Positions 1 through 43,570 of a stretch of DNA of 43,570 nt are shown piece after piece (positions within the stretch are counted from its first letter, which is position 1; each line of letters starts with the position of its first letter). This stretch comes from a virus. The notes under the pieces are model-generated. The model was not told where the DNA came from, searched no databases, and was given only the letters and a program-made list of their open reading frames with translations. The stretch lies in IMG/VR virus record IMGVR_UViG_3300013426_000010, positions 1-43,570 of that record. The stretch is one strand, 5' to 3'. The translations under genes were made by a program, and so were the position numbers.

Positions 1-207
1 TGCTCTAGCTTGAAGGAGATACCAGCTGGCTTGTTCGACAACTGCACTAAGGTAACTAGTTTATATTGTTGCTTCTATGGATGCTCTAGCTTGAAGGAGA
101 TACCAGCTGGCTTGTTCGACAACTGCACTAAGGTAACTAGTTTATATTGTTGCTTCTATGGATGCTCTAGCTTGAAGGAGATACCAGCTGGCTTGTTCGA
201 CAACTGC
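1..207 (+). repeat. Perfect 81-bp tandem repeat, 2.56 copies (1-81, 82-162, 163-207), identical to 43364..43570
   Basis: Direct reading: units 1-81 and 82-162 are identical base for base. The third unit diverges after nt 207 (gtttatgcg). The same 207 nt end the window. Each unit is 27 codons and in frame. Confidence 0.95.
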
Positions 208-618
208 GTTTATGCGAGTGATTTTCAGTATTGCTTCAAAGAATGCTCTAGTTTGCGTGAAATGCCGTACGACTTGTTTTACAAATGCCTTAATGCGAGT
301 GATTTTAAGTTTTGTTTCAGTGGTTGTAAGTTGTTAAAAGTTGGGTACATTCCTATTTGTTACGGTTATAAATCCAATTTAATATGGTACGCTTGTACTT
401 TTACAGATATTCGCATCCTTGTAGCTAATAGTGTGACCCCTGCAAGTATTTACAATAAAGATGATGAATTGCCAAATAGTATTGAAAAGATATACGTACC
501 CGATTCTGCAATCGACACCTACAAGACAGCAACAAACTGGAGCGCATTTGCTGACAAGATTGTTGGTTTCAGCGAGTTGACAGATGAGGAAAAGAAAAAG
601 TATGGCATAACCGCATAA
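1..618 (+). CDS. 3' end of the giant receptor-binding/tail-fibre gene (5'-partial in this window; continues from 38714..43570): BspA-type leucine-rich repeats plus C-terminal cap
   Basis: Frame 1 is open from nt 1 (CSSLKEIPAGLFDNCTKVTSLYCCFYG x2, then diverged units CSSLKEIPAGLFDNCVYASDFQYCFKE and CSSLREMPYDLFYKCLNASDFKFCFSG), with a stop at 616-618. The track start at 10 is only a TTG inside the repeat. The C-terminus IYVPDSAIDTYKTATNWSAFADKI is typical of BspA-like LRR_5 proteins. Confidence 0.8.
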   Translation, partial: CSSLKEIPAGLFDNCTKVTSLYCCFYGCSSLKEIPAGLFDNCTKVTSLYCCFYGCSSLKEIPAGLFDNCVYASDFQYCFKECSSLREMPYDLFYKCLNASDFKFCFSGCKLLKVGYIPICYGYKSNLIWYACTFTDIRILVANSVTPASIYNKDDELPNSIEKIYVPDSAIDTYKTATNWSAFADKIVGFSELTDEEKKKYGITA

Positions 619-629
619 ACGACTAGCGT

Positions 630-854
630 ATGAAGGTAGACAAAAGTAATAGCAAGCACATCATTGCAGATGATGGCAAAGTGTTCGAGCGCATCTCAGA
701 TGGCACGAACTACGGTAAGGAGATTTATCTAGGGTATTCGTATTTCATTGGTGGGGAAAAGTTGGAAGTTCCCCACCTTGATGAGCCCGAGGACTTCCGA
801 GAGGTTGACGAGCCCGAGGGAGAGGTAGAACCAAAAGAGAACGAAGATGAATGA
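630..854 (+). CDS. Hypothetical small protein with acidic C-terminus
   Basis: 74-aa ORF 12 nt after the RBP stop. Its stop overlaps the next start (ATGAATGA). No recognisable motif. Confidence 0.45.
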   Translation: MKVDKSNSKHIIADDGKVFERISDGTNYGKEIYLGYSYFIGGEKLEVPHLDEPEDFREVDEPEGEVEPKENEDE

Positions 855-1188
855 CAAAGAGAAAGAACTATGGCGCATCCTTGACAACACAATTAAGTGT
901 TGCGCCCTGGAAGTGTCGGGCACGGACACGTTATCCATAACTCGTGCCGATGTGTTGGGGAAGTCCAGAGCGGAGAACCTTGTAATGACCCGCTGCATCT
1001 TGGCTAGCCAGTTGCAACATGCTGGTTATTCTATTACCACCATTGCGGGGTTACTGAACCGAACGGTTCCTGCCGTCCGTCACTTGATAAATATGGATAG
1101 GGACTATATCGACACATCTAGGGCATACCGCATTGCAAGCGCGCAAGCCACGATTCTCAATAAGGACATCGAGCCATGCGGCTTGTAA
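847..1188 (+). CDS. DnaA C-terminal-domain-like helix-turn-helix protein (putative regulator)
   Basis: ITRADVLGKSRAENLVMTRCILASQLQHAGYSITTIAGLLNRTVPAVRHLINM matches the pattern of the DnaA domain IV HTH (Bac_DnaA_C: skkR...v.aR.iamyL.r.ltn.Sl.eIg..f.rdHsTV.ha). Confidence 0.55.
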   Translation: MNDKEKELWRILDNTIKCCALEVSGTDTLSITRADVLGKSRAENLVMTRCILASQLQHAGYSITTIAGLLNRTVPAVRHLINMDRDYIDTSRAYRIASAQATILNKDIEPCGL

Positions 1189-1262
1189 TCATCTAGAAAA
1201 TAAAAAGAAAATGAATCCATGTGTTCTTTGAAATAATTCGACAAATACCCCTAGGCTAACTT

Positions 1263-1294
1263 TTTGGAGCGAGCCAAGAATCTGAGTAATTTTG
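1263..1294 (+). promoter_or_regulatory. Bacteroidetes-type promoter (-33 TTTG at 1263-1266, -7 TAATTTTG at 1287-1294)
   Basis: Matches the Bacteroides sigma-A consensus TTTG / TAnnTTTG with 20-nt spacing, 50 nt upstream of the ATG at 1345. Confidence 0.5.
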
Positions 1295-1344
1295 CAGCGG
1301 TTATCCAATAGTGGATTTCCGCAACGTAATTAACTCAAAATTTT

Positions 1345-2178
1345 ATGGCAGACACTATCGAGAAGGTTTATTGCACTGGGGACGGTGGCAATAACGAACT
1401 TGCAGCAGCCTTGCTTGCGAGAGGTAGAGACAACGACCCTGCTACCATGATAGCAGCGATGAACGGCGGCATGGGTGGAGGATGGAACAATCCATTTGCT
1501 TACATGATGATGCTGGGCATGTTCCGTTTCATGTATGGCGATGGCTGGAACAACGGACAGAACGGAAACGTTCAACGTGCCGAGATTCAGTCTCAGATTG
1601 ATTCCTTGCGCAATCAGATGAGCGACAACCACAACTCCGATTTGCTCATGGGCGCAATCCAAGGAAACAATCAGGACTTGAAGACCTTGGCGGCTAACTT
1701 GAATTGCAACTTCGATGCCTTGCAGGCTGGTATTTGTGGCGTTCAGTCGGCTATCGACAAGGTGAGTGGCATGGTTGGCATTTCGAGCGAGCGTGTTATC
1801 AATTCCGTAGTCAACGGCAACTTGCAGCTGACCATGGCATTGAAGGATTGTTGTTGTCAGACGCAGCAGAACATCATCAAGATGGGCTACGAGAACCAGT
1901 TGGGTCAGAAAGACCTACAAAACGCAATGCAGCAGGGTTTCTCCTACACCAACACTGGCTTGGAGCGTGGTTTCTCAAACATCGGCAATCTGATGCAGTC
2001 GCTTGCTTGCGACTTGAAGAGTTCGGGAAAGGACAACACTCAGCGCATCATCGACGTGCTCAATAACCATTGGGAGCAGGATTTGCGCATCCAGTTGGAG
2101 GATTCCAAGAGACGAGAGCAGACTGGATTCATCATCCAGCAGCTTAAGACCACGGGCACCACAACGACCGCAGGCTAA
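1345..2178 (+). CDS. Hypothetical 277-aa protein: Gly/Asn/Met/Trp-rich N-terminal segment followed by a long Q/N-rich helical region
   Basis: Long ORF bracketed by its own promoter and terminator. Contains GGMGGGWNNPFAYMMMLGMFRFMYGDGWNNGQNGN, then heptad-like Q/N/L-rich sequence and a CCC triplet. I recognise no family. Confidence 0.7.
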   Translation: MADTIEKVYCTGDGGNNELAAALLARGRDNDPATMIAAMNGGMGGGWNNPFAYMMMLGMFRFMYGDGWNNGQNGNVQRAEIQSQIDSLRNQMSDNHNSDLLMGAIQGNNQDLKTLAANLNCNFDALQAGICGVQSAIDKVSGMVGISSERVINSVVNGNLQLTMALKDCCCQTQQNIIKMGYENQLGQKDLQNAMQQGFSYTNTGLERGFSNIGNLMQSLACDLKSSGKDNTQRIIDVLNNHWEQDLRIQLEDSKRREQTGFIIQQLKTTGTTTTAG

Positions 2179-2202
2179 AGGGGGCAACGCTAAAAGGAAA
2201 AT

Positions 2203-2240
2203 GGGGGCAACTCGCCGTGTTATCGGTGAGACCCCTTTTT
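2203..2240 (+). terminator. Rho-independent terminator
   Basis: GGGGGcaaCTCGCCGtgttatCGGTGAGaCCCC followed by TTTTT, 25 nt after the stop at 2178. Confidence 0.7.
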
Positions 2241-2273
2241 ATGTATTTGTAGAATCATCAAAAAGAACAAATC

Positions 2274-2744
2274 ATGGAGTTTAAGAATATTCAAAGAAAT
2301 CATCCAGTCTATTTACTGGATAAGTCAAAGGTTGAGGTTAAGGAAGGAAAGGTTGTTGAGAACCAACCGCACTTGAACACTGGCATCGCAACCATATCTG
2401 GGAGCGGTCAACCTATGCGAGACGTAACTATCGAGGTAGACGGAACAAAGGTTCTCTATACAATCCCCGAGCAGTTGAAGATAACTTTTGCGGGCGACTT
2501 GGTACTGGCTACGGACAAAGCAGACCTTTTGCCCGAGGTTGGGAAACTGGTCAACGAAGCCGAGGAAATCATCAAGGCTTACGAACCTAGCAAGGAACGA
2601 AAGCAGAGAGGTGAGGAACTACTCGCAACTTTGAACCCTGCAATCAAGGAGAAGCAGGAGACCGAGAGAAGATTCAAGGCTTTGGAGGGTGACGTGAGTG
2701 GTATCCGCAGCATGGTAAAGCAGTTGTTGGATAAGTTAGGCTAG
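2274..2744 (+). CDS. Hypothetical protein with coiled-coil C-terminal half
   Basis: 156-aa ORF in a compact gene arrangement. No recognisable motif. Confidence 0.55.
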   Translation: MEFKNIQRNHPVYLLDKSKVEVKEGKVVENQPHLNTGIATISGSGQPMRDVTIEVDGTKVLYTIPEQLKITFAGDLVLATDKADLLPEVGKLVNEAEEIIKAYEPSKERKQRGEELLATLNPAIKEKQETERRFKALEGDVSGIRSMVKQLLDKLG

Positions 2745-2757
2745 GAGGGACGCAACT

Positions 2758-3228
2758 ATGAGAAAGATATTTATCATACATCGCGATTCCTGCGAGAGCG
2801 AGAGCCACGAACACATCGAGAAAGGACTTCCATACGAGAAGACAGCACAAGCCTTGATGAACGCAAGCGGATATGTGGGCTATGTGGCAAAGCACGGCTA
2901 TCATTTTACCAAGACACTTGCAACTATGGCAAGCGAGGGAATGGAGAACGTTGACGGTTCAAGCCATCGTTGGACGGTTGACCAAATTCGCCTTGCTACA
3001 AATAGCATGGTTATCCCGAAAGGCACGACACTGGGGGATATGCTTTTCCTCGCCAACATGGCTTATGCTGACTTTTTCCCGAAGGTTATCAAGACCGAGG
3101 ACGGCTGCATCCAATATGCTTTGGCCGTGGTTACTGACCCAGACGGATACGAGGGGATGCCGTTCTGCAGGTGGACGGCTGACCTAATCGGGAAGGGTGC
3201 GACAATAGACTGGGAGAAGCTGGAGTAA
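2758..3228 (+). CDS. Hypothetical protein
   Basis: 156-aa ORF immediately upstream of the lysis cassette. No recognisable motif. Confidence 0.55.
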   Translation: MRKIFIIHRDSCESESHEHIEKGLPYEKTAQALMNASGYVGYVAKHGYHFTKTLATMASEGMENVDGSSHRWTVDQIRLATNSMVIPKGTTLGDMLFLANMAYADFFPKVIKTEDGCIQYALAVVTDPDGYEGMPFCRWTADLIGKGATIDWEKLE

Positions 3229-3246
3229 CATCTAAATCGAAATTGT

Positions 3247-3789
3247 ATGAATGAAGCGACAAACATTGCTGGCACCGGCACAAGGGGCATCGGGTTATTG
3301 TTGACTGGCGACGGATTGGTATCGGTATTCATTGAAGCCAAGTATGCCATCGGCTTTTTGCTGATTCTAATTATCGCCGATTTCCGCTATGGCTGGGGAG
3401 AGAGCAACAAGCGTTATCTAGAAGCCAAGGCGACAGGGGATAAAAGGCGCATGGACTTGTACAAGTGGCGCACGTCTAGGGCGATAAGAAAATCCTTCAA
3501 CAAATTGGCGGATTTTGTTATCATCATTGCTTTGGGGTGGTTTGCTGGCATGGCATTGTTAGAGCCTATCGGGATAAGCCACAAGTTCGGATTGTTCGGT
3601 GCTTCCGTAATATTGGCTTTGTGTGAGTTGAGCAGTATCTTCGGGCACTTCTTTTACTTGCATGGCGTGAAGGTTGAGAAAAAGACCATTTCGGGGTTCT
3701 TGAAGGCGTTGGTTGTTGCCATCGCAAAACGGAAAGATTCCGATGTGGGGGAAGCTATCGAGGAAACGTTTAACCATCAAAAAGAATAA
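3247..3789 (+). CDS. Holin-like membrane protein (Phage_holin_4_1-like pattern)
   Basis: Three to four hydrophobic helices. FLLILIIADFRYGWGES, WRTSRAIRKSFNKLADFVIIIALGWF and ALCELSSIFGHFFYLHGV resemble the conserved blocks of that holin family. Lies directly upstream of the endolysin. Confidence 0.6.
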   Translation: MNEATNIAGTGTRGIGLLLTGDGLVSVFIEAKYAIGFLLILIIADFRYGWGESNKRYLEAKATGDKRRMDLYKWRTSRAIRKSFNKLADFVIIIALGWFAGMALLEPIGISHKFGLFGASVILALCELSSIFGHFFYLHGVKVEKKTISGFLKALVVAIAKRKDSDVGEAIEETFNHQKE

Positions 3790-3793
3790 GGCT

Positions 3794-4348
3794 ATGAGAG
3801 TGACGGAAAAACAATTGTTGGCTATAATGCCACTGGCAAAAAACCGAGTTGGCAATTACATCGACATCATCAACGGATGGTGCGAGGAGTTCGAAATCGA
3901 CACCCCTTTGCGCATGGCTCATTTCTTGGCTCAGATAGCACATGAGAGCGCAGAACTGAGATATACAAAGGAGTTGGCAAGCGGAAGAGCGTACGAGGGT
4001 CGCAAAGACCTAGGAAATATAAATCCAGGGGATGGCGTGAAATACAAGGGCAGGGGCTTGATACAAATCACTGGCCGTGCGAATTATCAGAAGTATGCAA
4101 GTTTTTGCGGCTTTGACGTAGTTGGCACTCCCGAATTGCTGGAGCGCCCGCTTGGTGCCGTCAAGTCTGCGATGTGGTTTTGGCAGACCCACGGACTGAA
4201 TGAACTTGCGGATCAAGACGATGTTGTCAAGATAACAAGGGTTATCAACGGCGGCACGAATGGACTTGCTGATAGAAAAAAGTACCTAGAGCGTGCTTTC
4301 AAGGCTTTCGGGCTTCATCATCTAGTAAAGAAGGGAGGTAAGAAATGA
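3794..4348 (+). CDS. Endolysin, glycoside hydrolase family 19 (chitinase-like lysozyme)
   Basis: RMAHFLAQIAHESAELRYTKE...YKGRGLIQITGRANY...AMWFW...VINGGTNGLADRKKY are the conserved GH19 phage endolysin blocks. The start is taken at ATG 3794, 5 nt after the holin stop (the track ORF starts further upstream at 3713). Confidence 0.85.
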   Translation: MRVTEKQLLAIMPLAKNRVGNYIDIINGWCEEFEIDTPLRMAHFLAQIAHESAELRYTKELASGRAYEGRKDLGNINPGDGVKYKGRGLIQITGRANYQKYASFCGFDVVGTPELLERPLGAVKSAMWFWQTHGLNELADQDDVVKITRVINGGTNGLADRKKYLERAFKAFGLHHLVKKGGKK

Positions 4349-4875
4349 TAAATTCACGGAATGCCCGATATTTTCGTTGTGTCGGCTTGTTTCTGCTGGC
4401 TTGTATAATTATGCCAATTTTCTTTTTCGGTTGCACTGGCGGCAAATCGGTGGAAAATAACACCAATTCCGTTTATCAATCATCAAGCATCTTGCAAAAA
4501 GATAGTTTGAGGGATTCCAGAAGCCGTGATTACCAACACATCGAGAAGGATAGTTCCTACAAACTTGATTCCGTGGTGGTAATGATGAAGGGCGACACCA
4601 TTATCAAGGACAGATGGCACTTCTTGAAGACCGAGAAGACAAAGACCGTACATTTGACCGACACCGTCGTAAAGGAGATAAACCATTATTTCAGCAGGAC
4701 CGACACGTTGAAGATATACAAAAACAAGAAAGTCGAGGTTGAAAGAAAACTATCATGGTGGGAGGATAAGAAAATGAAACTTGGTGGCTTTTCCTTGGTT
4801 GCGTCCTTCTTGCTTGCTTCGCTCTATGGACTGGAAAGGGCAAGACGAAAGGATGCCGAGGAAAGAAACGGATAG
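4345..4875 (+). CDS. Lysis accessory protein resembling a unimolecular spanin (N-terminal lipoprotein signal plus C-terminal TM anchor)
   Basis: ATGA overlap with the endolysin. N-terminus VGLFLLACIIMPIFFFGCTGG is a signal with a lipobox-like Cys. C-terminus LGGFSLVASFLLASLYGL is a TM helix followed by a basic tail. Confidence 0.5.
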   Translation: MINSRNARYFRCVGLFLLACIIMPIFFFGCTGGKSVENNTNSVYQSSSILQKDSLRDSRSRDYQHIEKDSSYKLDSVVVMMKGDTIIKDRWHFLKTEKTKTVHLTDTVVKEINHYFSRTDTLKIYKNKKVEVERKLSWWEDKKMKLGGFSLVASFLLASLYGLERARRKDAEERNG

Positions 4876-4933
4876 AAATATGTTGTTTTGGGTTAGGTAG
4901 ATTGTTTAGGTTTTAATTTTTGTTGATTGTAGT

Positions 4934-4967
4934 GGGCGGTTCGCAGTGATGCGCACCGCCCTTCTTT
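4934..4967 (+). terminator. Rho-independent terminator ending the late/lysis operon
   Basis: GGGCGGTtcgcagtgatgcgcACCGCCC followed by TTCTTTG. Confidence 0.7.
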
Positions 4968-5050
4968 GTGTTAAATATTTTGTGAAATCGAGCGTGTTTA
5001 ACGAATACGTGTTAAAAGGACTTAAAAGAAGTACATCTTTTCGGAAAACG

Positions 5051-5082
5051 TTTGGTGGTTTCAGAAAGATGTATTACTTTTG
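5051..5082 (+). promoter_or_regulatory. Bacteroidetes-type promoter (-33 TTTG 5051-5054, -7 TACTTTTG 5075-5082)
   Basis: Consensus TTTG / TAnnTTTG with 20-nt spacing, upstream of the small-gene island. Confidence 0.5.
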
Positions 5083-5157
5083 CAAGCGTGTTCAAAGAAC
5101 ACATAAAATGATTTGGTAATTTATTAAGCCCTAGGCATCACGGTCAAGCCAGTATTT

Positions 5158-5412
5158 ATGAGAAAGTCAACAGTTAAGGTAAACGTTTTGGAGTTCACGA
5201 CAAAGTTCATCAACTCTAACTTCCGCATCAAGGTATTCGGTCGCACAGAGGATGGCAAGAAGATTAACACCCTAGTAGGAGTGAGCGGCATTTTGAAGTT
5301 AATCGGTGCGGAGTTGTTCAACAAGTTCGTCAAGCGAGCACTTAAGGCGGGTCTTGATGCTTGCCGTTGCGCTCTCAGAAGAGGTTTAGTAGTGACATTA
5401 TACGCTAAGTAA
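5158..5412 (+). CDS. Hypothetical small basic protein
   Basis: 84-aa ORF, first gene after the promoter at 5051-5082. Confidence 0.45.
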   Translation: MRKSTVKVNVLEFTTKFINSNFRIKVFGRTEDGKKINTLVGVSGILKLIGAELFNKFVKRALKAGLDACRCALRRGLVVTLYAK

Positions 5413-5429
5413 TCAAGGGAGGGTAAGAT

Positions 5430-5627
5430 ATGAGCGACTGGAAAGTATGGAGAGTAATCGGGAGCTACGGAAGTTATACCGTAGCACTCGTAAAACCCGA
5501 AATCAACGGGAGAAACAAAATAATTGAGCATTCAAACAAGTGGTTTGGATTTTCAGAAATGAAAGAAGCCGACAAAATTGCAGCCCAATTGAACGAGCGA
5601 GACGGATTGAAAGAACTTTATGATTAA
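5430..5627 (+). CDS. Hypothetical small protein
   Basis: 65-aa ORF, 17 nt after the previous stop, preceded by a GGGAGGG purine tract. Confidence 0.45.
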   Translation: MSDWKVWRVIGSYGSYTVALVKPEINGRNKIIEHSNKWFGFSEMKEADKIAAQLNERDGLKELYD

Positions 5628-5665
5628 CCAGCAGGGGAGCAATCTCCTGCGCAAAGCATCAAGAT

Positions 5666-5887
5666 ATGACACAATACATTTTGAACGGTAAAAATAGTCT
5701 CGGGCAAATTAATAGCCACATCGAGGACTATAGAACCAAGGAGAGAATGGAGCAAGAGTTTGCACGTATCAAGGAGGTTTTCAGAAACAACCCATTTGCG
5801 GAAATGCAAGAAGAAAGCGACAGAAACTTCAAGGTTAAAATCGGAAGAGTAACATTTGAGTATTACATCACGGAACGAGAGATATAA
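5666..5887 (+). CDS. Hypothetical small protein
   Basis: 73-aa ORF in the same-strand small-gene array. Confidence 0.45.
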   Translation: MTQYILNGKNSLGQINSHIEDYRTKERMEQEFARIKEVFRNNPFAEMQEESDRNFKVKIGRVTFEYYITEREI

Positions 5888-5891
5888 AACC

Positions 5892-6107
5892 ATGGACTAT
5901 ACCAAGGAAGAGTTGGAGCGTTTCTGCGCCATCCTGCGAGCATTAAACAATGGCTTGCAACCAATGAGAAGCGGCAAGCACATGAAATCGACCGTCTACA
6001 ACATGGATGGCGAAGATGTGCGAGTGTTAAGAAAGTGGCTTGATTTCCACGAGGAGACCGAGCGAGTATTGAATCATGAACCATCAGCCCTAGTGCACCA
6101 CGGTTAA
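5892..6107 (+). CDS. Hypothetical small protein
   Basis: The track ORF 5856..6107 overlaps the previous gene. The internal ATG at 5892 (MDYTKEELERF) begins 4 nt after the upstream stop. Confidence 0.4.
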   Translation: MDYTKEELERFCAILRALNNGLQPMRSGKHMKSTVYNMDGEDVRVLRKWLDFHEETERVLNHEPSALVHHG

Positions 6108-6118
6108 GCGCAATCAAG

Positions 6119-6373
6119 TTGGCCAGATATGCACTGAGAAATCAATCAAAGATAGAATCTTACTATAACAAGGAGATTCTAGAAAGAATAAAGAAGTCGC
6201 TTAACGCTTATTTCAAGGCTGGCGACATCAAGCCCGAAAGATGGGAGACAAAGGAGCCGTACCCGATAATTTCGGTTGATGATATAGGGCACTCGTTCGG
6301 GCTTATTTGTTTTTATGTTACCAAGGTGGTTAACGATGTTTACCACCTTGCATTCAAGGAATTTATAAACTAA
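6119..6373 (+). CDS. Hypothetical small protein (only a TTG start is available)
   Basis: 84-codon ORF with no in-frame ATG, so the start is uncertain. Confidence 0.35.
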   Translation: MARYALRNQSKIESYYNKEILERIKKSLNAYFKAGDIKPERWETKEPYPIISVDDIGHSFGLICFYVTKVVNDVYHLAFKEFIN

Positions 6374-6380
6374 GAAAAAT

Positions 6381-6848
6381 ATGGAAGAGATTAAACAGAT
6401 ACCTGCGCAAGCAGAGGTTAAGGTTACGACCTCTTGGGGTGCAAATTGCTTGCGAGAGATACATGGACTTAAGGAGGGTGACGTTCTCGAGGGGCTTTAC
6501 ACCCCGATGAACAAGGCTTTCGATTTCACCTTCAACGGCGAGAGTGCTATGTTATGGATTGGGGACAACGCCAGACTGATTAGCCTTGGTGAGGGGCAGA
6601 CCTTCAAGTATATGATGTTATCCAGGCTTTTGTCGGATTGCAAGTACTTCCTTCGCAATCCATACGAGAGACACCTCTATTTCCCGAGCATCGCCCGACA
6701 CATGAAGGAAATGCGCCAGTACTGGATGGAGGTTAACATCAAACCCGATTGGCTCAGCTACAAGCAGATCGGAAGACTGGAGCACAAGATGAACCGAATG
6801 AAGACAAAGTTAGATAGACAATACAAGAAAGACCATGGCGGAGTATAA
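6381..6848 (+). CDS. Hypothetical 155-aa protein
   Basis: ORF with the motif YMMLSRLLSDCKYFLRNPYERHLYF. Its 3' end overlaps the next small ORF by 14 nt. Confidence 0.55.
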   Translation: MEEIKQIPAQAEVKVTTSWGANCLREIHGLKEGDVLEGLYTPMNKAFDFTFNGESAMLWIGDNARLISLGEGQTFKYMMLSRLLSDCKYFLRNPYERHLYFPSIARHMKEMRQYWMEVNIKPDWLSYKQIGRLEHKMNRMKTKLDRQYKKDHGGV

Positions 6849-6993
6849 GAAGACAAAGAAGGGTGGAGGAAGAACCCTAAAGTACATGAACATCGGCATA
6901 GATGCAGATTTACTCCCAGTGCTGGATAAGGTTGACAACAAGACGAGATTCATCAACCAAGCTATAAGGGAATACGTTAACAATATGAAATAA
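6835..6993 (+). CDS. Ribbon-helix-helix-like small DNA-binding protein (52 aa, below the ORF-track cutoff)
   Basis: My translation: MAEYKKTKKGGGRTLKYMNIGIDADLLPVLDKVDNKTRFINQAIREYVNNMK. It has a basic G-rich N-terminus, a short strand and two helices. It is a paralogue of the minus-strand ORF at 21840..22034. Confidence 0.5.
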   Translation: MAEYKKTKKGGGRTLKYMNIGIDADLLPVLDKVDNKTRFINQAIREYVNNMK

Positions 6994-7041
6994 ATTTGGT
7001 AGTATGGAGAAAAAGAAGTAATTTTGCACCATTACCAAATT

Positions 7042-7058
7042 AAAAGGGTTTCGACCCT
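7042..7058 (-). terminator. Small rho-independent terminator downstream of the integrase (minus strand)
   Basis: Minus strand reads AGGGTcgaaACCCT followed by TTTTAATTT. Confidence 0.4.
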
Positions 7059-7071
7059 CGACTTTCTTAGT

Positions 7072-7110
7072 CCCCAGTGTTGCTTCGGAAACACTGGGGA
7101 TTCTCATTTT
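7072..7110 (+). terminator. Rho-independent terminator closing the small-gene island
   Basis: CCCCAGTGTTgcttcggaAACACTGGGG (10-bp perfect stem) followed by ATTCTCATTTT. Confidence 0.7.
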
Positions 7111-7209
7111 GGCGAATATTCGGGTTCTGCGCGCTTTTCTTTAGCAAATTGTAAACTTGTATCACCTAGCGATTTGAACCACACATGCGTGAAATCAGCA
7201 AAAAATAAG

Positions 7210-8382
7210 CTATTTTTTGTCGTATAGAACCCAGTCGATAACCTTACGGTTTGCTTCGTCAACCCTTGATAGGTCGGGATTGATGTAAGTGCTTGTTACA
7301 CGAACCCCGAAGGAATGCCCGAGGGCTAGGGAAATCGTGTCCTTCGATATTCCCAGTTTGAACGCAAGGGTCGCCCACGTATGGCGAGCGTAGTAAGTTG
7401 TAACCCCTTTAATAACAAGACTGAGCGTTTCGTTGAAAGCCTGCAGGAAAGAAATATCGCTCTTTCGTTCCTCGCAGAATGCAAGCAATTTCTTTTCGCC
7501 GCGGTATCTTTCGATGATTTCAAGTGCTTCGGGCTCTAGTTTGATGGAGTAATCTTTTCCAGTCTTCAATCTCTTGTAATGCAATCGTCCGTCGTAGATG
7601 CAGGAGTTTTCCAGATTGTACATATCATGGGAGTTTATTCCGATGAGGAAAAACATCAGTTTGAAGGCATCTATGAACATTCTTTTCTTGAGCGGTACTT
7701 TTGCGTTGAATATCATTCTGATTTCCTCGACTTTCAAATCTCTGTACTTTGTTGATTCCAACGTTATCTTAAGCCTGCGGAATGGATAGTTGTTCGTCAA
7801 CTCGCAATCAATGGCATAATTGAAGATTGCTGAAAGGTGCCGTAGGTGGGTACTTCTAGTATTTAGCTTAAGTCCCTTGCGGATAAGGAACGAAATGAAC
7901 CTTTCCAGCCACTCTCTGTTTATATCGTCAAGTGCTATTTTCTCGGCATCATTATCGTATTCCTTGACGATTTTCCATGTTGAGCGATAGTTGCTTCTTG
8001 TGCCGTCTCGCATCTCTCGCCCTATGTACTTTTTGTAAACCTCGAACAACGTGGCTTTCTTTTCCGCCTCTGGTTCCGCTTCCTTGATGATGAGGGAACG
8101 GAGTTCTATGGCGGAAATATCGCCACGGTAGGTTTCTCGGCTTTGGACTTGCATCATCATCCGATTGTAGAAGCTAAGACGGTTGAGGAGGAAATCGTTC
8201 AGCACGTCTTTGTCAGGACGCTTCTTTACCCTTCCAGTACGTTTGTCCCATTCATCGGGCTTGCAATACTGGTTAAGGGTGATGTAAGCCGTTTTTCCGT
8301 GATGGTTGACGGCGAGACGTATTGAACATGTGCCGTCTGCACGCTTGGAGCGTGTGTCTAGATATAATTTCAGTGTTGACAT
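7210..8382 (-). CDS. int: Tyrosine recombinase / phage integrase (Bacteroidetes type)
   Basis: 390 aa. The N-terminus LKLYLDTRSKRADGTCSIRLAVNHHGKTAYI is typical of Bacteroidetes integrase arm-binding domains. The C-terminus ARHTWATLAFKLGISKDTISLALGHSFGVRVTSTYI carries the R/H..R/H/Y catalytic blocks. Confidence 0.9.
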   Translation of the reverse strand: MSTLKLYLDTRSKRADGTCSIRLAVNHHGKTAYITLNQYCKPDEWDKRTGRVKKRPDKDVLNDFLLNRLSFYNRMMMQVQSRETYRGDISAIELRSLIIKEAEPEAEKKATLFEVYKKYIGREMRDGTRSNYRSTWKIVKEYDNDAEKIALDDINREWLERFISFLIRKGLKLNTRSTHLRHLSAIFNYAIDCELTNNYPFRRLKITLESTKYRDLKVEEIRMIFNAKVPLKKRMFIDAFKLMFFLIGINSHDMYNLENSCIYDGRLHYKRLKTGKDYSIKLEPEALEIIERYRGEKKLLAFCEERKSDISFLQAFNETLSLVIKGVTTYYARHTWATLAFKLGISKDTISLALGHSFGVRVTSTYINPDLSRVDEANRKVIDWVLYDKK

Positions 8383-8386
8383 GTTG

Positions 8387-8408
8387 CTTGCATTTTACTT
8401 GCATTTTA
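8387..8408. repeat. Tandem 11-nt direct repeat CTTGCATTTTA x2 abutting the integrase start codon
   Basis: Direct reading of 8387-8397 and 8398-8408. The minus strand reads TAAAATGCAAG TAAAATGCAAG CAAC ATG. Confidence 0.8.
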
Positions 8409-8587
8409 ATTCGTTCATAAAAAATCCTTTTGTACCCCGATGGTGCATGTTTTGCCCATGTGCCCAAAGGGAATAACCTTTAATTGCCCTTTATTTAAGG
8501 GGGTTCTAGGTTAAATCTTATCAAAATCGGCACAAAGGTTTAAGCGGTGTTTTAAGTACGGTGATTATCAGTGAGTTATGTATATTG

Positions 8588-8896
8588 CTATTTCTTCTTG
8601 CAGTTTTTCTGCATTATTTTTTGCTTTTCAACGTCAAATCCACGGTTGAACATCTTCCCAGAACCGAGAAGAAGGTAGTCCGTTCTGACGTTGTAGTTCT
8701 CGGCTAGGGCTACGAGCCATTCGACTGGTATGTTGCCGTACTCCGTGTTCTTTCTCCTTACGATGTTGGAGCGGTCTATGCCGGTCCGGTCTGAGAAACT
8801 GGTGATGCCGCCGATGATGCCCAGGTTCTTCAGTTCATCTAGAACCCCGAAGAATCTAGCACGGATTCCATTCAATATGATGTTGTCTTTCTGCAT
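8588..8896 (-). CDS. Helix-turn-helix protein (phage CI-repressor-like HTH)
   Basis: FFGVLDELKNLGIIGGITSFSDRTGIDRSNIVRRKNTEYGNIPVEWLVALAENYNVRTDYLLLG has the pattern of Bacteroidetes phage CI-type HTH domains. It is the last gene of the minus-strand lysogeny operon. Confidence 0.55.
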   Translation of the reverse strand: MQKDNIILNGIRARFFGVLDELKNLGIIGGITSFSDRTGIDRSNIVRRKNTEYGNIPVEWLVALAENYNVRTDYLLLGSGKMFNRGFDVEKQKIMQKNCKKK

Positions 8897-9087
8897 AGTC
8901 TTTTCTTTATAATTTTGTCGTAGGAACGTTTGAATCTAGCTTCCGTCTCTGCGGATCTAGAGCGAAGCCGCTTTTCCCAGTCCTGCAACTGTACCAAGGA
9001 TGGCGCAGTGTCCAGAAGTTGCTTTTGTTCTTCCTCGCTGAGGACTGGAATATATTTCTCGTATCTGAGTAAGTAATTAATTTCCAT
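8872..9087 (-). CDS. Hypothetical 71-aa protein
   Basis: The start shares one nt with the upstream stop (TAATG). The ORF overlaps the next gene by 25 nt. Confidence 0.45.
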   Translation of the reverse strand: MEINYLLRYEKYIPVLSEEEQKQLLDTAPSLVQLQDWEKRLRSRSAETEARFKRSYDKIIKKRLCRKTTSY

Positions 9088-9524
9088 TATCCACCGAATA
9101 AAGATTGTCTTGGTTGTTTCTTCTTTGGTTCTTTGACTTTGCTTGTTTTCAATCCTTGTAGGATTTCTTCGTCAGTCGAAACACTCTTTACGAGCACACA
9201 ATGTATTATATTCGGGTTTGAGTCTTTACCGACAAGCGCAGCCATGGTCTTATCTGAGTAGGAGAATACTTGCAATATTTTCCATCCGTGTTTTGCAAGA
9301 TAGTTGGCCGCATCAATGTACGAACTAAACTTCAATTTGTCTCCGTTATCATCTAATAAGTCAACTTGGTTATTAAGACCGAAGTCAAAACTAAGCAAAG
9401 CAGAATTTGAAAACAAATTTGTTGTTCCGTAACAGTTTATATCGCAATATGCCATATATTTATCTTGCGCATGAGCACAAGAGTATGTAATTGCAATCAA
9501 AATAGAAGTTATTATTTTCTTCAT
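9087..9524 (-). CDS. Secreted or periplasmic protein with cleavable signal peptide
   Basis: MKKIITSILIAITYSCAHAQ signal with an AHA-Q cleavage-like site. The C-terminal tail is lysine-rich. Confidence 0.55.
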   Translation of the reverse strand: MKKIITSILIAITYSCAHAQDKYMAYCDINCYGTTNLFSNSALLSFDFGLNNQVDLLDDNGDKLKFSSYIDAANYLAKHGWKILQVFSYSDKTMAALVGKDSNPNIIHCVLVKSVSTDEEILQGLKTSKVKEPKKKQPRQSLFGG

Positions 9525-9525
9525 G

Positions 9526-9975
9526 TTACTTTTTGTTTAGATGATTAATATTTCGATTGTAGAACTCGTTCCAAGCCTTTTTCTTGAAGAAGACGAAGAA
9601 GAGCAGGAGCCCGAGGGCTACCATGGCGACATGCAAGGGTTCCCGAAGGATGCCGAACCCGAAGGAGCGTTGGAAGTCTATGCAGAACGAAATCATTACT
9701 CCGTATGTTATGAATGCCCGATGCACCCAACAGAAGCCGTAGGCTAGGGACACAATCGTCCAAGCCACGAATCCGAAGAGTGAGCAATCAAAGACCCATT
9801 CCGTCAACTTCGCCCTATACCCAAAGGTTAGCAAGGTGCAGTGGACTAACATCACGAACGCCCCGATTGGCGGGATGATTCCGACGATCAACCTGCTAGC
9901 CTTCCAAAGCCAGCTTTTCCCGAGAGCGGCAAGAAGAACTTTCTCATGCCGCTCAATGAAATCCTCGTTTTCCAT
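9526..9975 (-). CDS. Polytopic inner-membrane protein (about 4 TM helices)
   Basis: Hydrophobic stretches LIVGIIPPIGAFVMLVHCTLLTF, CSLFGFVAWTIVSLAYGFCWV, ITYGVMISFCIDF and VAMVALGLLLFFVFF. The start is taken at ATG 9975 (MENEDF); the track start at 9987 is a GTG. Confidence 0.55.
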   Translation of the reverse strand: MENEDFIERHEKVLLAALGKSWLWKASRLIVGIIPPIGAFVMLVHCTLLTFGYRAKLTEWVFDCSLFGFVAWTIVSLAYGFCWVHRAFITYGVMISFCIDFQRSFGFGILREPLHVAMVALGLLLFFVFFKKKAWNEFYNRNINHLNKK

Positions 9976-9976
9976 A

Positions 9977-10081
9977 TTATAGTTCACGCAACCATCTCTG
10001 ACCTTGCTTTGTGCTCAGCCAAATATTGAGCGCAAGGGCTACCAGCCCAGTTCCTGCCAATGTAATAATCAATGCTTCCAT
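9977..10081 (-). CDS. 34-aa single-TM peptide (below the ORF-track cutoff)
   Basis: My translation of the minus strand: MEALIITLAGTGLVALALNIWLSTKQGQRWLREL. It fills the gap between two operon genes exactly (stop at 9977-9979, next start at 9975). Confidence 0.35.
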   Translation of the reverse strand: MEALIITLAGTGLVALALNIWLSTKQGQRWLREL

Positions 10082-10086
10082 ATCTT

Positions 10087-10314
10087 TTATTTTTTAGAGA
10101 TTCTATACCCGAAAAGCGCAAGCAATGCCGTTGAAGCCAGTCCAACCAAAAACAAAGAGACGGCTGCGGTCGTTATTTCTTCCTTCAAGAACATCGCGAC
10201 TACATCGCCAACCACGGTGGATGCAAACGTTGTCTTCGCCAAGTCGTAAAAGAACTTGCTTAGATTGTCCCTTGCGGATTGTTGCTTTGCTCTTTCTTCT
10301 TTTGTTGTTACCAT
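10087..10314 (-). CDS. Small two-TM membrane protein
   Basis: 75 aa, with TTFASTVVGDVVAMFL and AAVSLFLVGLASTALLALFGY. It lies 25 nt downstream of the repressor gene. Confidence 0.5.
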   Translation of the reverse strand: MVTTKEERAKQQSARDNLSKFFYDLAKTTFASTVVGDVVAMFLKEEITTAAVSLFLVGLASTALLALFGYRISKK

Positions 10315-10339
10315 ATCATTCCAAGTGCAAAGTTACGAA

Positions 10340-10795
10340 TTATTTCTGACCTACGATTGCAAGAAGGGCGTCTATGTGCTTTTGTTGGGTCTCAATTAAT
10401 TTATCTTTGTCTGCGACCATCTTTTTAAGCATTTCGTTTTCTGCTTGTAGGGCTGCATCCGATGTGCCAAGCGATTGGCTTACGTTTGGGCTATATGAGC
10501 CATTTACGTTAGAACCAGTAATTCCCGCACCAATTTCGTTAGTGCTTGCAACCGTTGGGGAAAACATCGGTTCGATTCCTTTTTCTAACCAGTCCAAAGA
10601 CACATTTAAAGCGTGGGCTATCTTGTAGATTACTCTATCGGAAAAAGATGCCTTACCCTTGATAGAGCGTGAAAGATTCCCCGTGTCAACTCCCGACATA
10701 GTTGCCAGCTTGTTTACTGACAGATTTCTCTGTTTTCGAAGTAGCTCTATTCTTTGAGCAATTTCTTCGTTGTTGTAATTCTTTGTATCCATCAT
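10340..10795 (-). CDS. XRE-family HTH repressor (CI-like) with coiled-coil C-terminus and no peptidase domain
   Basis: IAQRIELLRKQRNLSVNKLATMSGVDTGNLSRSIKGKASFSDRVIYKIAHALNVSLDWL is a classical XRE HTH. It is divergent from a Cro-like gene. The start is taken at ATGATG 10795/10792. Confidence 0.7.
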   Translation of the reverse strand: MMDTKNYNNEEIAQRIELLRKQRNLSVNKLATMSGVDTGNLSRSIKGKASFSDRVIYKIAHALNVSLDWLEKGIEPMFSPTVASTNEIGAGITGSNVNGSYSPNVSQSLGTSDAALQAENEMLKKMVADKDKLIETQQKHIDALLAIVGQK

Positions 10796-10965
10796 ATGTA
10801 TACCTTTTGTAAAGTTATGTAAATGTAGGCTAAAATACATTAAAAACAAAAGTAAACCTATGTAATTTACAAAAGTTTTATGTATCTTTGCAAACGAATT
10901 ACAAAACGTATTCTACAAATACTTTTGCAAAGATAAAGAAAATAATTAATAAAACAATAAATAAA
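10796..10965. promoter_or_regulatory. Divergent lysis/lysogeny switch region with -7 boxes on both strands and repeated operator-like words
   Basis: Minus-strand -7 box TACTTTTG (forward CAAAAGTA at 10847-10854). Plus-strand boxes TATCTTTG 10883-10890 and TACTTTTG 10920-10927. TATGTA[AT] occurs at 10816, 10859 and 10879. TTTTGTAA at 10805-10812 is the inverse of TTACAAAA at 10867-10874 and 10899-10906. Confidence 0.55.
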
Positions 10966-11199
10966 ATGGAAAATTTTGCAAAAATTGATTTTCGCACTCC
11001 TGCGCAGAAGAAGCGAGAGGAAATGAGAGCCAAGGTCTGCGAGACTTTCAAGAAGGCACAGAAGGCTGCGCCCGATGGCACATCAAGAAACCGCATCCTT
11101 ACGGTTGTGGCCGCCCAGCTGGGAATGACCGCACAAGGCGTGAAGAACAATCTCATACGCTGCGGCTTGTATGAGGTCAAGAAGACGCAAGCCATTTAG
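10966..11199 (+). CDS. Cro-like small HTH regulator
   Basis: Start taken at MENFAKIDF (ATG 10966). ILTVVAAQLGMTAQGVKNNLIRCG is HTH-like. The position is divergent from the repressor. Confidence 0.5.
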   Translation: MENFAKIDFRTPAQKKREEMRAKVCETFKKAQKAAPDGTSRNRILTVVAAQLGMTAQGVKNNLIRCGLYEVKKTQAI

Positions 11200-11233
11200 T
11201 TAACGAATTGTCGAACCCTTTTAATTGGAGGTA

Positions 11234-11329
11234 ATGAAAATGAACATGAACAACCCTTTTACATTCGAGAATGTGGTAATGGGGGCTTTCGCCCTTTTGG
11301 TGGTAACTTTAATCTTTTGGAGGGCATGA
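11234..11329 (+). CDS. 31-aa single-TM peptide (below the ORF-track cutoff)
   Basis: GGAGG sits 5 nt upstream. My translation: MKMNMNNPFTFENVVMGAFALLVVTLIFWRA. The stop overlaps the next ATG (GCATGAGCATG). Confidence 0.3.
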   Translation: MKMNMNNPFTFENVVMGAFALLVVTLIFWRA

Positions 11330-11529
11330 GCATGACGAACGAAGAACCAAAGGTGGCGGACGCTGGCCGCTACACCGTAATGGAGACTTGCAAGGCGCTG
11401 GGCATCCACCGCAACACGTTGCGCAGATGGTTGCAGGCAGGGAAAATCCAATGCAAGTTCAGGAGAATCGACAACCGCAAGGTTTTCGAGGGTAAGGAAA
11501 TCAAAAAGGTTTGGAGGATTGCGCTATGA
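11326..11529 (+). CDS. Excisionase/MerR-type (HTH_17-like) DNA-binding protein, candidate Xis or early regulator
   Basis: RYTVMETCKALGIHRNTLRRWLQAGKIQ matches the excisionase-family HTH pattern. The start could be ATG 11326 or 11332. Confidence 0.55.
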   Translation: MSMTNEEPKVADAGRYTVMETCKALGIHRNTLRRWLQAGKIQCKFRRIDNRKVFEGKEIKKVWRIAL

Positions 11530-11819
11530 GCAAGTTATCTATCAACATGCGCCGTATGATTATCAACTGGCGAGATATTCAGTGGTTGGTTACAAGCCAC
11601 ATGGCGAACCGCAAGACAAGAAAGCGTTGCAACCTTAACAACAAGTGCTACGATGAAGCGCAGCGCAGGGTGCAATACAGAGAGTTCGGGGGAAATCTTT
11701 GCATCGCCCTTGATAACATTCCGCTCTTTCCAGTGGACGGTATCAACAACGAGTGCTTGGATGCAGCCCGAGAGACGTTCCAGAAGTATATCTTCGACCA
11801 GAGAGGAGGTAACCGATGA
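11526..11819 (+). CDS. Hypothetical protein
   Basis: ATGA-coupled to the upstream gene (ATG 11526). 97 aa. Confidence 0.45.
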   Translation: MSKLSINMRRMIINWRDIQWLVTSHMANRKTRKRCNLNNKCYDEAQRRVQYREFGGNLCIALDNIPLFPVDGINNECLDAARETFQKYIFDQRGGNR

Positions 11820-12169
11820 GACCGCAGATTATCGAGGAATGCCGCAAGAAGATGTATGACGCAATTTGGCTGGAGGTCAACCGAGACCCGCAGCGCCCTT
11901 CCGTGGCAAGGGTGGACATGGAGACCCCAGCAGGATATATCTGCATTTGGTGCGACCCGACTGGCAATATGGCATCCATCACGCACAAGGTCGGGAACCA
12001 TGAATGCGAGAGACTGGCGGAAGCCATCGAGGGATGCGTGGACTATCGGGACGTAATGGACGATTACTTCGATGAGTGCCCCGAAGCCACGGATCAAGAC
12101 ACGTACCCCTTGGATGCCTTCAACGACTGGAGGTTGGACCGCTTGATGGAAGAGTTTACCAATTCTTAG
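11816..12169 (+). CDS. Hypothetical acidic Cys/His-containing protein
   Basis: ATGA-coupled (ATG 11816). 117 aa. Confidence 0.5.
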   Translation: MRPQIIEECRKKMYDAIWLEVNRDPQRPSVARVDMETPAGYICIWCDPTGNMASITHKVGNHECERLAEAIEGCVDYRDVMDDYFDECPEATDQDTYPLDAFNDWRLDRLMEEFTNS

Positions 12170-12320
12170 ATAAAGTTCTTAAAAATGTTTTTTGTTGTTG
12201 GCTTGCAGCGGCAAGCAAAGGTGGCGCACGTTATCCTTGATTTAGTTAAATATAGTGGTTATTGGATTAGGTTAATCGCATAGTTGGCAAGTATCTGTGG
12301 AAACTGCGTGCGCCATCATT

Positions 12321-12402
12321 CGGGAGTGTCGCCTAGGCAGCTGGATAGCTAGGCATGCTGGTAAGGTCTCGGAGCGAGAAGGTTCGAATCCTTCACTCCC
12401 AC
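12321..12402 (+). ncRNA. tRNA-like element: perfect T-arm plus acceptor stem, but no foldable anticodon arm (degenerate tRNA or tRNA-like structure)
   Basis: GAAGG-TTCGAAT-CCTTC (12378-12394) is a canonical T stem-loop. The 3' strand ACTCCCA (12395-12401) pairs with CGGGAGT (12321-12327). The interior contains an imperfect 17-nt tandem duplication (12331-12347 / 12348-12364), and I could not fold D and anticodon arms. Confidence 0.3.
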
Positions 12403-12451
12403 AAAAAGAGTTAGATAAAAAGAAGTCAAACAAGATTAAAACGAAACAACT

Positions 12452-13312
12452 ATGAGTAATGAGATTATTCAAGTGAACGGCGGCGAGATGCTGGAAGCCA
12501 TCAACCGCTCGGAAATCGACATGCAGATAATGACTGCGCACAAGATTCCTCGAGACATCGAGCAGTGCAAGAACAACATGGTTGCGCTGGCTGCGATGGA
12601 CGATGAAATCGCTTACAACTGCTTCTATCATCTAGAGCGCAAGAACAAGGATGGACAGGTCACCGTAATCGAGGGTCCGAGTGTCCGCTTCACGGAAATC
12701 ATTTCCGCATGCTGGAAGAACCTGCGCATTGCTGGCCGCATCATTGCCAACGACGGAAAGACCATCACGGCACAAGGCGTGTGCCACGACCTAGAGAGTA
12801 ACGTTGCGTATTCCACCGAGGTCAAGCGCTCAATCCTCACTTCCAAGGGTTACACCTATTCCGAGGACATGCAAGTCGTGGTGGGCAACGCAGCCGTGGC
12901 GATAGCGCAGCGCAACGCCATCTGCAAGGTGGTGCCGCAGGTTCTTATCAAGAGCGTAGTCAAGGAGGTGCAGAAGAAGGCACTGGAGCACATTCAGAAG
13001 ACTGGTGTCGCCGACCAGTGGAAATCATGTATTAGCTATTTCCAGGCATACGGAGTTAACGACCTCATGCTACTGGAGTACATTGGCAAGAAGTCAGCCG
13101 AGGAGGTGACTGCGGAGGACATTCAGAAACTGGGTGGTGTCTACAATGCCATCAGGGAGGGAACGTCCAACGTGGACGAGACCTTCAAGAAGCCGAAGGA
13201 GCAGAGCGCCACCGCCAAGAAGGTGCAGCAGGCTGCAAATGACGCTTCTAGCAAGACTCAGCAAGCCATGAGCCGCTCGGCTGGCAACAAGGGCACGGCA
13301 TCCAAGAAATAA
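12452..13312 (+). CDS. Single-strand annealing protein (RecT/Red-beta-type recombinase), inferred
   Basis: 286 aa, upstream of a YqaJ exonuclease as in RecET/Red-type modules. Blocks IEGPSVRFTEIISACWKN and GNAAVAIAQRNAICKVVP resemble SSAP conserved blocks. The C-terminal tail is lysine-rich. Confidence 0.5.
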   Translation: MSNEIIQVNGGEMLEAINRSEIDMQIMTAHKIPRDIEQCKNNMVALAAMDDEIAYNCFYHLERKNKDGQVTVIEGPSVRFTEIISACWKNLRIAGRIIANDGKTITAQGVCHDLESNVAYSTEVKRSILTSKGYTYSEDMQVVVGNAAVAIAQRNAICKVVPQVLIKSVVKEVQKKALEHIQKTGVADQWKSCISYFQAYGVNDLMLLEYIGKKSAEEVTAEDIQKLGGVYNAIREGTSNVDETFKKPKEQSATAKKVQQAANDASSKTQQAMSRSAGNKGTASKK

Positions 13313-13338
13313 TGGGCATCGTACTGGAAGCGAGCCCG

Positions 13339-13392
13339 CCACCTACCCCGAAGCATGATTTAATGCACCTACCCTTCGGGGGGGGTGGTTTT
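13339..13392 (+). terminator. Rho-independent terminator after the SSAP gene (contains a G8 run)
   Basis: CCACCTACCCCGAAG ... CTTCGGGGGGGGTGG followed by TTTT. Confidence 0.55.
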
Positions 13393-13427
13393 CAAAGAAA
13401 CATTCAATCAAACTAAAATCAAGAAAT

Positions 13428-13751
13428 ATGAAACTGAAAGAGGAAGACATCAAGGACATTTCGGGAGTGCAGGAGTTCTTCAACAGAACCCAGAAGGCTT
13501 TGGACGTGTTCGCAGAGCAGGACGAGAAAAACTCGTACATGCTCATTTGTGTTGAGAAGGTCAACGTTGACGGCGAGGAAAGAACGCTTTCCCATATCGC
13601 TTTGGGAGGGAGTAAAGGAACGCTTGAAAGAGCCATCTATCAAGCGATGTACGAAGACAAGGATTTCAAGGACACCGTTCTTTCATCCGTAGGCCGTTAC
13701 TCCATGGAAAGAGTATTAGATAGACATACAAGAAAGGAGGGTAAGAAATGA
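13428..13751 (+). CDS. Hypothetical protein
   Basis: 107-aa ORF. Its stop overlaps the YqaJ start (ATGA). Confidence 0.5.
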   Translation: MKLKEEDIKDISGVQEFFNRTQKALDVFAEQDEKNSYMLICVEKVNVDGEERTLSHIALGGSKGTLERAIYQAMYEDKDFKDTVLSSVGRYSMERVLDRHTRKEGKK

Positions 13752-14689
13752 AACAGATTATCAAGTACAAGACAAGAGAGGAATGGTTGCAGAACCGCTC
13801 TAACGGAATCGGCGCAAGCGAAGCTGGCACCGTGCTGGGTTTGAATCCATGGGAGACCCCTTACCAGTTGTGGAGAAGAAAGAAGGGCTTCGACCCACCA
13901 AAGGCGGAGAACTTCGCAATGAAGGCTGGGCACTACTTGGAGGATGCCGTGAGCAAGTTCTACGCTGACGAGAGCCACTGCCAAATTATCAAGGCTTCGA
14001 CCGATGATTACACCATCGTCAACACGGATACTCCTTTCATGCGTGTCAGTCCGGATAGAACCTTTTGGAGGGTTGGCGCAAAGCACAACGAAGCCAGCAA
14101 ATCCATCTTGGAGTGCAAGACAACGCAAATGAGCATCGACCCAGAGGACATTCCGAAGCACTGGTTCTGCCAGTTGCAGATGAACCTAGGCGTGGGCGAG
14201 TACAAGGACGGTGCGCTTGCTTGGCTAACCATGGGCAGGGAGTTCGGTTATCTAGACGTTGACTTCGACCCCGATTTCTTCGCATGGATGAAGGGCGAGA
14301 TAACTGAATACTGGAACCGCTACATCCTAGGGGACGAGATTCCTGCGGCTACCACCGCCGAGGACGTTCTTCTTAAGTTCTCCCGACACAAGGCAGGAAA
14401 GGAAGTGGTTGCAACTCCCGATATACTTTGCATGGTTGACCGACTGAAGGAAATCAAGGGGGATGCCAAGAACCTAGAGACCGAGCAGAAGGAAATCGAG
14501 GGCAATCTGAAATTGTTCTTCGAGGATGCCGAGAGCATCGTGGACACCAACGGCAAGACCTTGGCGACATGGAAGGCACCGAAGCCATCATCCAAGTTCG
14601 ATGCAAAGGCTTTCGAAGCTGACAATCCCGACTTGTACAATTCATACTGCAAGGAAGTGCAGGGGGCACGCAGACTTCTAGTTAAGTAG
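13748..14689 (+). CDS. YqaJ-type viral recombinase exonuclease (lambda Exo/PD-(D/E)XK fold)
   Basis: EEWLQNRSNGIGASEAGTVLGLNPWETPYQLWRRKKG is the YqaJ N-terminal hallmark. The later LECKTT block fits the catalytic ExK. Confidence 0.85.
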   Translation: MKQIIKYKTREEWLQNRSNGIGASEAGTVLGLNPWETPYQLWRRKKGFDPPKAENFAMKAGHYLEDAVSKFYADESHCQIIKASTDDYTIVNTDTPFMRVSPDRTFWRVGAKHNEASKSILECKTTQMSIDPEDIPKHWFCQLQMNLGVGEYKDGALAWLTMGREFGYLDVDFDPDFFAWMKGEITEYWNRYILGDEIPAATTAEDVLLKFSRHKAGKEVVATPDILCMVDRLKEIKGDAKNLETEQKEIEGNLKLFFEDAESIVDTNGKTLATWKAPKPSSKFDAKAFEADNPDLYNSYCKEVQGARRLLVK

Positions 14690-14692
14690 CCT

Positions 14693-14857
14693 ATGGAGAT
14701 TTGCAAGACAGACATCAAGGCGATAGTGGGCTACTTGGAAGCCTACATCGCCAAGATGAAGAGCGAGCCACGACTTCTTACGACTAGGGAGTGCAACCAA
14801 GTAAGAAGGGCGACAGTGCTCAAAAAGAAAATTGAAAAGAAATTATCATCATCATGA
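14693..14857 (+). CDS. 54-aa hypothetical protein (below the ORF-track cutoff)
   Basis: My translation: MEICKTDIKAIVGYLEAYIAKMKSEPRLLTTRECNQVRRATVLKKKIEKKLSSS. It fills the gap exactly and is ATGA-coupled to the next gene. Confidence 0.4.
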   Translation: MEICKTDIKAIVGYLEAYIAKMKSEPRLLTTRECNQVRRATVLKKKIEKKLSSS

Positions 14858-15912
14858 GTGAATCATTTATCCTATACACATCAGACTATCAACTAATCGA
14901 GGGGTTGACCGATGCACAAATCGGGCAGCTTTCGAGGGCACTATTCATATACGCTAGGGATGGGGAGGTTGTCAACCTAGACCCAGTGGTGCGCATGGCT
15001 TTCGTATTCATCAAAGATAAGATAGACCGAAATCAAGCCAAGTATGACAAGCGGTGCGAAAGAAATCGCCAGATAGCACTGGAGAGAGAAAAACGTAAGC
15101 GTGAAGCACGACAGAACACGATAGAGCACGAACGTGCACAAACGTGTACGAATGTAAACGGACGTTTACCAGCTAATACGAACGTTTACCTATATGATAG
15201 TGATAGTGATAGTGATAGTGATAGTGATAGTGATGTTAGCAAGCTAACAGATAATAATATTATAGAACCCTCTAAAGAGGCTTCTAAGTCAAAAAGCGGA
15301 GTTTTTGACGCTTCCGCCGCCAAGCCGAAGAAAAGTTCTTCTTTGAAATCCAAGAAGCAGGAAATCGACTTCAAGGCTATCAAGGACTACTGGAACGAGA
15401 AGCATGACGAGACGAACTCGGCGATGCGAAGGCTCACCTTGATGAGCGACCAGCGCAAGAGCAACATTCGTGCAAGGCTGAGGGAGTACGGAGGGGACGT
15501 TACCCAAGTGTACAAGGCAATCGACATCGCCATGCGGTCGGACTTCATGAACGGCAAGAACGGCAAGGGATGGGTCGCCAGCTTCGACTGGATAATGTGC
15601 CCCGCCAACTTCCCGAAGGTACTGGAAGGCAACTATACGGACGAGCGCCCTGCAAGCCAGCAACCGCAGCAAGGGCCGCAAGCCGAGAAAGCCACCTCTA
15701 GACCTAGCCTAGGGGAGCGGTACGAGCAGGCGAAGCATCAGCAAAGGGAGACCGCCACGAACCAAGACGGCAAGTACATGGCGGTTATTTCTTCCATGCT
15801 GGAGGACTTGAAGAAGAACCCAGGCAACAGACCCGCCCAGCAATCCCTCGAGAGATTCTACGAAGCGGGCGTGCTGCAAAGGCTTGGCATTGACTGGAAG
15901 CCCGAGAAATGA
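14854..15912 (+). CDS. Replisome-organiser-like replication protein (N-terminal organiser-type domain, SD-repeat linker, conserved phage C-terminus)
   Basis: The N-terminus FILYTSDYQLIEGLTDAQIGQLSRALFIYARDGE resembles phage replisome-organiser N-terminal domains. The C-terminus RKSNIRARLREYGGDVTQVYKAIDIAMRSDFMNGKNGKGWVASFDWIMCPANFPKVLEGNY resembles the conserved phage C-terminus found in DnaD-like replication proteins. Confidence 0.5.
   Translation: MSESFILYTSDYQLIEGLTDAQIGQLSRALFIYARDGEVVNLDPVVRMAFVFIKDKIDRNQAKYDKRCERNRQIALEREKRKREARQNTIEHERAQTCTNVNGRLPANTNVYLYDSDSDSDSDSDSDVSKLTDNNIIEPSKEASKSKSGVFDASAAKPKKSSSLKSKKQEIDFKAIKDYWNEKHDETNSAMRRLTLMSDQRKSNIRARLREYGGDVTQVYKAIDIAMRSDFMNGKNGKGWVASFDWIMCPANFPKVLEGNYTDERPASQQPQQGPQAEKATSRPSLGERYEQAKHQQRETATNQDGKYMAVISSMLEDLKKNPGNRPAQQSLERFYEAGVLQRLGIDWKPEK
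15196..15237 (+). repeat. Hexanucleotide microsatellite (GATAGT)x6 plus one imperfect unit, encoding (DS)n
   Basis: Direct reading of gatagt x6 then gatgtt. In frame within 14854..15912 (YDSDSDSDSDSDSDV). Confidence 0.95.
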
Positions 15913-15929
15913 CGAATAAGGGCAAAATT

Positions 15930-15949
15930 AGCCGTTCTGACGGCTTTTT
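15930..15949 (+). terminator. Rho-independent terminator
   Basis: AGCCGTtctgACGGCT followed by TTTT, 18 nt after the stop at 15912. Confidence 0.6.
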
Positions 15950-16035
15950 AGCCCGAAAACATAAAATTTACATCTAGTGAGTTTTAAGCGCACAGAGCGC
16001 AAAAGAACAAGCAAAAAAACTAAAATTAAACGATT

Positions 16036-16326
16036 ATGGCAAATTACAATTCAGTTAGCATCGACTTGGAGGACATTTTCTCCAACATGGAGACGGAAGA
16101 CCAGAAGGAGTTCCTCTCCGACATGTTTTACAAACTTCCAGAGGACGACGAGAAGGAGGTGGTCAAGAATGGCATGAACGTCCTTATGAGCAGCACGGCG
16201 GTTGATGTGGTTGTCGAGACCTTCGAGGACATGGACAAGGCAGACCAGAAAGAAACCGCCGAGCGCATCGTGGACGCACTGACCGATGTTCAGCGCATGG
16301 AACTTAAGGAATACTTGGAGGATTGA
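16036..16326 (+). CDS. Small highly acidic protein
   Basis: 96 aa. By my count about 27 residues are D/E against about 9 K/R. Confidence 0.55.
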   Translation: MANYNSVSIDLEDIFSNMETEDQKEFLSDMFYKLPEDDEKEVVKNGMNVLMSSTAVDVVVETFEDMDKADQKETAERIVDALTDVQRMELKEYLED

Positions 16327-16329
16327 CCT

Positions 16330-16587
16330 ATGAAGCAAGGCGAGTTTATCATCATCACCAAGCCCGAGGACATGGATAAGTTCTTTCCTGTGGGCACGAA
16401 GTTGCAGCTTCCGCATATGAAGGTCGAGGTCGTGACTGACCCGCTTGCCGTCTTTCCTGCCTGCAAGGGTTGTCCGTTCGACAGCTGGGACGAGGAAATG
16501 AGTGACTACTGTCTGAATGCAGTTTGCAGAAACATGGGCGAAGACGGAAAGGCCGAGTTCATCAAGTTCAAGAAGTTGGAGGGCTAG
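16330..16587 (+). CDS. Small Cys-rich protein (paralogue of the next gene)
   Basis: FPVGTKLQL..VEVV...CKGCPF...C..AVCRN..EDG...FIKFKKLE. Confidence 0.5.
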   Translation: MKQGEFIIITKPEDMDKFFPVGTKLQLPHMKVEVVTDPLAVFPACKGCPFDSWDEEMSDYCLNAVCRNMGEDGKAEFIKFKKLEG

Positions 16588-16590
16588 GCT

Positions 16591-16818
16591 ATGGGAATGA
16601 AGAATAAGGTTTTCAAGGTCAGAGACGAGGGAATCAGCGTTGATTACCCCATCGGTCAGGAACTAGATATTCGTGGTGCCATCTGCAAGGTGGTGGAGTT
16701 CAAGGTCAACAAATGTTGCGCCCTTTATTGCGAGGGGTACGGAATGTGCCGCAGCCTTGCGTGCTCTGAGCATGAGAGAAACGACAACAGAAACGTGATA
16801 TTCCAAAAAGTGAAATAG
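16591..16818 (+). CDS. Small Cys-rich protein (paralogue of the previous gene)
   Basis: YPIGQELDI..CKVVEF..CCALYC...C..LACSE.ERNDNRNVIFQKVK follows the same pattern as 16330..16587. Confidence 0.5.
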   Translation: MGMKNKVFKVRDEGISVDYPIGQELDIRGAICKVVEFKVNKCCALYCEGYGMCRSLACSEHERNDNRNVIFQKVK

Positions 16819-16820
16819 CT

Positions 16821-17306
16821 ATGGAAGAAAAGAGATTGTTCTATCATGAGTGCCGTGCTGCAGGGCTGGTGTTCAAGACCGTGGACGAGTGGACCGCATG
16901 GCTGGTCGCAAATGGCAATGACGTGCGAAAGGTGGTCGCCGAGCATGACGGATTCAAGTACAACGTCAACGACGTTTGCGTAAACCCTCATGTTCCCGCT
17001 GGCTACAAGATTGACGAGTACCATCATTTTGAGGTCAGGACCGCCAAGACGCAGTTCGGGTGGACGTGGGGCTACAACATCACGATGGCAACGAGCGGAA
17101 GTTCCGCACCTGCAAGCTACCCGAGTCGATATGACAACACGGCTATATTCTACGAGACCGAGGGGCAGGCTGCGCAAGATGCCCTTTCCTTCATCATCAG
17201 ACAACTGGAGGGGAAGCCGAAGACAAAAAGCACTTCGATGATGTTGTACTATGCAAAGAAGCAGAGAGCGGACATCGTGCATCCCCAGCAGGAACTATTC
17301 AAGTAA
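16821..17306 (+). CDS. Hypothetical protein
   Basis: 161-aa ORF, 2 nt after the previous stop. Confidence 0.55.
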   Translation: MEEKRLFYHECRAAGLVFKTVDEWTAWLVANGNDVRKVVAEHDGFKYNVNDVCVNPHVPAGYKIDEYHHFEVRTAKTQFGWTWGYNITMATSGSSAPASYPSRYDNTAIFYETEGQAAQDALSFIIRQLEGKPKTKSTSMMLYYAKKQRADIVHPQQELFK

Positions 17307-17315
17307 CAACAAAAA

Positions 17316-17426
17316 ATGCTTCGGATCATGGAGATAAGTTTTTTAATCATCATGGTTTGCCTTGTGGCGATGGCTGGCACCGTGCTGGCAATCATCAAGG
17401 GCGAATCGGAACACAAGAGAAAGTGA
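17316..17426 (+). CDS. 36-aa single-TM peptide (below the ORF-track cutoff)
   Basis: My translation: MLRIMEISFLIIMVCLVAMAGTVLAIIKGESEHKRK. Confidence 0.3.
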   Translation: MLRIMEISFLIIMVCLVAMAGTVLAIIKGESEHKRK

Positions 17427-17556
17427 GAACATGAGAATCAAGGTTAAGTACTGCGACTATTCGGTTGTGGGGGGGTAATGACCCTAGACGTTAACGAGGA
17501 GGACTTGAAGGAAGCCCTTTCCTCAAAGTTGAACAAGATTAAAAACTGGTTTTAGT

Positions 17557-18345
17557 ATGCCAAGAAATAGAAGAAGGTTAGTTAAGAAAACTATGGAGCA
17601 GAACAACATCAATATCGCGGCAATCCTAGAAGGGATGCCAAAGGGCACAAAGTTGTATTCGCCGATGTGCGGCTTGTGCTTTCTAGACAAGGCAGAGACA
17701 TGCGAAGACCCGACGCAAGCAACGGTTGAGGTTTTTGATGCCTATAATGCAAGATACGCATTCGACAACTTCGGAAAGTACACCGATGAGGGCGAGGTAA
17801 TGCTTTTTCCTTCCAAGGAAATGAGAGACTGGCAGAAGTTTGCGGAGCAGATGAAGCCACGTTTCGAACTCGGCAAGTTGTATTTCTTTACTGAGGAAGA
17901 TGAGGACGGAGTGCTGAACATCATAGGTGAGTTGATTGGTAAGAACGAGGGCGAGGACACTTTGACCTTTGGCAACCAGCTGGAGATTGACGTTGAGAAT
18001 TTCGTGACTGACCAAGCCTTCGACCTTCGCATCAGCGCACACAAGGAGTTGAGAGAAGCAACCGAGGAGGAATGCCAGCATTTCAAGAACGCAAAGGAGC
18101 GTTGGAAGAACAGTTTCAAGGCGCACAAGTTCAAGACCTTCGAGGAGGTGCTTGTGCGAAACAATGATGAATGCAAGTGGTTTCCTGCCATCTTTGTTCG
18201 TGACCGTGGAAAGGAAACTGAATATCGGTATAATGTAGTAACCTTGCATAGCGGAAATGCTGGAGACTACGTCCAATGCATCCCTTACGAGAAGCATGAG
18301 CATCTAGCCTTCACTGCAGACCCCGAGGACACTCTTCCGTTCTAG
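17557..18345 (+). CDS. Hypothetical 262-aa protein
   Basis: Long ORF with no motif I recognise. An alternative start is MEQNN at 17593. Confidence 0.6.
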   Translation: MPRNRRRLVKKTMEQNNINIAAILEGMPKGTKLYSPMCGLCFLDKAETCEDPTQATVEVFDAYNARYAFDNFGKYTDEGEVMLFPSKEMRDWQKFAEQMKPRFELGKLYFFTEEDEDGVLNIIGELIGKNEGEDTLTFGNQLEIDVENFVTDQAFDLRISAHKELREATEEECQHFKNAKERWKNSFKAHKFKTFEEVLVRNNDECKWFPAIFVRDRGKETEYRYNVVTLHSGNAGDYVQCIPYEKHEHLAFTADPEDTLPF

Positions 18346-18368
18346 GTAAACAGAAATGTGGTTTTGGA

Positions 18369-18509
18369 ATGGCGAGCGAGATATGTAAGGCTTGCGGACT
18401 GGGGCGCAACTGCATAAACGGCAGGTGGTGCCCAGTCCGTGGGCAATATGTTGAACATTTGAAAATCAAGGAGTGCAATGACCGAGGAACAGAGAAGAAA
18501 GAAGCGTGA
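18369..18509 (+). CDS. Possible 46-aa Cys-rich peptide
   Basis: My translation: MASEICKACGLGRNCINGRWCPVRGQYVEHLKIKECNDRGTEKKEA. It overlaps the next ORF by 32 nt. Confidence 0.25.
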   Translation: MASEICKACGLGRNCINGRWCPVRGQYVEHLKIKECNDRGTEKKEA

Positions 18510-18831
18510 GTACATGCGCCAATATAGGGAGCGCAACCACGGAGAGTTGAAGGAGAAACTGAAGAAGGACTATTCGACCAGAGTGCGTAAGGACGGCATG
18601 ACGGTACAAGAGTACTATAAGAAGTACTACGTCCTTCATCGTGACCAGATAAGGCAGACCGCAAAGAGATGGAGGGAGCGCAACCCCGAGAAGGTCAAGG
18701 CTAACAACGCCCGAAACTACGCAAGGCGCAGGGCTGAGCGAATCGCCAGACAAGGAGGGGGAGAGATGCCTAACACCGACAAGGCGAAGGCTCTGTTCAA
18801 GAATCCTGCCATGGCGGCGCACTTCCAGTGA
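18478..18831 (+). CDS. Hypothetical highly basic protein with internal repeats
   Basis: 117 aa, with repeated R-x-Y-x-E-R-N-x-E-K-like segments (REYMRQYRERNHGELKEK and AKRWRERNPEKVKAN). Confidence 0.5.
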   Translation: MTEEQRRKKREYMRQYRERNHGELKEKLKKDYSTRVRKDGMTVQEYYKKYYVLHRDQIRQTAKRWRERNPEKVKANNARNYARRRAERIARQGGGEMPNTDKAKALFKNPAMAAHFQ

Positions 18832-19197
18832 CTCATTGACAAGGCGAAAGCCAGGAATGAAGAGAAATCCATTTGAATTAAGATAGACAACTAGAGTAAA
18901 CAACAAGCGAGGAACTAGAGAACGGCAGGCTGTAGATAACATGAAGTTTAACAACAAAATGGGTGCGGAAAGGCGCATCCGAGATACTAGATGTTTTGTT
19001 ATTCTAAACCGAGTGTGCTTTATTATTAATTTGACCCCACGGAAAGACGTGAGCCGATTCCTAGTCCGACTACAAGCCAAGAAAGCGAGGTGGTACATGA
19101 AGTAAGATTAAAACAAGCTAAGTGAAAATAACATCTTCATCTTTTCTCGGGGACGTGCAGGCAAAATGACGAAAATATTCTCGTTCGGTAAACTTCT

Positions 19198-19205
19198 TAT
19201 TTTTG
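19198..19205 (+). promoter_or_regulatory. Candidate -7 box TATTTTTG
   Basis: Matches TAnnTTTG, about 230 nt upstream of the resolvase ATG. No clear -33 box. Confidence 0.3.
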
Positions 19206-19432
19206 CAGGGCCGCACGTTCCCGATATTTTTGTTCCATCAAAAGGGCAAAACATGGAGAGGGGGATTATAGGGGGTGAGGTCGTAGGCGCATATAAGCGC
19301 ATGTGCGTGCGCAAAGCCATCGAGACCATAAACTATACCACCAACGAAAGAAAACCGCATGTGCGGCAAATTCGAGAAAAATAACTGTGCCAAAAAGAGC
19401 GAAAGAACAAAAAAGAATATAAAACAAGAGAC

Positions 19433-19981
19433 ATGAATCTGAAAGATAAAATCAAGATGGACGAAAACCAAAAGAGAGTTAAGCGTGAATTAATAATCGC
19501 CATCGACCCAGATAACAACGAGAGCGGAGTGGGAATGGTCTACACTGAGACCACGCAAGCCATGGCGGCAAAGATGAAGTTCCCGAAATTGATTGAGTAT
19601 CTGAGGGAGACCATCAGAACCAAGCCAAGAGGATATTTCAAGGTCGTAATCGAGGGCGGCTGGCTGAACGAATCCAACTGGCACATAAAGCAATCGTGCA
19701 GATACGTGAGAGACAAGGAAGCCCGAGCCGCGGCAATCGGACGTTCAACCGGTATGAATCACCAGACGGGCATCTTGATACAAGAGTACTGCGACTATCT
19801 AGGAATCGACTATTCGGTTGTTTATCCTTTGAAAAAGTGCTGGAAGGGCAAGGACGGAAAAATAACGCAGGACGAGATGAAACAGTTCATCCCGAACCTT
19901 CCAAGGATGAACCAAGACGAGCGTGACGCACTCCTGCTGGCGTGGGTCTACGCCGATTTGCCTATCAAGATGAAAGGATAA
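19433..19981 (+). CDS. RuvC-like Holliday junction resolvase
   Basis: LIIAIDPDNNESGVGMV (first catalytic Asp block) and NQDERDALLLAWV (terminal Asp block) fit the RuvC/RNase H-fold resolvase pattern. Confidence 0.65.
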   Translation: MNLKDKIKMDENQKRVKRELIIAIDPDNNESGVGMVYTETTQAMAAKMKFPKLIEYLRETIRTKPRGYFKVVIEGGWLNESNWHIKQSCRYVRDKEARAAAIGRSTGMNHQTGILIQEYCDYLGIDYSVVYPLKKCWKGKDGKITQDEMKQFIPNLPRMNQDERDALLLAWVYADLPIKMKG

Positions 19982-20030
19982 ATTACGTTAAAAATAACCG
20001 CAAACGCAAACAAAGTGAACCGAAAAGTCG

Positions 20031-20038
20031 TACCTTTG
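20031..20038 (+). promoter_or_regulatory. Candidate -7 box TACCTTTG
   Basis: Matches TAnnTTTG, 62 nt upstream of the ParB-like ATG. Confidence 0.35.
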
Positions 20039-20099
20039 TGCGTGTTCCGTGAACAAGTGTTCTTCGGACATATAGAAACTAAGCAAAAAATCGAAAGAT

Positions 20100-20984
20100 A
20101 TGCAGACGGAAGAAATCGCACTCTCTCGGTTGTCTGAGAACAAGGAGAACCCGAGAACCATAACAACGGAGAAGTTCCAGAAGTTGGTTAAGTCGCTTCT
20201 GGTCTTTCCTCGTATGCTGACCCTTCGCCCGATAGTCGTTGATAACACGATGAAGGTGCTGGGCGGCAATATGCGCCTAAAGGCTTTGAAGCACATCGTG
20301 AGCATGGACAAGGACACATTGCGCCTTACCATTGCCAACGATGAAACCAACAAGTTCACGGAAGGCGAGGTGCAGAACTTGGTGGGCTACTGGATGGACT
20401 GGCGGAAGAAACCAGTGGCGACAATCATCAACGCCAACGACCTAACCGAGAGCCAAAAGCGTGAGTTCATCATCAAGGACAACGTGGGCTTCGGAGACTG
20501 GGACACAAACATGCTGGCGAACGAGTGGGATGCCGATGTGCTCAAAGACTGGGGCATGGAGGAATGGCAACTTGAAGGGACCGCACCCGATGAGGACAAA
20601 GAAGGAGAGGACGACGATAACTCGGAGAACAACTATGAGAGAAAGATAGTCGCACCTATCTACGAGCCGCAGGACGGAGAGGTTTCTTTGTCAGAATGCT
20701 ATGATACCACCAAGACGGACGCATTGATTTCTGCGATTGATGCTTCGGATCTAGACGAGCAAACAAAAACTTTCTTGAAGGTGGCCGCATATCGACACGC
20801 CAAGTTCAACTACGAGAGGGTTGCGGACTTCTATGCCAAGGCACCGAAGGAGGTACAGGAACTGATGGAGGACTCTGCACTCGTTATTGTGGACTTCAAC
20901 AAAGCCATCGAGGACGGTTTCGTCAAGATTAGCAAGGATTTCATGGAACAATACGGAAAGGAGCACGGAAATGACGCAGGATGA
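20100..20984 (+). CDS. ParB N-terminal (ParB/sulfiredoxin-like nuclease) domain protein with acidic linker and helical C-terminal domain
   Basis: IALSRLSENKENPRTITTEKFQKLVKSLLVFPRMLTLRPIVVDNTMKVLGGNMRLKAL matches the ParBc pattern (L..NP.NPR.i....l..L..Si......PivV.....vi.GN.Rl.A). Confidence 0.7.
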   Translation: MQTEEIALSRLSENKENPRTITTEKFQKLVKSLLVFPRMLTLRPIVVDNTMKVLGGNMRLKALKHIVSMDKDTLRLTIANDETNKFTEGEVQNLVGYWMDWRKKPVATIINANDLTESQKREFIIKDNVGFGDWDTNMLANEWDADVLKDWGMEEWQLEGTAPDEDKEGEDDDNSENNYERKIVAPIYEPQDGEVSLSECYDTTKTDALISAIDASDLDEQTKTFLKVAAYRHAKFNYERVADFYAKAPKEVQELMEDSALVIVDFNKAIEDGFVKISKDFMEQYGKEHGNDAG

Positions 20985-21843
20985 ATTTAGAGAGAATTTT
21001 GTCGCCTTCATCCTAACGCACGGAAGGGCTGACAACGTAATGACATACAAGACCGCCCGAAAGGCTGGCTACACTGGCCGTATCGTGCTGGTTCTTGATG
21101 ATGAGGACGAACAACGAGAGCAATACTTCGCCATCTACGGAAAGGAAAATTGCTACGTGTTCAACAAGCAAAGGTACGTGGAGAGTACCGACAACATCAT
21201 GAAGGGAAGCAGGGGAGTGATAGTTTACGCCAGGAACGCTTGTTTCGACATCGCTGAGGAATTGGGCTACAAGTACTTTATCGAGCTAGACGATGATTAT
21301 TACGAGTTCTCATGGAAGTTCGATGAGCGAGGGAGATTCAAGCAAAGGCACATTCTAGATTTAAACTTCGTTTGGCGCAGGATGCTGGAATACTTTCTTT
21401 CGTGTCCGTTCACTACGCTAGCCATGGCACAATGCGGCGACTTTGTGGGGGGGCGAGAAAACCAGATGGCTAGAACCATCGGGACAAAGCGAAAGGCGAT
21501 GAACTCATTCATTTGCTCTACAGATAGAAGGTTTCAGTTTGTTGGACGCATCAATGAAGACGTGAATACGTACATATGGCTATCGACACAAGGAAAAATC
21601 TTTCTTACGTTGGCGCAGGTCGTTCTGAACCAAGAAATGACCCAGACCAACAAGGGAGGAATGAGCGAGGCATATTGGGGAGAGGGTACGTTTCAAAAAT
21701 CCTTTTCATCCGTGATAGTTTGCCCGAGCGCAGTTAAAATGGGAATGATGGGGAACATCAACAGACGTTTGCACCACAACGTTCAATGGAAATGCGTAAC
21801 GCCCATGATAGTTTCGGAGAAATGGAAAAAGGCAGGAGATTAA
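20971..21843 (+). CDS. GT-A-fold-like glycosyltransferase candidate (DxD motif), function unknown
   Basis: The start is taken at ATG 20971 (MTQDEF), overlapping the ParB-like stop by 14 nt. VAFILTHGRADN (beta1-like), YFIELDDDYYEF (DxD) and FVGRINEDVNTY (ED) are arranged as in GT-A folds. Contains a G7 run at 21447-21453. Confidence 0.45.
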   Translation: MTQDEFRENFVAFILTHGRADNVMTYKTARKAGYTGRIVLVLDDEDEQREQYFAIYGKENCYVFNKQRYVESTDNIMKGSRGVIVYARNACFDIAEELGYKYFIELDDDYYEFSWKFDERGRFKQRHILDLNFVWRRMLEYFLSCPFTTLAMAQCGDFVGGRENQMARTIGTKRKAMNSFICSTDRRFQFVGRINEDVNTYIWLSTQGKIFLTLAQVVLNQEMTQTNKGGMSEAYWGEGTFQKSFSSVIVCPSAVKMGMMGNINRRLHHNVQWKCVTPMIVSEKWKKAGD

Positions 21844-21851
21844 CCCCTGCC
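21831..21851. terminator. Hairpin whose loop contains the two overlapping convergent stop codons (bidirectional terminator candidate)
   Basis: GGCAGGagattaaccCCTGCC. The + gene stop TAA is at 21841-21843 and the - gene stop is at 21840-21842. The minus strand continues with a T-rich run. Confidence 0.45.
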
Positions 21852-22034
21852 GATTGCTTTCAAAATGCACTGGTTGATGAAGTCGCTGCGGTCTTTCTTG
21901 TCTAGACTGTCCAGATAGTCCGCTACTTCTTGGACCGCCCCGAAATAGAAGGTGCTGGCGTACTTCTTTGTTCGTCCCGCACCCTTTCGGGCACCGCCCC
22001 AGTTGGTCTTAGATGATTCTTTTTCTGTGCTCAT
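21840..22034 (-). CDS. Ribbon-helix-helix-like small DNA-binding protein (paralogue of 6835..6993)
   Basis: WGGARKGAGRTKKYASTFYFGAVQEVADYLDSLDKKDRSDFINQCILKAI aligns with KKGGGRTLKYMNIGIDADLLPVLDKVDNKTRFINQAIREY. Confidence 0.5.
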   Translation of the reverse strand: MSTEKESSKTNWGGARKGAGRTKKYASTFYFGAVQEVADYLDSLDKKDRSDFINQCILKAIGRG

Positions 22035-22061
22035 AACGTTAAAAATTTGGTTGTATGAAAA

Positions 22062-22077
22062 TAAATTTGTAAATTTG
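22062..22077 (+). promoter_or_regulatory. Tandem -7 boxes TAAATTTG TAAATTTG
   Basis: Two abutting TAnnTTTG matches, about 290 nt upstream of the small terminase gene. Confidence 0.35.
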
Positions 22078-22264
22078 CAAACGAAATGCCAAAGTGAGGG
22101 TTGCGGTAGTGCTAGTACCGTTCCCCTCTTGAAAAATCAAAACTCTTTCTAGAGTTCAACCGTTAAGGTTATTTTGATTTTCCAAATCCGAATTGAAATG
22201 TAGGTTCTCATTTGGACTTTGGTATTTCATTTTCCCTACTCTCTTGGAGGTTTTCGGAATCCCC

Positions 22265-22291
22265 TTTGTAATCTCTCATTGATTACGTTTG
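22265..22291 (+). promoter_or_regulatory. Candidate late promoter (-33 TTTG 22265-22268, -7 TACGTTTG 22284-22291)
   Basis: Consensus words are present but the spacing is 15 nt, shorter than usual. It lies 75 nt upstream of terS. Confidence 0.35.
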
Positions 22292-22366
22292 CAAAGATAC
22301 AAAAAATATTTGAATTAACCAAACTTTTCAAGATGAAATTTTATAAAATATCAAAATAATTCAAAT

Positions 22367-22984
22367 ATGCCAAGAGGTAACAACAATTTGAGGAAAGAGC
22401 AACATTGTGCCAAGGAGCAAAGGCTAGAGATTGTCGCGCCCCTTTGGCGCAAGAACTACAATTATCGGGAGATTCGAGCCGAGGTAATGAAGCGACTTGG
22501 ATTGCCTTCTTATTCCTTGCAAACCGTGAAGCGTGATGTTGATACCCTGCTTAAGGAATGGCAGGAAAACCGACTGGGCGACACGGAGAAAAAGATAACT
22601 TCCGAACTGGCACGCATCGACCTCGTAATCAAGGAAGCGTGGGAAATGTGGGAAAAGTCAAAGGAAGACTACGAGAAACGTAAGTCGAAGCAAAAGGGCA
22701 AGCCGAAGACCGACAAACAAGGTGTGCAGATAGGTGTAACGACCACGTACCAAGAGATGCAGAACGAGGAATACCGAGCCAAGGGTGATGCCCGATACTT
22801 GGACATCATCATCCGTTGCATCGAGCGTAGGTGCAAGTTGCTTGGGCTGGATAAGGAGACCATCGACTTGAATACTCAGATAGAGGACGGCAAGTTAGAA
22901 ATCGTCTACGTCAGCAACGGAGGTGTCGGCATCTCCCATTCCGAGGAGGAAGTACGCAAGCGTGAGGGGCTGGCGGATATATAA
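22367..22984 (+). CDS. terS: Terminase small subunit (inferred)
   Basis: 205 aa, immediately upstream of terL, with an N-terminal HTH-like segment (NYNYREIRAEVMKRLGLPSYSLQTVKRDV) followed by a charged coiled coil. Confidence 0.6.
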   Translation: MPRGNNNLRKEQHCAKEQRLEIVAPLWRKNYNYREIRAEVMKRLGLPSYSLQTVKRDVDTLLKEWQENRLGDTEKKITSELARIDLVIKEAWEMWEKSKEDYEKRKSKQKGKPKTDKQGVQIGVTTTYQEMQNEEYRAKGDARYLDIIIRCIERRCKLLGLDKETIDLNTQIEDGKLEIVYVSNGGVGISHSEEEVRKREGLADI

Positions 22985-23045
22985 ATTCATGAACTGATTT
23001 TCTTTTATCATATTTCTGTTTAGTTTTAGTTAGATTGAAAGAGCG

Positions 23046-24221
23046 ATGGCATTATTCGAGGTACTTGATTTGTTTCGTGAGAACGCAGACAAAAAGCCTA
23101 GGTTTCTTGTTAACCAAGGCGGAACGTCTTCGGGCAAGACGTATACAATCATGCAGCTTTTGATAGTGTTGTCGCTCAATCATCCTCGGGCTATCATTAC
23201 GGTGGTTGGTCAGGATTTGCCTAACTTGAAGGTGGGCGCATTGCGAGATATGCAAACTATTCTGAACGGAAACAAGTGGCTAAAGGGTACGTTTCGGGAA
23301 AATAGGAGCGACCATTATTTCCGAGCGTCCAACGGCTCAATCATTGAGTTCAAGACCTATGGGGATGCGCAGGACGCAAAGAACGGTAAGCGTGACTGGC
23401 TTTTCATCAACGAGGCGAACGGCGTGCCTTACGACATCTTTTGGCAGCTTCAAATCCGAACCAGAGAACAAATCTTCATCGACTACAACCCAACTGCACG
23501 ATTTTGGGTGCATGACCAGATTATCGGAAGGGCGGATTGCAAGTTGATTCTCTCGGATCATCGGGCTAACAAGTTTTTAACAAAGGAGCAACATTTAAGA
23601 ATCGAGGAAATCGAGGACAGAGAACTGTGGGCGGTTTATGCCCGAGGGTTGACTGGAAAGCTGACTGGGTTAGTCTTCCGTGACTGGGGAATTGTTGATT
23701 CCCTTCCGCCTAGGGAGGATTGGAAAATGAGCTGCCGAGGATTGGACTTCGGATTTACCAACGACCCTAGCGCACTGGAGCATGTTGTCTTGGCTCATGG
23801 CGAGTTGTGGGTTGACGAGGAAATCTATGAGGTGGGCATGACGAACCCCGACATTGCAAGGAGGTGCAAGCAGAAGGGAGTGACAAAGGGCGACATGATT
23901 GTTGCGGACTGCGCTGAGCCGAAATCCATACAAGAGATACACAACGAGGGCTTGTATATCGTTCCCAGCACAAAGGGAGCGGATTCCATCAACAACGGAA
24001 TCGACATCTTGAAGCGTTACCGCATCAACATAACAAGGCGTTCGAAAGGCATCATCGGAAACATGCAGTCGTACAAATGGATTGTTGACCGGGATGGAAA
24101 GACCACCAACAAGCCGATAGACGCATTCAATCATGGCATAGACGCAATAAGATACGTTGCCCTTAAGAAGTTCACCATCGAGCACAGGGGAACGGCTAGG
24201 GCGAAGATAATGAGGACTTAA
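23046..24221 (+). CDS. terL: Terminase large subunit (PBSX/Terminase_3-like)
   Basis: Walker A NQGGTSSGKTYTIMQ, Walker B-like DWLFINEANG, and a C-terminal nuclease region with DFGFTNDPSAL and FNHGIDAIRYV. Confidence 0.9.
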   Translation: MALFEVLDLFRENADKKPRFLVNQGGTSSGKTYTIMQLLIVLSLNHPRAIITVVGQDLPNLKVGALRDMQTILNGNKWLKGTFRENRSDHYFRASNGSIIEFKTYGDAQDAKNGKRDWLFINEANGVPYDIFWQLQIRTREQIFIDYNPTARFWVHDQIIGRADCKLILSDHRANKFLTKEQHLRIEEIEDRELWAVYARGLTGKLTGLVFRDWGIVDSLPPREDWKMSCRGLDFGFTNDPSALEHVVLAHGELWVDEEIYEVGMTNPDIARRCKQKGVTKGDMIVADCAEPKSIQEIHNEGLYIVPSTKGADSINNGIDILKRYRINITRRSKGIIGNMQSYKWIVDRDGKTTNKPIDAFNHGIDAIRYVALKKFTIEHRGTARAKIMRT

Positions 24222-24236
24222 CAAAGGTATTCGAGT

Positions 24237-24785
24237 ATGGATAAAAATATTAAATTCAAAGATTGGCTAGTGCTGGCTCAGTTGGCTGGCTTCAAGATTG
24301 AGAAGTGCAGCCGCCCTTCCTTTGTCGGCAAGCATGAGACCCCGAGAGACCTGCAAGGGCTGACGCTAGGGCAATTAATCTCGCTATCTGAACTTGATGG
24401 CACGAACGAAAGCATCTACACCATTTGCGAAACGATTCTGAGGATGGAGCGCAAGGAGGTGGAGAAAGCCCGAGCCGTTGACGTGGTCCGCTTCGTAGGC
24501 TGGGTGTCGAGGGAGGTTGACAAGATAAACAAACTTTTCGATAGGGCCGCAATCAACAAGCCAACGCAACAAGAGAAGCAAGCAGGGGTGGAAACCTTGA
24601 ACTTCGGGCTTTTTGGGATGTTGGATTGGTTTGCTCAACGCATGAGGATTCAAGACCACGACCAAGTATTGAAAATTCCGTGGCTCAGAATATACAAGTG
24701 CATTGACATGGACAACAAGAAACGTGCCTACGAGATTCGCTTGGCGAAACTGAGGGCTGCGGAAATGAAGAGAAACCAAAGATAA
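24237..24785 (+). CDS. Hypothetical structural-module protein
   Basis: 182-aa ORF, 15 nt after terL. Confidence 0.5.
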   Translation: MDKNIKFKDWLVLAQLAGFKIEKCSRPSFVGKHETPRDLQGLTLGQLISLSELDGTNESIYTICETILRMERKEVEKARAVDVVRFVGWVSREVDKINKLFDRAAINKPTQQEKQAGVETLNFGLFGMLDWFAQRMRIQDHDQVLKIPWLRIYKCIDMDNKKRAYEIRLAKLRAAEMKRNQR

Positions 24786-24796
24786 GTAAAAAGCCT

Positions 24797-25234
24797 ATGG
24801 GAACAATAGAGAAAACTTTGAAGGAGACCGCCAAGAGTGTTCTCCCTTCTTTCAGTTGGGTGTTTGATTCTTGGCTGGATGCCGATTCCCAATTGGACCG
24901 CATCAAGTCCTTTCCCGCCATTGTGGTGATTCTGCCAACGAGCGGAAGCACAGAGGTGAGAAACAACAAGGTCTATGACCGTGAGAATATCGCCGTTGCC
25001 TTCATCGACCTAGCCAAGAGGGATTCGGACGGGGAGGAGAGCGCAGAGGTCTACAACCGCATGAAAGTGGCTGGAGCCCGATTCATTCATTCCCTTATCA
25101 AGTCCAGAGCCTTTGAGGGACTGGAGGGAGAAAACACATATGAAACCATCTATGAGAAGGGGAGCAGCATCTTTACTGGCGTTGTCTACTCATTGAGGGT
25201 TAAACAAGTTATTGGGGGGTGCGTCGATGGCTAG
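24797..25234 (+). CDS. Hypothetical structural-module protein (neck or tail-completion candidate)
   Basis: 145-aa ORF, assigned by position only. Confidence 0.45.
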   Translation: MGTIEKTLKETAKSVLPSFSWVFDSWLDADSQLDRIKSFPAIVVILPTSGSTEVRNNKVYDRENIAVAFIDLAKRDSDGEESAEVYNRMKVAGARFIHSLIKSRAFEGLEGENTYETIYEKGSSIFTGVVYSLRVKQVIGGCVDG

Positions 25235-25760
25235 GGATATGTTTCAGTTCGACCCGAAGGCGGCATCCATCATCCTGCGTGAGGAGATGGAGAGAGCAAG
25301 GGAAATCATCATCCAGCACATTTGGGCGAATGGTCAAAATGCAAGTGGCCGCACGGTCAAAAGCATGAGGGTGGAAGCTAACGAAAACGGTGCCGCATTG
25401 TATGGGCATCGTCCGTTCGGTGTGCTGGAGACTGGCCGCAAGGCTGGAAAGATACCTTACGGATTCGCCGGCATAATCCGCCAGTGGATGAAGGACAAGG
25501 GAATCCATGGCACGCCGATTCCGTATGTTACCAACAAGCCACACAAGTACACGCCGCAGGAGCGTGGCGACATGAGTATGGCGAGCGCAATAGCGCATAC
25601 AATCGCAACAAGCGGCTCAAAGTTGCATCGTGATGGAGGAAGAGCGGACGTTTACTCCAACGTCCTAGGCGACACCATGGAGAGAATTAATAACAGATTG
25701 TCCGCTCTTATCATCAAGAGCATGGATTCAATCAAGTTGAACAATGAAACTATAGGCTAG
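25227..25760 (+). CDS. Hypothetical structural-module protein (neck or tail-completion candidate)
   Basis: Start taken at ATG 25227 (MARDMF), overlapping the upstream gene by 8 nt. 177 aa. Confidence 0.45.
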   Translation: MARDMFQFDPKAASIILREEMERAREIIIQHIWANGQNASGRTVKSMRVEANENGAALYGHRPFGVLETGRKAGKIPYGFAGIIRQWMKDKGIHGTPIPYVTNKPHKYTPQERGDMSMASAIAHTIATSGSKLHRDGGRADVYSNVLGDTMERINNRLSALIIKSMDSIKLNNETIG

Positions 25761-25763
25761 GAT

Positions 25764-26867
25764 ATGAGAACGAAAATAGACAAAAACGTAACTTTCGAAT
25801 ATGCTGATGAAATCGGCTTTGCGTTCATGCCGTGCGTACTGAGGGCAAGCGGAAGTAATCTTGCATCATTGAAACTGGAGATAGACTGCGGAAGCTATTC
25901 TAAAGCCTATACCGTAGATGCCATTAACGAGAAGGTAGCTATGGACTATCGTGAGTTTATTCAAGGGGCTTTCGATGGACTGGAAAGCGCAACGGTTGAT
26001 TGGACGGTTGCCTATGACACGAGCAATCTTTCAAAGGTTTTTTCACTGGATGCCTATGCCATCGGTTCTTCGGGCAATACCATTGCGGAGATAGCTTGGA
26101 ATACAACATACATTTGGGGAGCGGTCAATCCTCGGGAAACATGGAACGGATTCAAGCGTTTGACGTGGTTCACGAATTTCCCTTTTTCCTTTGGACTTTT
26201 CATTTCCAAGGCTGGCACAAACGTGCTCGTTGGATATGAGGGCGCACCGCAGAAGTTGCTAAAGGTGGATGCCGTGGGAATGATAGATTTCAATTCTGCC
26301 GAACTTCCTACTGGTGCCCGATATTCCGTCGTCTACGACTATGACGGAGAAATCAAGCAAGCAACCTTCGACAATTATTTTGATTTGACTTTCTACCTTA
26401 ACACTGGTGGCAAGCAATCAAAGTTACTTCGCATCGACTATGACAACACGGAGAGCGGCATCTACCTACGATGGATTGATAGACATGGATTCATCCGATA
26501 TTGGCTTTTTACACCAGTGGACGAGAGCAGAGCCGTGTCTACAGATGGAGAGTTCGTCAGAAACAACTTGCTTGCGTGGTCCGACCTATACGGCTATGTT
26601 GGAGCGAATGGAAGACGACAAGGATATTCAAGAGAGGACACGATAACCATCTGTGCGCCTAGCGTTGACCAAGATACTTTCGACATGCTTCAAGACCTTA
26701 CTACCTCGCCAGTGGTGGATATGTATTTGGGTGGGGACTGGAAGGCGGAAGAGGACAGATGGCAGAGCGTCACGATTAAGGCTGGAAGCTATACAAAGAC
26801 TTCGGCTTGCTTGCAGGATTTCGCCTGCGCACTGGTATTGAACGACACTAACATTCAGAAGCTATGA
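25764..26867 (+). CDS. Virion protein, 367 aa (distal-tail or baseplate candidate)
   Basis: Long ORF, ATGA-coupled to the next large ORF. Beta-rich composition. Confidence 0.5.
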   Translation: MRTKIDKNVTFEYADEIGFAFMPCVLRASGSNLASLKLEIDCGSYSKAYTVDAINEKVAMDYREFIQGAFDGLESATVDWTVAYDTSNLSKVFSLDAYAIGSSGNTIAEIAWNTTYIWGAVNPRETWNGFKRLTWFTNFPFSFGLFISKAGTNVLVGYEGAPQKLLKVDAVGMIDFNSAELPTGARYSVVYDYDGEIKQATFDNYFDLTFYLNTGGKQSKLLRIDYDNTESGIYLRWIDRHGFIRYWLFTPVDESRAVSTDGEFVRNNLLAWSDLYGYVGANGRRQGYSREDTITICAPSVDQDTFDMLQDLTTSPVVDMYLGGDWKAEEDRWQSVTIKAGSYTKTSACLQDFACALVLNDTNIQKL

Positions 26868-29218
26868 AGAAGGAGCAAAGACTTTATATCGATGGCGTGT
26901 TGATGGATTTGAGCGATGATGTGGAAATCACTCTAGACATCAAGAGCAATCTCTTTCGTGATGTTACCAAGATAACGGCTAACAACACGTATACTATCAA
27001 CCTTCCAAAAACGGTGCATAACATGTGCGCAATAGACTGGGCGGCGAAACCGAAGAACGGTTCTCGCTACCCTTATGCGTTCCATATGGCTCAGTACTTC
27101 CGCAATGGCTTGGAGGTTATCAAGGACGGAAGGGCTACACTCATGAGCATCGGGGACAATATCGAGATTTCTATCTACTGGGGCGTGTTCCCTGCTTTCT
27201 CCAAGCTACAAGAAAATGACTTGAAACTGAATGAACTGAAAACCGATGAGTACGTTCTTTTCAAGAAATACAACGAGCCTTCCAGCAAGGAGGATGCCAA
27301 GAAGAAAGGAATCTTTTATGCTTTTTACAATCCTTACCACATTTCCAGTACAGAGGGAACGTATGGCGTTAACTATACAAGGAACACACCCGACACATCG
27401 AAAGATATTGATTTGAAAGTCGGTTATATCAAGACTGGCGAGGAACTGGATGCCTACATTGGCGGCATCATAGTTGACGATTCCAGCTGGAGATGTGCCA
27501 TCGTTCCTTTTTATCCAACCATGACCGCATACATACAAGCAAGCGGATATGGAAGCATTCGGGCTTATGCTGTGTTAGACAAGAATGGACGGATCATTGA
27601 ACTTGCATCAGAGCAACGTTCACCTTATAAGCCAATATCAATGACTATCAAGGCGGGTGCGCAAGCGGCTTTTCTCGTGATAAACGTGCCTTCCGAATAC
27701 TGGAATGATACGCAAAGCATAATTAGTGGGGCGCAGGACATGAGGGTTTTAACCGATGTTTGGAACGAGGAAGAGGATTTTACGGGCGATACGGTTACTT
27801 ATACAGACATCTACAAGACTAGCCCGAAGTATTTGCAACCATGCGTAACGGTTAGCTGGATTCTGAATCTTATCAAGAACCAAACTGGAATTATATTCAG
27901 CTGGGATGATGAATCAGCCGCATTTCTCGAAAACATGGTTGTTCCTCTTGTGACTAGCAAGGCGGACGAAAATACCATTGTCGGCAAACTTTCTGCATCC
28001 ATCAATGCCGCAACCAAGTTGGGAACGCTCTCATTCGACTTGACGAGCAACATATCATCGATTCAGCAAAAGAGTGGCACCGCATTGACTAAAATCGACA
28101 TTACTGAGGATTGTAAGCTACACTTCGATTTGCAAGCAAGGACAAAGAAGAAATTCCAGGGGTATGTTGGAGAAAGCTACATGAATGACCTTACGGAGTT
28201 TTTCGTTGTAAAGGTGGTTTCGTATGAGAATGGAGAGACTAGCGAACAAGAGAATGAAATCAACGGTGCGGCTAAATATGAGGACGGTCAGTTTAAACTG
28301 GTTACATGGAAAAAGTCGGAAGCCACTGACGGATATGTATATGATGCAATTAGCGGCTGCATCGACCTAGAGTTGAAAAAGAATGATGTTGTTAGCTTTA
28401 TTATTTCGAGAACGAAATTCGGGGAATCATCCGAGGATATTGATTTGTATGCCGGAACGATAACTGCAACCATTCAGACGAGCGACAATGTACCTATAGG
28501 AGGTATGTTCCCTATAGGGATAAATCTTCCAGACATGACTGTCACGGACTTCATCAAGTTCCTATCGCTTGTTACTGGTACTTTTCCGAAACAGATTGGT
28601 AATAACGGAAGTGTTGACTTCGTGGAGTTCGATGCAATTTGGAACAATAGAGCCAAGGCGATAGACCTTACAAGAAAATTGATTCCCTATGAAGGACGGA
28701 ATACCGTTCGCAAGATGGAGTTTTCCGTTTCTGACTACAAACAGTACAATCGCTACAAGTGGAAGGAGGATGATGAAACCCCTAACGAGGATGCCGATTT
28801 GCAAGTCGCAAACACGACCCTAGACTACGAGCAAGACACATGGACTTTGCCGTTTGCCGCAAGCCTAGGAAACCGCATACCATTGCGAACGGTGGACGGA
28901 GTGGGAGCAAAGAGCGGCGGGGAATACAAGGGTTGCAAGGACAGAATCATGACATTCCGAAATACCGATTATTCATCTTTGGAGTTCGGCATCGACCTGC
29001 AACGAATTTTTGAAACAAAATATTCCAAGCTGGCTAAGACACTGGCAAATGCGCATGTAATCACGGAATGGCTCAATCTCTCGGATCTAGACATCTTGAA
29101 CTTTGACGAGACCGTGCCAGTGTACTTCGCCCAGTATGGGGCTTACTTTGCGGTTATTGAGTTGAAGACCACCAGCAACGGATATACGGAGGCAACAATG
29201 TTACAACTAGAATTTTAA
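26864..29218 (+). CDS. Large virion protein, 784 aa (tail tip, baseplate or second fibre candidate)
   Basis: Long ORF. The N-terminus LYIDGVLMDLSDDVEITLDIKSNLFRDVTKITANNTYTINLPKT resembles N-termini of tail or baseplate proteins. Confidence 0.55.
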   Translation: MKKEQRLYIDGVLMDLSDDVEITLDIKSNLFRDVTKITANNTYTINLPKTVHNMCAIDWAAKPKNGSRYPYAFHMAQYFRNGLEVIKDGRATLMSIGDNIEISIYWGVFPAFSKLQENDLKLNELKTDEYVLFKKYNEPSSKEDAKKKGIFYAFYNPYHISSTEGTYGVNYTRNTPDTSKDIDLKVGYIKTGEELDAYIGGIIVDDSSWRCAIVPFYPTMTAYIQASGYGSIRAYAVLDKNGRIIELASEQRSPYKPISMTIKAGAQAAFLVINVPSEYWNDTQSIISGAQDMRVLTDVWNEEEDFTGDTVTYTDIYKTSPKYLQPCVTVSWILNLIKNQTGIIFSWDDESAAFLENMVVPLVTSKADENTIVGKLSASINAATKLGTLSFDLTSNISSIQQKSGTALTKIDITEDCKLHFDLQARTKKKFQGYVGESYMNDLTEFFVVKVVSYENGETSEQENEINGAAKYEDGQFKLVTWKKSEATDGYVYDAISGCIDLELKKNDVVSFIISRTKFGESSEDIDLYAGTITATIQTSDNVPIGGMFPIGINLPDMTVTDFIKFLSLVTGTFPKQIGNNGSVDFVEFDAIWNNRAKAIDLTRKLIPYEGRNTVRKMEFSVSDYKQYNRYKWKEDDETPNEDADLQVANTTLDYEQDTWTLPFAASLGNRIPLRTVDGVGAKSGGEYKGCKDRIMTFRNTDYSSLEFGIDLQRIFETKYSKLAKTLANAHVITEWLNLSDLDILNFDETVPVYFAQYGAYFAVIELKTTSNGYTEATMLQLEF

Positions 29219-29230
29219 AGATATACAACC

Positions 29231-32200
29231 ATGGCAACAACTGAGGAGCAGAAAATCCTCGACATCAAGGTAAGATACGAGGATGCCTTGTACGGAATCA
29301 TTCGCTACAAGGAAAAGATAGATGATTTGAAGGCTTCGCTCGCAACCTTGAAAGAGCAGGAGAAGGACGGCACCATAACAAGGAACGAGTACAAGGTGCA
29401 GACGGAAGCAATCAATGTTCAAATGACCCAGTACAAGGACACGATGCGAGTACTGAGGAAGGAGATGCAAAACAACTTGCGACAAGAGCAATTTCAAGAA
29501 GGCAGCTTGAAACAATTGCGTGCCGAGTTGTCCAACGCCACAAAGGCTTACGATGAGCTTTCCAAGGCTGAGAGAAATTCAGCCAAGGGCAAGGAGATGC
29601 AGGAGCACATCAACAAGATAACAAACGAGTTGAAACTAGCCGAGGAACAAACGCAAAGATACTACAGAAGCGTTGGAAGTTATTACAATTCCATGCTAGA
29701 CTTGGCAGAAGACCTTCAACACGTAACCCCTATGGGTGGAGGTGGTGGAGTTGGAGAGTTCACCAATAGCGTTGTAACACTTGGCAAAAATCTTGAAGGG
29801 CTGAAAGGCAAGGTTCTTGCATTTTCAAAGACCTTGCTAGGGTTGGCCGCAAATCCAGTGTTCCTTGCTTTGGCTGGCATCACTGGCGCAGGAATGGCGT
29901 TCAAGTGGTTCTATGACTACAACAAGGGATTGTTGGAAGCTACAAGATTAACCCGAGAGTTCACTGGCTACACTGGCGATGCGTTGGAGAGTTTGCGCAA
30001 TAGCATTTCCGCCACCGCTGACCTATACGGAAAGGACTTCAAGGAGGTTCTTTCAACCGTAGACGTACTGATGCAGCAATATGGCTATGATGGGGAAAAG
30101 TCGATGAAGATAATCAATGACGGTTTTTCTAGTGGCGCAGATTTGTCGGGCGAGATGCTTTCGATGATTCAACAATACGCACCTGCATTCAACGACGCTG
30201 GCATTGCTGGCGATGAGTTGGTTGCAATCATCCAACAGACCAGAAGCGGATTGTTCGGCAAGGATGGCATGGACGCAATAATGAAGGCTAGCAAGTCTTT
30301 GCGCAACATGAGTTCCACCACCGCAAGCGCGCTGGATGCCATCGGCGTTTCTTCCGACACTCTCAAAAAGAAACTGGAGAGTGGTCAGATAACCATGCTT
30401 GATGCAATTCAGCAAATTTCGGGTAAGTTGAAGGAACTTCCTGCAAACACGCAAGAGGTAGGAACGGTAATTGACAACGTTTTTGGAAAGAAGGGAACGG
30501 CGGCTGGTCAGAAGCAAATCCAGGCACTTGCAGACCTCGAGACCAGTTTGGATAAGGTCAAGGAGTCGGCGGGTGGATATGCAAAGATTCAGGAGGAAAA
30601 CCAAAAGCTACAACGCGAGTTGAACGACTATACCTCTATGTTCTTCGACCAGTCCCAGAACGGATTTGGCACAATCATTGCGCAAGGAAAGCAATTCGGC
30701 ACAAGGGTGCTCATTACCATCTTGAAGGGGTTGCAGTCTGCAATCAACTATTTCGTGGACTGGTACAATGATTCCCTTCTGCTACGAACCGCCATAAATT
30801 CAGTGGGAGTTCAGTTCAGAGTTTTGTGGGCTACCGTGAAGTTGGTTGTTAACCTTGTTATTGATGCGTTCAAGAAAATGGCTTTGCAAGCAAAGGGAAT
30901 GGCGGATATTCTTGAAGGCATCTTTACCTTTGACGTTGACAAGGCTAAACAAGGTTTTAAGGAAATGTTTGACGTTACTGGCATCTTGAAAGAAGCGTGG
31001 GGGGACTTGAAGAAGTTCGGCAAGGAATCTGCACAATCCGTAATAGATGGCTACAATGCAGTTATGGGAAGCGCTAAACTGGAGCACATCAACACTGCGT
31101 CCCCTTACAATGGTGGCACAGACGGTTCTAATAGCACAGGTGGGTCAACTCCTAGCAAAAATAAAAATAACGGTACAGACGGCAAATCTAGCAAAAATAA
31201 GACAAAAAAGGAGATAGATGCCGAGAAACTGGAAGCCGAGCGCAAGAAAAAGCAGGAGAGAAAACTTCAAGAGGACATTGCGCTCATTCAATACCAATAC
31301 AACGTGAAGGTAATGGATGCAAAGAAGATGTTTCTTGCTGGCATGTACGAAAAAGATAGGGACTACGACACGGAACTGGAATCCTTGGAGAAAGACATGA
31401 TAGCCCGAAGCCTTGATGCTTACGTTGCGGCTGGCAAGATTGGCGAGCAGAAGGCGCAGGAGATGCAAGGTAAATTGCTTGACATCATGATTAAGGCAAA
31501 GGAGCAACTAAAGCAGAATGCAAAGGAGACCATCGAGGACTTGAACAAGGAGTTCGAGAAGGGCGAGAAGCTACGGATCGAGACCGAGGTCAAAGGTGGC
31601 GGCACCGGTGAGGAATCTGATGATTCTCTGAAACTGCAACGTTACCAAGCCTTCTTGCAATCCAAGTTAGCATTATACCAGAACGATGCCGAGGTGCAAA
31701 AGCAATTGCAGCAAGAAATCCACGATAACGAAATTGCCCTGCAACAGGATGCAAAGAAAAAAGAAATAGAGGAAGAGGAAAAGAAAAAAGAAAAATTCAA
31801 GGCAATTTACCAACAGATTGCGGACGGATTGGCATCTGCCATGGATGAGATGTTTGAAGCCGAAACTGCCAAGGGAAAAGCGTTTCTTAAGAGTATGCTT
31901 ATAACAGCTCTTGATATGCTGAAACCATATATTCTTGCAGAATTGCAAGTCAAACAGATAGCATCAAAGGGTATTTGGGGAATCGCTGAAGCTGCCGTAT
32001 TGACTGGAATTGTAGAAGCAACGTTTGCAGGAGCGAAAGCTGCAATTAAGGGCTTTGCCACTGGTGGCTTGGTTGAGGGAGAGGGAACTGGCACGTCCGA
32101 TTCCATCCCCGCAAGGCTCAGCAATGGAGAGAGCGTAATGACCGCAAGGGCTACTTCCATGTTTAGCCCGATTCTGTCTGCATTCAATCAATTGGGCGGT

Positions 32201-32368
32201 GGTGTTCCTATCGTAGTTAACGGTGGAGGTTCCCAGATTGGCGAGGACATGTTGGCCGCTGCGGTAGCGAAAGGCATGATGATGGCACCGAGACCAATTG
32301 TCAGTGTCGAGGAAATCACTTCCAAACAATCAAGGGTTGAGACTATCGAGAGGATTGCAAGAATCTAG
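29231..32368 (+). CDS. Tail tape measure protein
   Basis: 1045 aa, largely coiled coil. The core block GKDFKEVLSTVDVLMQQYGYDGEKSMKIINDGFSSGADLSGEMLSMIQQYAPAFNDAGIAGDELVAIIQQ fits the TP901-type tape measure core. Hydrophobic Gly-rich segments lie near both ends. Confidence 0.8.
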   Translation: MATTEEQKILDIKVRYEDALYGIIRYKEKIDDLKASLATLKEQEKDGTITRNEYKVQTEAINVQMTQYKDTMRVLRKEMQNNLRQEQFQEGSLKQLRAELSNATKAYDELSKAERNSAKGKEMQEHINKITNELKLAEEQTQRYYRSVGSYYNSMLDLAEDLQHVTPMGGGGGVGEFTNSVVTLGKNLEGLKGKVLAFSKTLLGLAANPVFLALAGITGAGMAFKWFYDYNKGLLEATRLTREFTGYTGDALESLRNSISATADLYGKDFKEVLSTVDVLMQQYGYDGEKSMKIINDGFSSGADLSGEMLSMIQQYAPAFNDAGIAGDELVAIIQQTRSGLFGKDGMDAIMKASKSLRNMSSTTASALDAIGVSSDTLKKKLESGQITMLDAIQQISGKLKELPANTQEVGTVIDNVFGKKGTAAGQKQIQALADLETSLDKVKESAGGYAKIQEENQKLQRELNDYTSMFFDQSQNGFGTIIAQGKQFGTRVLITILKGLQSAINYFVDWYNDSLLLRTAINSVGVQFRVLWATVKLVVNLVIDAFKKMALQAKGMADILEGIFTFDVDKAKQGFKEMFDVTGILKEAWGDLKKFGKESAQSVIDGYNAVMGSAKLEHINTASPYNGGTDGSNSTGGSTPSKNKNNGTDGKSSKNKTKKEIDAEKLEAERKKKQERKLQEDIALIQYQYNVKVMDAKKMFLAGMYEKDRDYDTELESLEKDMIARSLDAYVAAGKIGEQKAQEMQGKLLDIMIKAKEQLKQNAKETIEDLNKEFEKGEKLRIETEVKGGGTGEESDDSLKLQRYQAFLQSKLALYQNDAEVQKQLQQEIHDNEIALQQDAKKKEIEEEEKKKEKFKAIYQQIADGLASAMDEMFEAETAKGKAFLKSMLITALDMLKPYILAELQVKQIASKGIWGIAEAAVLTGIVEATFAGAKAAIKGFATGGLVEGEGTGTSDSIPARLSNGESVMTARATSMFSPILSAFNQLGGGVPIVVNGGGSQIGEDMLAAAVAKGMMMAPRPIVSVEEITSKQSRVETIERIARI

Positions 32369-32379
32369 GAGGACAGTGC

Positions 32380-32613
32380 ATGAAGATATATGACCTATTA
32401 CGCATTTCCGAAAGTGTCTGCAAGATGCTGGACGTGAACAACATCAAGGCTAGCGATGTGCGATACCTCATGATGTTCAAGGACTGGGAACGGTTGAGGA
32501 AGGAAGGGCACAAGTACGATTTCATCATCCATTACCTCAGCACCCAGTATGAGATTTCTCCGTCTTCCGTTGAGCGAATAACGAGAAGGCTAAATCGTGA
32601 CGTAAAAATATAG
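32380..32613 (+). CDS. Small HTH protein, candidate late-gene activator (Mor/C-like)
   Basis: 77 aa. The C-terminal HYLSTQYEISPSSVERITRRL resembles a Mor/sigma-region-4-type HTH. It sits just before a terminator and the head-module promoter. Confidence 0.35.
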   Translation: MKIYDLLRISESVCKMLDVNNIKASDVRYLMMFKDWERLRKEGHKYDFIIHYLSTQYEISPSSVERITRRLNRDVKI

Positions 32614-32629
32614 TTATTTCTTTAAGATT

Positions 32630-32701
32630 TGCGCTCTGTGCGGTTCTTTTTATTGATTGATATAAGTTATCAATTAAGATGAAAGAGCGGTGCAGAGCGC
32701 A
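32630..32701. repeat. Nested imperfect inverted repeat (cruciform or hairpin)
   Basis: Outer arms TGCGCTCTG (32630-32638) and CAGAGCGCA (32693-32701). Inner arms TCTTT/AAAGA and TTGATA-taagt-TATCAA. Confidence 0.8.
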
Positions 32702-32713
32702 ATCTTTTCGGTT

Positions 32714-32740
32714 TTCCGTCAAATTTTGACGGAAGGTTTT
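32714..32740 (+). terminator. Rho-independent terminator after the tail module
   Basis: TTCCGTCAAA / TTTGACGGAA perfect stem followed by GGTTTT. Confidence 0.7.
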
Positions 32741-32774
32741 GAACACGTATTGAATAAACACACTTGATTTTTAT

Positions 32775-32782
32775 TATCTTTG
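32775..32782 (+). promoter_or_regulatory. -7 box TATCTTTG upstream of the head module
   Basis: Matches TAnnTTTG, 29 nt upstream of ATG 32811. Confidence 0.45.
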
Positions 32783-32810
32783 CACTCGGAAACCAAATAA
32801 AACGCAAGAT

Positions 32811-34100
32811 ATGGCATTACTCAAAATATACAATGACATCGTGACCGAGGACGATAAGTTTTGGTATTCTTGGTTTGGTGGCGATGGTGTCTGCTACAAG
32901 GACATTGATACGTTTGCTGCATCAATCCCGAAAGATGATGATACAATCGACATGCGGTTGTTCTGCAATGGTGGCAACGTGGTCGAGGGCTGGGCTATTT
33001 ATGACCGACTGAGACTGAGCGGTAAGAAAATTACCTGCACCATCGAGGGCAAGGCGTGTTCGATGGCTACCATCATCATGCTTGCCGCACCAAAGGAAGA
33101 CCGACACGCTTACGAGAATGCGGCTATCATGGTGCATAACCCTTGGATTCCCTGCTGGGCGCTTGGCGAGAAGGTTGGCGCAAAGGAACTGCAAAACTCA
33201 GCCGAGGAAATGAAGATGTGGCAGGATAAGATGGTTGACTTGTACGTTGAGCGTTGCGGCTGCGACCGTGGGGAGATTCAAGAACTCATGGACAAGGATA
33301 TTTTCATCAATGTTGACCGTGCTATCGAACTGGGATTGGTGGCTGACAAGTTAAGTCCGATTTCCGCAAGTGCAGGTGGAAGTAGTATTATTTCAAATAT
33401 TAATAAAAATCCAAAAGCAATGGCAAAGGGAAAAGAAACAAAAATCGAAGTTAAGGGTTCTTTGCTCAATCAGATTCTTGCAAAGCTAGGAATCAAGGCA
33501 GAGGGCGGCGATGGTGGCTCTGCCGAGGGTGGAGACGGTGGCGCAGAAGGCGCAAGCGAGGACGCTCAGAGCATGGAACTGGAGACCGAGGACGGTCAGA
33601 CCATTACCGTAGAACGTGAGGAAGGCGAGCCGCAGGTTGGCGACAAGGCTAGTCCCGATGGCACTTTCAAGATGCCAGACGGAAAGACCATCACCATCAA
33701 GGACGGAGAAATCACCGACATTCAGACTGAGAGCGATGGCGGAGAAGGTTCTTCCGAGGGTGGCAGTTCCGAGGGCTCGGCATCCGATGATGATGCAGTG
33801 GCAATGTTGCAGAAGCAGGTTGGCGACCTGACCGCCGAGCGTGACGACTTGAAGGCAAAGTTGGAGAAGGCGGAAGCCAACGCAAAGACCAAGGAAGAGC
33901 GCAGAATCTTGAATGCCGTCAAGATGGCTGGAGGTGCCGACAAGGTTCTTGGAAATATTTCAAGCAACTATCAGCCAGAGCAGCGCAAGCCTAGTGGCAA
34001 GAACGCTAGCGAGAAGGCTGATGCCCAGGCACGCATTGACGCAGGCGCAAAGGCAATACTCGCCAACTTGAACGGCGGCAACAAGCCCGAGGGTAAGTAA
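32811..34100 (+). CDS. Prohead protease of the ClpP/S14 family fused to an acidic scaffold-like C-terminal region
   Basis: IDMRLFCNGGNVVEGWAIYDRLRLSGKKITCTIEGKACSMATIIMLAA...IMVHNPW are the ClpP-family Ser/His blocks. The C-terminal half is G/E/D/S-rich followed by a coiled coil. Confidence 0.8.
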   Translation: MALLKIYNDIVTEDDKFWYSWFGGDGVCYKDIDTFAASIPKDDDTIDMRLFCNGGNVVEGWAIYDRLRLSGKKITCTIEGKACSMATIIMLAAPKEDRHAYENAAIMVHNPWIPCWALGEKVGAKELQNSAEEMKMWQDKMVDLYVERCGCDRGEIQELMDKDIFINVDRAIELGLVADKLSPISASAGGSSIISNINKNPKAMAKGKETKIEVKGSLLNQILAKLGIKAEGGDGGSAEGGDGGAEGASEDAQSMELETEDGQTITVEREEGEPQVGDKASPDGTFKMPDGKTITIKDGEITDIQTESDGGEGSSEGGSSEGSASDDDAVAMLQKQVGDLTAERDDLKAKLEKAEANAKTKEERRILNAVKMAGGADKVLGNISSNYQPEQRKPSGKNASEKADAQARIDAGAKAILANLNGGNKPEGK

Positions 34101-34131
34101 CAAGCATTTTAATCAAACTAGTATTTAAGTT

Positions 34132-35199
34132 ATGGCAAAATTCGACAAGAAATTATTTGAGAGTTTCAAGCTAGAGCCAGAGAACGTTGAGTCCATCAAG
34201 ACGGCTATCAATCTGACCGCCTACACAAAGCAAGACCTAGCTCAGTTCGTCACTCTTACCAAGGTGGAGGAAAATGAGCCAGTTGCATTCCTCGGTAGCA
34301 TGGAGGACGTAGGCAAGTCTGGAAGCGGTTGCGACCCTACCTATGAGGAGAAGGGTATCGCTAACTCGATGAAGCGCTGGAAACTCGGCGACTGGCAGAT
34401 TCCGCTGAAAATCTGCTATGAATCCATGTTCGGCACAATCTCCGAGTATGCCTTGAAGAAGGGCACGGACATTGCAGACCTTGACGGTACGGACATTATG
34501 ACCATCTACACACAGAAGTTACAGGAAGCTATCACTTCCATGCGCTGGCGTATGGTTTGGCTCGGAGATACCGCGGCGCAGAACGTAACCGATGGTGGCA
34601 AGATTACCGATAACGTCAGCACTGACCTTTTCGATACTTGCGATGGTCTTTGGAAGCGAATCTTCGCTATCTGTCAGAGTTCAAGCAAGCAACTGACCGC
34701 CATCGATGCCAACAAGAAAACCACACCTGCAGAGCAGCGTGCTGCGGCTCTCGCTGATGGCTACATGACCGGATTGGTCGACCAGATGCTGATGGACGTG
34801 GATTCCCGAATCCTCGATGATAAGGATTCCGTGCTGGTAATGACCCGTTCCATGGCGATGGCTTTCGAGTATGACCTTAAGGAGCAATATAAGATTATCC
34901 TTCCATGGGAGAAGGTGGAGAACGGCATGAACACGACCATGTACAACGGCATCAAGATTGCTCGTTGCTCTGTATGGGACCGCCAGTTATCCGCTTACGA
35001 GAAGGGTTCGGCAACGGTGAACCTTCCTTATCGTGCATTGTTCGTGAACAAAAAGCAGCTCATGGCTGGAAGTCCAGACAACTTTATGAGCCAGCTTGAC
35101 GTTTGGTTCGACAAGAAGGAGCGCAGAAACTACATTTATGCCACTGGCAAGATGGGAACCCAGACCTTGGAGGATGATATGATTCACGCAATGTACTAA
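34132..35199 (+). CDS. Major capsid protein (inferred)
   Basis: 355 aa, directly downstream of the prohead protease, which is the usual HK97-type arrangement. No motif-level proof. Confidence 0.6.
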   Translation: MAKFDKKLFESFKLEPENVESIKTAINLTAYTKQDLAQFVTLTKVEENEPVAFLGSMEDVGKSGSGCDPTYEEKGIANSMKRWKLGDWQIPLKICYESMFGTISEYALKKGTDIADLDGTDIMTIYTQKLQEAITSMRWRMVWLGDTAAQNVTDGGKITDNVSTDLFDTCDGLWKRIFAICQSSSKQLTAIDANKKTTPAEQRAAALADGYMTGLVDQMLMDVDSRILDDKDSVLVMTRSMAMAFEYDLKEQYKIILPWEKVENGMNTTMYNGIKIARCSVWDRQLSAYEKGSATVNLPYRALFVNKKQLMAGSPDNFMSQLDVWFDKKERRNYIYATGKMGTQTLEDDMIHAMY

Positions 35200-35281
35200 T
35201 CGTTCCAAGTCTTCAACTATTCCTCGCCACTCATTCAAGGGTGGTGAGGATATTGTTTAACAACACAAAAATCTTATAATT

Positions 35282-35881
35282 ATGGCAGTTACAACATGTG
35301 AGAGCCTTATTTCGCAGGATATTGCAGTTGCTTGCGCAGACCAAGTTACTAAGGGTTTGGAGAGTGACGGCATCATCATCAACCGAGGAGACATCGATTT
35401 TTCGAAGACCGTATTCGACGAAGATAATCCTTGCATCATCAAGCAGCTTGTTTTGAAGAAGGGCAAGAAAGCGTATGCAATCCGTCAAGATGGAAACACT
35501 CCGTTCACTGGCACCAAGACCGAGTTGAATGTGGGTACTTATCGCAACACTTGGAACAGCGAGGTCGCTATCATTGTTTTGGCTAACACACCAGATGTGT
35601 GTGCTAACATCGTGGACGGACTTGCGAACGGTAAGTATGTGGTTATCCTTCGCAATATTTCGAAGGGCGCAGACGGAAAGGGCGAGTTCCAGGTTTACGG
35701 CTATGCGCAGGGCTTGAAGGCAAGCGCAGGAACAAATGAGAAATATTCCGATGATACCGAGGGCGGCTGGCTCATTACCTTGCAAGAGGAGAAGGCACCG
35801 AAGGCGGCTTATTTCCTGTTCAACACAGACACCGAGACAACAACGGCAGCTTACGAGGCTCTTTTGACTTCAGGCGAGTGA
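35282..35881 (+). CDS. Structural protein, 199 aa (major tail or head-decoration candidate)
   Basis: Assigned by position and beta-rich composition only. Confidence 0.4.
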   Translation: MAVTTCESLISQDIAVACADQVTKGLESDGIIINRGDIDFSKTVFDEDNPCIIKQLVLKKGKKAYAIRQDGNTPFTGTKTELNVGTYRNTWNSEVAIIVLANTPDVCANIVDGLANGKYVVILRNISKGADGKGEFQVYGYAQGLKASAGTNEKYSDDTEGGWLITLQEEKAPKAAYFLFNTDTETTTAAYEALLTSGE

Positions 35882-35979
35882 ACTTGTATTAATCAAGGGT
35901 ACTGGCTAAACTCTTATGGTTGGAAAAACTCCGATGCTTGGAGAGACCAGCCGATTTACAACTTTTAAATTCGTGAGTT

Positions 35980-36507
35980 ATGACATATTCAGAAGCAAAG
36001 GAAGCGGTCGAGAAGTTGCAAGGCAAGATGGACGCATCTTTCTCGAACGCAGACAAGAAAAAAATCGAGGAACTTTACTTTGAGGTCCTTCGCAAGACTT
36101 TTGTACATACATCGTGCCAGCAGTGTTACCATGATGCGGTTATTGAGATGCTTGTATACATGCGCAAGTATCGCAAACTTAAGACAAAGTGCAATTACCG
36201 CATGCGTGCTGGCTTCATTATTTCGTGCCCAGACTTCTATGCTGGTAAGATTTTCACCAACGACAACCTTACAGACAAGGTCGCAAAGGAGTACTTGGAG
36301 AAATACCCGAAGCAGGAAAGTATGTTCTCTGAGATTCCCGAGGAGGAGTTAATCGAAAATAAGGAAAATTCGGATGGCACTCCTGCCACTGGTGGGGATG
36401 GGGATTCTTCGGATCATGATGATTCGGAAGGAAAGAGCGATGATTCCGACCCCGACAAGGGCGATAAAGCGCCTTCCAACGGCGGCAACGATGATGAGGA
36501 TGAGTAA
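35980..36507 (+). CDS. Hypothetical protein with strongly acidic low-complexity C-terminus
   Basis: 175 aa. The tail reads GGDGDSSDHDDSEGKSDDSDPDKGDKAPSNGGNDDEDE. Confidence 0.5.
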   Translation: MTYSEAKEAVEKLQGKMDASFSNADKKKIEELYFEVLRKTFVHTSCQQCYHDAVIEMLVYMRKYRKLKTKCNYRMRAGFIISCPDFYAGKIFTNDNLTDKVAKEYLEKYPKQESMFSEIPEEELIENKENSDGTPATGGDGDSSDHDDSEGKSDDSDPDKGDKAPSNGGNDDEDE

Positions 36508-36535
36508 TTAATCAATCTTATGGAGATACTGGCAC

Positions 36536-37723
36536 ATGAACGTTAAGACTACGAAGAAACCGAAACCACGCATTGACATTGGCTATGTTAGTCGATTCAA
36601 GATGCAGGCTTACGGAAACAACAATCTTTATCCGCAGAATATTTCTGCGATAGCCAAGGCGAGCGGCACCGCTGAACTTTGCATCGACCGCTATGCTAAG
36701 TTTATCGAGGGGTACGGATTCAACTCTGAGCAACTATCTGAGACCATCGTCAACCGCCATGACCGCACGGCTGACGACTTGTTGCATGATGTTGCCGCAG
36801 ACATAGCCCGATACGGTGGTTTTGCCCTTCACGTCAACTATAATGTTCTTTGTCAGATTACCGAGGTTAATTTTGTTCCGTTCGAGAATTGCAGACTAGG
36901 GGAAGAGGACGAAAGGGGACGTGTCGAGGAAATATTGGTGCATCCCGACTGGACGCAGAAGAAAACCCGAAACGGTCAATATCTGAGGGTTGACGAGCAG
37001 ACGGTTAAGCGCATAAAGGTTTTCAACCCCGACCCTGCGATTGTCGAGCGTGAGATTGAGGAAGCTGGCGGCATCGAGTTCTACAAAGGGCAGATTGCTT
37101 GGTGTTCCATGGATGGAGCCCAGACGTACCCGACCCCGATTTATGATTCCGTTATAACTGAGATTTCCACGGACGAGGGACTAGGGAACGTAAAATATCG
37201 CAACGTGAGAAATAACTTCTTGGTTGCTTGTATGCTCATTTACAAGAAGGGCGTTCCAAAGTATAACCCAGAGACAGACGAGGAGGTTGACGATGGTTCA
37301 ATGATTTCCGATGAGGACTTGAAGCAATTCCAGGGGGACGAGAATACATCTAAAATTCTTGCCGTTGAACTGGAGAATGACGAGGACAAACCCGAGGTGG
37401 TTGCCTTTCCTACAAAGAACTACGACAAGGAGTTTACGGTTACAGACGCAAGTGTCGTGGAACGCATCTATGCCCAGTTTCATCAAGAACTTTTCTATGC
37501 AATCCGCATGGGTAAGTTGGGCTTCAGTGGGCAGGTAATGCGTGATGCTTACGAATACTATGCTGGCGAGGTTACAAACGAGCAACGTTTCATTCAACGC
37601 ATCATGGAAAAGATTTTCGAGCACTGGCACGACCCTTCGTTGGCATCCATGGATTTCACCCTGCAACCATTGAAGTATATCAGTAGCGAGAATGTTGACA
37701 ACAATTCAATCGAGAATGAATAA
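36536..37723 (+). CDS. Portal protein candidate
   Basis: 395 aa, the only head-module ORF of portal-like size. LLHDVAADIARYGGFALHVNY resembles a portal conserved block. Its position after the capsid gene is atypical. Confidence 0.45.
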   Translation: MNVKTTKKPKPRIDIGYVSRFKMQAYGNNNLYPQNISAIAKASGTAELCIDRYAKFIEGYGFNSEQLSETIVNRHDRTADDLLHDVAADIARYGGFALHVNYNVLCQITEVNFVPFENCRLGEEDERGRVEEILVHPDWTQKKTRNGQYLRVDEQTVKRIKVFNPDPAIVEREIEEAGGIEFYKGQIAWCSMDGAQTYPTPIYDSVITEISTDEGLGNVKYRNVRNNFLVACMLIYKKGVPKYNPETDEEVDDGSMISDEDLKQFQGDENTSKILAVELENDEDKPEVVAFPTKNYDKEFTVTDASVVERIYAQFHQELFYAIRMGKLGFSGQVMRDAYEYYAGEVTNEQRFIQRIMEKIFEHWHDPSLASMDFTLQPLKYISSENVDNNSIENE

Positions 37724-38286
37724 TGAAGCAAGTAGACAGAATACCATTGATTACGGTTGAGCAGTTCAGAACACTTGCAAGACCAACGAGTGCACACCTT
37801 GACGAGGGCGATGTGCTTAGCTTTGTTCGTGAGTGCGAGGATGAGAAAATCATCCCAGCAATAGGTTGGGCTAACTTCAAGTCTTCCATCGGGCTGAGAG
37901 AATGGGATAGCACATTCGACACTTCTTTCATTCCCGATTTGTTCCTTGATGGCGGCGAGTGGTCTAGGGAGGAAGTCGATGAGCACGGAGACAAATACGA
38001 CAAGTTGTATTTCTGCAATGGGGTGCGCAAGGCACTTGCATATTTTGCGTATGCGAAGATATTGCGTGCCGATGGTACAATTATAGCCCGAGCAGGTTCA
38101 ATGCGTCACAGAGACGATTATTCAGACCATATCGAGGAACCTCAGCTAAGGCAGTACAATGACGTAATGAACATGGCTGAACGTTATTTGGCTGAATGCC
38201 TTCAATATCTGAAAGTACATAAAAAAAGCAGGCAGATTTCCCCAGTTCGTGGAACTAGGGCTAGAGTGCATGCAATAGGAGACTAA
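37723..38286 (+). CDS. Head-tail connector/adaptor-like protein (gp6-like)
   Basis: ITVEQFRTLARPTSAHLDEGDVLSFVRECEDEKIIPAIG fits the N-terminal pattern of gp6-like head-tail connectors. The start shares one nt with the upstream stop. Confidence 0.4.
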   Translation: MKQVDRIPLITVEQFRTLARPTSAHLDEGDVLSFVRECEDEKIIPAIGWANFKSSIGLREWDSTFDTSFIPDLFLDGGEWSREEVDEHGDKYDKLYFCNGVRKALAYFAYAKILRADGTIIARAGSMRHRDDYSDHIEEPQLRQYNDVMNMAERYLAECLQYLKVHKKSRQISPVRGTRARVHAIGD

Positions 38287-38291
38287 AGCGT

Positions 38292-38519
38292 ATGGCAGAG
38301 AGCACAAAGACGATTTCCCAGTTGCGTGAGGTGGCTCAGAAGGTTAAGAACGAAACCGAGGTGGGCGGCAACACTGCCGTTCGTGTCGGTGGGCTTTTCG
38401 AGGACATTGTGAACCATATAGGCGAACACGAAGATAAGTTGGCTATTCTTGGAGAAAGTGAGTACAATACGATAACCAAGAACCCTAACAAGATTTATTT
38501 CGTCTACGAGGACGAGTAA
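38292..38519 (+). CDS. Hypothetical small protein
   Basis: 75-aa ORF preceding the RBP gene. Confidence 0.45.
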   Translation: MAESTKTISQLREVAQKVKNETEVGGNTAVRVGGLFEDIVNHIGEHEDKLAILGESEYNTITKNPNKIYFVYEDE

Positions 38520-38525
38520 AAGCCT

Positions 38526-38699
38526 ATGATTAGTGCAGAGGGAAAGCAAATTGCGATAATTCATGCCGGTGGTAAGGTTATCGCCGCCGTGTACCATGGG
38601 GCACGGCTTATATGGCAAGCGGTCCGTTCTTGTTTCGGGAGCGGACGCTGGATAAATGAAAAACCATGGCTAAATGCAGAAGCATGGAAAAATAACTAA
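38526..38699 (+). CDS. 57-aa Trp-rich small protein (below the ORF-track cutoff)
   Basis: My translation: MISAEGKQIAIIHAGGKVIAAVYHGARLIWQAVRSCFGSGRWINEKPWLNAEAWKNN. The stop is 14 nt before the RBP ATG. Confidence 0.4.
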   Translation: MISAEGKQIAIIHAGGKVIAAVYHGARLIWQAVRSCFGSGRWINEKPWLNAEAWKNN

Positions 38700-38713
38700 A
38701 CAATATATCAAGC

Positions 38714-41700
38714 ATGACAAAAGTTTATGACGGAAAGATTGACCTCAGCACAGATTGGGGTGGAGATTCCAGCACTGGCAATCTACCAGTTGCTGGCGGT
38801 CGTGTGCAGGAACTAATCAAGAGCACATTCGCAAAGAAAGGCGGATATGTGCAAGTGAAAGACAAGAAGTTTCTGCAAATCTTTGCAGATGAAGCGTCAG
38901 CAAAGAAATACAATTCAGATAGTGATAAATATGCGGACTTGCTTATCTCGCAAGTTCAGCTTCCTAACACTGGAGCAACGCAAGCCACGATGAAGGTAAG
39001 CGTTCTTTCCATTCCTTCCGAGTATTCCACCAAGGGACGTTCGGAAGTATTCTCATTTCGGTACAATTCGTACTATGAAAACGAGGAGGATTTCTCGCAG
39101 GTTAGCGGATCATGTGTTGTATATGTTAACAACGTTCAGCGTGAGCGCATTTCCTTGCGTGCTGGTAACACCTACACCATCGATGTTAGCAAATATCTGA
39201 CTGATGGCACGAACGAGGTTAAGTTTACCATTGACAATGCCGAGCAGAGCAAGCGTAATTACGTGTACGAGGTTCAAATGGTGAACTTGAAGGTTGTATC
39301 TGACTTTGACTATATCGCCGCATACAACGGAGATATTCCATTTACATACACACCTATCGGCAACATATTGAAAACCGTACATATCGTGATGGATGGCGAG
39401 GAAATCCATTCCGAGGAGACTGAGGTCAATAATCGCCAGTTGTCTTTCGAGATTCCTGCGCAATCCCACGGTGCCCATACGCTGGAGGTATATTTGACCG
39501 CAACAATCCAAGACATCGCACTGGAGAGCGAGCGTCTTAAGTATTCTGTTATCTGCATCGAGGAGGGTAACGAAACCCCTATCATCGCAAGTAACATGGA
39601 AAGGGTGGAGATGAATCAGTACGAATCCGTAAATATACCTTTCGTGGTCTATGCCCCTTTGAATAATCCTGCGGAAATCACTCTGAGAATAAACAAAAGC
39701 GTGGTTGCAACACGCCAAGTTGACCGCACGCAACAGACATGGATTTACAAGGCTTTGGAGGTTGGCGGCGGCATGATGGAAATCAAGTGCCGTGACGTAT
39801 CGAAATCTTTGCCTTTGACCGTTAACGAATCAATCATCACTTCCAAGGCTGAAACACAGAATCTTGAATTGTTCCTAACATCGCAGGGAAGAAGTAACCA
39901 AGATGCCAACAAGGAGACATGGGAAAACAACGGCATCAAAGTAGCCTTCGAAGGAATGAACTATACGACAAACGGCTGGGTTGTTGATTCTGACGGCAAT
40001 ACTGCAATGCGTCTAAGTGGTGGTGCGACCATGGAGATACCTTTGCTGTTGTTCTCCAAGGACATTCGACAGACGGGAAAGACCATCGAGCTAGAGTTTG
40101 CGGTAAGGCAGGTTACTGATTATACAAGCGTGGTTCTTTCATGCTTGCAAGGCGGCATTGGCTTGGAACTGACCCCGAACACCATCATGCTAACGAGCGA
40201 GCAGTCTTCCATGGAAACCAAGTACAAGGAGGACGAGCGTGTCCGTGTGTCTTTCGTGATTGAGAAGAGAGCCAACAATCGACTGATGCAGATTTACATC
40301 AATGGAATTAAGTCTCAATCCGTCCAATATCCAGACAACGATGGATTCATGCAGGCTTCGCCAGTTGGCATCACTGCGAACTCTGATGCCGCTACGCTTG
40401 ACATCTACAACATTCGTGTATACTCAAATAACTTGAAGTCTCAGCAGCTTCTAGACAACTATATTGCGGACTTGGATGACATCGAGAAGAAGATGGCTAT
40501 ATTCAAGCGCAACCAAGTTTATGATACCTACGGAAACCTTAGCTACAACGCATTGCTGGAGCAGATTCCGTGCCTTACCATCACTGGCGAGTTATCCCAG
40601 TACAAGGGCGACAAGAAGACCGTGAGCATCGAGTATGTAGACAAGAATCATCCCGATAAGAGTTTTACGGCTGATGGTGTCGTTCTGAATGTGCAAGGTA
40701 CGTCTTCGCAGTATTACCCACGAAAGAACTACAAAGGGCAATTTAAGAAAGGCTTCGACATGACAGAGAGCGGTCAGCATGAGGATGCTTTTACGTTGGA
40801 CGAGGATGCTGTTTTGCCTGCCGTTAACTTCTGCTGGAAGGCTGATTTTGCGGAATCTAGCGGAACGCACAACACTGGCTTGGCTAACTATATTGGGTGG
40901 ATGCTGAAACAAGCTGGCATCTTGACAGAGCCACAAAAGAAGAACGCTTTGATACGTACCACGGTGTACGGAGAGCCTTGCTTGATTTTCCATCGTGCGA
41001 GCGCAGGGGAGACACCTCAATTTATCGGCAAGTACAATTTCAACACAGACAAGAGTGCCGAGAACACTTTTGGCTTTGCCGATGGGGATGAATCATGGGA
41101 GTTCTCTAACAATACTAGCGACCGTTCTTTGTTCCGTTCTGCGGACTTCGATGGGGATGCTTGGAAGAATGACTTCGAGGGACGTTATCCTGATGGCAAC
41201 GAGGATATTTCGCACATGAAGGAAGTATTCGCATGGGTGGTTTCTTGCAAGGATGATTTGGAAAAGTTCAAGAATGAATTCGATGAGCACTTCGATAAGA
41301 AAACGCTCATTTTCTACTATCTGATTACATTGGTTTTCGGAATGGTTGACCAGAGAGCGAAAAACCAGTTCCTTACTTACTACAGTGGCGGCAAGTGGCT
41401 TTTCATTTTCTACGATAATGATACCGTTTTCGGCATCAACAACGAGGGTGCAATCGAGTTTAGCTATAATATCGAGATACATGATGTTATCGGTAACTTG
41501 AATGCCTACAACGGAGCGAATTCCCTTCTTTGGGAATTGGTGGAGCAAGCGTTTGCGGGCGATATTAAATCCTTGTATCAAGATTTGCGTCAAAAGGGCA
41601 TCTTAAGCTACGACAACGTGATTAAGTACTGCAACACACGTCAAAGTGACAAGTGGTGCGAAGCGGTTTATAACGAGGATGGTTACTATAAGTACGAATC

Positions 41701-43570
41701 CCCTTTGATTGATGGATATACCGATTACTCCAGTGGCACGGCTCAGACCGTGAAGACTGGTGCGTTTCTCTATGCCCTTCAAGGTAGTCGAGACGCACAT
41801 CGCCGTTGGTGGCTTTACAACCGCTTCAAGTATATGGATTCCAAGTTCCAAGCTGGTTCTTCTTTGTCTGATTACATAACGTTTCGTACCTATACCCCTG
41901 CGGAATGGTCGGGGGTTGAGCCAAAGGCAGACATTACAATCGGTTCCCTTGCCGCCATGTATGGTACAATCAAATGGGGAAGTATCACCAAGAGCGAAAG
42001 AATGAGCGAGGGAGAGGTTAAGACCATCACTGCGCCTACGGACACGAAGTTTAACGACACCGAGACCATCATCTACAATGCTTCAATGATTAAGAGCATT
42101 GGCGATTTGTCGGCTCTGTATGTGGGTACCGTGGACGTGTCAAAGGCTACGAACATAACTGAGTTAATCATCGGTTCATCGGTCAGCGGCTACAAGAACC
42201 AGAATTTTAGCGTTCTTTCCCTTGGTAACAATGCCAAGTTGTGCAAGCTGGATATTCAGAATTGCCCGAACTATACCGCTAGTATTGATGTGAGCGGTTG
42301 CGAGAACATCGAGGAGGTTTATGCGAGGGGTACTGGTGCAACCGCCGTTAACCTTGCAGAGGGTGGCGTGTTGCGTGTCTTGCAACTTCCTGCGAGCATC
42401 ACGAACCTTACATTGAAGAACCAGCCGAAACTCGGAACTGGCTTAACTTTGGAATCATGGGCGAACGTGGTTGCGTTGGTTATTGAGAATTGCCCAAACA
42501 TCAATGCTTTTGCAAGGGTTAAAACTATTCTTGCAGATACGAATGCGCTTCAACGTGTCCGAATCACCAACGTAAAGGCGAATGAAAGCAACTTTGCAAT
42601 ATTGGAGCAACTTAAGAATCTTAAGGGAATCGGCGACAATGGCGAGTATACCGACTTTGCCTATATTAGTGGTACATATAACATTGCGGAGGCTGGAGAG
42701 AGCGACATCGAGGAATATACAAAGCTATTCCCTTACCTTAAGATAGTGGCAGGAAAAGTCTTGAAGATGCACACGGTTACTTTCGTTGTTAAGTCTCAGT
42801 ATGGCAATATCAAGGGTGCTACCGTAACTATCAACGGTTCAACATATAGCCTATCAAGTGGTACGGCTAGCGTTAAGTTGTTGGAAGGCAAAAGCTACAG
42901 TTATACTATTAATTACGATGGCAAGACTGATAGCGGAAGCGTCTCAGTTGGTTCTTCTGATGTAACTATCAATAAGACATACACGGTATCTTTCGATGCC
43001 ATGAGCATGAAGCCAGAGCCGAATGGAAAGATTCAATTCCTGCTTGGTGGTAAGAATGTTAGTTTCGGCATCACTGGAGGATACACCGATTTGAGTATTG
43101 ACTGGGGGGATGATTCGGCATCCATTGATGGTGATGAATTTAGCCACACTTATGCGGACGGAGAGCAATTTCATAATGTTTCCGTGCAAGTCACTGGAGG
43201 AACAAAAATATATTTTGACAATCAATGTATCTATGCGTTTTGGAGTATTGGAAATAATGAGAATATAGTTCCAGATTTTGAAACTCAAGGCAAATTACAA
43301 TACGTTGGTCTTGATGCGTTGAAGAATTTTACTGGCACTTCATTAAAAAATGAATTCTACAATTGCTCTAGCTTGAAGGAGATACCAGCTGGCTTGTTCG
43401 ACAACTGCACTAAGGTAACTAGTTTATATTGTTGCTTCTATGGATGCTCTAGCTTGAAGGAGATACCAGCTGGCTTGTTCGACAACTGCACTAAGGTAAC
43501 TAGTTTATATTGTTGCTTCTATGGATGCTCTAGCTTGAAGGAGATACCAGCTGGCTTGTTCGACAACTGC
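38714..43570 (+). CDS. Giant receptor-binding/tail-fibre protein, 3'-partial in the window (continues at 1..618; about 1755 aa if the 207-nt overlap is collapsed): LamG-like, CotH-like, LRR, Ig/PKD-like and BspA-LRR segments
   Basis: I translated from ATG 38714 by eye and met no stop up to 43570 (4857 nt, exactly 1619 codons). The ORF is absent from the supplied track, apparently because it has no in-window stop. Motifs are listed in the findings. Confidence 0.85.
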   Translation, partial: MTKVYDGKIDLSTDWGGDSSTGNLPVAGGRVQELIKSTFAKKGGYVQVKDKKFLQIFADEASAKKYNSDSDKYADLLISQVQLPNTGATQATMKVSVLSIPSEYSTKGRSEVFSFRYNSYYENEEDFSQVSGSCVVYVNNVQRERISLRAGNTYTIDVSKYLTDGTNEVKFTIDNAEQSKRNYVYEVQMVNLKVVSDFDYIAAYNGDIPFTYTPIGNILKTVHIVMDGEEIHSEETEVNNRQLSFEIPAQSHGAHTLEVYLTATIQDIALESERLKYSVICIEEGNETPIIASNMERVEMNQYESVNIPFVVYAPLNNPAEITLRINKSVVATRQVDRTQQTWIYKALEVGGGMMEIKCRDVSKSLPLTVNESIITSKAETQNLELFLTSQGRSNQDANKETWENNGIKVAFEGMNYTTNGWVVDSDGNTAMRLSGGATMEIPLLLFSKDIRQTGKTIELEFAVRQVTDYTSVVLSCLQGGIGLELTPNTIMLTSEQSSMETKYKEDERVRVSFVIEKRANNRLMQIYINGIKSQSVQYPDNDGFMQASPVGITANSDAATLDIYNIRVYSNNLKSQQLLDNYIADLDDIEKKMAIFKRNQVYDTYGNLSYNALLEQIPCLTITGELSQYKGDKKTVSIEYVDKNHPDKSFTADGVVLNVQGTSSQYYPRKNYKGQFKKGFDMTESGQHEDAFTLDEDAVLPAVNFCWKADFAESSGTHNTGLANYIGWMLKQAGILTEPQKKNALIRTTVYGEPCLIFHRASAGETPQFIGKYNFNTDKSAENTFGFADGDESWEFSNNTSDRSLFRSADFDGDAWKNDFEGRYPDGNEDISHMKEVFAWVVSCKDDLEKFKNEFDEHFDKKTLIFYYLITLVFGMVDQRAKNQFLTYYSGGKWLFIFYDNDTVFGINNEGAIEFSYNIEIHDVIGNLNAYNGANSLLWELVEQAFAGDIKSLYQDLRQKGILSYDNVIKYCNTRQSDKWCEAVYNEDGYYKYESPLIDGYTDYSSGTAQTVKTGAFLYALQGSRDAHRRWWLYNRFKYMDSKFQAGSSLSDYITFRTYTPAEWSGVEPKADITIGSLAAMYGTIKWGSITKSERMSEGEVKTITAPTDTKFNDTETIIYNASMIKSIGDLSALYVGTVDVSKATNITELIIGSSVSGYKNQNFSVLSLGNNAKLCKLDIQNCPNYTASIDVSGCENIEEVYARGTGATAVNLAEGGVLRVLQLPASITNLTLKNQPKLGTGLTLESWANVVALVIENCPNINAFARVKTILADTNALQRVRITNVKANESNFAILEQLKNLKGIGDNGEYTDFAYISGTYNIAEAGESDIEEYTKLFPYLKIVAGKVLKMHTVTFVVKSQYGNIKGATVTINGSTYSLSSGTASVKLLEGKSYSYTINYDGKTDSGSVSVGSSDVTINKTYTVSFDAMSMKPEPNGKIQFLLGGKNVSFGITGGYTDLSIDWGDDSASIDGDEFSHTYADGEQFHNVSVQVTGGTKIYFDNQCIYAFWSIGNNENIVPDFETQGKLQYVGLDALKNFTGTSLKNEFYNCSSLKEIPAGLFDNCTKVTSLYCCFYGCSSLKEIPAGLFDNCTKVTSLYCCFYGCSSLKEIPAGLFDNC
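43364..43570 (+). repeat. Perfect 81-bp tandem repeat (43364-43444, 43445-43525, 43526-43570), identical to 1..207
   Basis: Direct comparison of both window ends. Confidence 0.95.

Follow-up and report, generated by a model that had tools for sequence, protein, structure and literature searches.

A link between ParB-like proteins and DNA-modification systems was reportedly first drawn in a comparative-genomics paper of 2013. On dsDNA, phage thymine dioxygenases are switched on by ParB-like proteins (5mYOX176/ParB176, PNAS 2026); in activators of this type a disordered linker joins a ParB nucleotide-binding domain to a C-terminal domain (CTD), no DNA-binding domain is obvious, and the gene lies beside that of the enzyme served. 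The glycosyltransferases of the TAGT family (Pfam PF20691) include the T6 enzyme, the enzymes of phage TET clusters and the trypanosome base-J glucosyltransferase (JGT), all of which glycosylate modified DNA bases. The T6 enzyme, a beta-glucosyl-HMC-alpha-glucosyltransferase found in T2 and T6, puts a second glucose on glucosyl-5hmC, and requires a dCMP hydroxymethylase and an alpha-glucosyltransferase pathway. JGT and the TET/JBP-associated TAGTs of phage C5-methyltransferase/5mYOX clusters use 5hmC or 5hmU from a neighbouring dioxygenase, and the phage-cluster enzymes are encoded near ParB-like and terminase genes. The animal member GREB1, a 1949-aa cytoplasmic protein O-GlcNAc transferase, acts on a transcription factor and has neither a ParB nor a CTD partner. 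Solitary TAGTs have recently been flagged as unexplained; they were present in 288 of 753 glycosyltransferase-bearing phages in one survey and in ~65% of the mined glycosyltransferase contigs in another.

Here, we describe a pair of overlapping genes in which a TAGT is locked to a CTD-bearing, ParB-like partner, unlike the TET/JBP-associated TAGTs. The window (the whole stretch of DNA that was analysed, 43,570 nt) comes from a gut Bacteroidota phage, which is temperate and carries an integrase, and the pair lies among its late genes. The features of the locus are as follows.

19433–19981: resolvase-like gene (phrog_1770), upstream flank.
20031–20038, plus strand: candidate −7 promoter box TACCTTTG, Bacteroidota-type, in the 118-nt gap 5′ of ORF A.
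20100–20984, plus strand: ORF A, 294 aa; ParB/Srx-fold N-domain, acidic linker and CTD; predicted glycosyltransferase adaptor or activator.
20100–20576, plus strand: ParB/Srx-fold N-domain of ORF A (aa 1–159), with motifs ENPRTI (aa 16–21; NPR, aa 17–19) and VLGGNMRLKAL (aa 53–63; GGNMR, aa 55–59).
20577–20660, plus strand: acidic linker of ORF A (aa 160–187), predicted to be disordered.
20579–21816, plus strand: exchangeable cassette; linker, CTD and nearly all of the TAGT.
20631–20669, plus strand: linear motif NYERKIVAPIYEP (aa 178–190 of ORF A), start of the partner module.
20661–20981, plus strand: helical CTD of ORF A (aa 188–294).
20971–20984, plus strand: 14-nt overlap ATGACGCAGGATGA, the stop of ORF A over the start of ORF B.
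20971–21843, plus strand: ORF B, 290 aa, start ATG at 20971; TAGT-family GT-A glycosyltransferase with conserved blocks VAFILTHGRADN (aa 11–22), IELDDDYYEF (aa 104–113) and GRINEDV (aa 192–198).
21289–21297, plus strand: DDD of ORF B (aa 107–109), metal/nucleotide-sugar-binding DxD motif.
21447–21453, plus strand: G7 tract in ORF B, codons GTG GGG GGG (Val-Gly-Gly).
21831–21851, no strand assigned: hairpin GGCAGGAGATTAACCCCTGCC, 8 pairs of which 6 are G-C, spanning both convergent stop codons.
21840–22034, minus strand: convergent gene, 64 aa, outside the cassette.
23046–24221: large terminase gene, downstream flank.

The preliminary description of this locus had read ORF B as laid out like a GT-A enzyme, and both profile and structure searches bore this out. 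All the computational checks set out there gave positive results, and none of its computational grounds for refutation applied. ORF B matched PF20691 over residues 13–230 (116.1 bits, cut-off 27.5, E 2.7e-33) and PHROG 842, which carries the name of the T2/T6 enzyme, at 6.9e-64; PF20691 covers both proteins. More than 7700 homologues were found, and PF20691 was present in all of the 120 that were listed. Foldseek comparison of the ORF B model with the PDB gave 81 matches at E≤1e-3, every one with a nucleotide-diphospho-sugar transferase fold (COLGALT1 and SpsA among them), from a model with good confidence for residues 1–150 only and a poorly modelled C-terminal third of the TAGT. The models of the two proteins are only moderately confident (pLDDT 70.5 and 62.8). 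Sequence-profile searches of ORF A and ORF B against PDB sequences returned nothing, and neither protein matched NCBIfam. In the homologue alignment R19, D107–D109 and D197 of ORF B are invariant, and its three blocks correspond to the R...DDD...ED catalytic motifs published for DNA GT-A enzymes of the phage and JGT type, including the TET/JBP-associated glycosyltransferases. The glycosyltransferase domain of GREB1 is also homologous to that of ORF B. Judged from its sequence, ORF B is a TAGT-family GT-A enzyme with intact catalytic motifs.

The start of ORF B was set at ATG 20971 because homologues and public gene calls begin with MTQ, the mechanical longest ORF beginning at TTG 20887. The 14-nt overlap noted in the preliminary description is present, and paired genes overlap by 4–68 nt in nearly all of the relatives' loci; the arrangement suggests that ORF A and ORF B are translationally coupled. 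Of the −7 box said to belong to the pair, the match to TAnnTTTG stood, and a promoter role for this copy is plausible, in a window where such boxes number 49 against an expected 27.5 ± 6. The hairpin shared by the end of the pair and the convergent gene was present as described; a T-run follows it on the minus strand only, and it appears terminator-like for the minus-strand gene. The RHH label that this gene had been given was not confirmed: it had no Pfam match and only a weak, sub-cut-off MazE-like match in NCBIfam (E 0.0025, 18 bits against 65). It is kept beside the methyltransferase variant of the locus described below, and we therefore do not count it as a cassette member. The placement of the pair between recombination genes and terminase was confirmed by the flanking resolvase-like and large terminase genes.

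The G7 tract was likewise found where it had been reported, whereas the on/off switching proposed for it received no support. G7 occurred only in five copies identical to the window, and 86 other homologous copies carried runs of G2–G5. We rejected a phase switch, as the tract is absent from relatives and invariant in the five independent copies; the encoded Gly-Gly is itself invariant, and the tract is, on this alignment, best read as a by-product of codon choice and not a conserved switch. A G6/G7 tract is also present in the ORF A linker of a phage lineage (L001/L003 versus L004/L101/L102).

The assignment of a ParB/Srx-fold N-domain to ORF A was upheld. PHROG ParB families (620, 498 and 940) matched at 2e-26, and Foldseek against the PDB placed ParB, Noc, KorB, PadC or pNOB8 ParB in all of the top 25 positions (probabilities mostly 0.8–1.0, but weak E-values of 4e-3 to 0.4). 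Searching BFVD gave 30 matches at E≤1e-3, and those that carry a name were mostly ParB/Sulfiredoxin. ORF A had no Pfam match at E≤1; orthologous partners scored 23–29 bits against ParB_N (PF02195, cut-off 26.3). The lack of a match in ORF A is probably caused by a helical insert of ~40–45 aa (~aa 64–105) that is missing from more distant partners. We considered whether partners with no ParB HMM match have another N-domain, and rejected this on a profile–profile homology probability of 98.8%. The domain is followed by the disordered linker and the Pfam-less CTD, with no obvious DNA-binding domain where partition ParB has its central helix-turn-helix, an architecture like that of the ParB176-type activators, and the overlap with ORF B matches their position beside the enzyme served.

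N17, R19 and R59 of ORF A are invariant and S32 nearly so in the homologue alignment. These residues lie at a constant +3 offset from N14, R16, S29 and R56, the residues mutated in ParB176. On motif comparison with the CTPase motifs of partition ParB (Q-x-R and GERR), the arginines are kept (R19 and R59), with N17 and N57 replacing Q and E at the hydrolysis positions. One sister group of partners retains neither phosphate-binding arginine, and some TAGT partners lack the ParB domain entirely (CTD-only partners), so that ParB-type NTP chemistry cannot be essential. The client differs: a 5mYOX dioxygenase for ParB176 and a glycosyltransferase for ORF A. The Pfam scan revealed no TET_JBP protein in the window that could be a dioxygenase client for ORF A.

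The C-terminal part of ORF A (residues 160–294) comprises linker and CTD and has no fused methyltransferase domain. The linker had AF2 pLDDT <50 across residues 160–187, and the helices of the CTD (~aa 190–260) reached 74–95. At their junction lies NYERKIVAPIYEP, with the consensus Y-[ST]-x-K-[IV]-x-x-P-x-Y-E-P; in homologues from bacterial and archaeal viruses alike, Y179, P186 and Y188 do not vary, and K182 is almost invariant. The CTD had no Pfam match in 16 members; an exhaustive search found it in 1202 representative clusters, and it was C-terminal in 148 of the 150 listed. It represents a previously undescribed helical domain with no database model.

We found that what strictly accompanies the glycosyltransferase is this CTD and not the ParB domain, a point absent from the preliminary description. 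The CTD adjoined the TAGT, on its upstream side, in all 104 loci found via the TAGT (80 from IMG/VR, 18/18 from genomes and 6/6 from annotated phages). Starting from the CTD, a TAGT lay downstream on the same strand in 80/80 loci and was directly adjacent in 78. Both genes were thus together in every relative examined for co-occurrence. The co-occurrence sets consist of the 80 top-matching loci per scan, and the counts describe one subfamily only (44–95% identity), within which the pairing of CTD and TAGT is far beyond chance.

The pair is carried by phages of Bacteroidota and Lactobacillus, by large Vibrio phages and by haloarchaeal viruses; a nucleotide search of GenBank phages gave a short HHTV-2 match only. 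In relatives the pair adjoins terminase genes, or PolA and the sliding clamp, and in Lactobacillus phage c5 it follows directly after cos. It is found alone in Lactobacillus and Enterobacteria phages of 31–38 kb and in a 53 kb archaeal virus. Candidate carriers include Lactobacillus phages c5 and phi jlb1, Salmonella phage SPF_0923, Porphyromonas phage005b, HHTV-2 and, with intact ynaK and GREB1-related genes, a prophage of E. coli strain H1 (NZ_CP010160). An orthologous pair from another host phylum consists of ynaK ('ParB/Srx family N-terminal domain-containing protein') and a 'GREB1-related protein' of Escherichia coli Rac-type prophages (TAGT 49% identical, CTD E 1e-42), which shows the same overlapping arrangement upstream of terminase, with a ParB N-domain that lacks the helical insert. 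This pair was present in 1580 of 5426 complete E. coli genomes, and a literature search found no functional study of it.

Comparison with a near-identical sister phage (L097) delimited the cassette. Homology to L097 covers 18337–20578 and 21817–24500 of the window and is absent between these breakpoints. At identical synteny, L097 carries in this slot a 501-aa ParB-N::N6_N4_Mtase fusion whose ParB-N is 89% identical to that of ORF A. The CTD–TAGT cassette has therefore been replaced by a ParB-N::methyltransferase fusion in the sister phage. The N-domain of ORF A is 75–89% identical to the N-termini of such N6/N4 methyltransferase fusions, which share the genomic slot; a methyltransferase domain (PF01555, 31.9 bits against 26.7) was found in relative P0175, and a third relative has ParB-N with GNAT and radical SAM in the same slot. 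In the fusions the catalytic domain is a methyltransferase joined to the N-domain, whereas here it is a separate glycosyltransferase that the CTD may recruit.

No recognizable enzyme of the kind that supplies a modified base in the described systems is present here. As the preliminary description had stated, no methyltransferase, hydroxymethylase or TET-like gene was apparent: a Pfam scan of the 62 ORFs of ≥90 aa in the whole window gave no match to TET_JBP (PF12851), thymidylate-synthase-like or C5-methyltransferase families. The genome is apparently complete, as a 207-nt terminal repeat suggests. The window phage thus has no recognizable dioxygenase to provide 5hmC or 5hmU, as required by the cluster TAGTs and JGT, and none of the pathway required by the T6 enzyme. 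Several ORFs of the window are unannotated. One of these, of 262 aa (17557–18345), was considered as a precursor gene and rejected, since sister phages with other cassettes have homologues and the gene does not co-vary with the glycosyltransferase.

We propose that the pair is a self-contained, translationally coupled, ParB-guided DNA-glycosylation cassette, expressed with or just before the packaging genes, and assign this reading a probability of roughly 55%. ORF B would be the catalyst, with a DxD site that serves in the use of a nucleotide sugar, and ORF A an adaptor whose linker motif and CTD dock ORF B, and whose ParB/Srx-fold N-domain engages DNA, in the manner of the ParB activators of thymine dioxygenases and of the methyltransferase-fused N-domains. 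Phage DNA would thereby carry sugars that protect it from host restriction. DNA as the substrate, the sugar donor, physical docking of the TAGT on the CTD and the anti-restriction role are inferred. Against a DNA substrate, a plain DNA base lacks the hydroxyl group that serves as acceptor for every characterized TAGT (on 5hmC, on 5hmU, on a sugar, or on Ser/Thr for GREB1). GREB1, as a protein-modifying family member, and the partners without the arginines or the ParB domain also speak against this reading. We consider an acceptor independent of any hydroxymethyl base made by the phage somewhat more likely than a classical one, because the cassette travels alone through small bacterial and archaeal phage genomes.

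The known protein O-GlcNAc transferase activity of GREB1 raises the alternative that the TAGT modifies a protein, either its own partner (for example on the motif tyrosine, compare glycogenin) or another phage or host protein. This is consistent with the invariant tyrosine-containing motif in a disordered stretch of the strictly conserved partner, with a genome in which the Pfam scan found no source of a hydroxylated base, and with the partners that lack a ParB domain. We nonetheless think it unlikely, given that in the sister phage the slot is occupied by this ParB N-domain in fusion with a DNA methyltransferase, that the pair adjoins PolA/clamp or terminase genes and that activation of DNA-modifying enzymes by ParB-like partners is documented. 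Quite improbable is a hidden precursor, that is, 5hmC or 5hmU made by an unrecognized, highly divergent hydroxylase or hydroxymethylase of phage or host. The characterized DNA-acting members all use a hydroxymethyl-pyrimidine or a sugar on it, the literature contains thousands of 5mYOX-like contigs that have no TET/JBP Pfam annotation, and the unannotated ORFs of the window leave room for such a gene. However, a TET/JBP, thymidylate-synthase-like or methyltransferase gene was sought in the window and none was found; TET_JBP was not among the recurrent families of 117 neighbouring proteins at 20 diverse loci; and the pair stands alone in the small phages and the archaeal virus named above. The sister phage that carries the methyltransferase has the same genes upstream, which leaves no gene beyond the cassette that varies together with it.

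Two further readings seem to us very improbable. Host surface glycans are altered by some GT-A enzymes of prophages, among them TarP, which is the best PDB match for related phage GT-As, and in a temperate phage the enzyme might be a 'moron' that changes LPS, teichoic acid or capsule against other phages, the ParB-like gene being merely adjacent. But ORF B lies in a replication-to-packaging operon away from the attachment site, shares an overlap and strict co-occurrence with the CTD gene, and belongs to a pair that is also found in large Vibrio phages and in a haloarchaeal virus, where the envelopes are very different; neither a membrane segment nor a partner of the lipid-carrier kind was seen. 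Alternatively, the two genes could be unrelated neighbours, with a ParB-like protein serving partition or packaging (a 'ParB-like nuclease' aiding terminase) and an independent glycosyltransferase. Database labels such as 'partition protein' or 'nuclease' and the site immediately upstream of terminase genes, or right after cos in phage c5, fit this idea. It is at odds with the complete two-way co-occurrence, the overlapping reading frames, the conservation of the CTD in place of the ParB domain, the existence of CTD-only partners and the lack of a ParA-type partition ATPase family in the whole-window Pfam scan.

Returning to the DNA-glycosylation cassette, we raise as a tentative extension that TAGTs of this subfamily and their CTD proteins act together as a two-component enzyme whose direct target is ordinary DNA without hydroxymethyl bases; the sugar might go, for instance, to the backbone or to an exocyclic nitrogen, and the ParB N-domain would be an optional DNA loader. 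If true, this would be an undescribed DNA modification chemistry, which roughly one in four E. coli genomes would encode, as would phages that infect gut Bacteroidota, lactobacilli, vibrios and haloarchaea.

The question of the solitary TAGTs becomes tractable with a conserved partner domain, a slot interchangeable with a methyltransferase and no accompanying precursor enzyme, and tractable carriers exist in the ynaK-type prophages of E. coli, Lactobacillus phage c5 and Salmonella phage SPF_0923. Should DNA prove to be the target, the role of ParB-like activators would widen from dioxygenases to glycosyltransferases, and the pair would represent a new route to sugar-modified phage genomes, with a bearing on restriction evasion, phage therapy and DNA-labelling enzymes.

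The gene for a ParB-like predicted adaptor (ORF A) and that for a TET-associated glycosyltransferase (TAGT; ORF B) share 14 nt of their reading frames, and lie among the following features:

20031, plus strand: TACCTTTG, candidate -7 box matching the Bacteroidota -7 consensus
20100-20984, plus strand: ORF A, 294 aa
20971 (ATG) to 21843, plus strand: ORF B, 290 aa
21447-21453, plus strand: G7 tract inside ORF B
21831-21851: hairpin spanning both convergent stop codons
21840-22034, minus strand: convergent 64-aa gene, GGARKGAGR motif

The 290-aa start of ORF B is backed by homologue alignments and by independent gene calls on public contigs with an identical protein, and every peptide block quoted in the preliminary description was found in the two translations. 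The -7 box assigned there to the pair fits the consensus, of which the window has more copies than expected (49 versus 27.5), and is a predicted promoter element. The hairpin common to the pair and the convergent gene is present over both stops, followed by a T-run on the minus strand only. The ribbon-helix-helix label of the convergent gene was not confirmed, as its product has no Pfam family and just a weak MazE-antitoxin-like match. This gene is kept, within a rightward operon, beside all three enzyme cassettes found at the locus.

The window carries an exact 207-nt direct repeat at its termini (1-207 and 43364-43570), and therefore looks like a complete, circularly permuted genome. The repeat sits in an 81-nt-periodicity array of a BspA-type leucine-rich-repeat gene (ORF 10-618), consistent with a circular assembly opened within a repetitive tail or host-recognition gene. 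Gene content includes an integrase, a YqaJ/RecE-type exonuclease and a DnaD-like replication protein; a resolvase-like gene directly precedes ORF A, and terminase and tail genes lie downstream of the pair.

The GT-A layout proposed for ORF B was borne out by its matches to Pfam PF20691, the TET-associated glycosyltransferase family (116 bits, cut-off 27.5), and PHROG 842 (6.9e-64), and by its AlphaFold model, confident over the N-terminal 150 residues, which retrieved 81 PDB matches at E<=1e-3 to nucleotide-diphospho-sugar transferase (GT-A type) folds. A large protein collection yielded more than 7700 homologues, and 120/120 among the matches listed carry PF20691. The invariant residues R19, D107-D109 and D197 match the R...DDD...ED motifs that have been reported in the active sites of phage GT-A DNA glycosyltransferases and of the trypanosome base-J glucosyltransferase.

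The N-terminus of ORF A does have the ParB/Srx fold ascribed to it. The window protein has no Pfam match; PHROG ParB families match it over its whole length at 2e-26, with N-terminal similarity to ParB-methyltransferase fusions. In the AlphaFold model (pLDDT 70.5), residues 1-159 fold into an N-domain, residues 160-187 form an acidic, disordered linker, and the remainder is a helical C-terminal domain (CTD). The top 25/25 Foldseek matches in the PDB were ParB, Noc, KorB, PadC or pNOB8 ParB, with high probabilities and weak E-values, and sulfiredoxin came further down; 30 viral models matched at E<=1e-3, most named ones being ParB/Sulfiredoxin proteins. Orthologous partners in relatives lack a helical insert of ~40-45 aa and score around the Pfam ParB_N threshold. 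N17, R19 and R59 are invariant across homologues and S32 nearly so. A 2026 study showed that a subclass of phage thymine dioxygenases depends on certain ParB homologues for activation on double-stranded DNA; like ORF A, these homologues have a nucleotide-binding domain, a linker and a C-terminal domain, with no obvious DNA-binding domain. The activator residues mutated in that study (N14, R16, S29, R56) stand at a constant +3 offset from the conserved ORF A residues, by numbering rather than alignment.

Profiles built for three modules (ParB N-domain, CTD aa 178-290, TAGT) were used to scan related loci, and the pairing held in both search directions. When TAGT was the starting point, a CTD-bearing ORF was found directly upstream, mostly overlapping the TAGT start, in essentially all of the best-matching 80 viral loci (TAGT 48-95% identical to that of the window), in 18/18 genome loci (Prevotella, Bacteroides, Muribaculaceae, Lachnospiraceae, Thiotrichales, Candidatus Enterousia) and in 6/6 annotated phages (Salmonella SPF_0923, Lactobacillus c5 and PMBT4, haloarchaeal virus HHTV-2, a Porphyromonas phage and a 191-kb Vibrio phage). 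The sole exceptions are in-frame deletions fusing the ORF A start to TAGT residue 76; two such loci (L005:9039-9785, L006:2030-2776) encode 248-aa hybrids of approximately the first 40 ORF A residues and TAGT, lacking the THGR motif, and are probably decayed copies. Starting from the CTD, a same-strand TAGT lies downstream in 80/80 best-matching viral loci, directly adjacent in 78, with nucleotidyl-transferase or CofD-type genes intervening in the other two: a CofD-like and HAD protein and a MobA/CofC-like nucleotidyltransferase in L181:2646-6043, and a histidine-phosphatase and cytidylyltransferase protein in L169:680-3237. These look like donor-synthesis genes, which suggests that some variants use unusual activated donors.

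Between bacterial and archaeal viruses the CTD is much more strongly conserved (E ~1e-40) than the ParB domain (1e-4 to 1e-7). Some loci have CTD-only partners (133-152 aa), and in another group the N-domain is still ParB-like (98.8% probability, profile-profile comparison), but neither conserved arginine remains. What is conserved as a unit is therefore the Y-x-x-K-x-x-x-P-x-Y-E-P linear motif together with the helical CTD and TAGT; the ParB domain is a frequent yet dispensable addition. The CTD has no Pfam model; its family comprises ~1200 clusters, and it is C-terminal in 148/150 among those listed. At L112:2970-5117 and L117:5309-9965, a 134-aa CTD-only partner and TAGT have a family A DNA polymerase on one side and a sliding-clamp homologue on the other, and in L112 two TAGT paralogues flank the CTD gene. 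The 449-aa relative P0379 adds a C-terminal domain with a P-loop (GGSCAGKS) to ParB N-domain and CTD; thymidine hypermodification pathways include P-loop kinases. GenBank calls the ParB-CTD partner in PMBT4 (L124:2729-3502) an 'adenine-specific methyltransferase', a name probably inherited from ParB-methyltransferase fusions, as the protein has no methyltransferase domain.

Over its first 160-170 residues, ORF A shares 75-89% identity with the N-terminal ends of proteins (445-515 aa) that carry N6/N4 DNA methyltransferase domains; one of these proteins is encoded in a sister phage of identical gene order. DNA homology between this phage and the window stops at 20578, the end of the ParB domain, and returns at 21817; in the sister phage a fused methyltransferase domain thus takes the place of linker, CTD and TAGT. 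A third relative has ParB-N (232 aa), a GNAT acetyltransferase and a radical SAM enzyme in the same slot. In L099:6001-8315 and L100:2708-5022 this cassette, a candidate further DNA modification system, lies upstream of the terminase genes, its GNAT gene (129 aa) overlapping ParB-N and its radical SAM enzyme (412 aa) weakly resembling the PA0069/Rv2578c family. The slot is a variable locus, at which a single ParB N-domain precedes different enzymes.

At least one of these alternatives certainly acts on DNA, which is our strongest argument that the glycosyltransferase does too. We favour, at a probability of roughly 55%, a self-contained DNA glycosylation cassette in which the ParB-like protein would guide the enzyme to DNA late, beside the packaging genes, with the acceptor left unspecified. 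Protein glycosylation has a precedent in the animal family member GREB1, which O-GlcNAcylates protein, and is a distinctly less probable reading. Classical 5hm-pyrimidine chemistry also has family precedents: the T2/T6 member puts a second glucose on glucosyl-5hmC, and TET-cluster enzymes act on 5hmC. It would require a hidden precursor source, and we rate it slightly lower still. As the preliminary description had stated, the window lacks methyltransferase, hydroxymethylase and TET-like genes: a Pfam scan of its 62 ORFs >=90 aa found no TET/JBP, thymidylate-synthase-like, C5/N6 methyltransferase or second glycosyltransferase. Upstream gene content does not differ in the methyltransferase-carrying sister phage, so no gene beyond the cassette changes along with it. 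In a set of 117 neighbour proteins drawn from 20 diverse loci, the families seen repeatedly were terminases, DNA methyltransferases, polymerase and clamp; TET/JBP was not one of them. Host glycan modification is very improbable, as is the notion that two genes paired in both search directions are unrelated neighbours.

The slipped-strand switch proposed for ORF B was not borne out. Its G7 tract codes for Val-Gly-Gly, of which the Gly-Gly is invariant, and only five homologous copies, all identical to the window, have G7, against G2-G5 in 86 others; the tract is not a conserved switch. Length variation does occur in a separate poly-G tract, located in the linker of ORF A in related phages. With G7 (L001:9622, L003:9622) ORF A is intact, ParB domain and CTD sharing a frame of 309-311 aa; G6 (L004:1589, L101:6496, L102:1826) is a frameshift that puts the ParB domain out of frame with motif and CTD. 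Phase variation, a fixed frameshift or an error in sequencing the homopolymer could account for this difference. The equivalent window region (~20595-20610) has no tract; further G-runs lie in its early region (G8, 13378-13385; G7, 17469-17475).

Lactobacillus and enterobacterial phages of 31-38 kb carry the pair as well, and the E. coli counterpart of the pair, annotated as ynaK and 'GREB1-related protein', is found in 1580/5426 complete genomes. Solitary TAGTs are handled in the literature as an open problem. The pair is not a new family, but an uncharacterized variant of known phage DNA-modification modules; the analysis adds a defined partner for TAGT, a swap experiment done by nature, and carriers that can serve as tractable models.

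Follow-up and report, generated by a model that had tools for sequence, protein, structure and literature searches.

A giant modular gene of a Segatella copri prophage lineage, probably encoding a tail fibre or adhesin with a CotH kinase-like core

Introduction

Few phages have been characterised for Segatella (Prevotella) copri, a dominant species of the gut whose clinical role is debated. The stretch of viral DNA analysed here, referred to as the window (43,570 nucleotides, the whole of IMG/VR record IMGVR_UViG_3300013426_000010), raises a question about one of them. In the last part of the window the list of open reading frames shows no large gene, and yet an earlier note, made from the letters alone, had placed there the largest gene of all and had taken its product for a receptor-binding protein of unusual composition. 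There are three points to settle: (i) whether such a gene exists, (ii) which modules its product is built of, and (iii) what the product might do for the phage. The largest gene of the window is real, and its 1,755-residue product is a probable tail fibre or adhesin of a Segatella copri prophage.

Results

One reading frame across the ends of the contig

From an ATG at 38714, which has an in-frame stop upstream, the frame is free of stop codons to the last letter of the window (43570) and is taken up again in frame 1 at the window start, where it runs to a TAA at 616-618. The last 207 nt of the window (43364-43570) are identical to positions 1-207. Joining 38714..43363 with 1..618 yields a single ORF of 1,755 codons and one stop, just as the earlier note had read it. 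The gene is absent from the ORF list, as had also been remarked, because the circular contig was opened within it and the lister omits ORFs that run off either end; in the public record the gene call covers no more than 148 aa of it, at the start of the contig (P0121, 100% identical). Relatives carry the gene intact. A 91% identical protein of 1,725 aa (P0001) is encoded without interruption inside a 50-kb contig, with the same neighbours, and the gene is uninterrupted in two complete Segatella copri chromosomes, the ORF in that of HDE04 being 1,761 aa long (L002 10001-15286). The parts of the gene and its small upstream neighbours are listed in Table 1.

Table 1. Positions in the window of the giant gene, its predicted modules and the adjoining small ORFs
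Feature	Position	Strand	Basis
Giant gene, first part (aa 1-1550)	38714..43363	+	Stop-free frame from ATG 38714
Giant gene, second part (aa 1551-1755 and TAA 616-618)	1..618	+	43364-43570 duplicates 1-207; contiguity from P0001/L012 and L002
Lineage-specific N-terminal region (aa 1 to ~90), presumed virion attachment	38714..38983	+	Distant relatives align only from ~aa 87-153
Three Ig-like beta-sandwich domains (aa 92-371)	38987..39826	+	AF2 secondary structure, pLDDT 83-94
Beta jelly-roll, ConA/LamG-like lectin fold (aa 384-570)	39863..40423	+	All-beta model, pLDDT >90
CotH kinase-like alpha/beta domain (aa 600-1051)	40511..41866	+	Pfam CotH above cutoff on segment
Putative active site: catalytic loop D879-Q-R-A-K-N884; metal-binding Y900-D901-N-D903	41348..41422	+	Invariance and alignment to CotH
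First LRR solenoid (aa ~1130-1340), in conserved core	42101..42733	+	AF2 model 2: short regular strands, pLDDT ~90
Two small beta-sandwich modules (aa 1342-1423, CarboxypepD_reg/Big-like; aa 1440-1511, PKD-like DWGD...HTY motif)	42737..43246	+	AF2 model 2; small beta-sandwich Foldseek matches
Hypervariable distal BspA-type LRR domain (aa 1519-1755)	43268..43363, continues 1-615	+	LRR_5, 4fd0 profile, Foldseek
Perfect 81-nt tandem array, 2.56 copies, 27-aa LRR units	1..207	+	Also the contig terminal overlap; copy number uncertain
Conserved 75-aa ORF upstream	38292..38519	+	N-terminus resembles tail-fibre PHROG (phrog_38537, E 1.7e-5); kept in L012 and L002
Conserved 57-aa ORF directly upstream (…SCFGSGRWINEKPWLNAEAWKNN)	38526..38699	+	Protein-level conservation in L012 and L002

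A predicted chain of globular modules

The two AF2 models are confident overall (pLDDT 87.3 and 88.7), with low confidence in the N-terminal region at aa 1-33 and 84-89, and the protein that they predict would be a chain of globular modules. Such an architecture is unlike that of classical trimeric fibres and to that extent counts against a fibre. A Pfam scan of the whole protein returned nothing significant, CotH included; CotH and LRR_5 were recovered only by scans of isolated segments.

The three Ig-like domains find their Foldseek matches among alpha2-macroglobulin/complement MG repeats, SGBP-B and S-layer Ig arrays. The jelly-roll that follows them is matched by the lectin-like domains of BoNT/NTNH, the lectin module of PilC and viral ‘LamG-like jellyroll’/ConA-like proteins, in matches for which the aligned query residues are not reported. 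A LamG/ConA lectin had been proposed for ~39860-40470, and it finds support in the predicted fold. The Laminin_G_3 profile (PF13385), by which the earlier note had itself proposed to judge this segment, does not bear it out: there is no match to the window's own segment at E up to 10, and the profile appears in only two of ten diverse relatives, below threshold, at 15.0 and 18.7 bits where the cutoff is 27.6.

Further along the chain, the AF2 model and Foldseek agree with the earlier reading of two kinds of leucine-rich repeat and of beta-sandwich modules. The first LRR solenoid is matched by Nogo-receptor-type LRRs. The Ig-like and PKD-like modules claimed for ~42760-43210 are present as beta-sandwiches in the model; the Pfam matches of aa 1342-1511 (Cadherin-like, Big_3_5, CBM_4_9 and CarboxypepD_reg) are all sub-threshold, and the PKD profile has no match to the window sequence at E up to 10, so that only a DWGD…HTY-type motif and the modelled beta-sandwich recall that family. 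The distal domain, described as BspA-type LRR_5 from ~43290, is confirmed in its fold: the best PDB matches of the C-terminal model in Foldseek are 4fd0 (2.6e-5) and 4fdw (5.6e-4), and the family profile matches 4fd0 at E 6.7e-5 in an alignment that extends through the C-terminal cap ‘IYVPD…YK.A.NW’. In Pfam the window sequence falls just under the cutoff for LRR_5 (PF13306; 23.8 against 27.7 bits, E 4.5e-5), and in precomputed annotation many relatives are labelled PF13306 or PF03382.

A CotH-like domain with an invariant putative active site

The CotH-like domain that had been read at ~40560-41850 is recovered when the segment aa 600-1060 is scanned in isolation: PF08757 reaches 29.9 bits, above its cutoff of 23.8 (E 5.3e-7), at aa 825-973, in a match that spans profile positions 135-277 of 322, the C-lobe half only. 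The same label is precomputed on about half of 120 listed relatives, and structural neighbours from viruses bear the annotations ‘Spore coat protein H kinase fold’ and ‘CotH kinase protein’. HMMER searches of the PDB, one with the whole-family profile and one with a CotH-only profile, did not reach 5JD9, and when the 1,130-residue model was searched for similar folds in the PDB, the top 50 matches were all to Ig-repeat or lectin structures, which mask any match to CotH.

For residue mapping, the family was aligned against the deposited B. cereus sequence together with a sequence taken to be that of B. subtilis CotH, used solely as a probe (362 aa, with Asp at 228 and 251, matching 5JD9 at E 1e-137). 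The catalytic residues, which the earlier note had singled out as the point to inspect, are conserved: D879/N884 and D901/D903 are invariant across 61 relatives and align with D228/N233 and D251/D253 of B. subtilis CotH, at a weak hhalign score (E 0.04-0.05). The activity of CotH requires D228 and D251 (PMC7821199). The enzymatic activity that had been suggested for the protein is plausible because these residues are invariant, and the domain may be catalytically active.

It is also quite possible, if not the reading preferred here, that the domain has no catalytic function and acts as a scaffold or binds a ligand, as has been put forward for the CotH invasins of Mucorales, with its conserved residues serving folding or ligand binding and not phosphotransfer. 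Little ATP is available outside the cell, where virions operate; the solved CotH kinase is reached by no sequence profile; and the Pfam match is confined to one half of the profile, all of which would suit such a module. Against it, the equivalents of D228 and D251, the accompanying Asn and many other charged residues are invariant in relatives down to ~40% identity, as would be expected of purifying selection on an active site, and an enzyme could do its work in the cytoplasm during assembly. For a kinase on an extracellular fibre there is no obvious supply of ATP, an observation that counts against the fibre explanation taken as a whole.

Genome context and likely role

The window carries integrase, terminase, protease, portal and tape-measure-like genes of a phage. 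At genome level its nearest relatives are prophages of S. copri (79-80% identity), and a megablast search with 23 kb of the window found no close relative among phage records. The giant gene is the last large late gene ahead of the endolysin, which lies ~3 kb downstream, and a scan 3' of its stop codon found no terminator. It comes after the portal gene (36536-37723) and a DUF6712 protein, not after tail-tip genes or the tape-measure-like gene, a location that counts against a tail fibre. Of the two small conserved ORFs upstream (Table 1), the 57-aa one has no family match, and its product is possibly a fibre accessory protein.

In two other phages the homologue is encoded at the tail-tip position. 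That of Hankyphage is placed after the tape measure, the baseplate hub and a minor tail protein and is treated as a tail fibre (PMC12135933); that of phage NatCom_3357 follows the tape measure, Dit and an 800-aa protein and precedes the holin and endolysin. Because the homologues occupy this position in both phages, and the ‘tail fiber’ of Hankyphage is diversified by a DGR, the tail-fibre or receptor-binding role put forward in the earlier note appears, by analogy, to be the best reading. The gene is likely to encode the long distal tail fibre or adhesin of a temperate, tailed S. copri phage of ~43.4 kb, modular and with a variable LRR end. The lineage-specific N-terminus would dock to the virion of this phage. 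The conserved core (aa ~130-1340), common to the DGR target of Hankyphage, would supply the Ig-like spacers, the ConA/LamG-like jelly-roll, the CotH domain with its invariant putative active site and the first LRR, and the distal BspA-type LRR domain, beyond the two small beta-sandwiches, would most likely contact a receptor on the host surface.

A decoration or accessory adhesin, conferring a Hoc-like adherence to mucus or glycans that concentrates the phage on mucus or polysaccharide-coated cells, would have the same Ig-like repeats and lectin-like jelly-roll and could well be encoded beside the head genes, as the giant gene is; mucus adherence has been proposed for the Hankyphage homologue by Benler et al. 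(PMC6199706). That the protein is such an adhesin, and not the primary receptor-binding protein, is nonetheless unlikely given the tail-tip position of the homologues in two other phage backbones, the BppU_N baseplate-anchor domain carried by one relative (P0103) and the location of the hypervariable part, which is the distal end and the DGR target in relatives, a pattern typical of tropism determinants. Far less probable still is lysogenic conversion, in which the prophage would express a surface adhesin of bacterial type that is absent from the virion: surface proteins of Bacteroidales typically contain BspA-type LRR and Ig-like modules (4fd0, 4fdw), but the N-terminus (MTKVYDGKIDLSTDWGGD…), read directly from the sequence, has no obvious signal peptide or lipobox, the gene sits in the late structural operon between portal and lysis genes, and the nearest relatives of the C-terminal module are found in phage genomes.

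Variation at the distal end

Among 36 close relatives, identity per 50 aa is 0.69-0.99 over aa 1-1250, only 0.32-0.43 over aa 1451-1700, and higher again in the final 55 aa; the 27-aa LRR units number from 0 to 8 copies among close relatives. By this identity profile and these unit counts, the conserved proximal and variable distal pattern of the fibre class is present. The giant gene is the likeliest host-range determinant of one S. copri prophage lineage. In Hankyphage-type relatives a retroelement diversifies a distal C-type lectin, and in the S. copri phage lineage the end that confers specificity may instead be diversified by exchange of C-terminal modules together with gain and loss of 27-aa LRR units.

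Other sources of variation were considered and set aside. A DGR at the locus was rejected: tblastn found neither a reverse transcriptase (RT) nor Avd in the window, no YxDD motif occurs in its ORFs of >250 aa, and the locus has no template repeat or C-type lectin end. An invertible or alternative C-terminal cassette of the Mu/P1 type was rejected as well, there being no inverted repeats of at least 14 nt. No distant direct repeats of at least 16 nt were found near the 3' end of the gene. The idea that the protein was built from host surface-protein modules fares no better for the C-terminal module, which is nearest to phage-encoded proteins and whose likeness to Bacteroides BspA is one of fold, at ~15% identity; its recent capture from host surface proteins is unsupported, both long-contig relatives examined lying in large phage genomes.

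The repeat units also bear on the junction of the contig. The 207 nt by which the contig ends overlap correspond exactly to 2.56 perfect copies of the 81-nt (27-codon) tandem unit, an array in which TRF finds 100% matches (1-207); units 1 and 2 are identical at 81/81 positions, unit 3 at 65/81 and unit 4 at 51/81. As the contig breaks inside this perfect array, the exact number of units is uncertain, and exact searches of viral contigs for the repeat-entry and unit-unit junctions gave no match; the reading frame is kept whatever the number of units. The overlap with the array and the missing junction matches would fit an artefact (false circularisation through the tandem repeat, or a pseudogene), but this is scarcely credible, since contig interiors and complete chromosomes hold orthologues that are uninterrupted and agree in their N- and C-terminal parts and in their flanking genes, the contig passes from the integrase into early genes as a circular form predicts, and the doubt is confined to the copy number of the units.

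Discussion

The giant protein joins a large, already described family of giant proteins of gut phages, built around a CotH kinase-like core. The combination of domains, which the earlier note had called unusual, is in fact well documented: giant phage proteins (>2,000 aa) with CotH, Laminin_G_3 or carbohydrate-binding domains and LRR were described in 2014, 2017, 2021 and 2024 (PMC4159848, PMC5758913, PMC8008677, bioRxiv 10.1101/2024.11.15.621889), and at least 1,253 protein clusters contain the LamG-CotH core. The family is among the largest groups of giant gut-phage structural proteins and extends over phages of Bacteroidota and Bacillota, crAss-like phages and Bacillus phage G. What is distinctive here is the distal end, in which a hypervariable BspA-type LRR replaces the DGR and C-type lectin.

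On the reading of the protein as a tail fibre with a catalytic CotH domain, a bolder and rather doubtful proposal can be made. The CotH fold would be an active virion-borne phosphotransferase, whether as a kinase whose targets during assembly are virion or host proteins or as an enzyme modifying or cleaving a phosphorylated polymer of the host envelope at adsorption, and lineages that have no DGR, such as the present one, would retune their host range by gaining and losing 27-aa LRR units. If true, this would be an enzymatic activity so far not known from tail fibres and conserved over >1,000 gut-phage lineages. A DGR-less member whose LRR end varies naturally, in cultured S. copri (HDE04, NZ_CP152346, 1.91 Mb region; G8, NZ_CP146523), offers a simple system for both the role of CotH and specificity independent of a retroelement.

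Comparison with known systems

The Bacillus spore-coat kinase CotH (PF08757; PDB 5JD9/5JDA) is the solved counterpart of the central domain. The segment has the Pfam match and equivalents of the catalytic Asp and Asn and of the metal-binding Asp; unlike Bacillus CotH, it is a domain of ~450 aa within a 1,755-aa phage structural protein, its similarity to 5JD9 lies beyond the reach of HMMER, and substrates like CotB or CotG are not evident. The Bacteroides BspA-type proteins (4fd0, BACCAC_03700; 4fdw, BACOVA_01565; LRR_5) are the best structural matches of the C-terminal model, although identity is ~15%, LRR_5 stays just below its cutoff and the closest sequence relatives of the module are encoded by phages. 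By profile and predicted structure the same core is found in PHROGs 14959 and 24896, in gp353 of Bacillus phage G and in the crAss-like proteins cr52_1 (‘internalin-like’) and cr124_1 (‘spore coat protein-like’), whose N-terminal anchors and distal modules differ from those of the giant protein.

A further comparison is with Hankyphage (Bacteroides phage p00), whose DGR variable protein or ‘tail fiber’ was placed in category f1 by Wu et al. 2017 and in ‘domain group 3’ by the 2024 survey of Bacteroides DGRs. In BLASTP, aa 153-1344 of the giant protein align with this DGR target over 1,308 columns, with 28% identity and an E of 1e-122. Both are giant proteins of the late operon of a temperate Bacteroidales phage, and they have in common the Ig-like domains, the predicted lectin-like jelly-roll, a CotH-like domain whose catalytic motifs agree and the first LRR block. 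The backbones differ, being of integrase type here and Mu-like transposable in Hankyphage, and so do both ends of the protein: the N-terminal ~150 aa are unrelated to the Hankyphage protein, which has ~400 extra N-terminal residues, and nothing in the window matches the last 565 aa of the latter (best E 0.47). Unlike Hankyphage, the window has no C-type lectin/DUF1566 end, variable or template repeat, reverse transcriptase or Avd; in their place, the distal end of the S. copri phage protein consists of two beta-sandwiches and a BspA-type LRR.

The giant gene and its join

From an ATG at 38714, a reading frame runs stop-free for 1,619 codons to the window end. The first 207 nt of the window are identical to its last 207 nt (43364-43570), and the same protein continues in frame 1 from the window start to a TAA at 616-618. 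Joining 38714..43363 with 1..618 gives a 1,755-aa protein with one stop, at its end. The gene had gone unlisted because the circular contig was opened inside it: the ORF lister omits ORFs running off either window end, and the public record's gene call (P0121) covers just 148 aa, a fragment where the 43,570-bp JGI contig begins. The join is confirmed independently by two unbroken orthologues. P0001 (1,725 aa, 91% identical) is an internal gene of a 50-kb contig and has the same neighbours there, and the complete Segatella copri HDE04 chromosome carries a 1,761-aa orthologue with the same flanking gene order. The wrap-around gene proposed in the earlier note is thus borne out, and with these orthologues an assembly artefact is scarcely credible.

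The direct terminal repeat and a perfect tandem array occupy exactly the same stretch: an 81-nt unit, repeated 2.56 times without mismatch, makes up the whole overlap. Since the contig breaks within this array, the unit copy number is not secure, and the length of 1,755 aa is therefore unreliable; the frame is kept at any copy number because 81 nt is 27 codons. Exact junction searches of viral contigs found no match, and hence gave no fix on the copy number. The overlap-based circularity call is sound here because prophage synteny confirms it.

Phage genome and late gene order

At about 43.4 kb, the window spans the entire genome of a temperate phage, whose closest genomic relatives are prophages in S. 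copri chromosomes (79-80% identity); more distant ones occur in Bacteroides genomes and several Clostridia.

Genes of the phage (nucleotide positions) and predicted domains of the giant protein (aa)
Feature	Position	Strand	Source or remark
Integrase	7210-8382	minus	
RecE-like exonuclease, DnaD-like replication protein, ParB/methyltransferase	in window		
Large terminase	23046-24221		391-aa ORF
1,045-aa protein	29231-32368		C-terminus tape-measure-like
Head protease	32811-34100		
Probable capsid protein	34132-35199		
Portal	36536-37723		
DUF6712 protein	37723-38286		then two small conserved ORFs, then giant gene
Endolysin	3713-4348		about 3 kb downstream of giant gene
N-terminus, poorly predicted	aa 1 to about 90		AlphaFold2
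Three Ig-like beta-sandwiches	aa 92-371		AlphaFold2
All-beta jelly-roll (a helical linker follows)	aa 384-570		AlphaFold2
Large alpha/beta domain (CotH; a beta module follows)	aa 600-1051		AlphaFold2
First LRR solenoid	aa about 1130-1340		AlphaFold2
Two small beta-sandwiches	aa 1342-1423, 1440-1511		AlphaFold2
Second LRR solenoid with helical cap	aa 1519-1755		AlphaFold2

The late genes follow an unusual order over 23046-38286: terminase, unknown and tape-measure-like proteins (25764-32368), protease, capsid, portal and DUF6712 protein. Because of this order, the putative fibre gene stands behind the portal and not behind tail-tip genes. A conserved 75-aa ORF (38292-38519, plus strand) matches the N-terminus of PHROG 38537, 'tail fiber protein', over its first ~40 residues (E 1.7e-5), and by eye has a G-N-x-x-V-x-x-G-x-x-x-E-x-I-like motif in common with the giant protein's N-terminus. 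Directly upstream of the giant gene, a 57-aa ORF (38526-38699, plus strand) ends in a W-rich repeat (…SCFGSGRWINEKPWLNAEAWKNN) and overlaps an 18-nt tandem repeat (38649-38693). It is conserved at the protein level in the contig locus of P0001 and in the HDE04 prophage, has no Pfam or PHROG match, and may serve the fibre as an accessory or chaperone protein.

Directly 5' of the large terminase, a 205-aa ORF (22367-22984, plus strand) matches PHROG 'Rnase E' (E 6e-16) and may be a small terminase or, if the terminase is split, its N-terminal part. Just 3' of the terminase, two overlapping ORFs with no assigned function (24797-25234 and 25212-25760, plus strand) have an arrangement reminiscent of a tail-chaperone frameshift pair. 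Inside the DnaD-like replication-initiation gene (14854-15912), the hexamer TGATAG is repeated perfectly 6.7 times (15195-15234); these could be iteron-like origin repeats within an initiator gene.

Domain architecture

Two AlphaFold2 models of the giant protein, built on family alignments, are both confident (aa 1-1130: mean pLDDT 87.3, pTM 0.76; aa 1120-1755: mean pLDDT 88.7). The all-beta domain and its Foldseek matches (BoNT/NTNH lectin-like domains, a PilC lectin module and viral LamG-like jellyroll proteins) are consistent with a ConA/LamG-type lectin, an assignment at fold level only because the Foldseek output lacks aligned query residues. The LamG claim of the earlier note thus agrees with the predicted fold but has no backing from the profile search: Pfam Laminin_G_3 has no match in the window's own sequence, and matches two of ten diverse relatives, both sub-threshold (E 0.002 and 0.029). 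Of the claimed PKD-like modules, one small beta-sandwich with a PKD-like motif is left; the window protein has no Pfam PKD match.

The CotH domain and its kinase-like site

A whole-protein Pfam scan returned no match, whereas the isolated CotH segment scores 29.9 bits against a curated cutoff of 23.8 (E 5e-7), which upholds the CotH assignment. A precomputed PF08757 label is carried by about half of the 120 relatives listed, and viral structural neighbours are labelled "Spore coat protein H kinase fold", "CotH kinase protein" and "Spore coat protein-like". The PDB fold search with the long model gave a list filled by Ig-repeat and lectin matches.

The B. subtilis CotH sequence, checked by its length, Asp at 228 and 251 and a match at E 1e-137, served as PDB probe to obtain the deposited B. 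cereus CotH (5JD9), which HMMER profiles did not reach. Profile-profile alignment to CotH pairs D879/N884 with D228/N233 and D901/D903 with D251/D253; the score is weak (E about 0.04), the register exact, and a permissive alignment is co-linear across the whole domain. V-D879-Q-R-A-K-N884 and Y900-D901-N-D903 are invariant in a 61-member alignment with identity down to about 40%, so the suggested check on catalytic residues found their equivalents in place. D228 and D251 are needed for B. subtilis CotH activity (PMC7821199). The invariant equivalents argue for an active enzyme; a non-catalytic module is a tentative alternative, by no means a far-fetched one.

The distal LRR end

The family profile aligns with the Bacteroides BspA-type protein 4fd0 (E 6.7e-5) through the terminal IYVPD…YK.A.NW cap, and structure comparison of the C-terminal model ranks 4fd0 and 4fdw highest. 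Fold and cap thus agree with the BspA-type LRR_5 repeats that had been named, but the Pfam LRR_5 score of the C-terminus lies just under the cutoff.

Compared with 36 close relatives, the window protein shows an identity of 0.69-0.99 over aa 1-1250; the value drops to 0.32-0.43 for aa 1451-1700 and rises again in the final 55 residues. The C..L..IP.GLF unit occurs 0 to 8 times among close relatives. Two window units are identical at 81/81 nt, a third at 65/81 and a fourth at 51/81; this pattern points to recent duplication or assembly ambiguity.

Neither a reverse transcriptase nor Avd is encoded in the window, and its long ORFs all lack an RT motif. A C-type-lectin end is likewise absent (best tblastn E 0.47), and around the 3′ end of the giant gene there are neither inverted repeats nor distant direct ones. 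A diversity-generating retroelement (DGR) or inversion system was therefore rejected as diversifier of the window protein.

In sequence, the C-terminal module is closest to short LRR proteins. Two contigs of about 170-196 kb (ERZ16268165 scaffold_15 and ERZ16268095 scaffold_200), which look like large phage genomes (dUTPase, NrdD, Tad2-like, Phage_tail_fib), encode ~300-aa LRR_5/DUF285 proteins 50% identical to it, which suggests that the module moves among jumbo-type gut phages as a gene in its own right. Because both long-contig relatives examined belong to large phage genomes, recent capture from host surface proteins is unsupported.

Proposed role

The giant protein is probably a tail fibre or adhesin. 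Its virion presence and receptor binding are suggested by gene position and by homology to the Hankyphage (Bacteroides phage p00) "tail fiber", a label that is annotation and not demonstrated function (PMC12135933). An accessory or decoration adhesin is unlikely, and a surface protein of the lysogen would be very surprising. As a tail fibre, the protein would be anchored to the virion by its lineage-specific N-terminus, and the conserved core would supply reach, a glycan-binding lectin and a CotH-fold enzyme acting either in the cytoplasm during assembly or at the host envelope. The hypervariable BspA-type LRR would make specific contact with the S. copri surface, its specificity evolving via module exchange and unit gain or loss. 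The earlier note was right about the gene and only in part about its meaning.

Comparison with known systems

The combination of CotH, lectin and LRR had been called unusual; the architecture is already published. CotH is among the DGR target domains of human microbiomes (PMC4159848), and DGR targets of about 2,000 aa have weak CotH and Laminin_G_3 motifs (PMC5758913). Searched exhaustively against 1.84 billion cluster representatives, the LamG-CotH core occurs in 1,253 clusters with a cutoff of E ≤ 1e-30 and in 3,229 when this is relaxed to E ≤ 1e-3, and almost all are 1,500-2,900-aa proteins; PHROGs 14959 and 24896 (labelled "unknown function") cover this core, and tblastn finds homologues of the central region in 39 phage records. 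The giant gene adds a member to this known family, in which a distal LRR end with no DGR is a common variant.

In Hankyphage the homologue is a DGR target of roughly 2,245 aa whose C-terminus bears the variable repeat; tape measure, baseplate hub and minor tail protein immediately precede it. This target is homologous to the window protein over aa 153 to 1344 (28% identity, E 1e-122), through the Ig-like domains, jelly-roll, CotH and first LRR block, and homology ends where the distal modules start. In phage NatCom_3357, which has another backbone, the tape measure, Dit and an 800-aa protein come before the homologue, the holin and endolysin after it.
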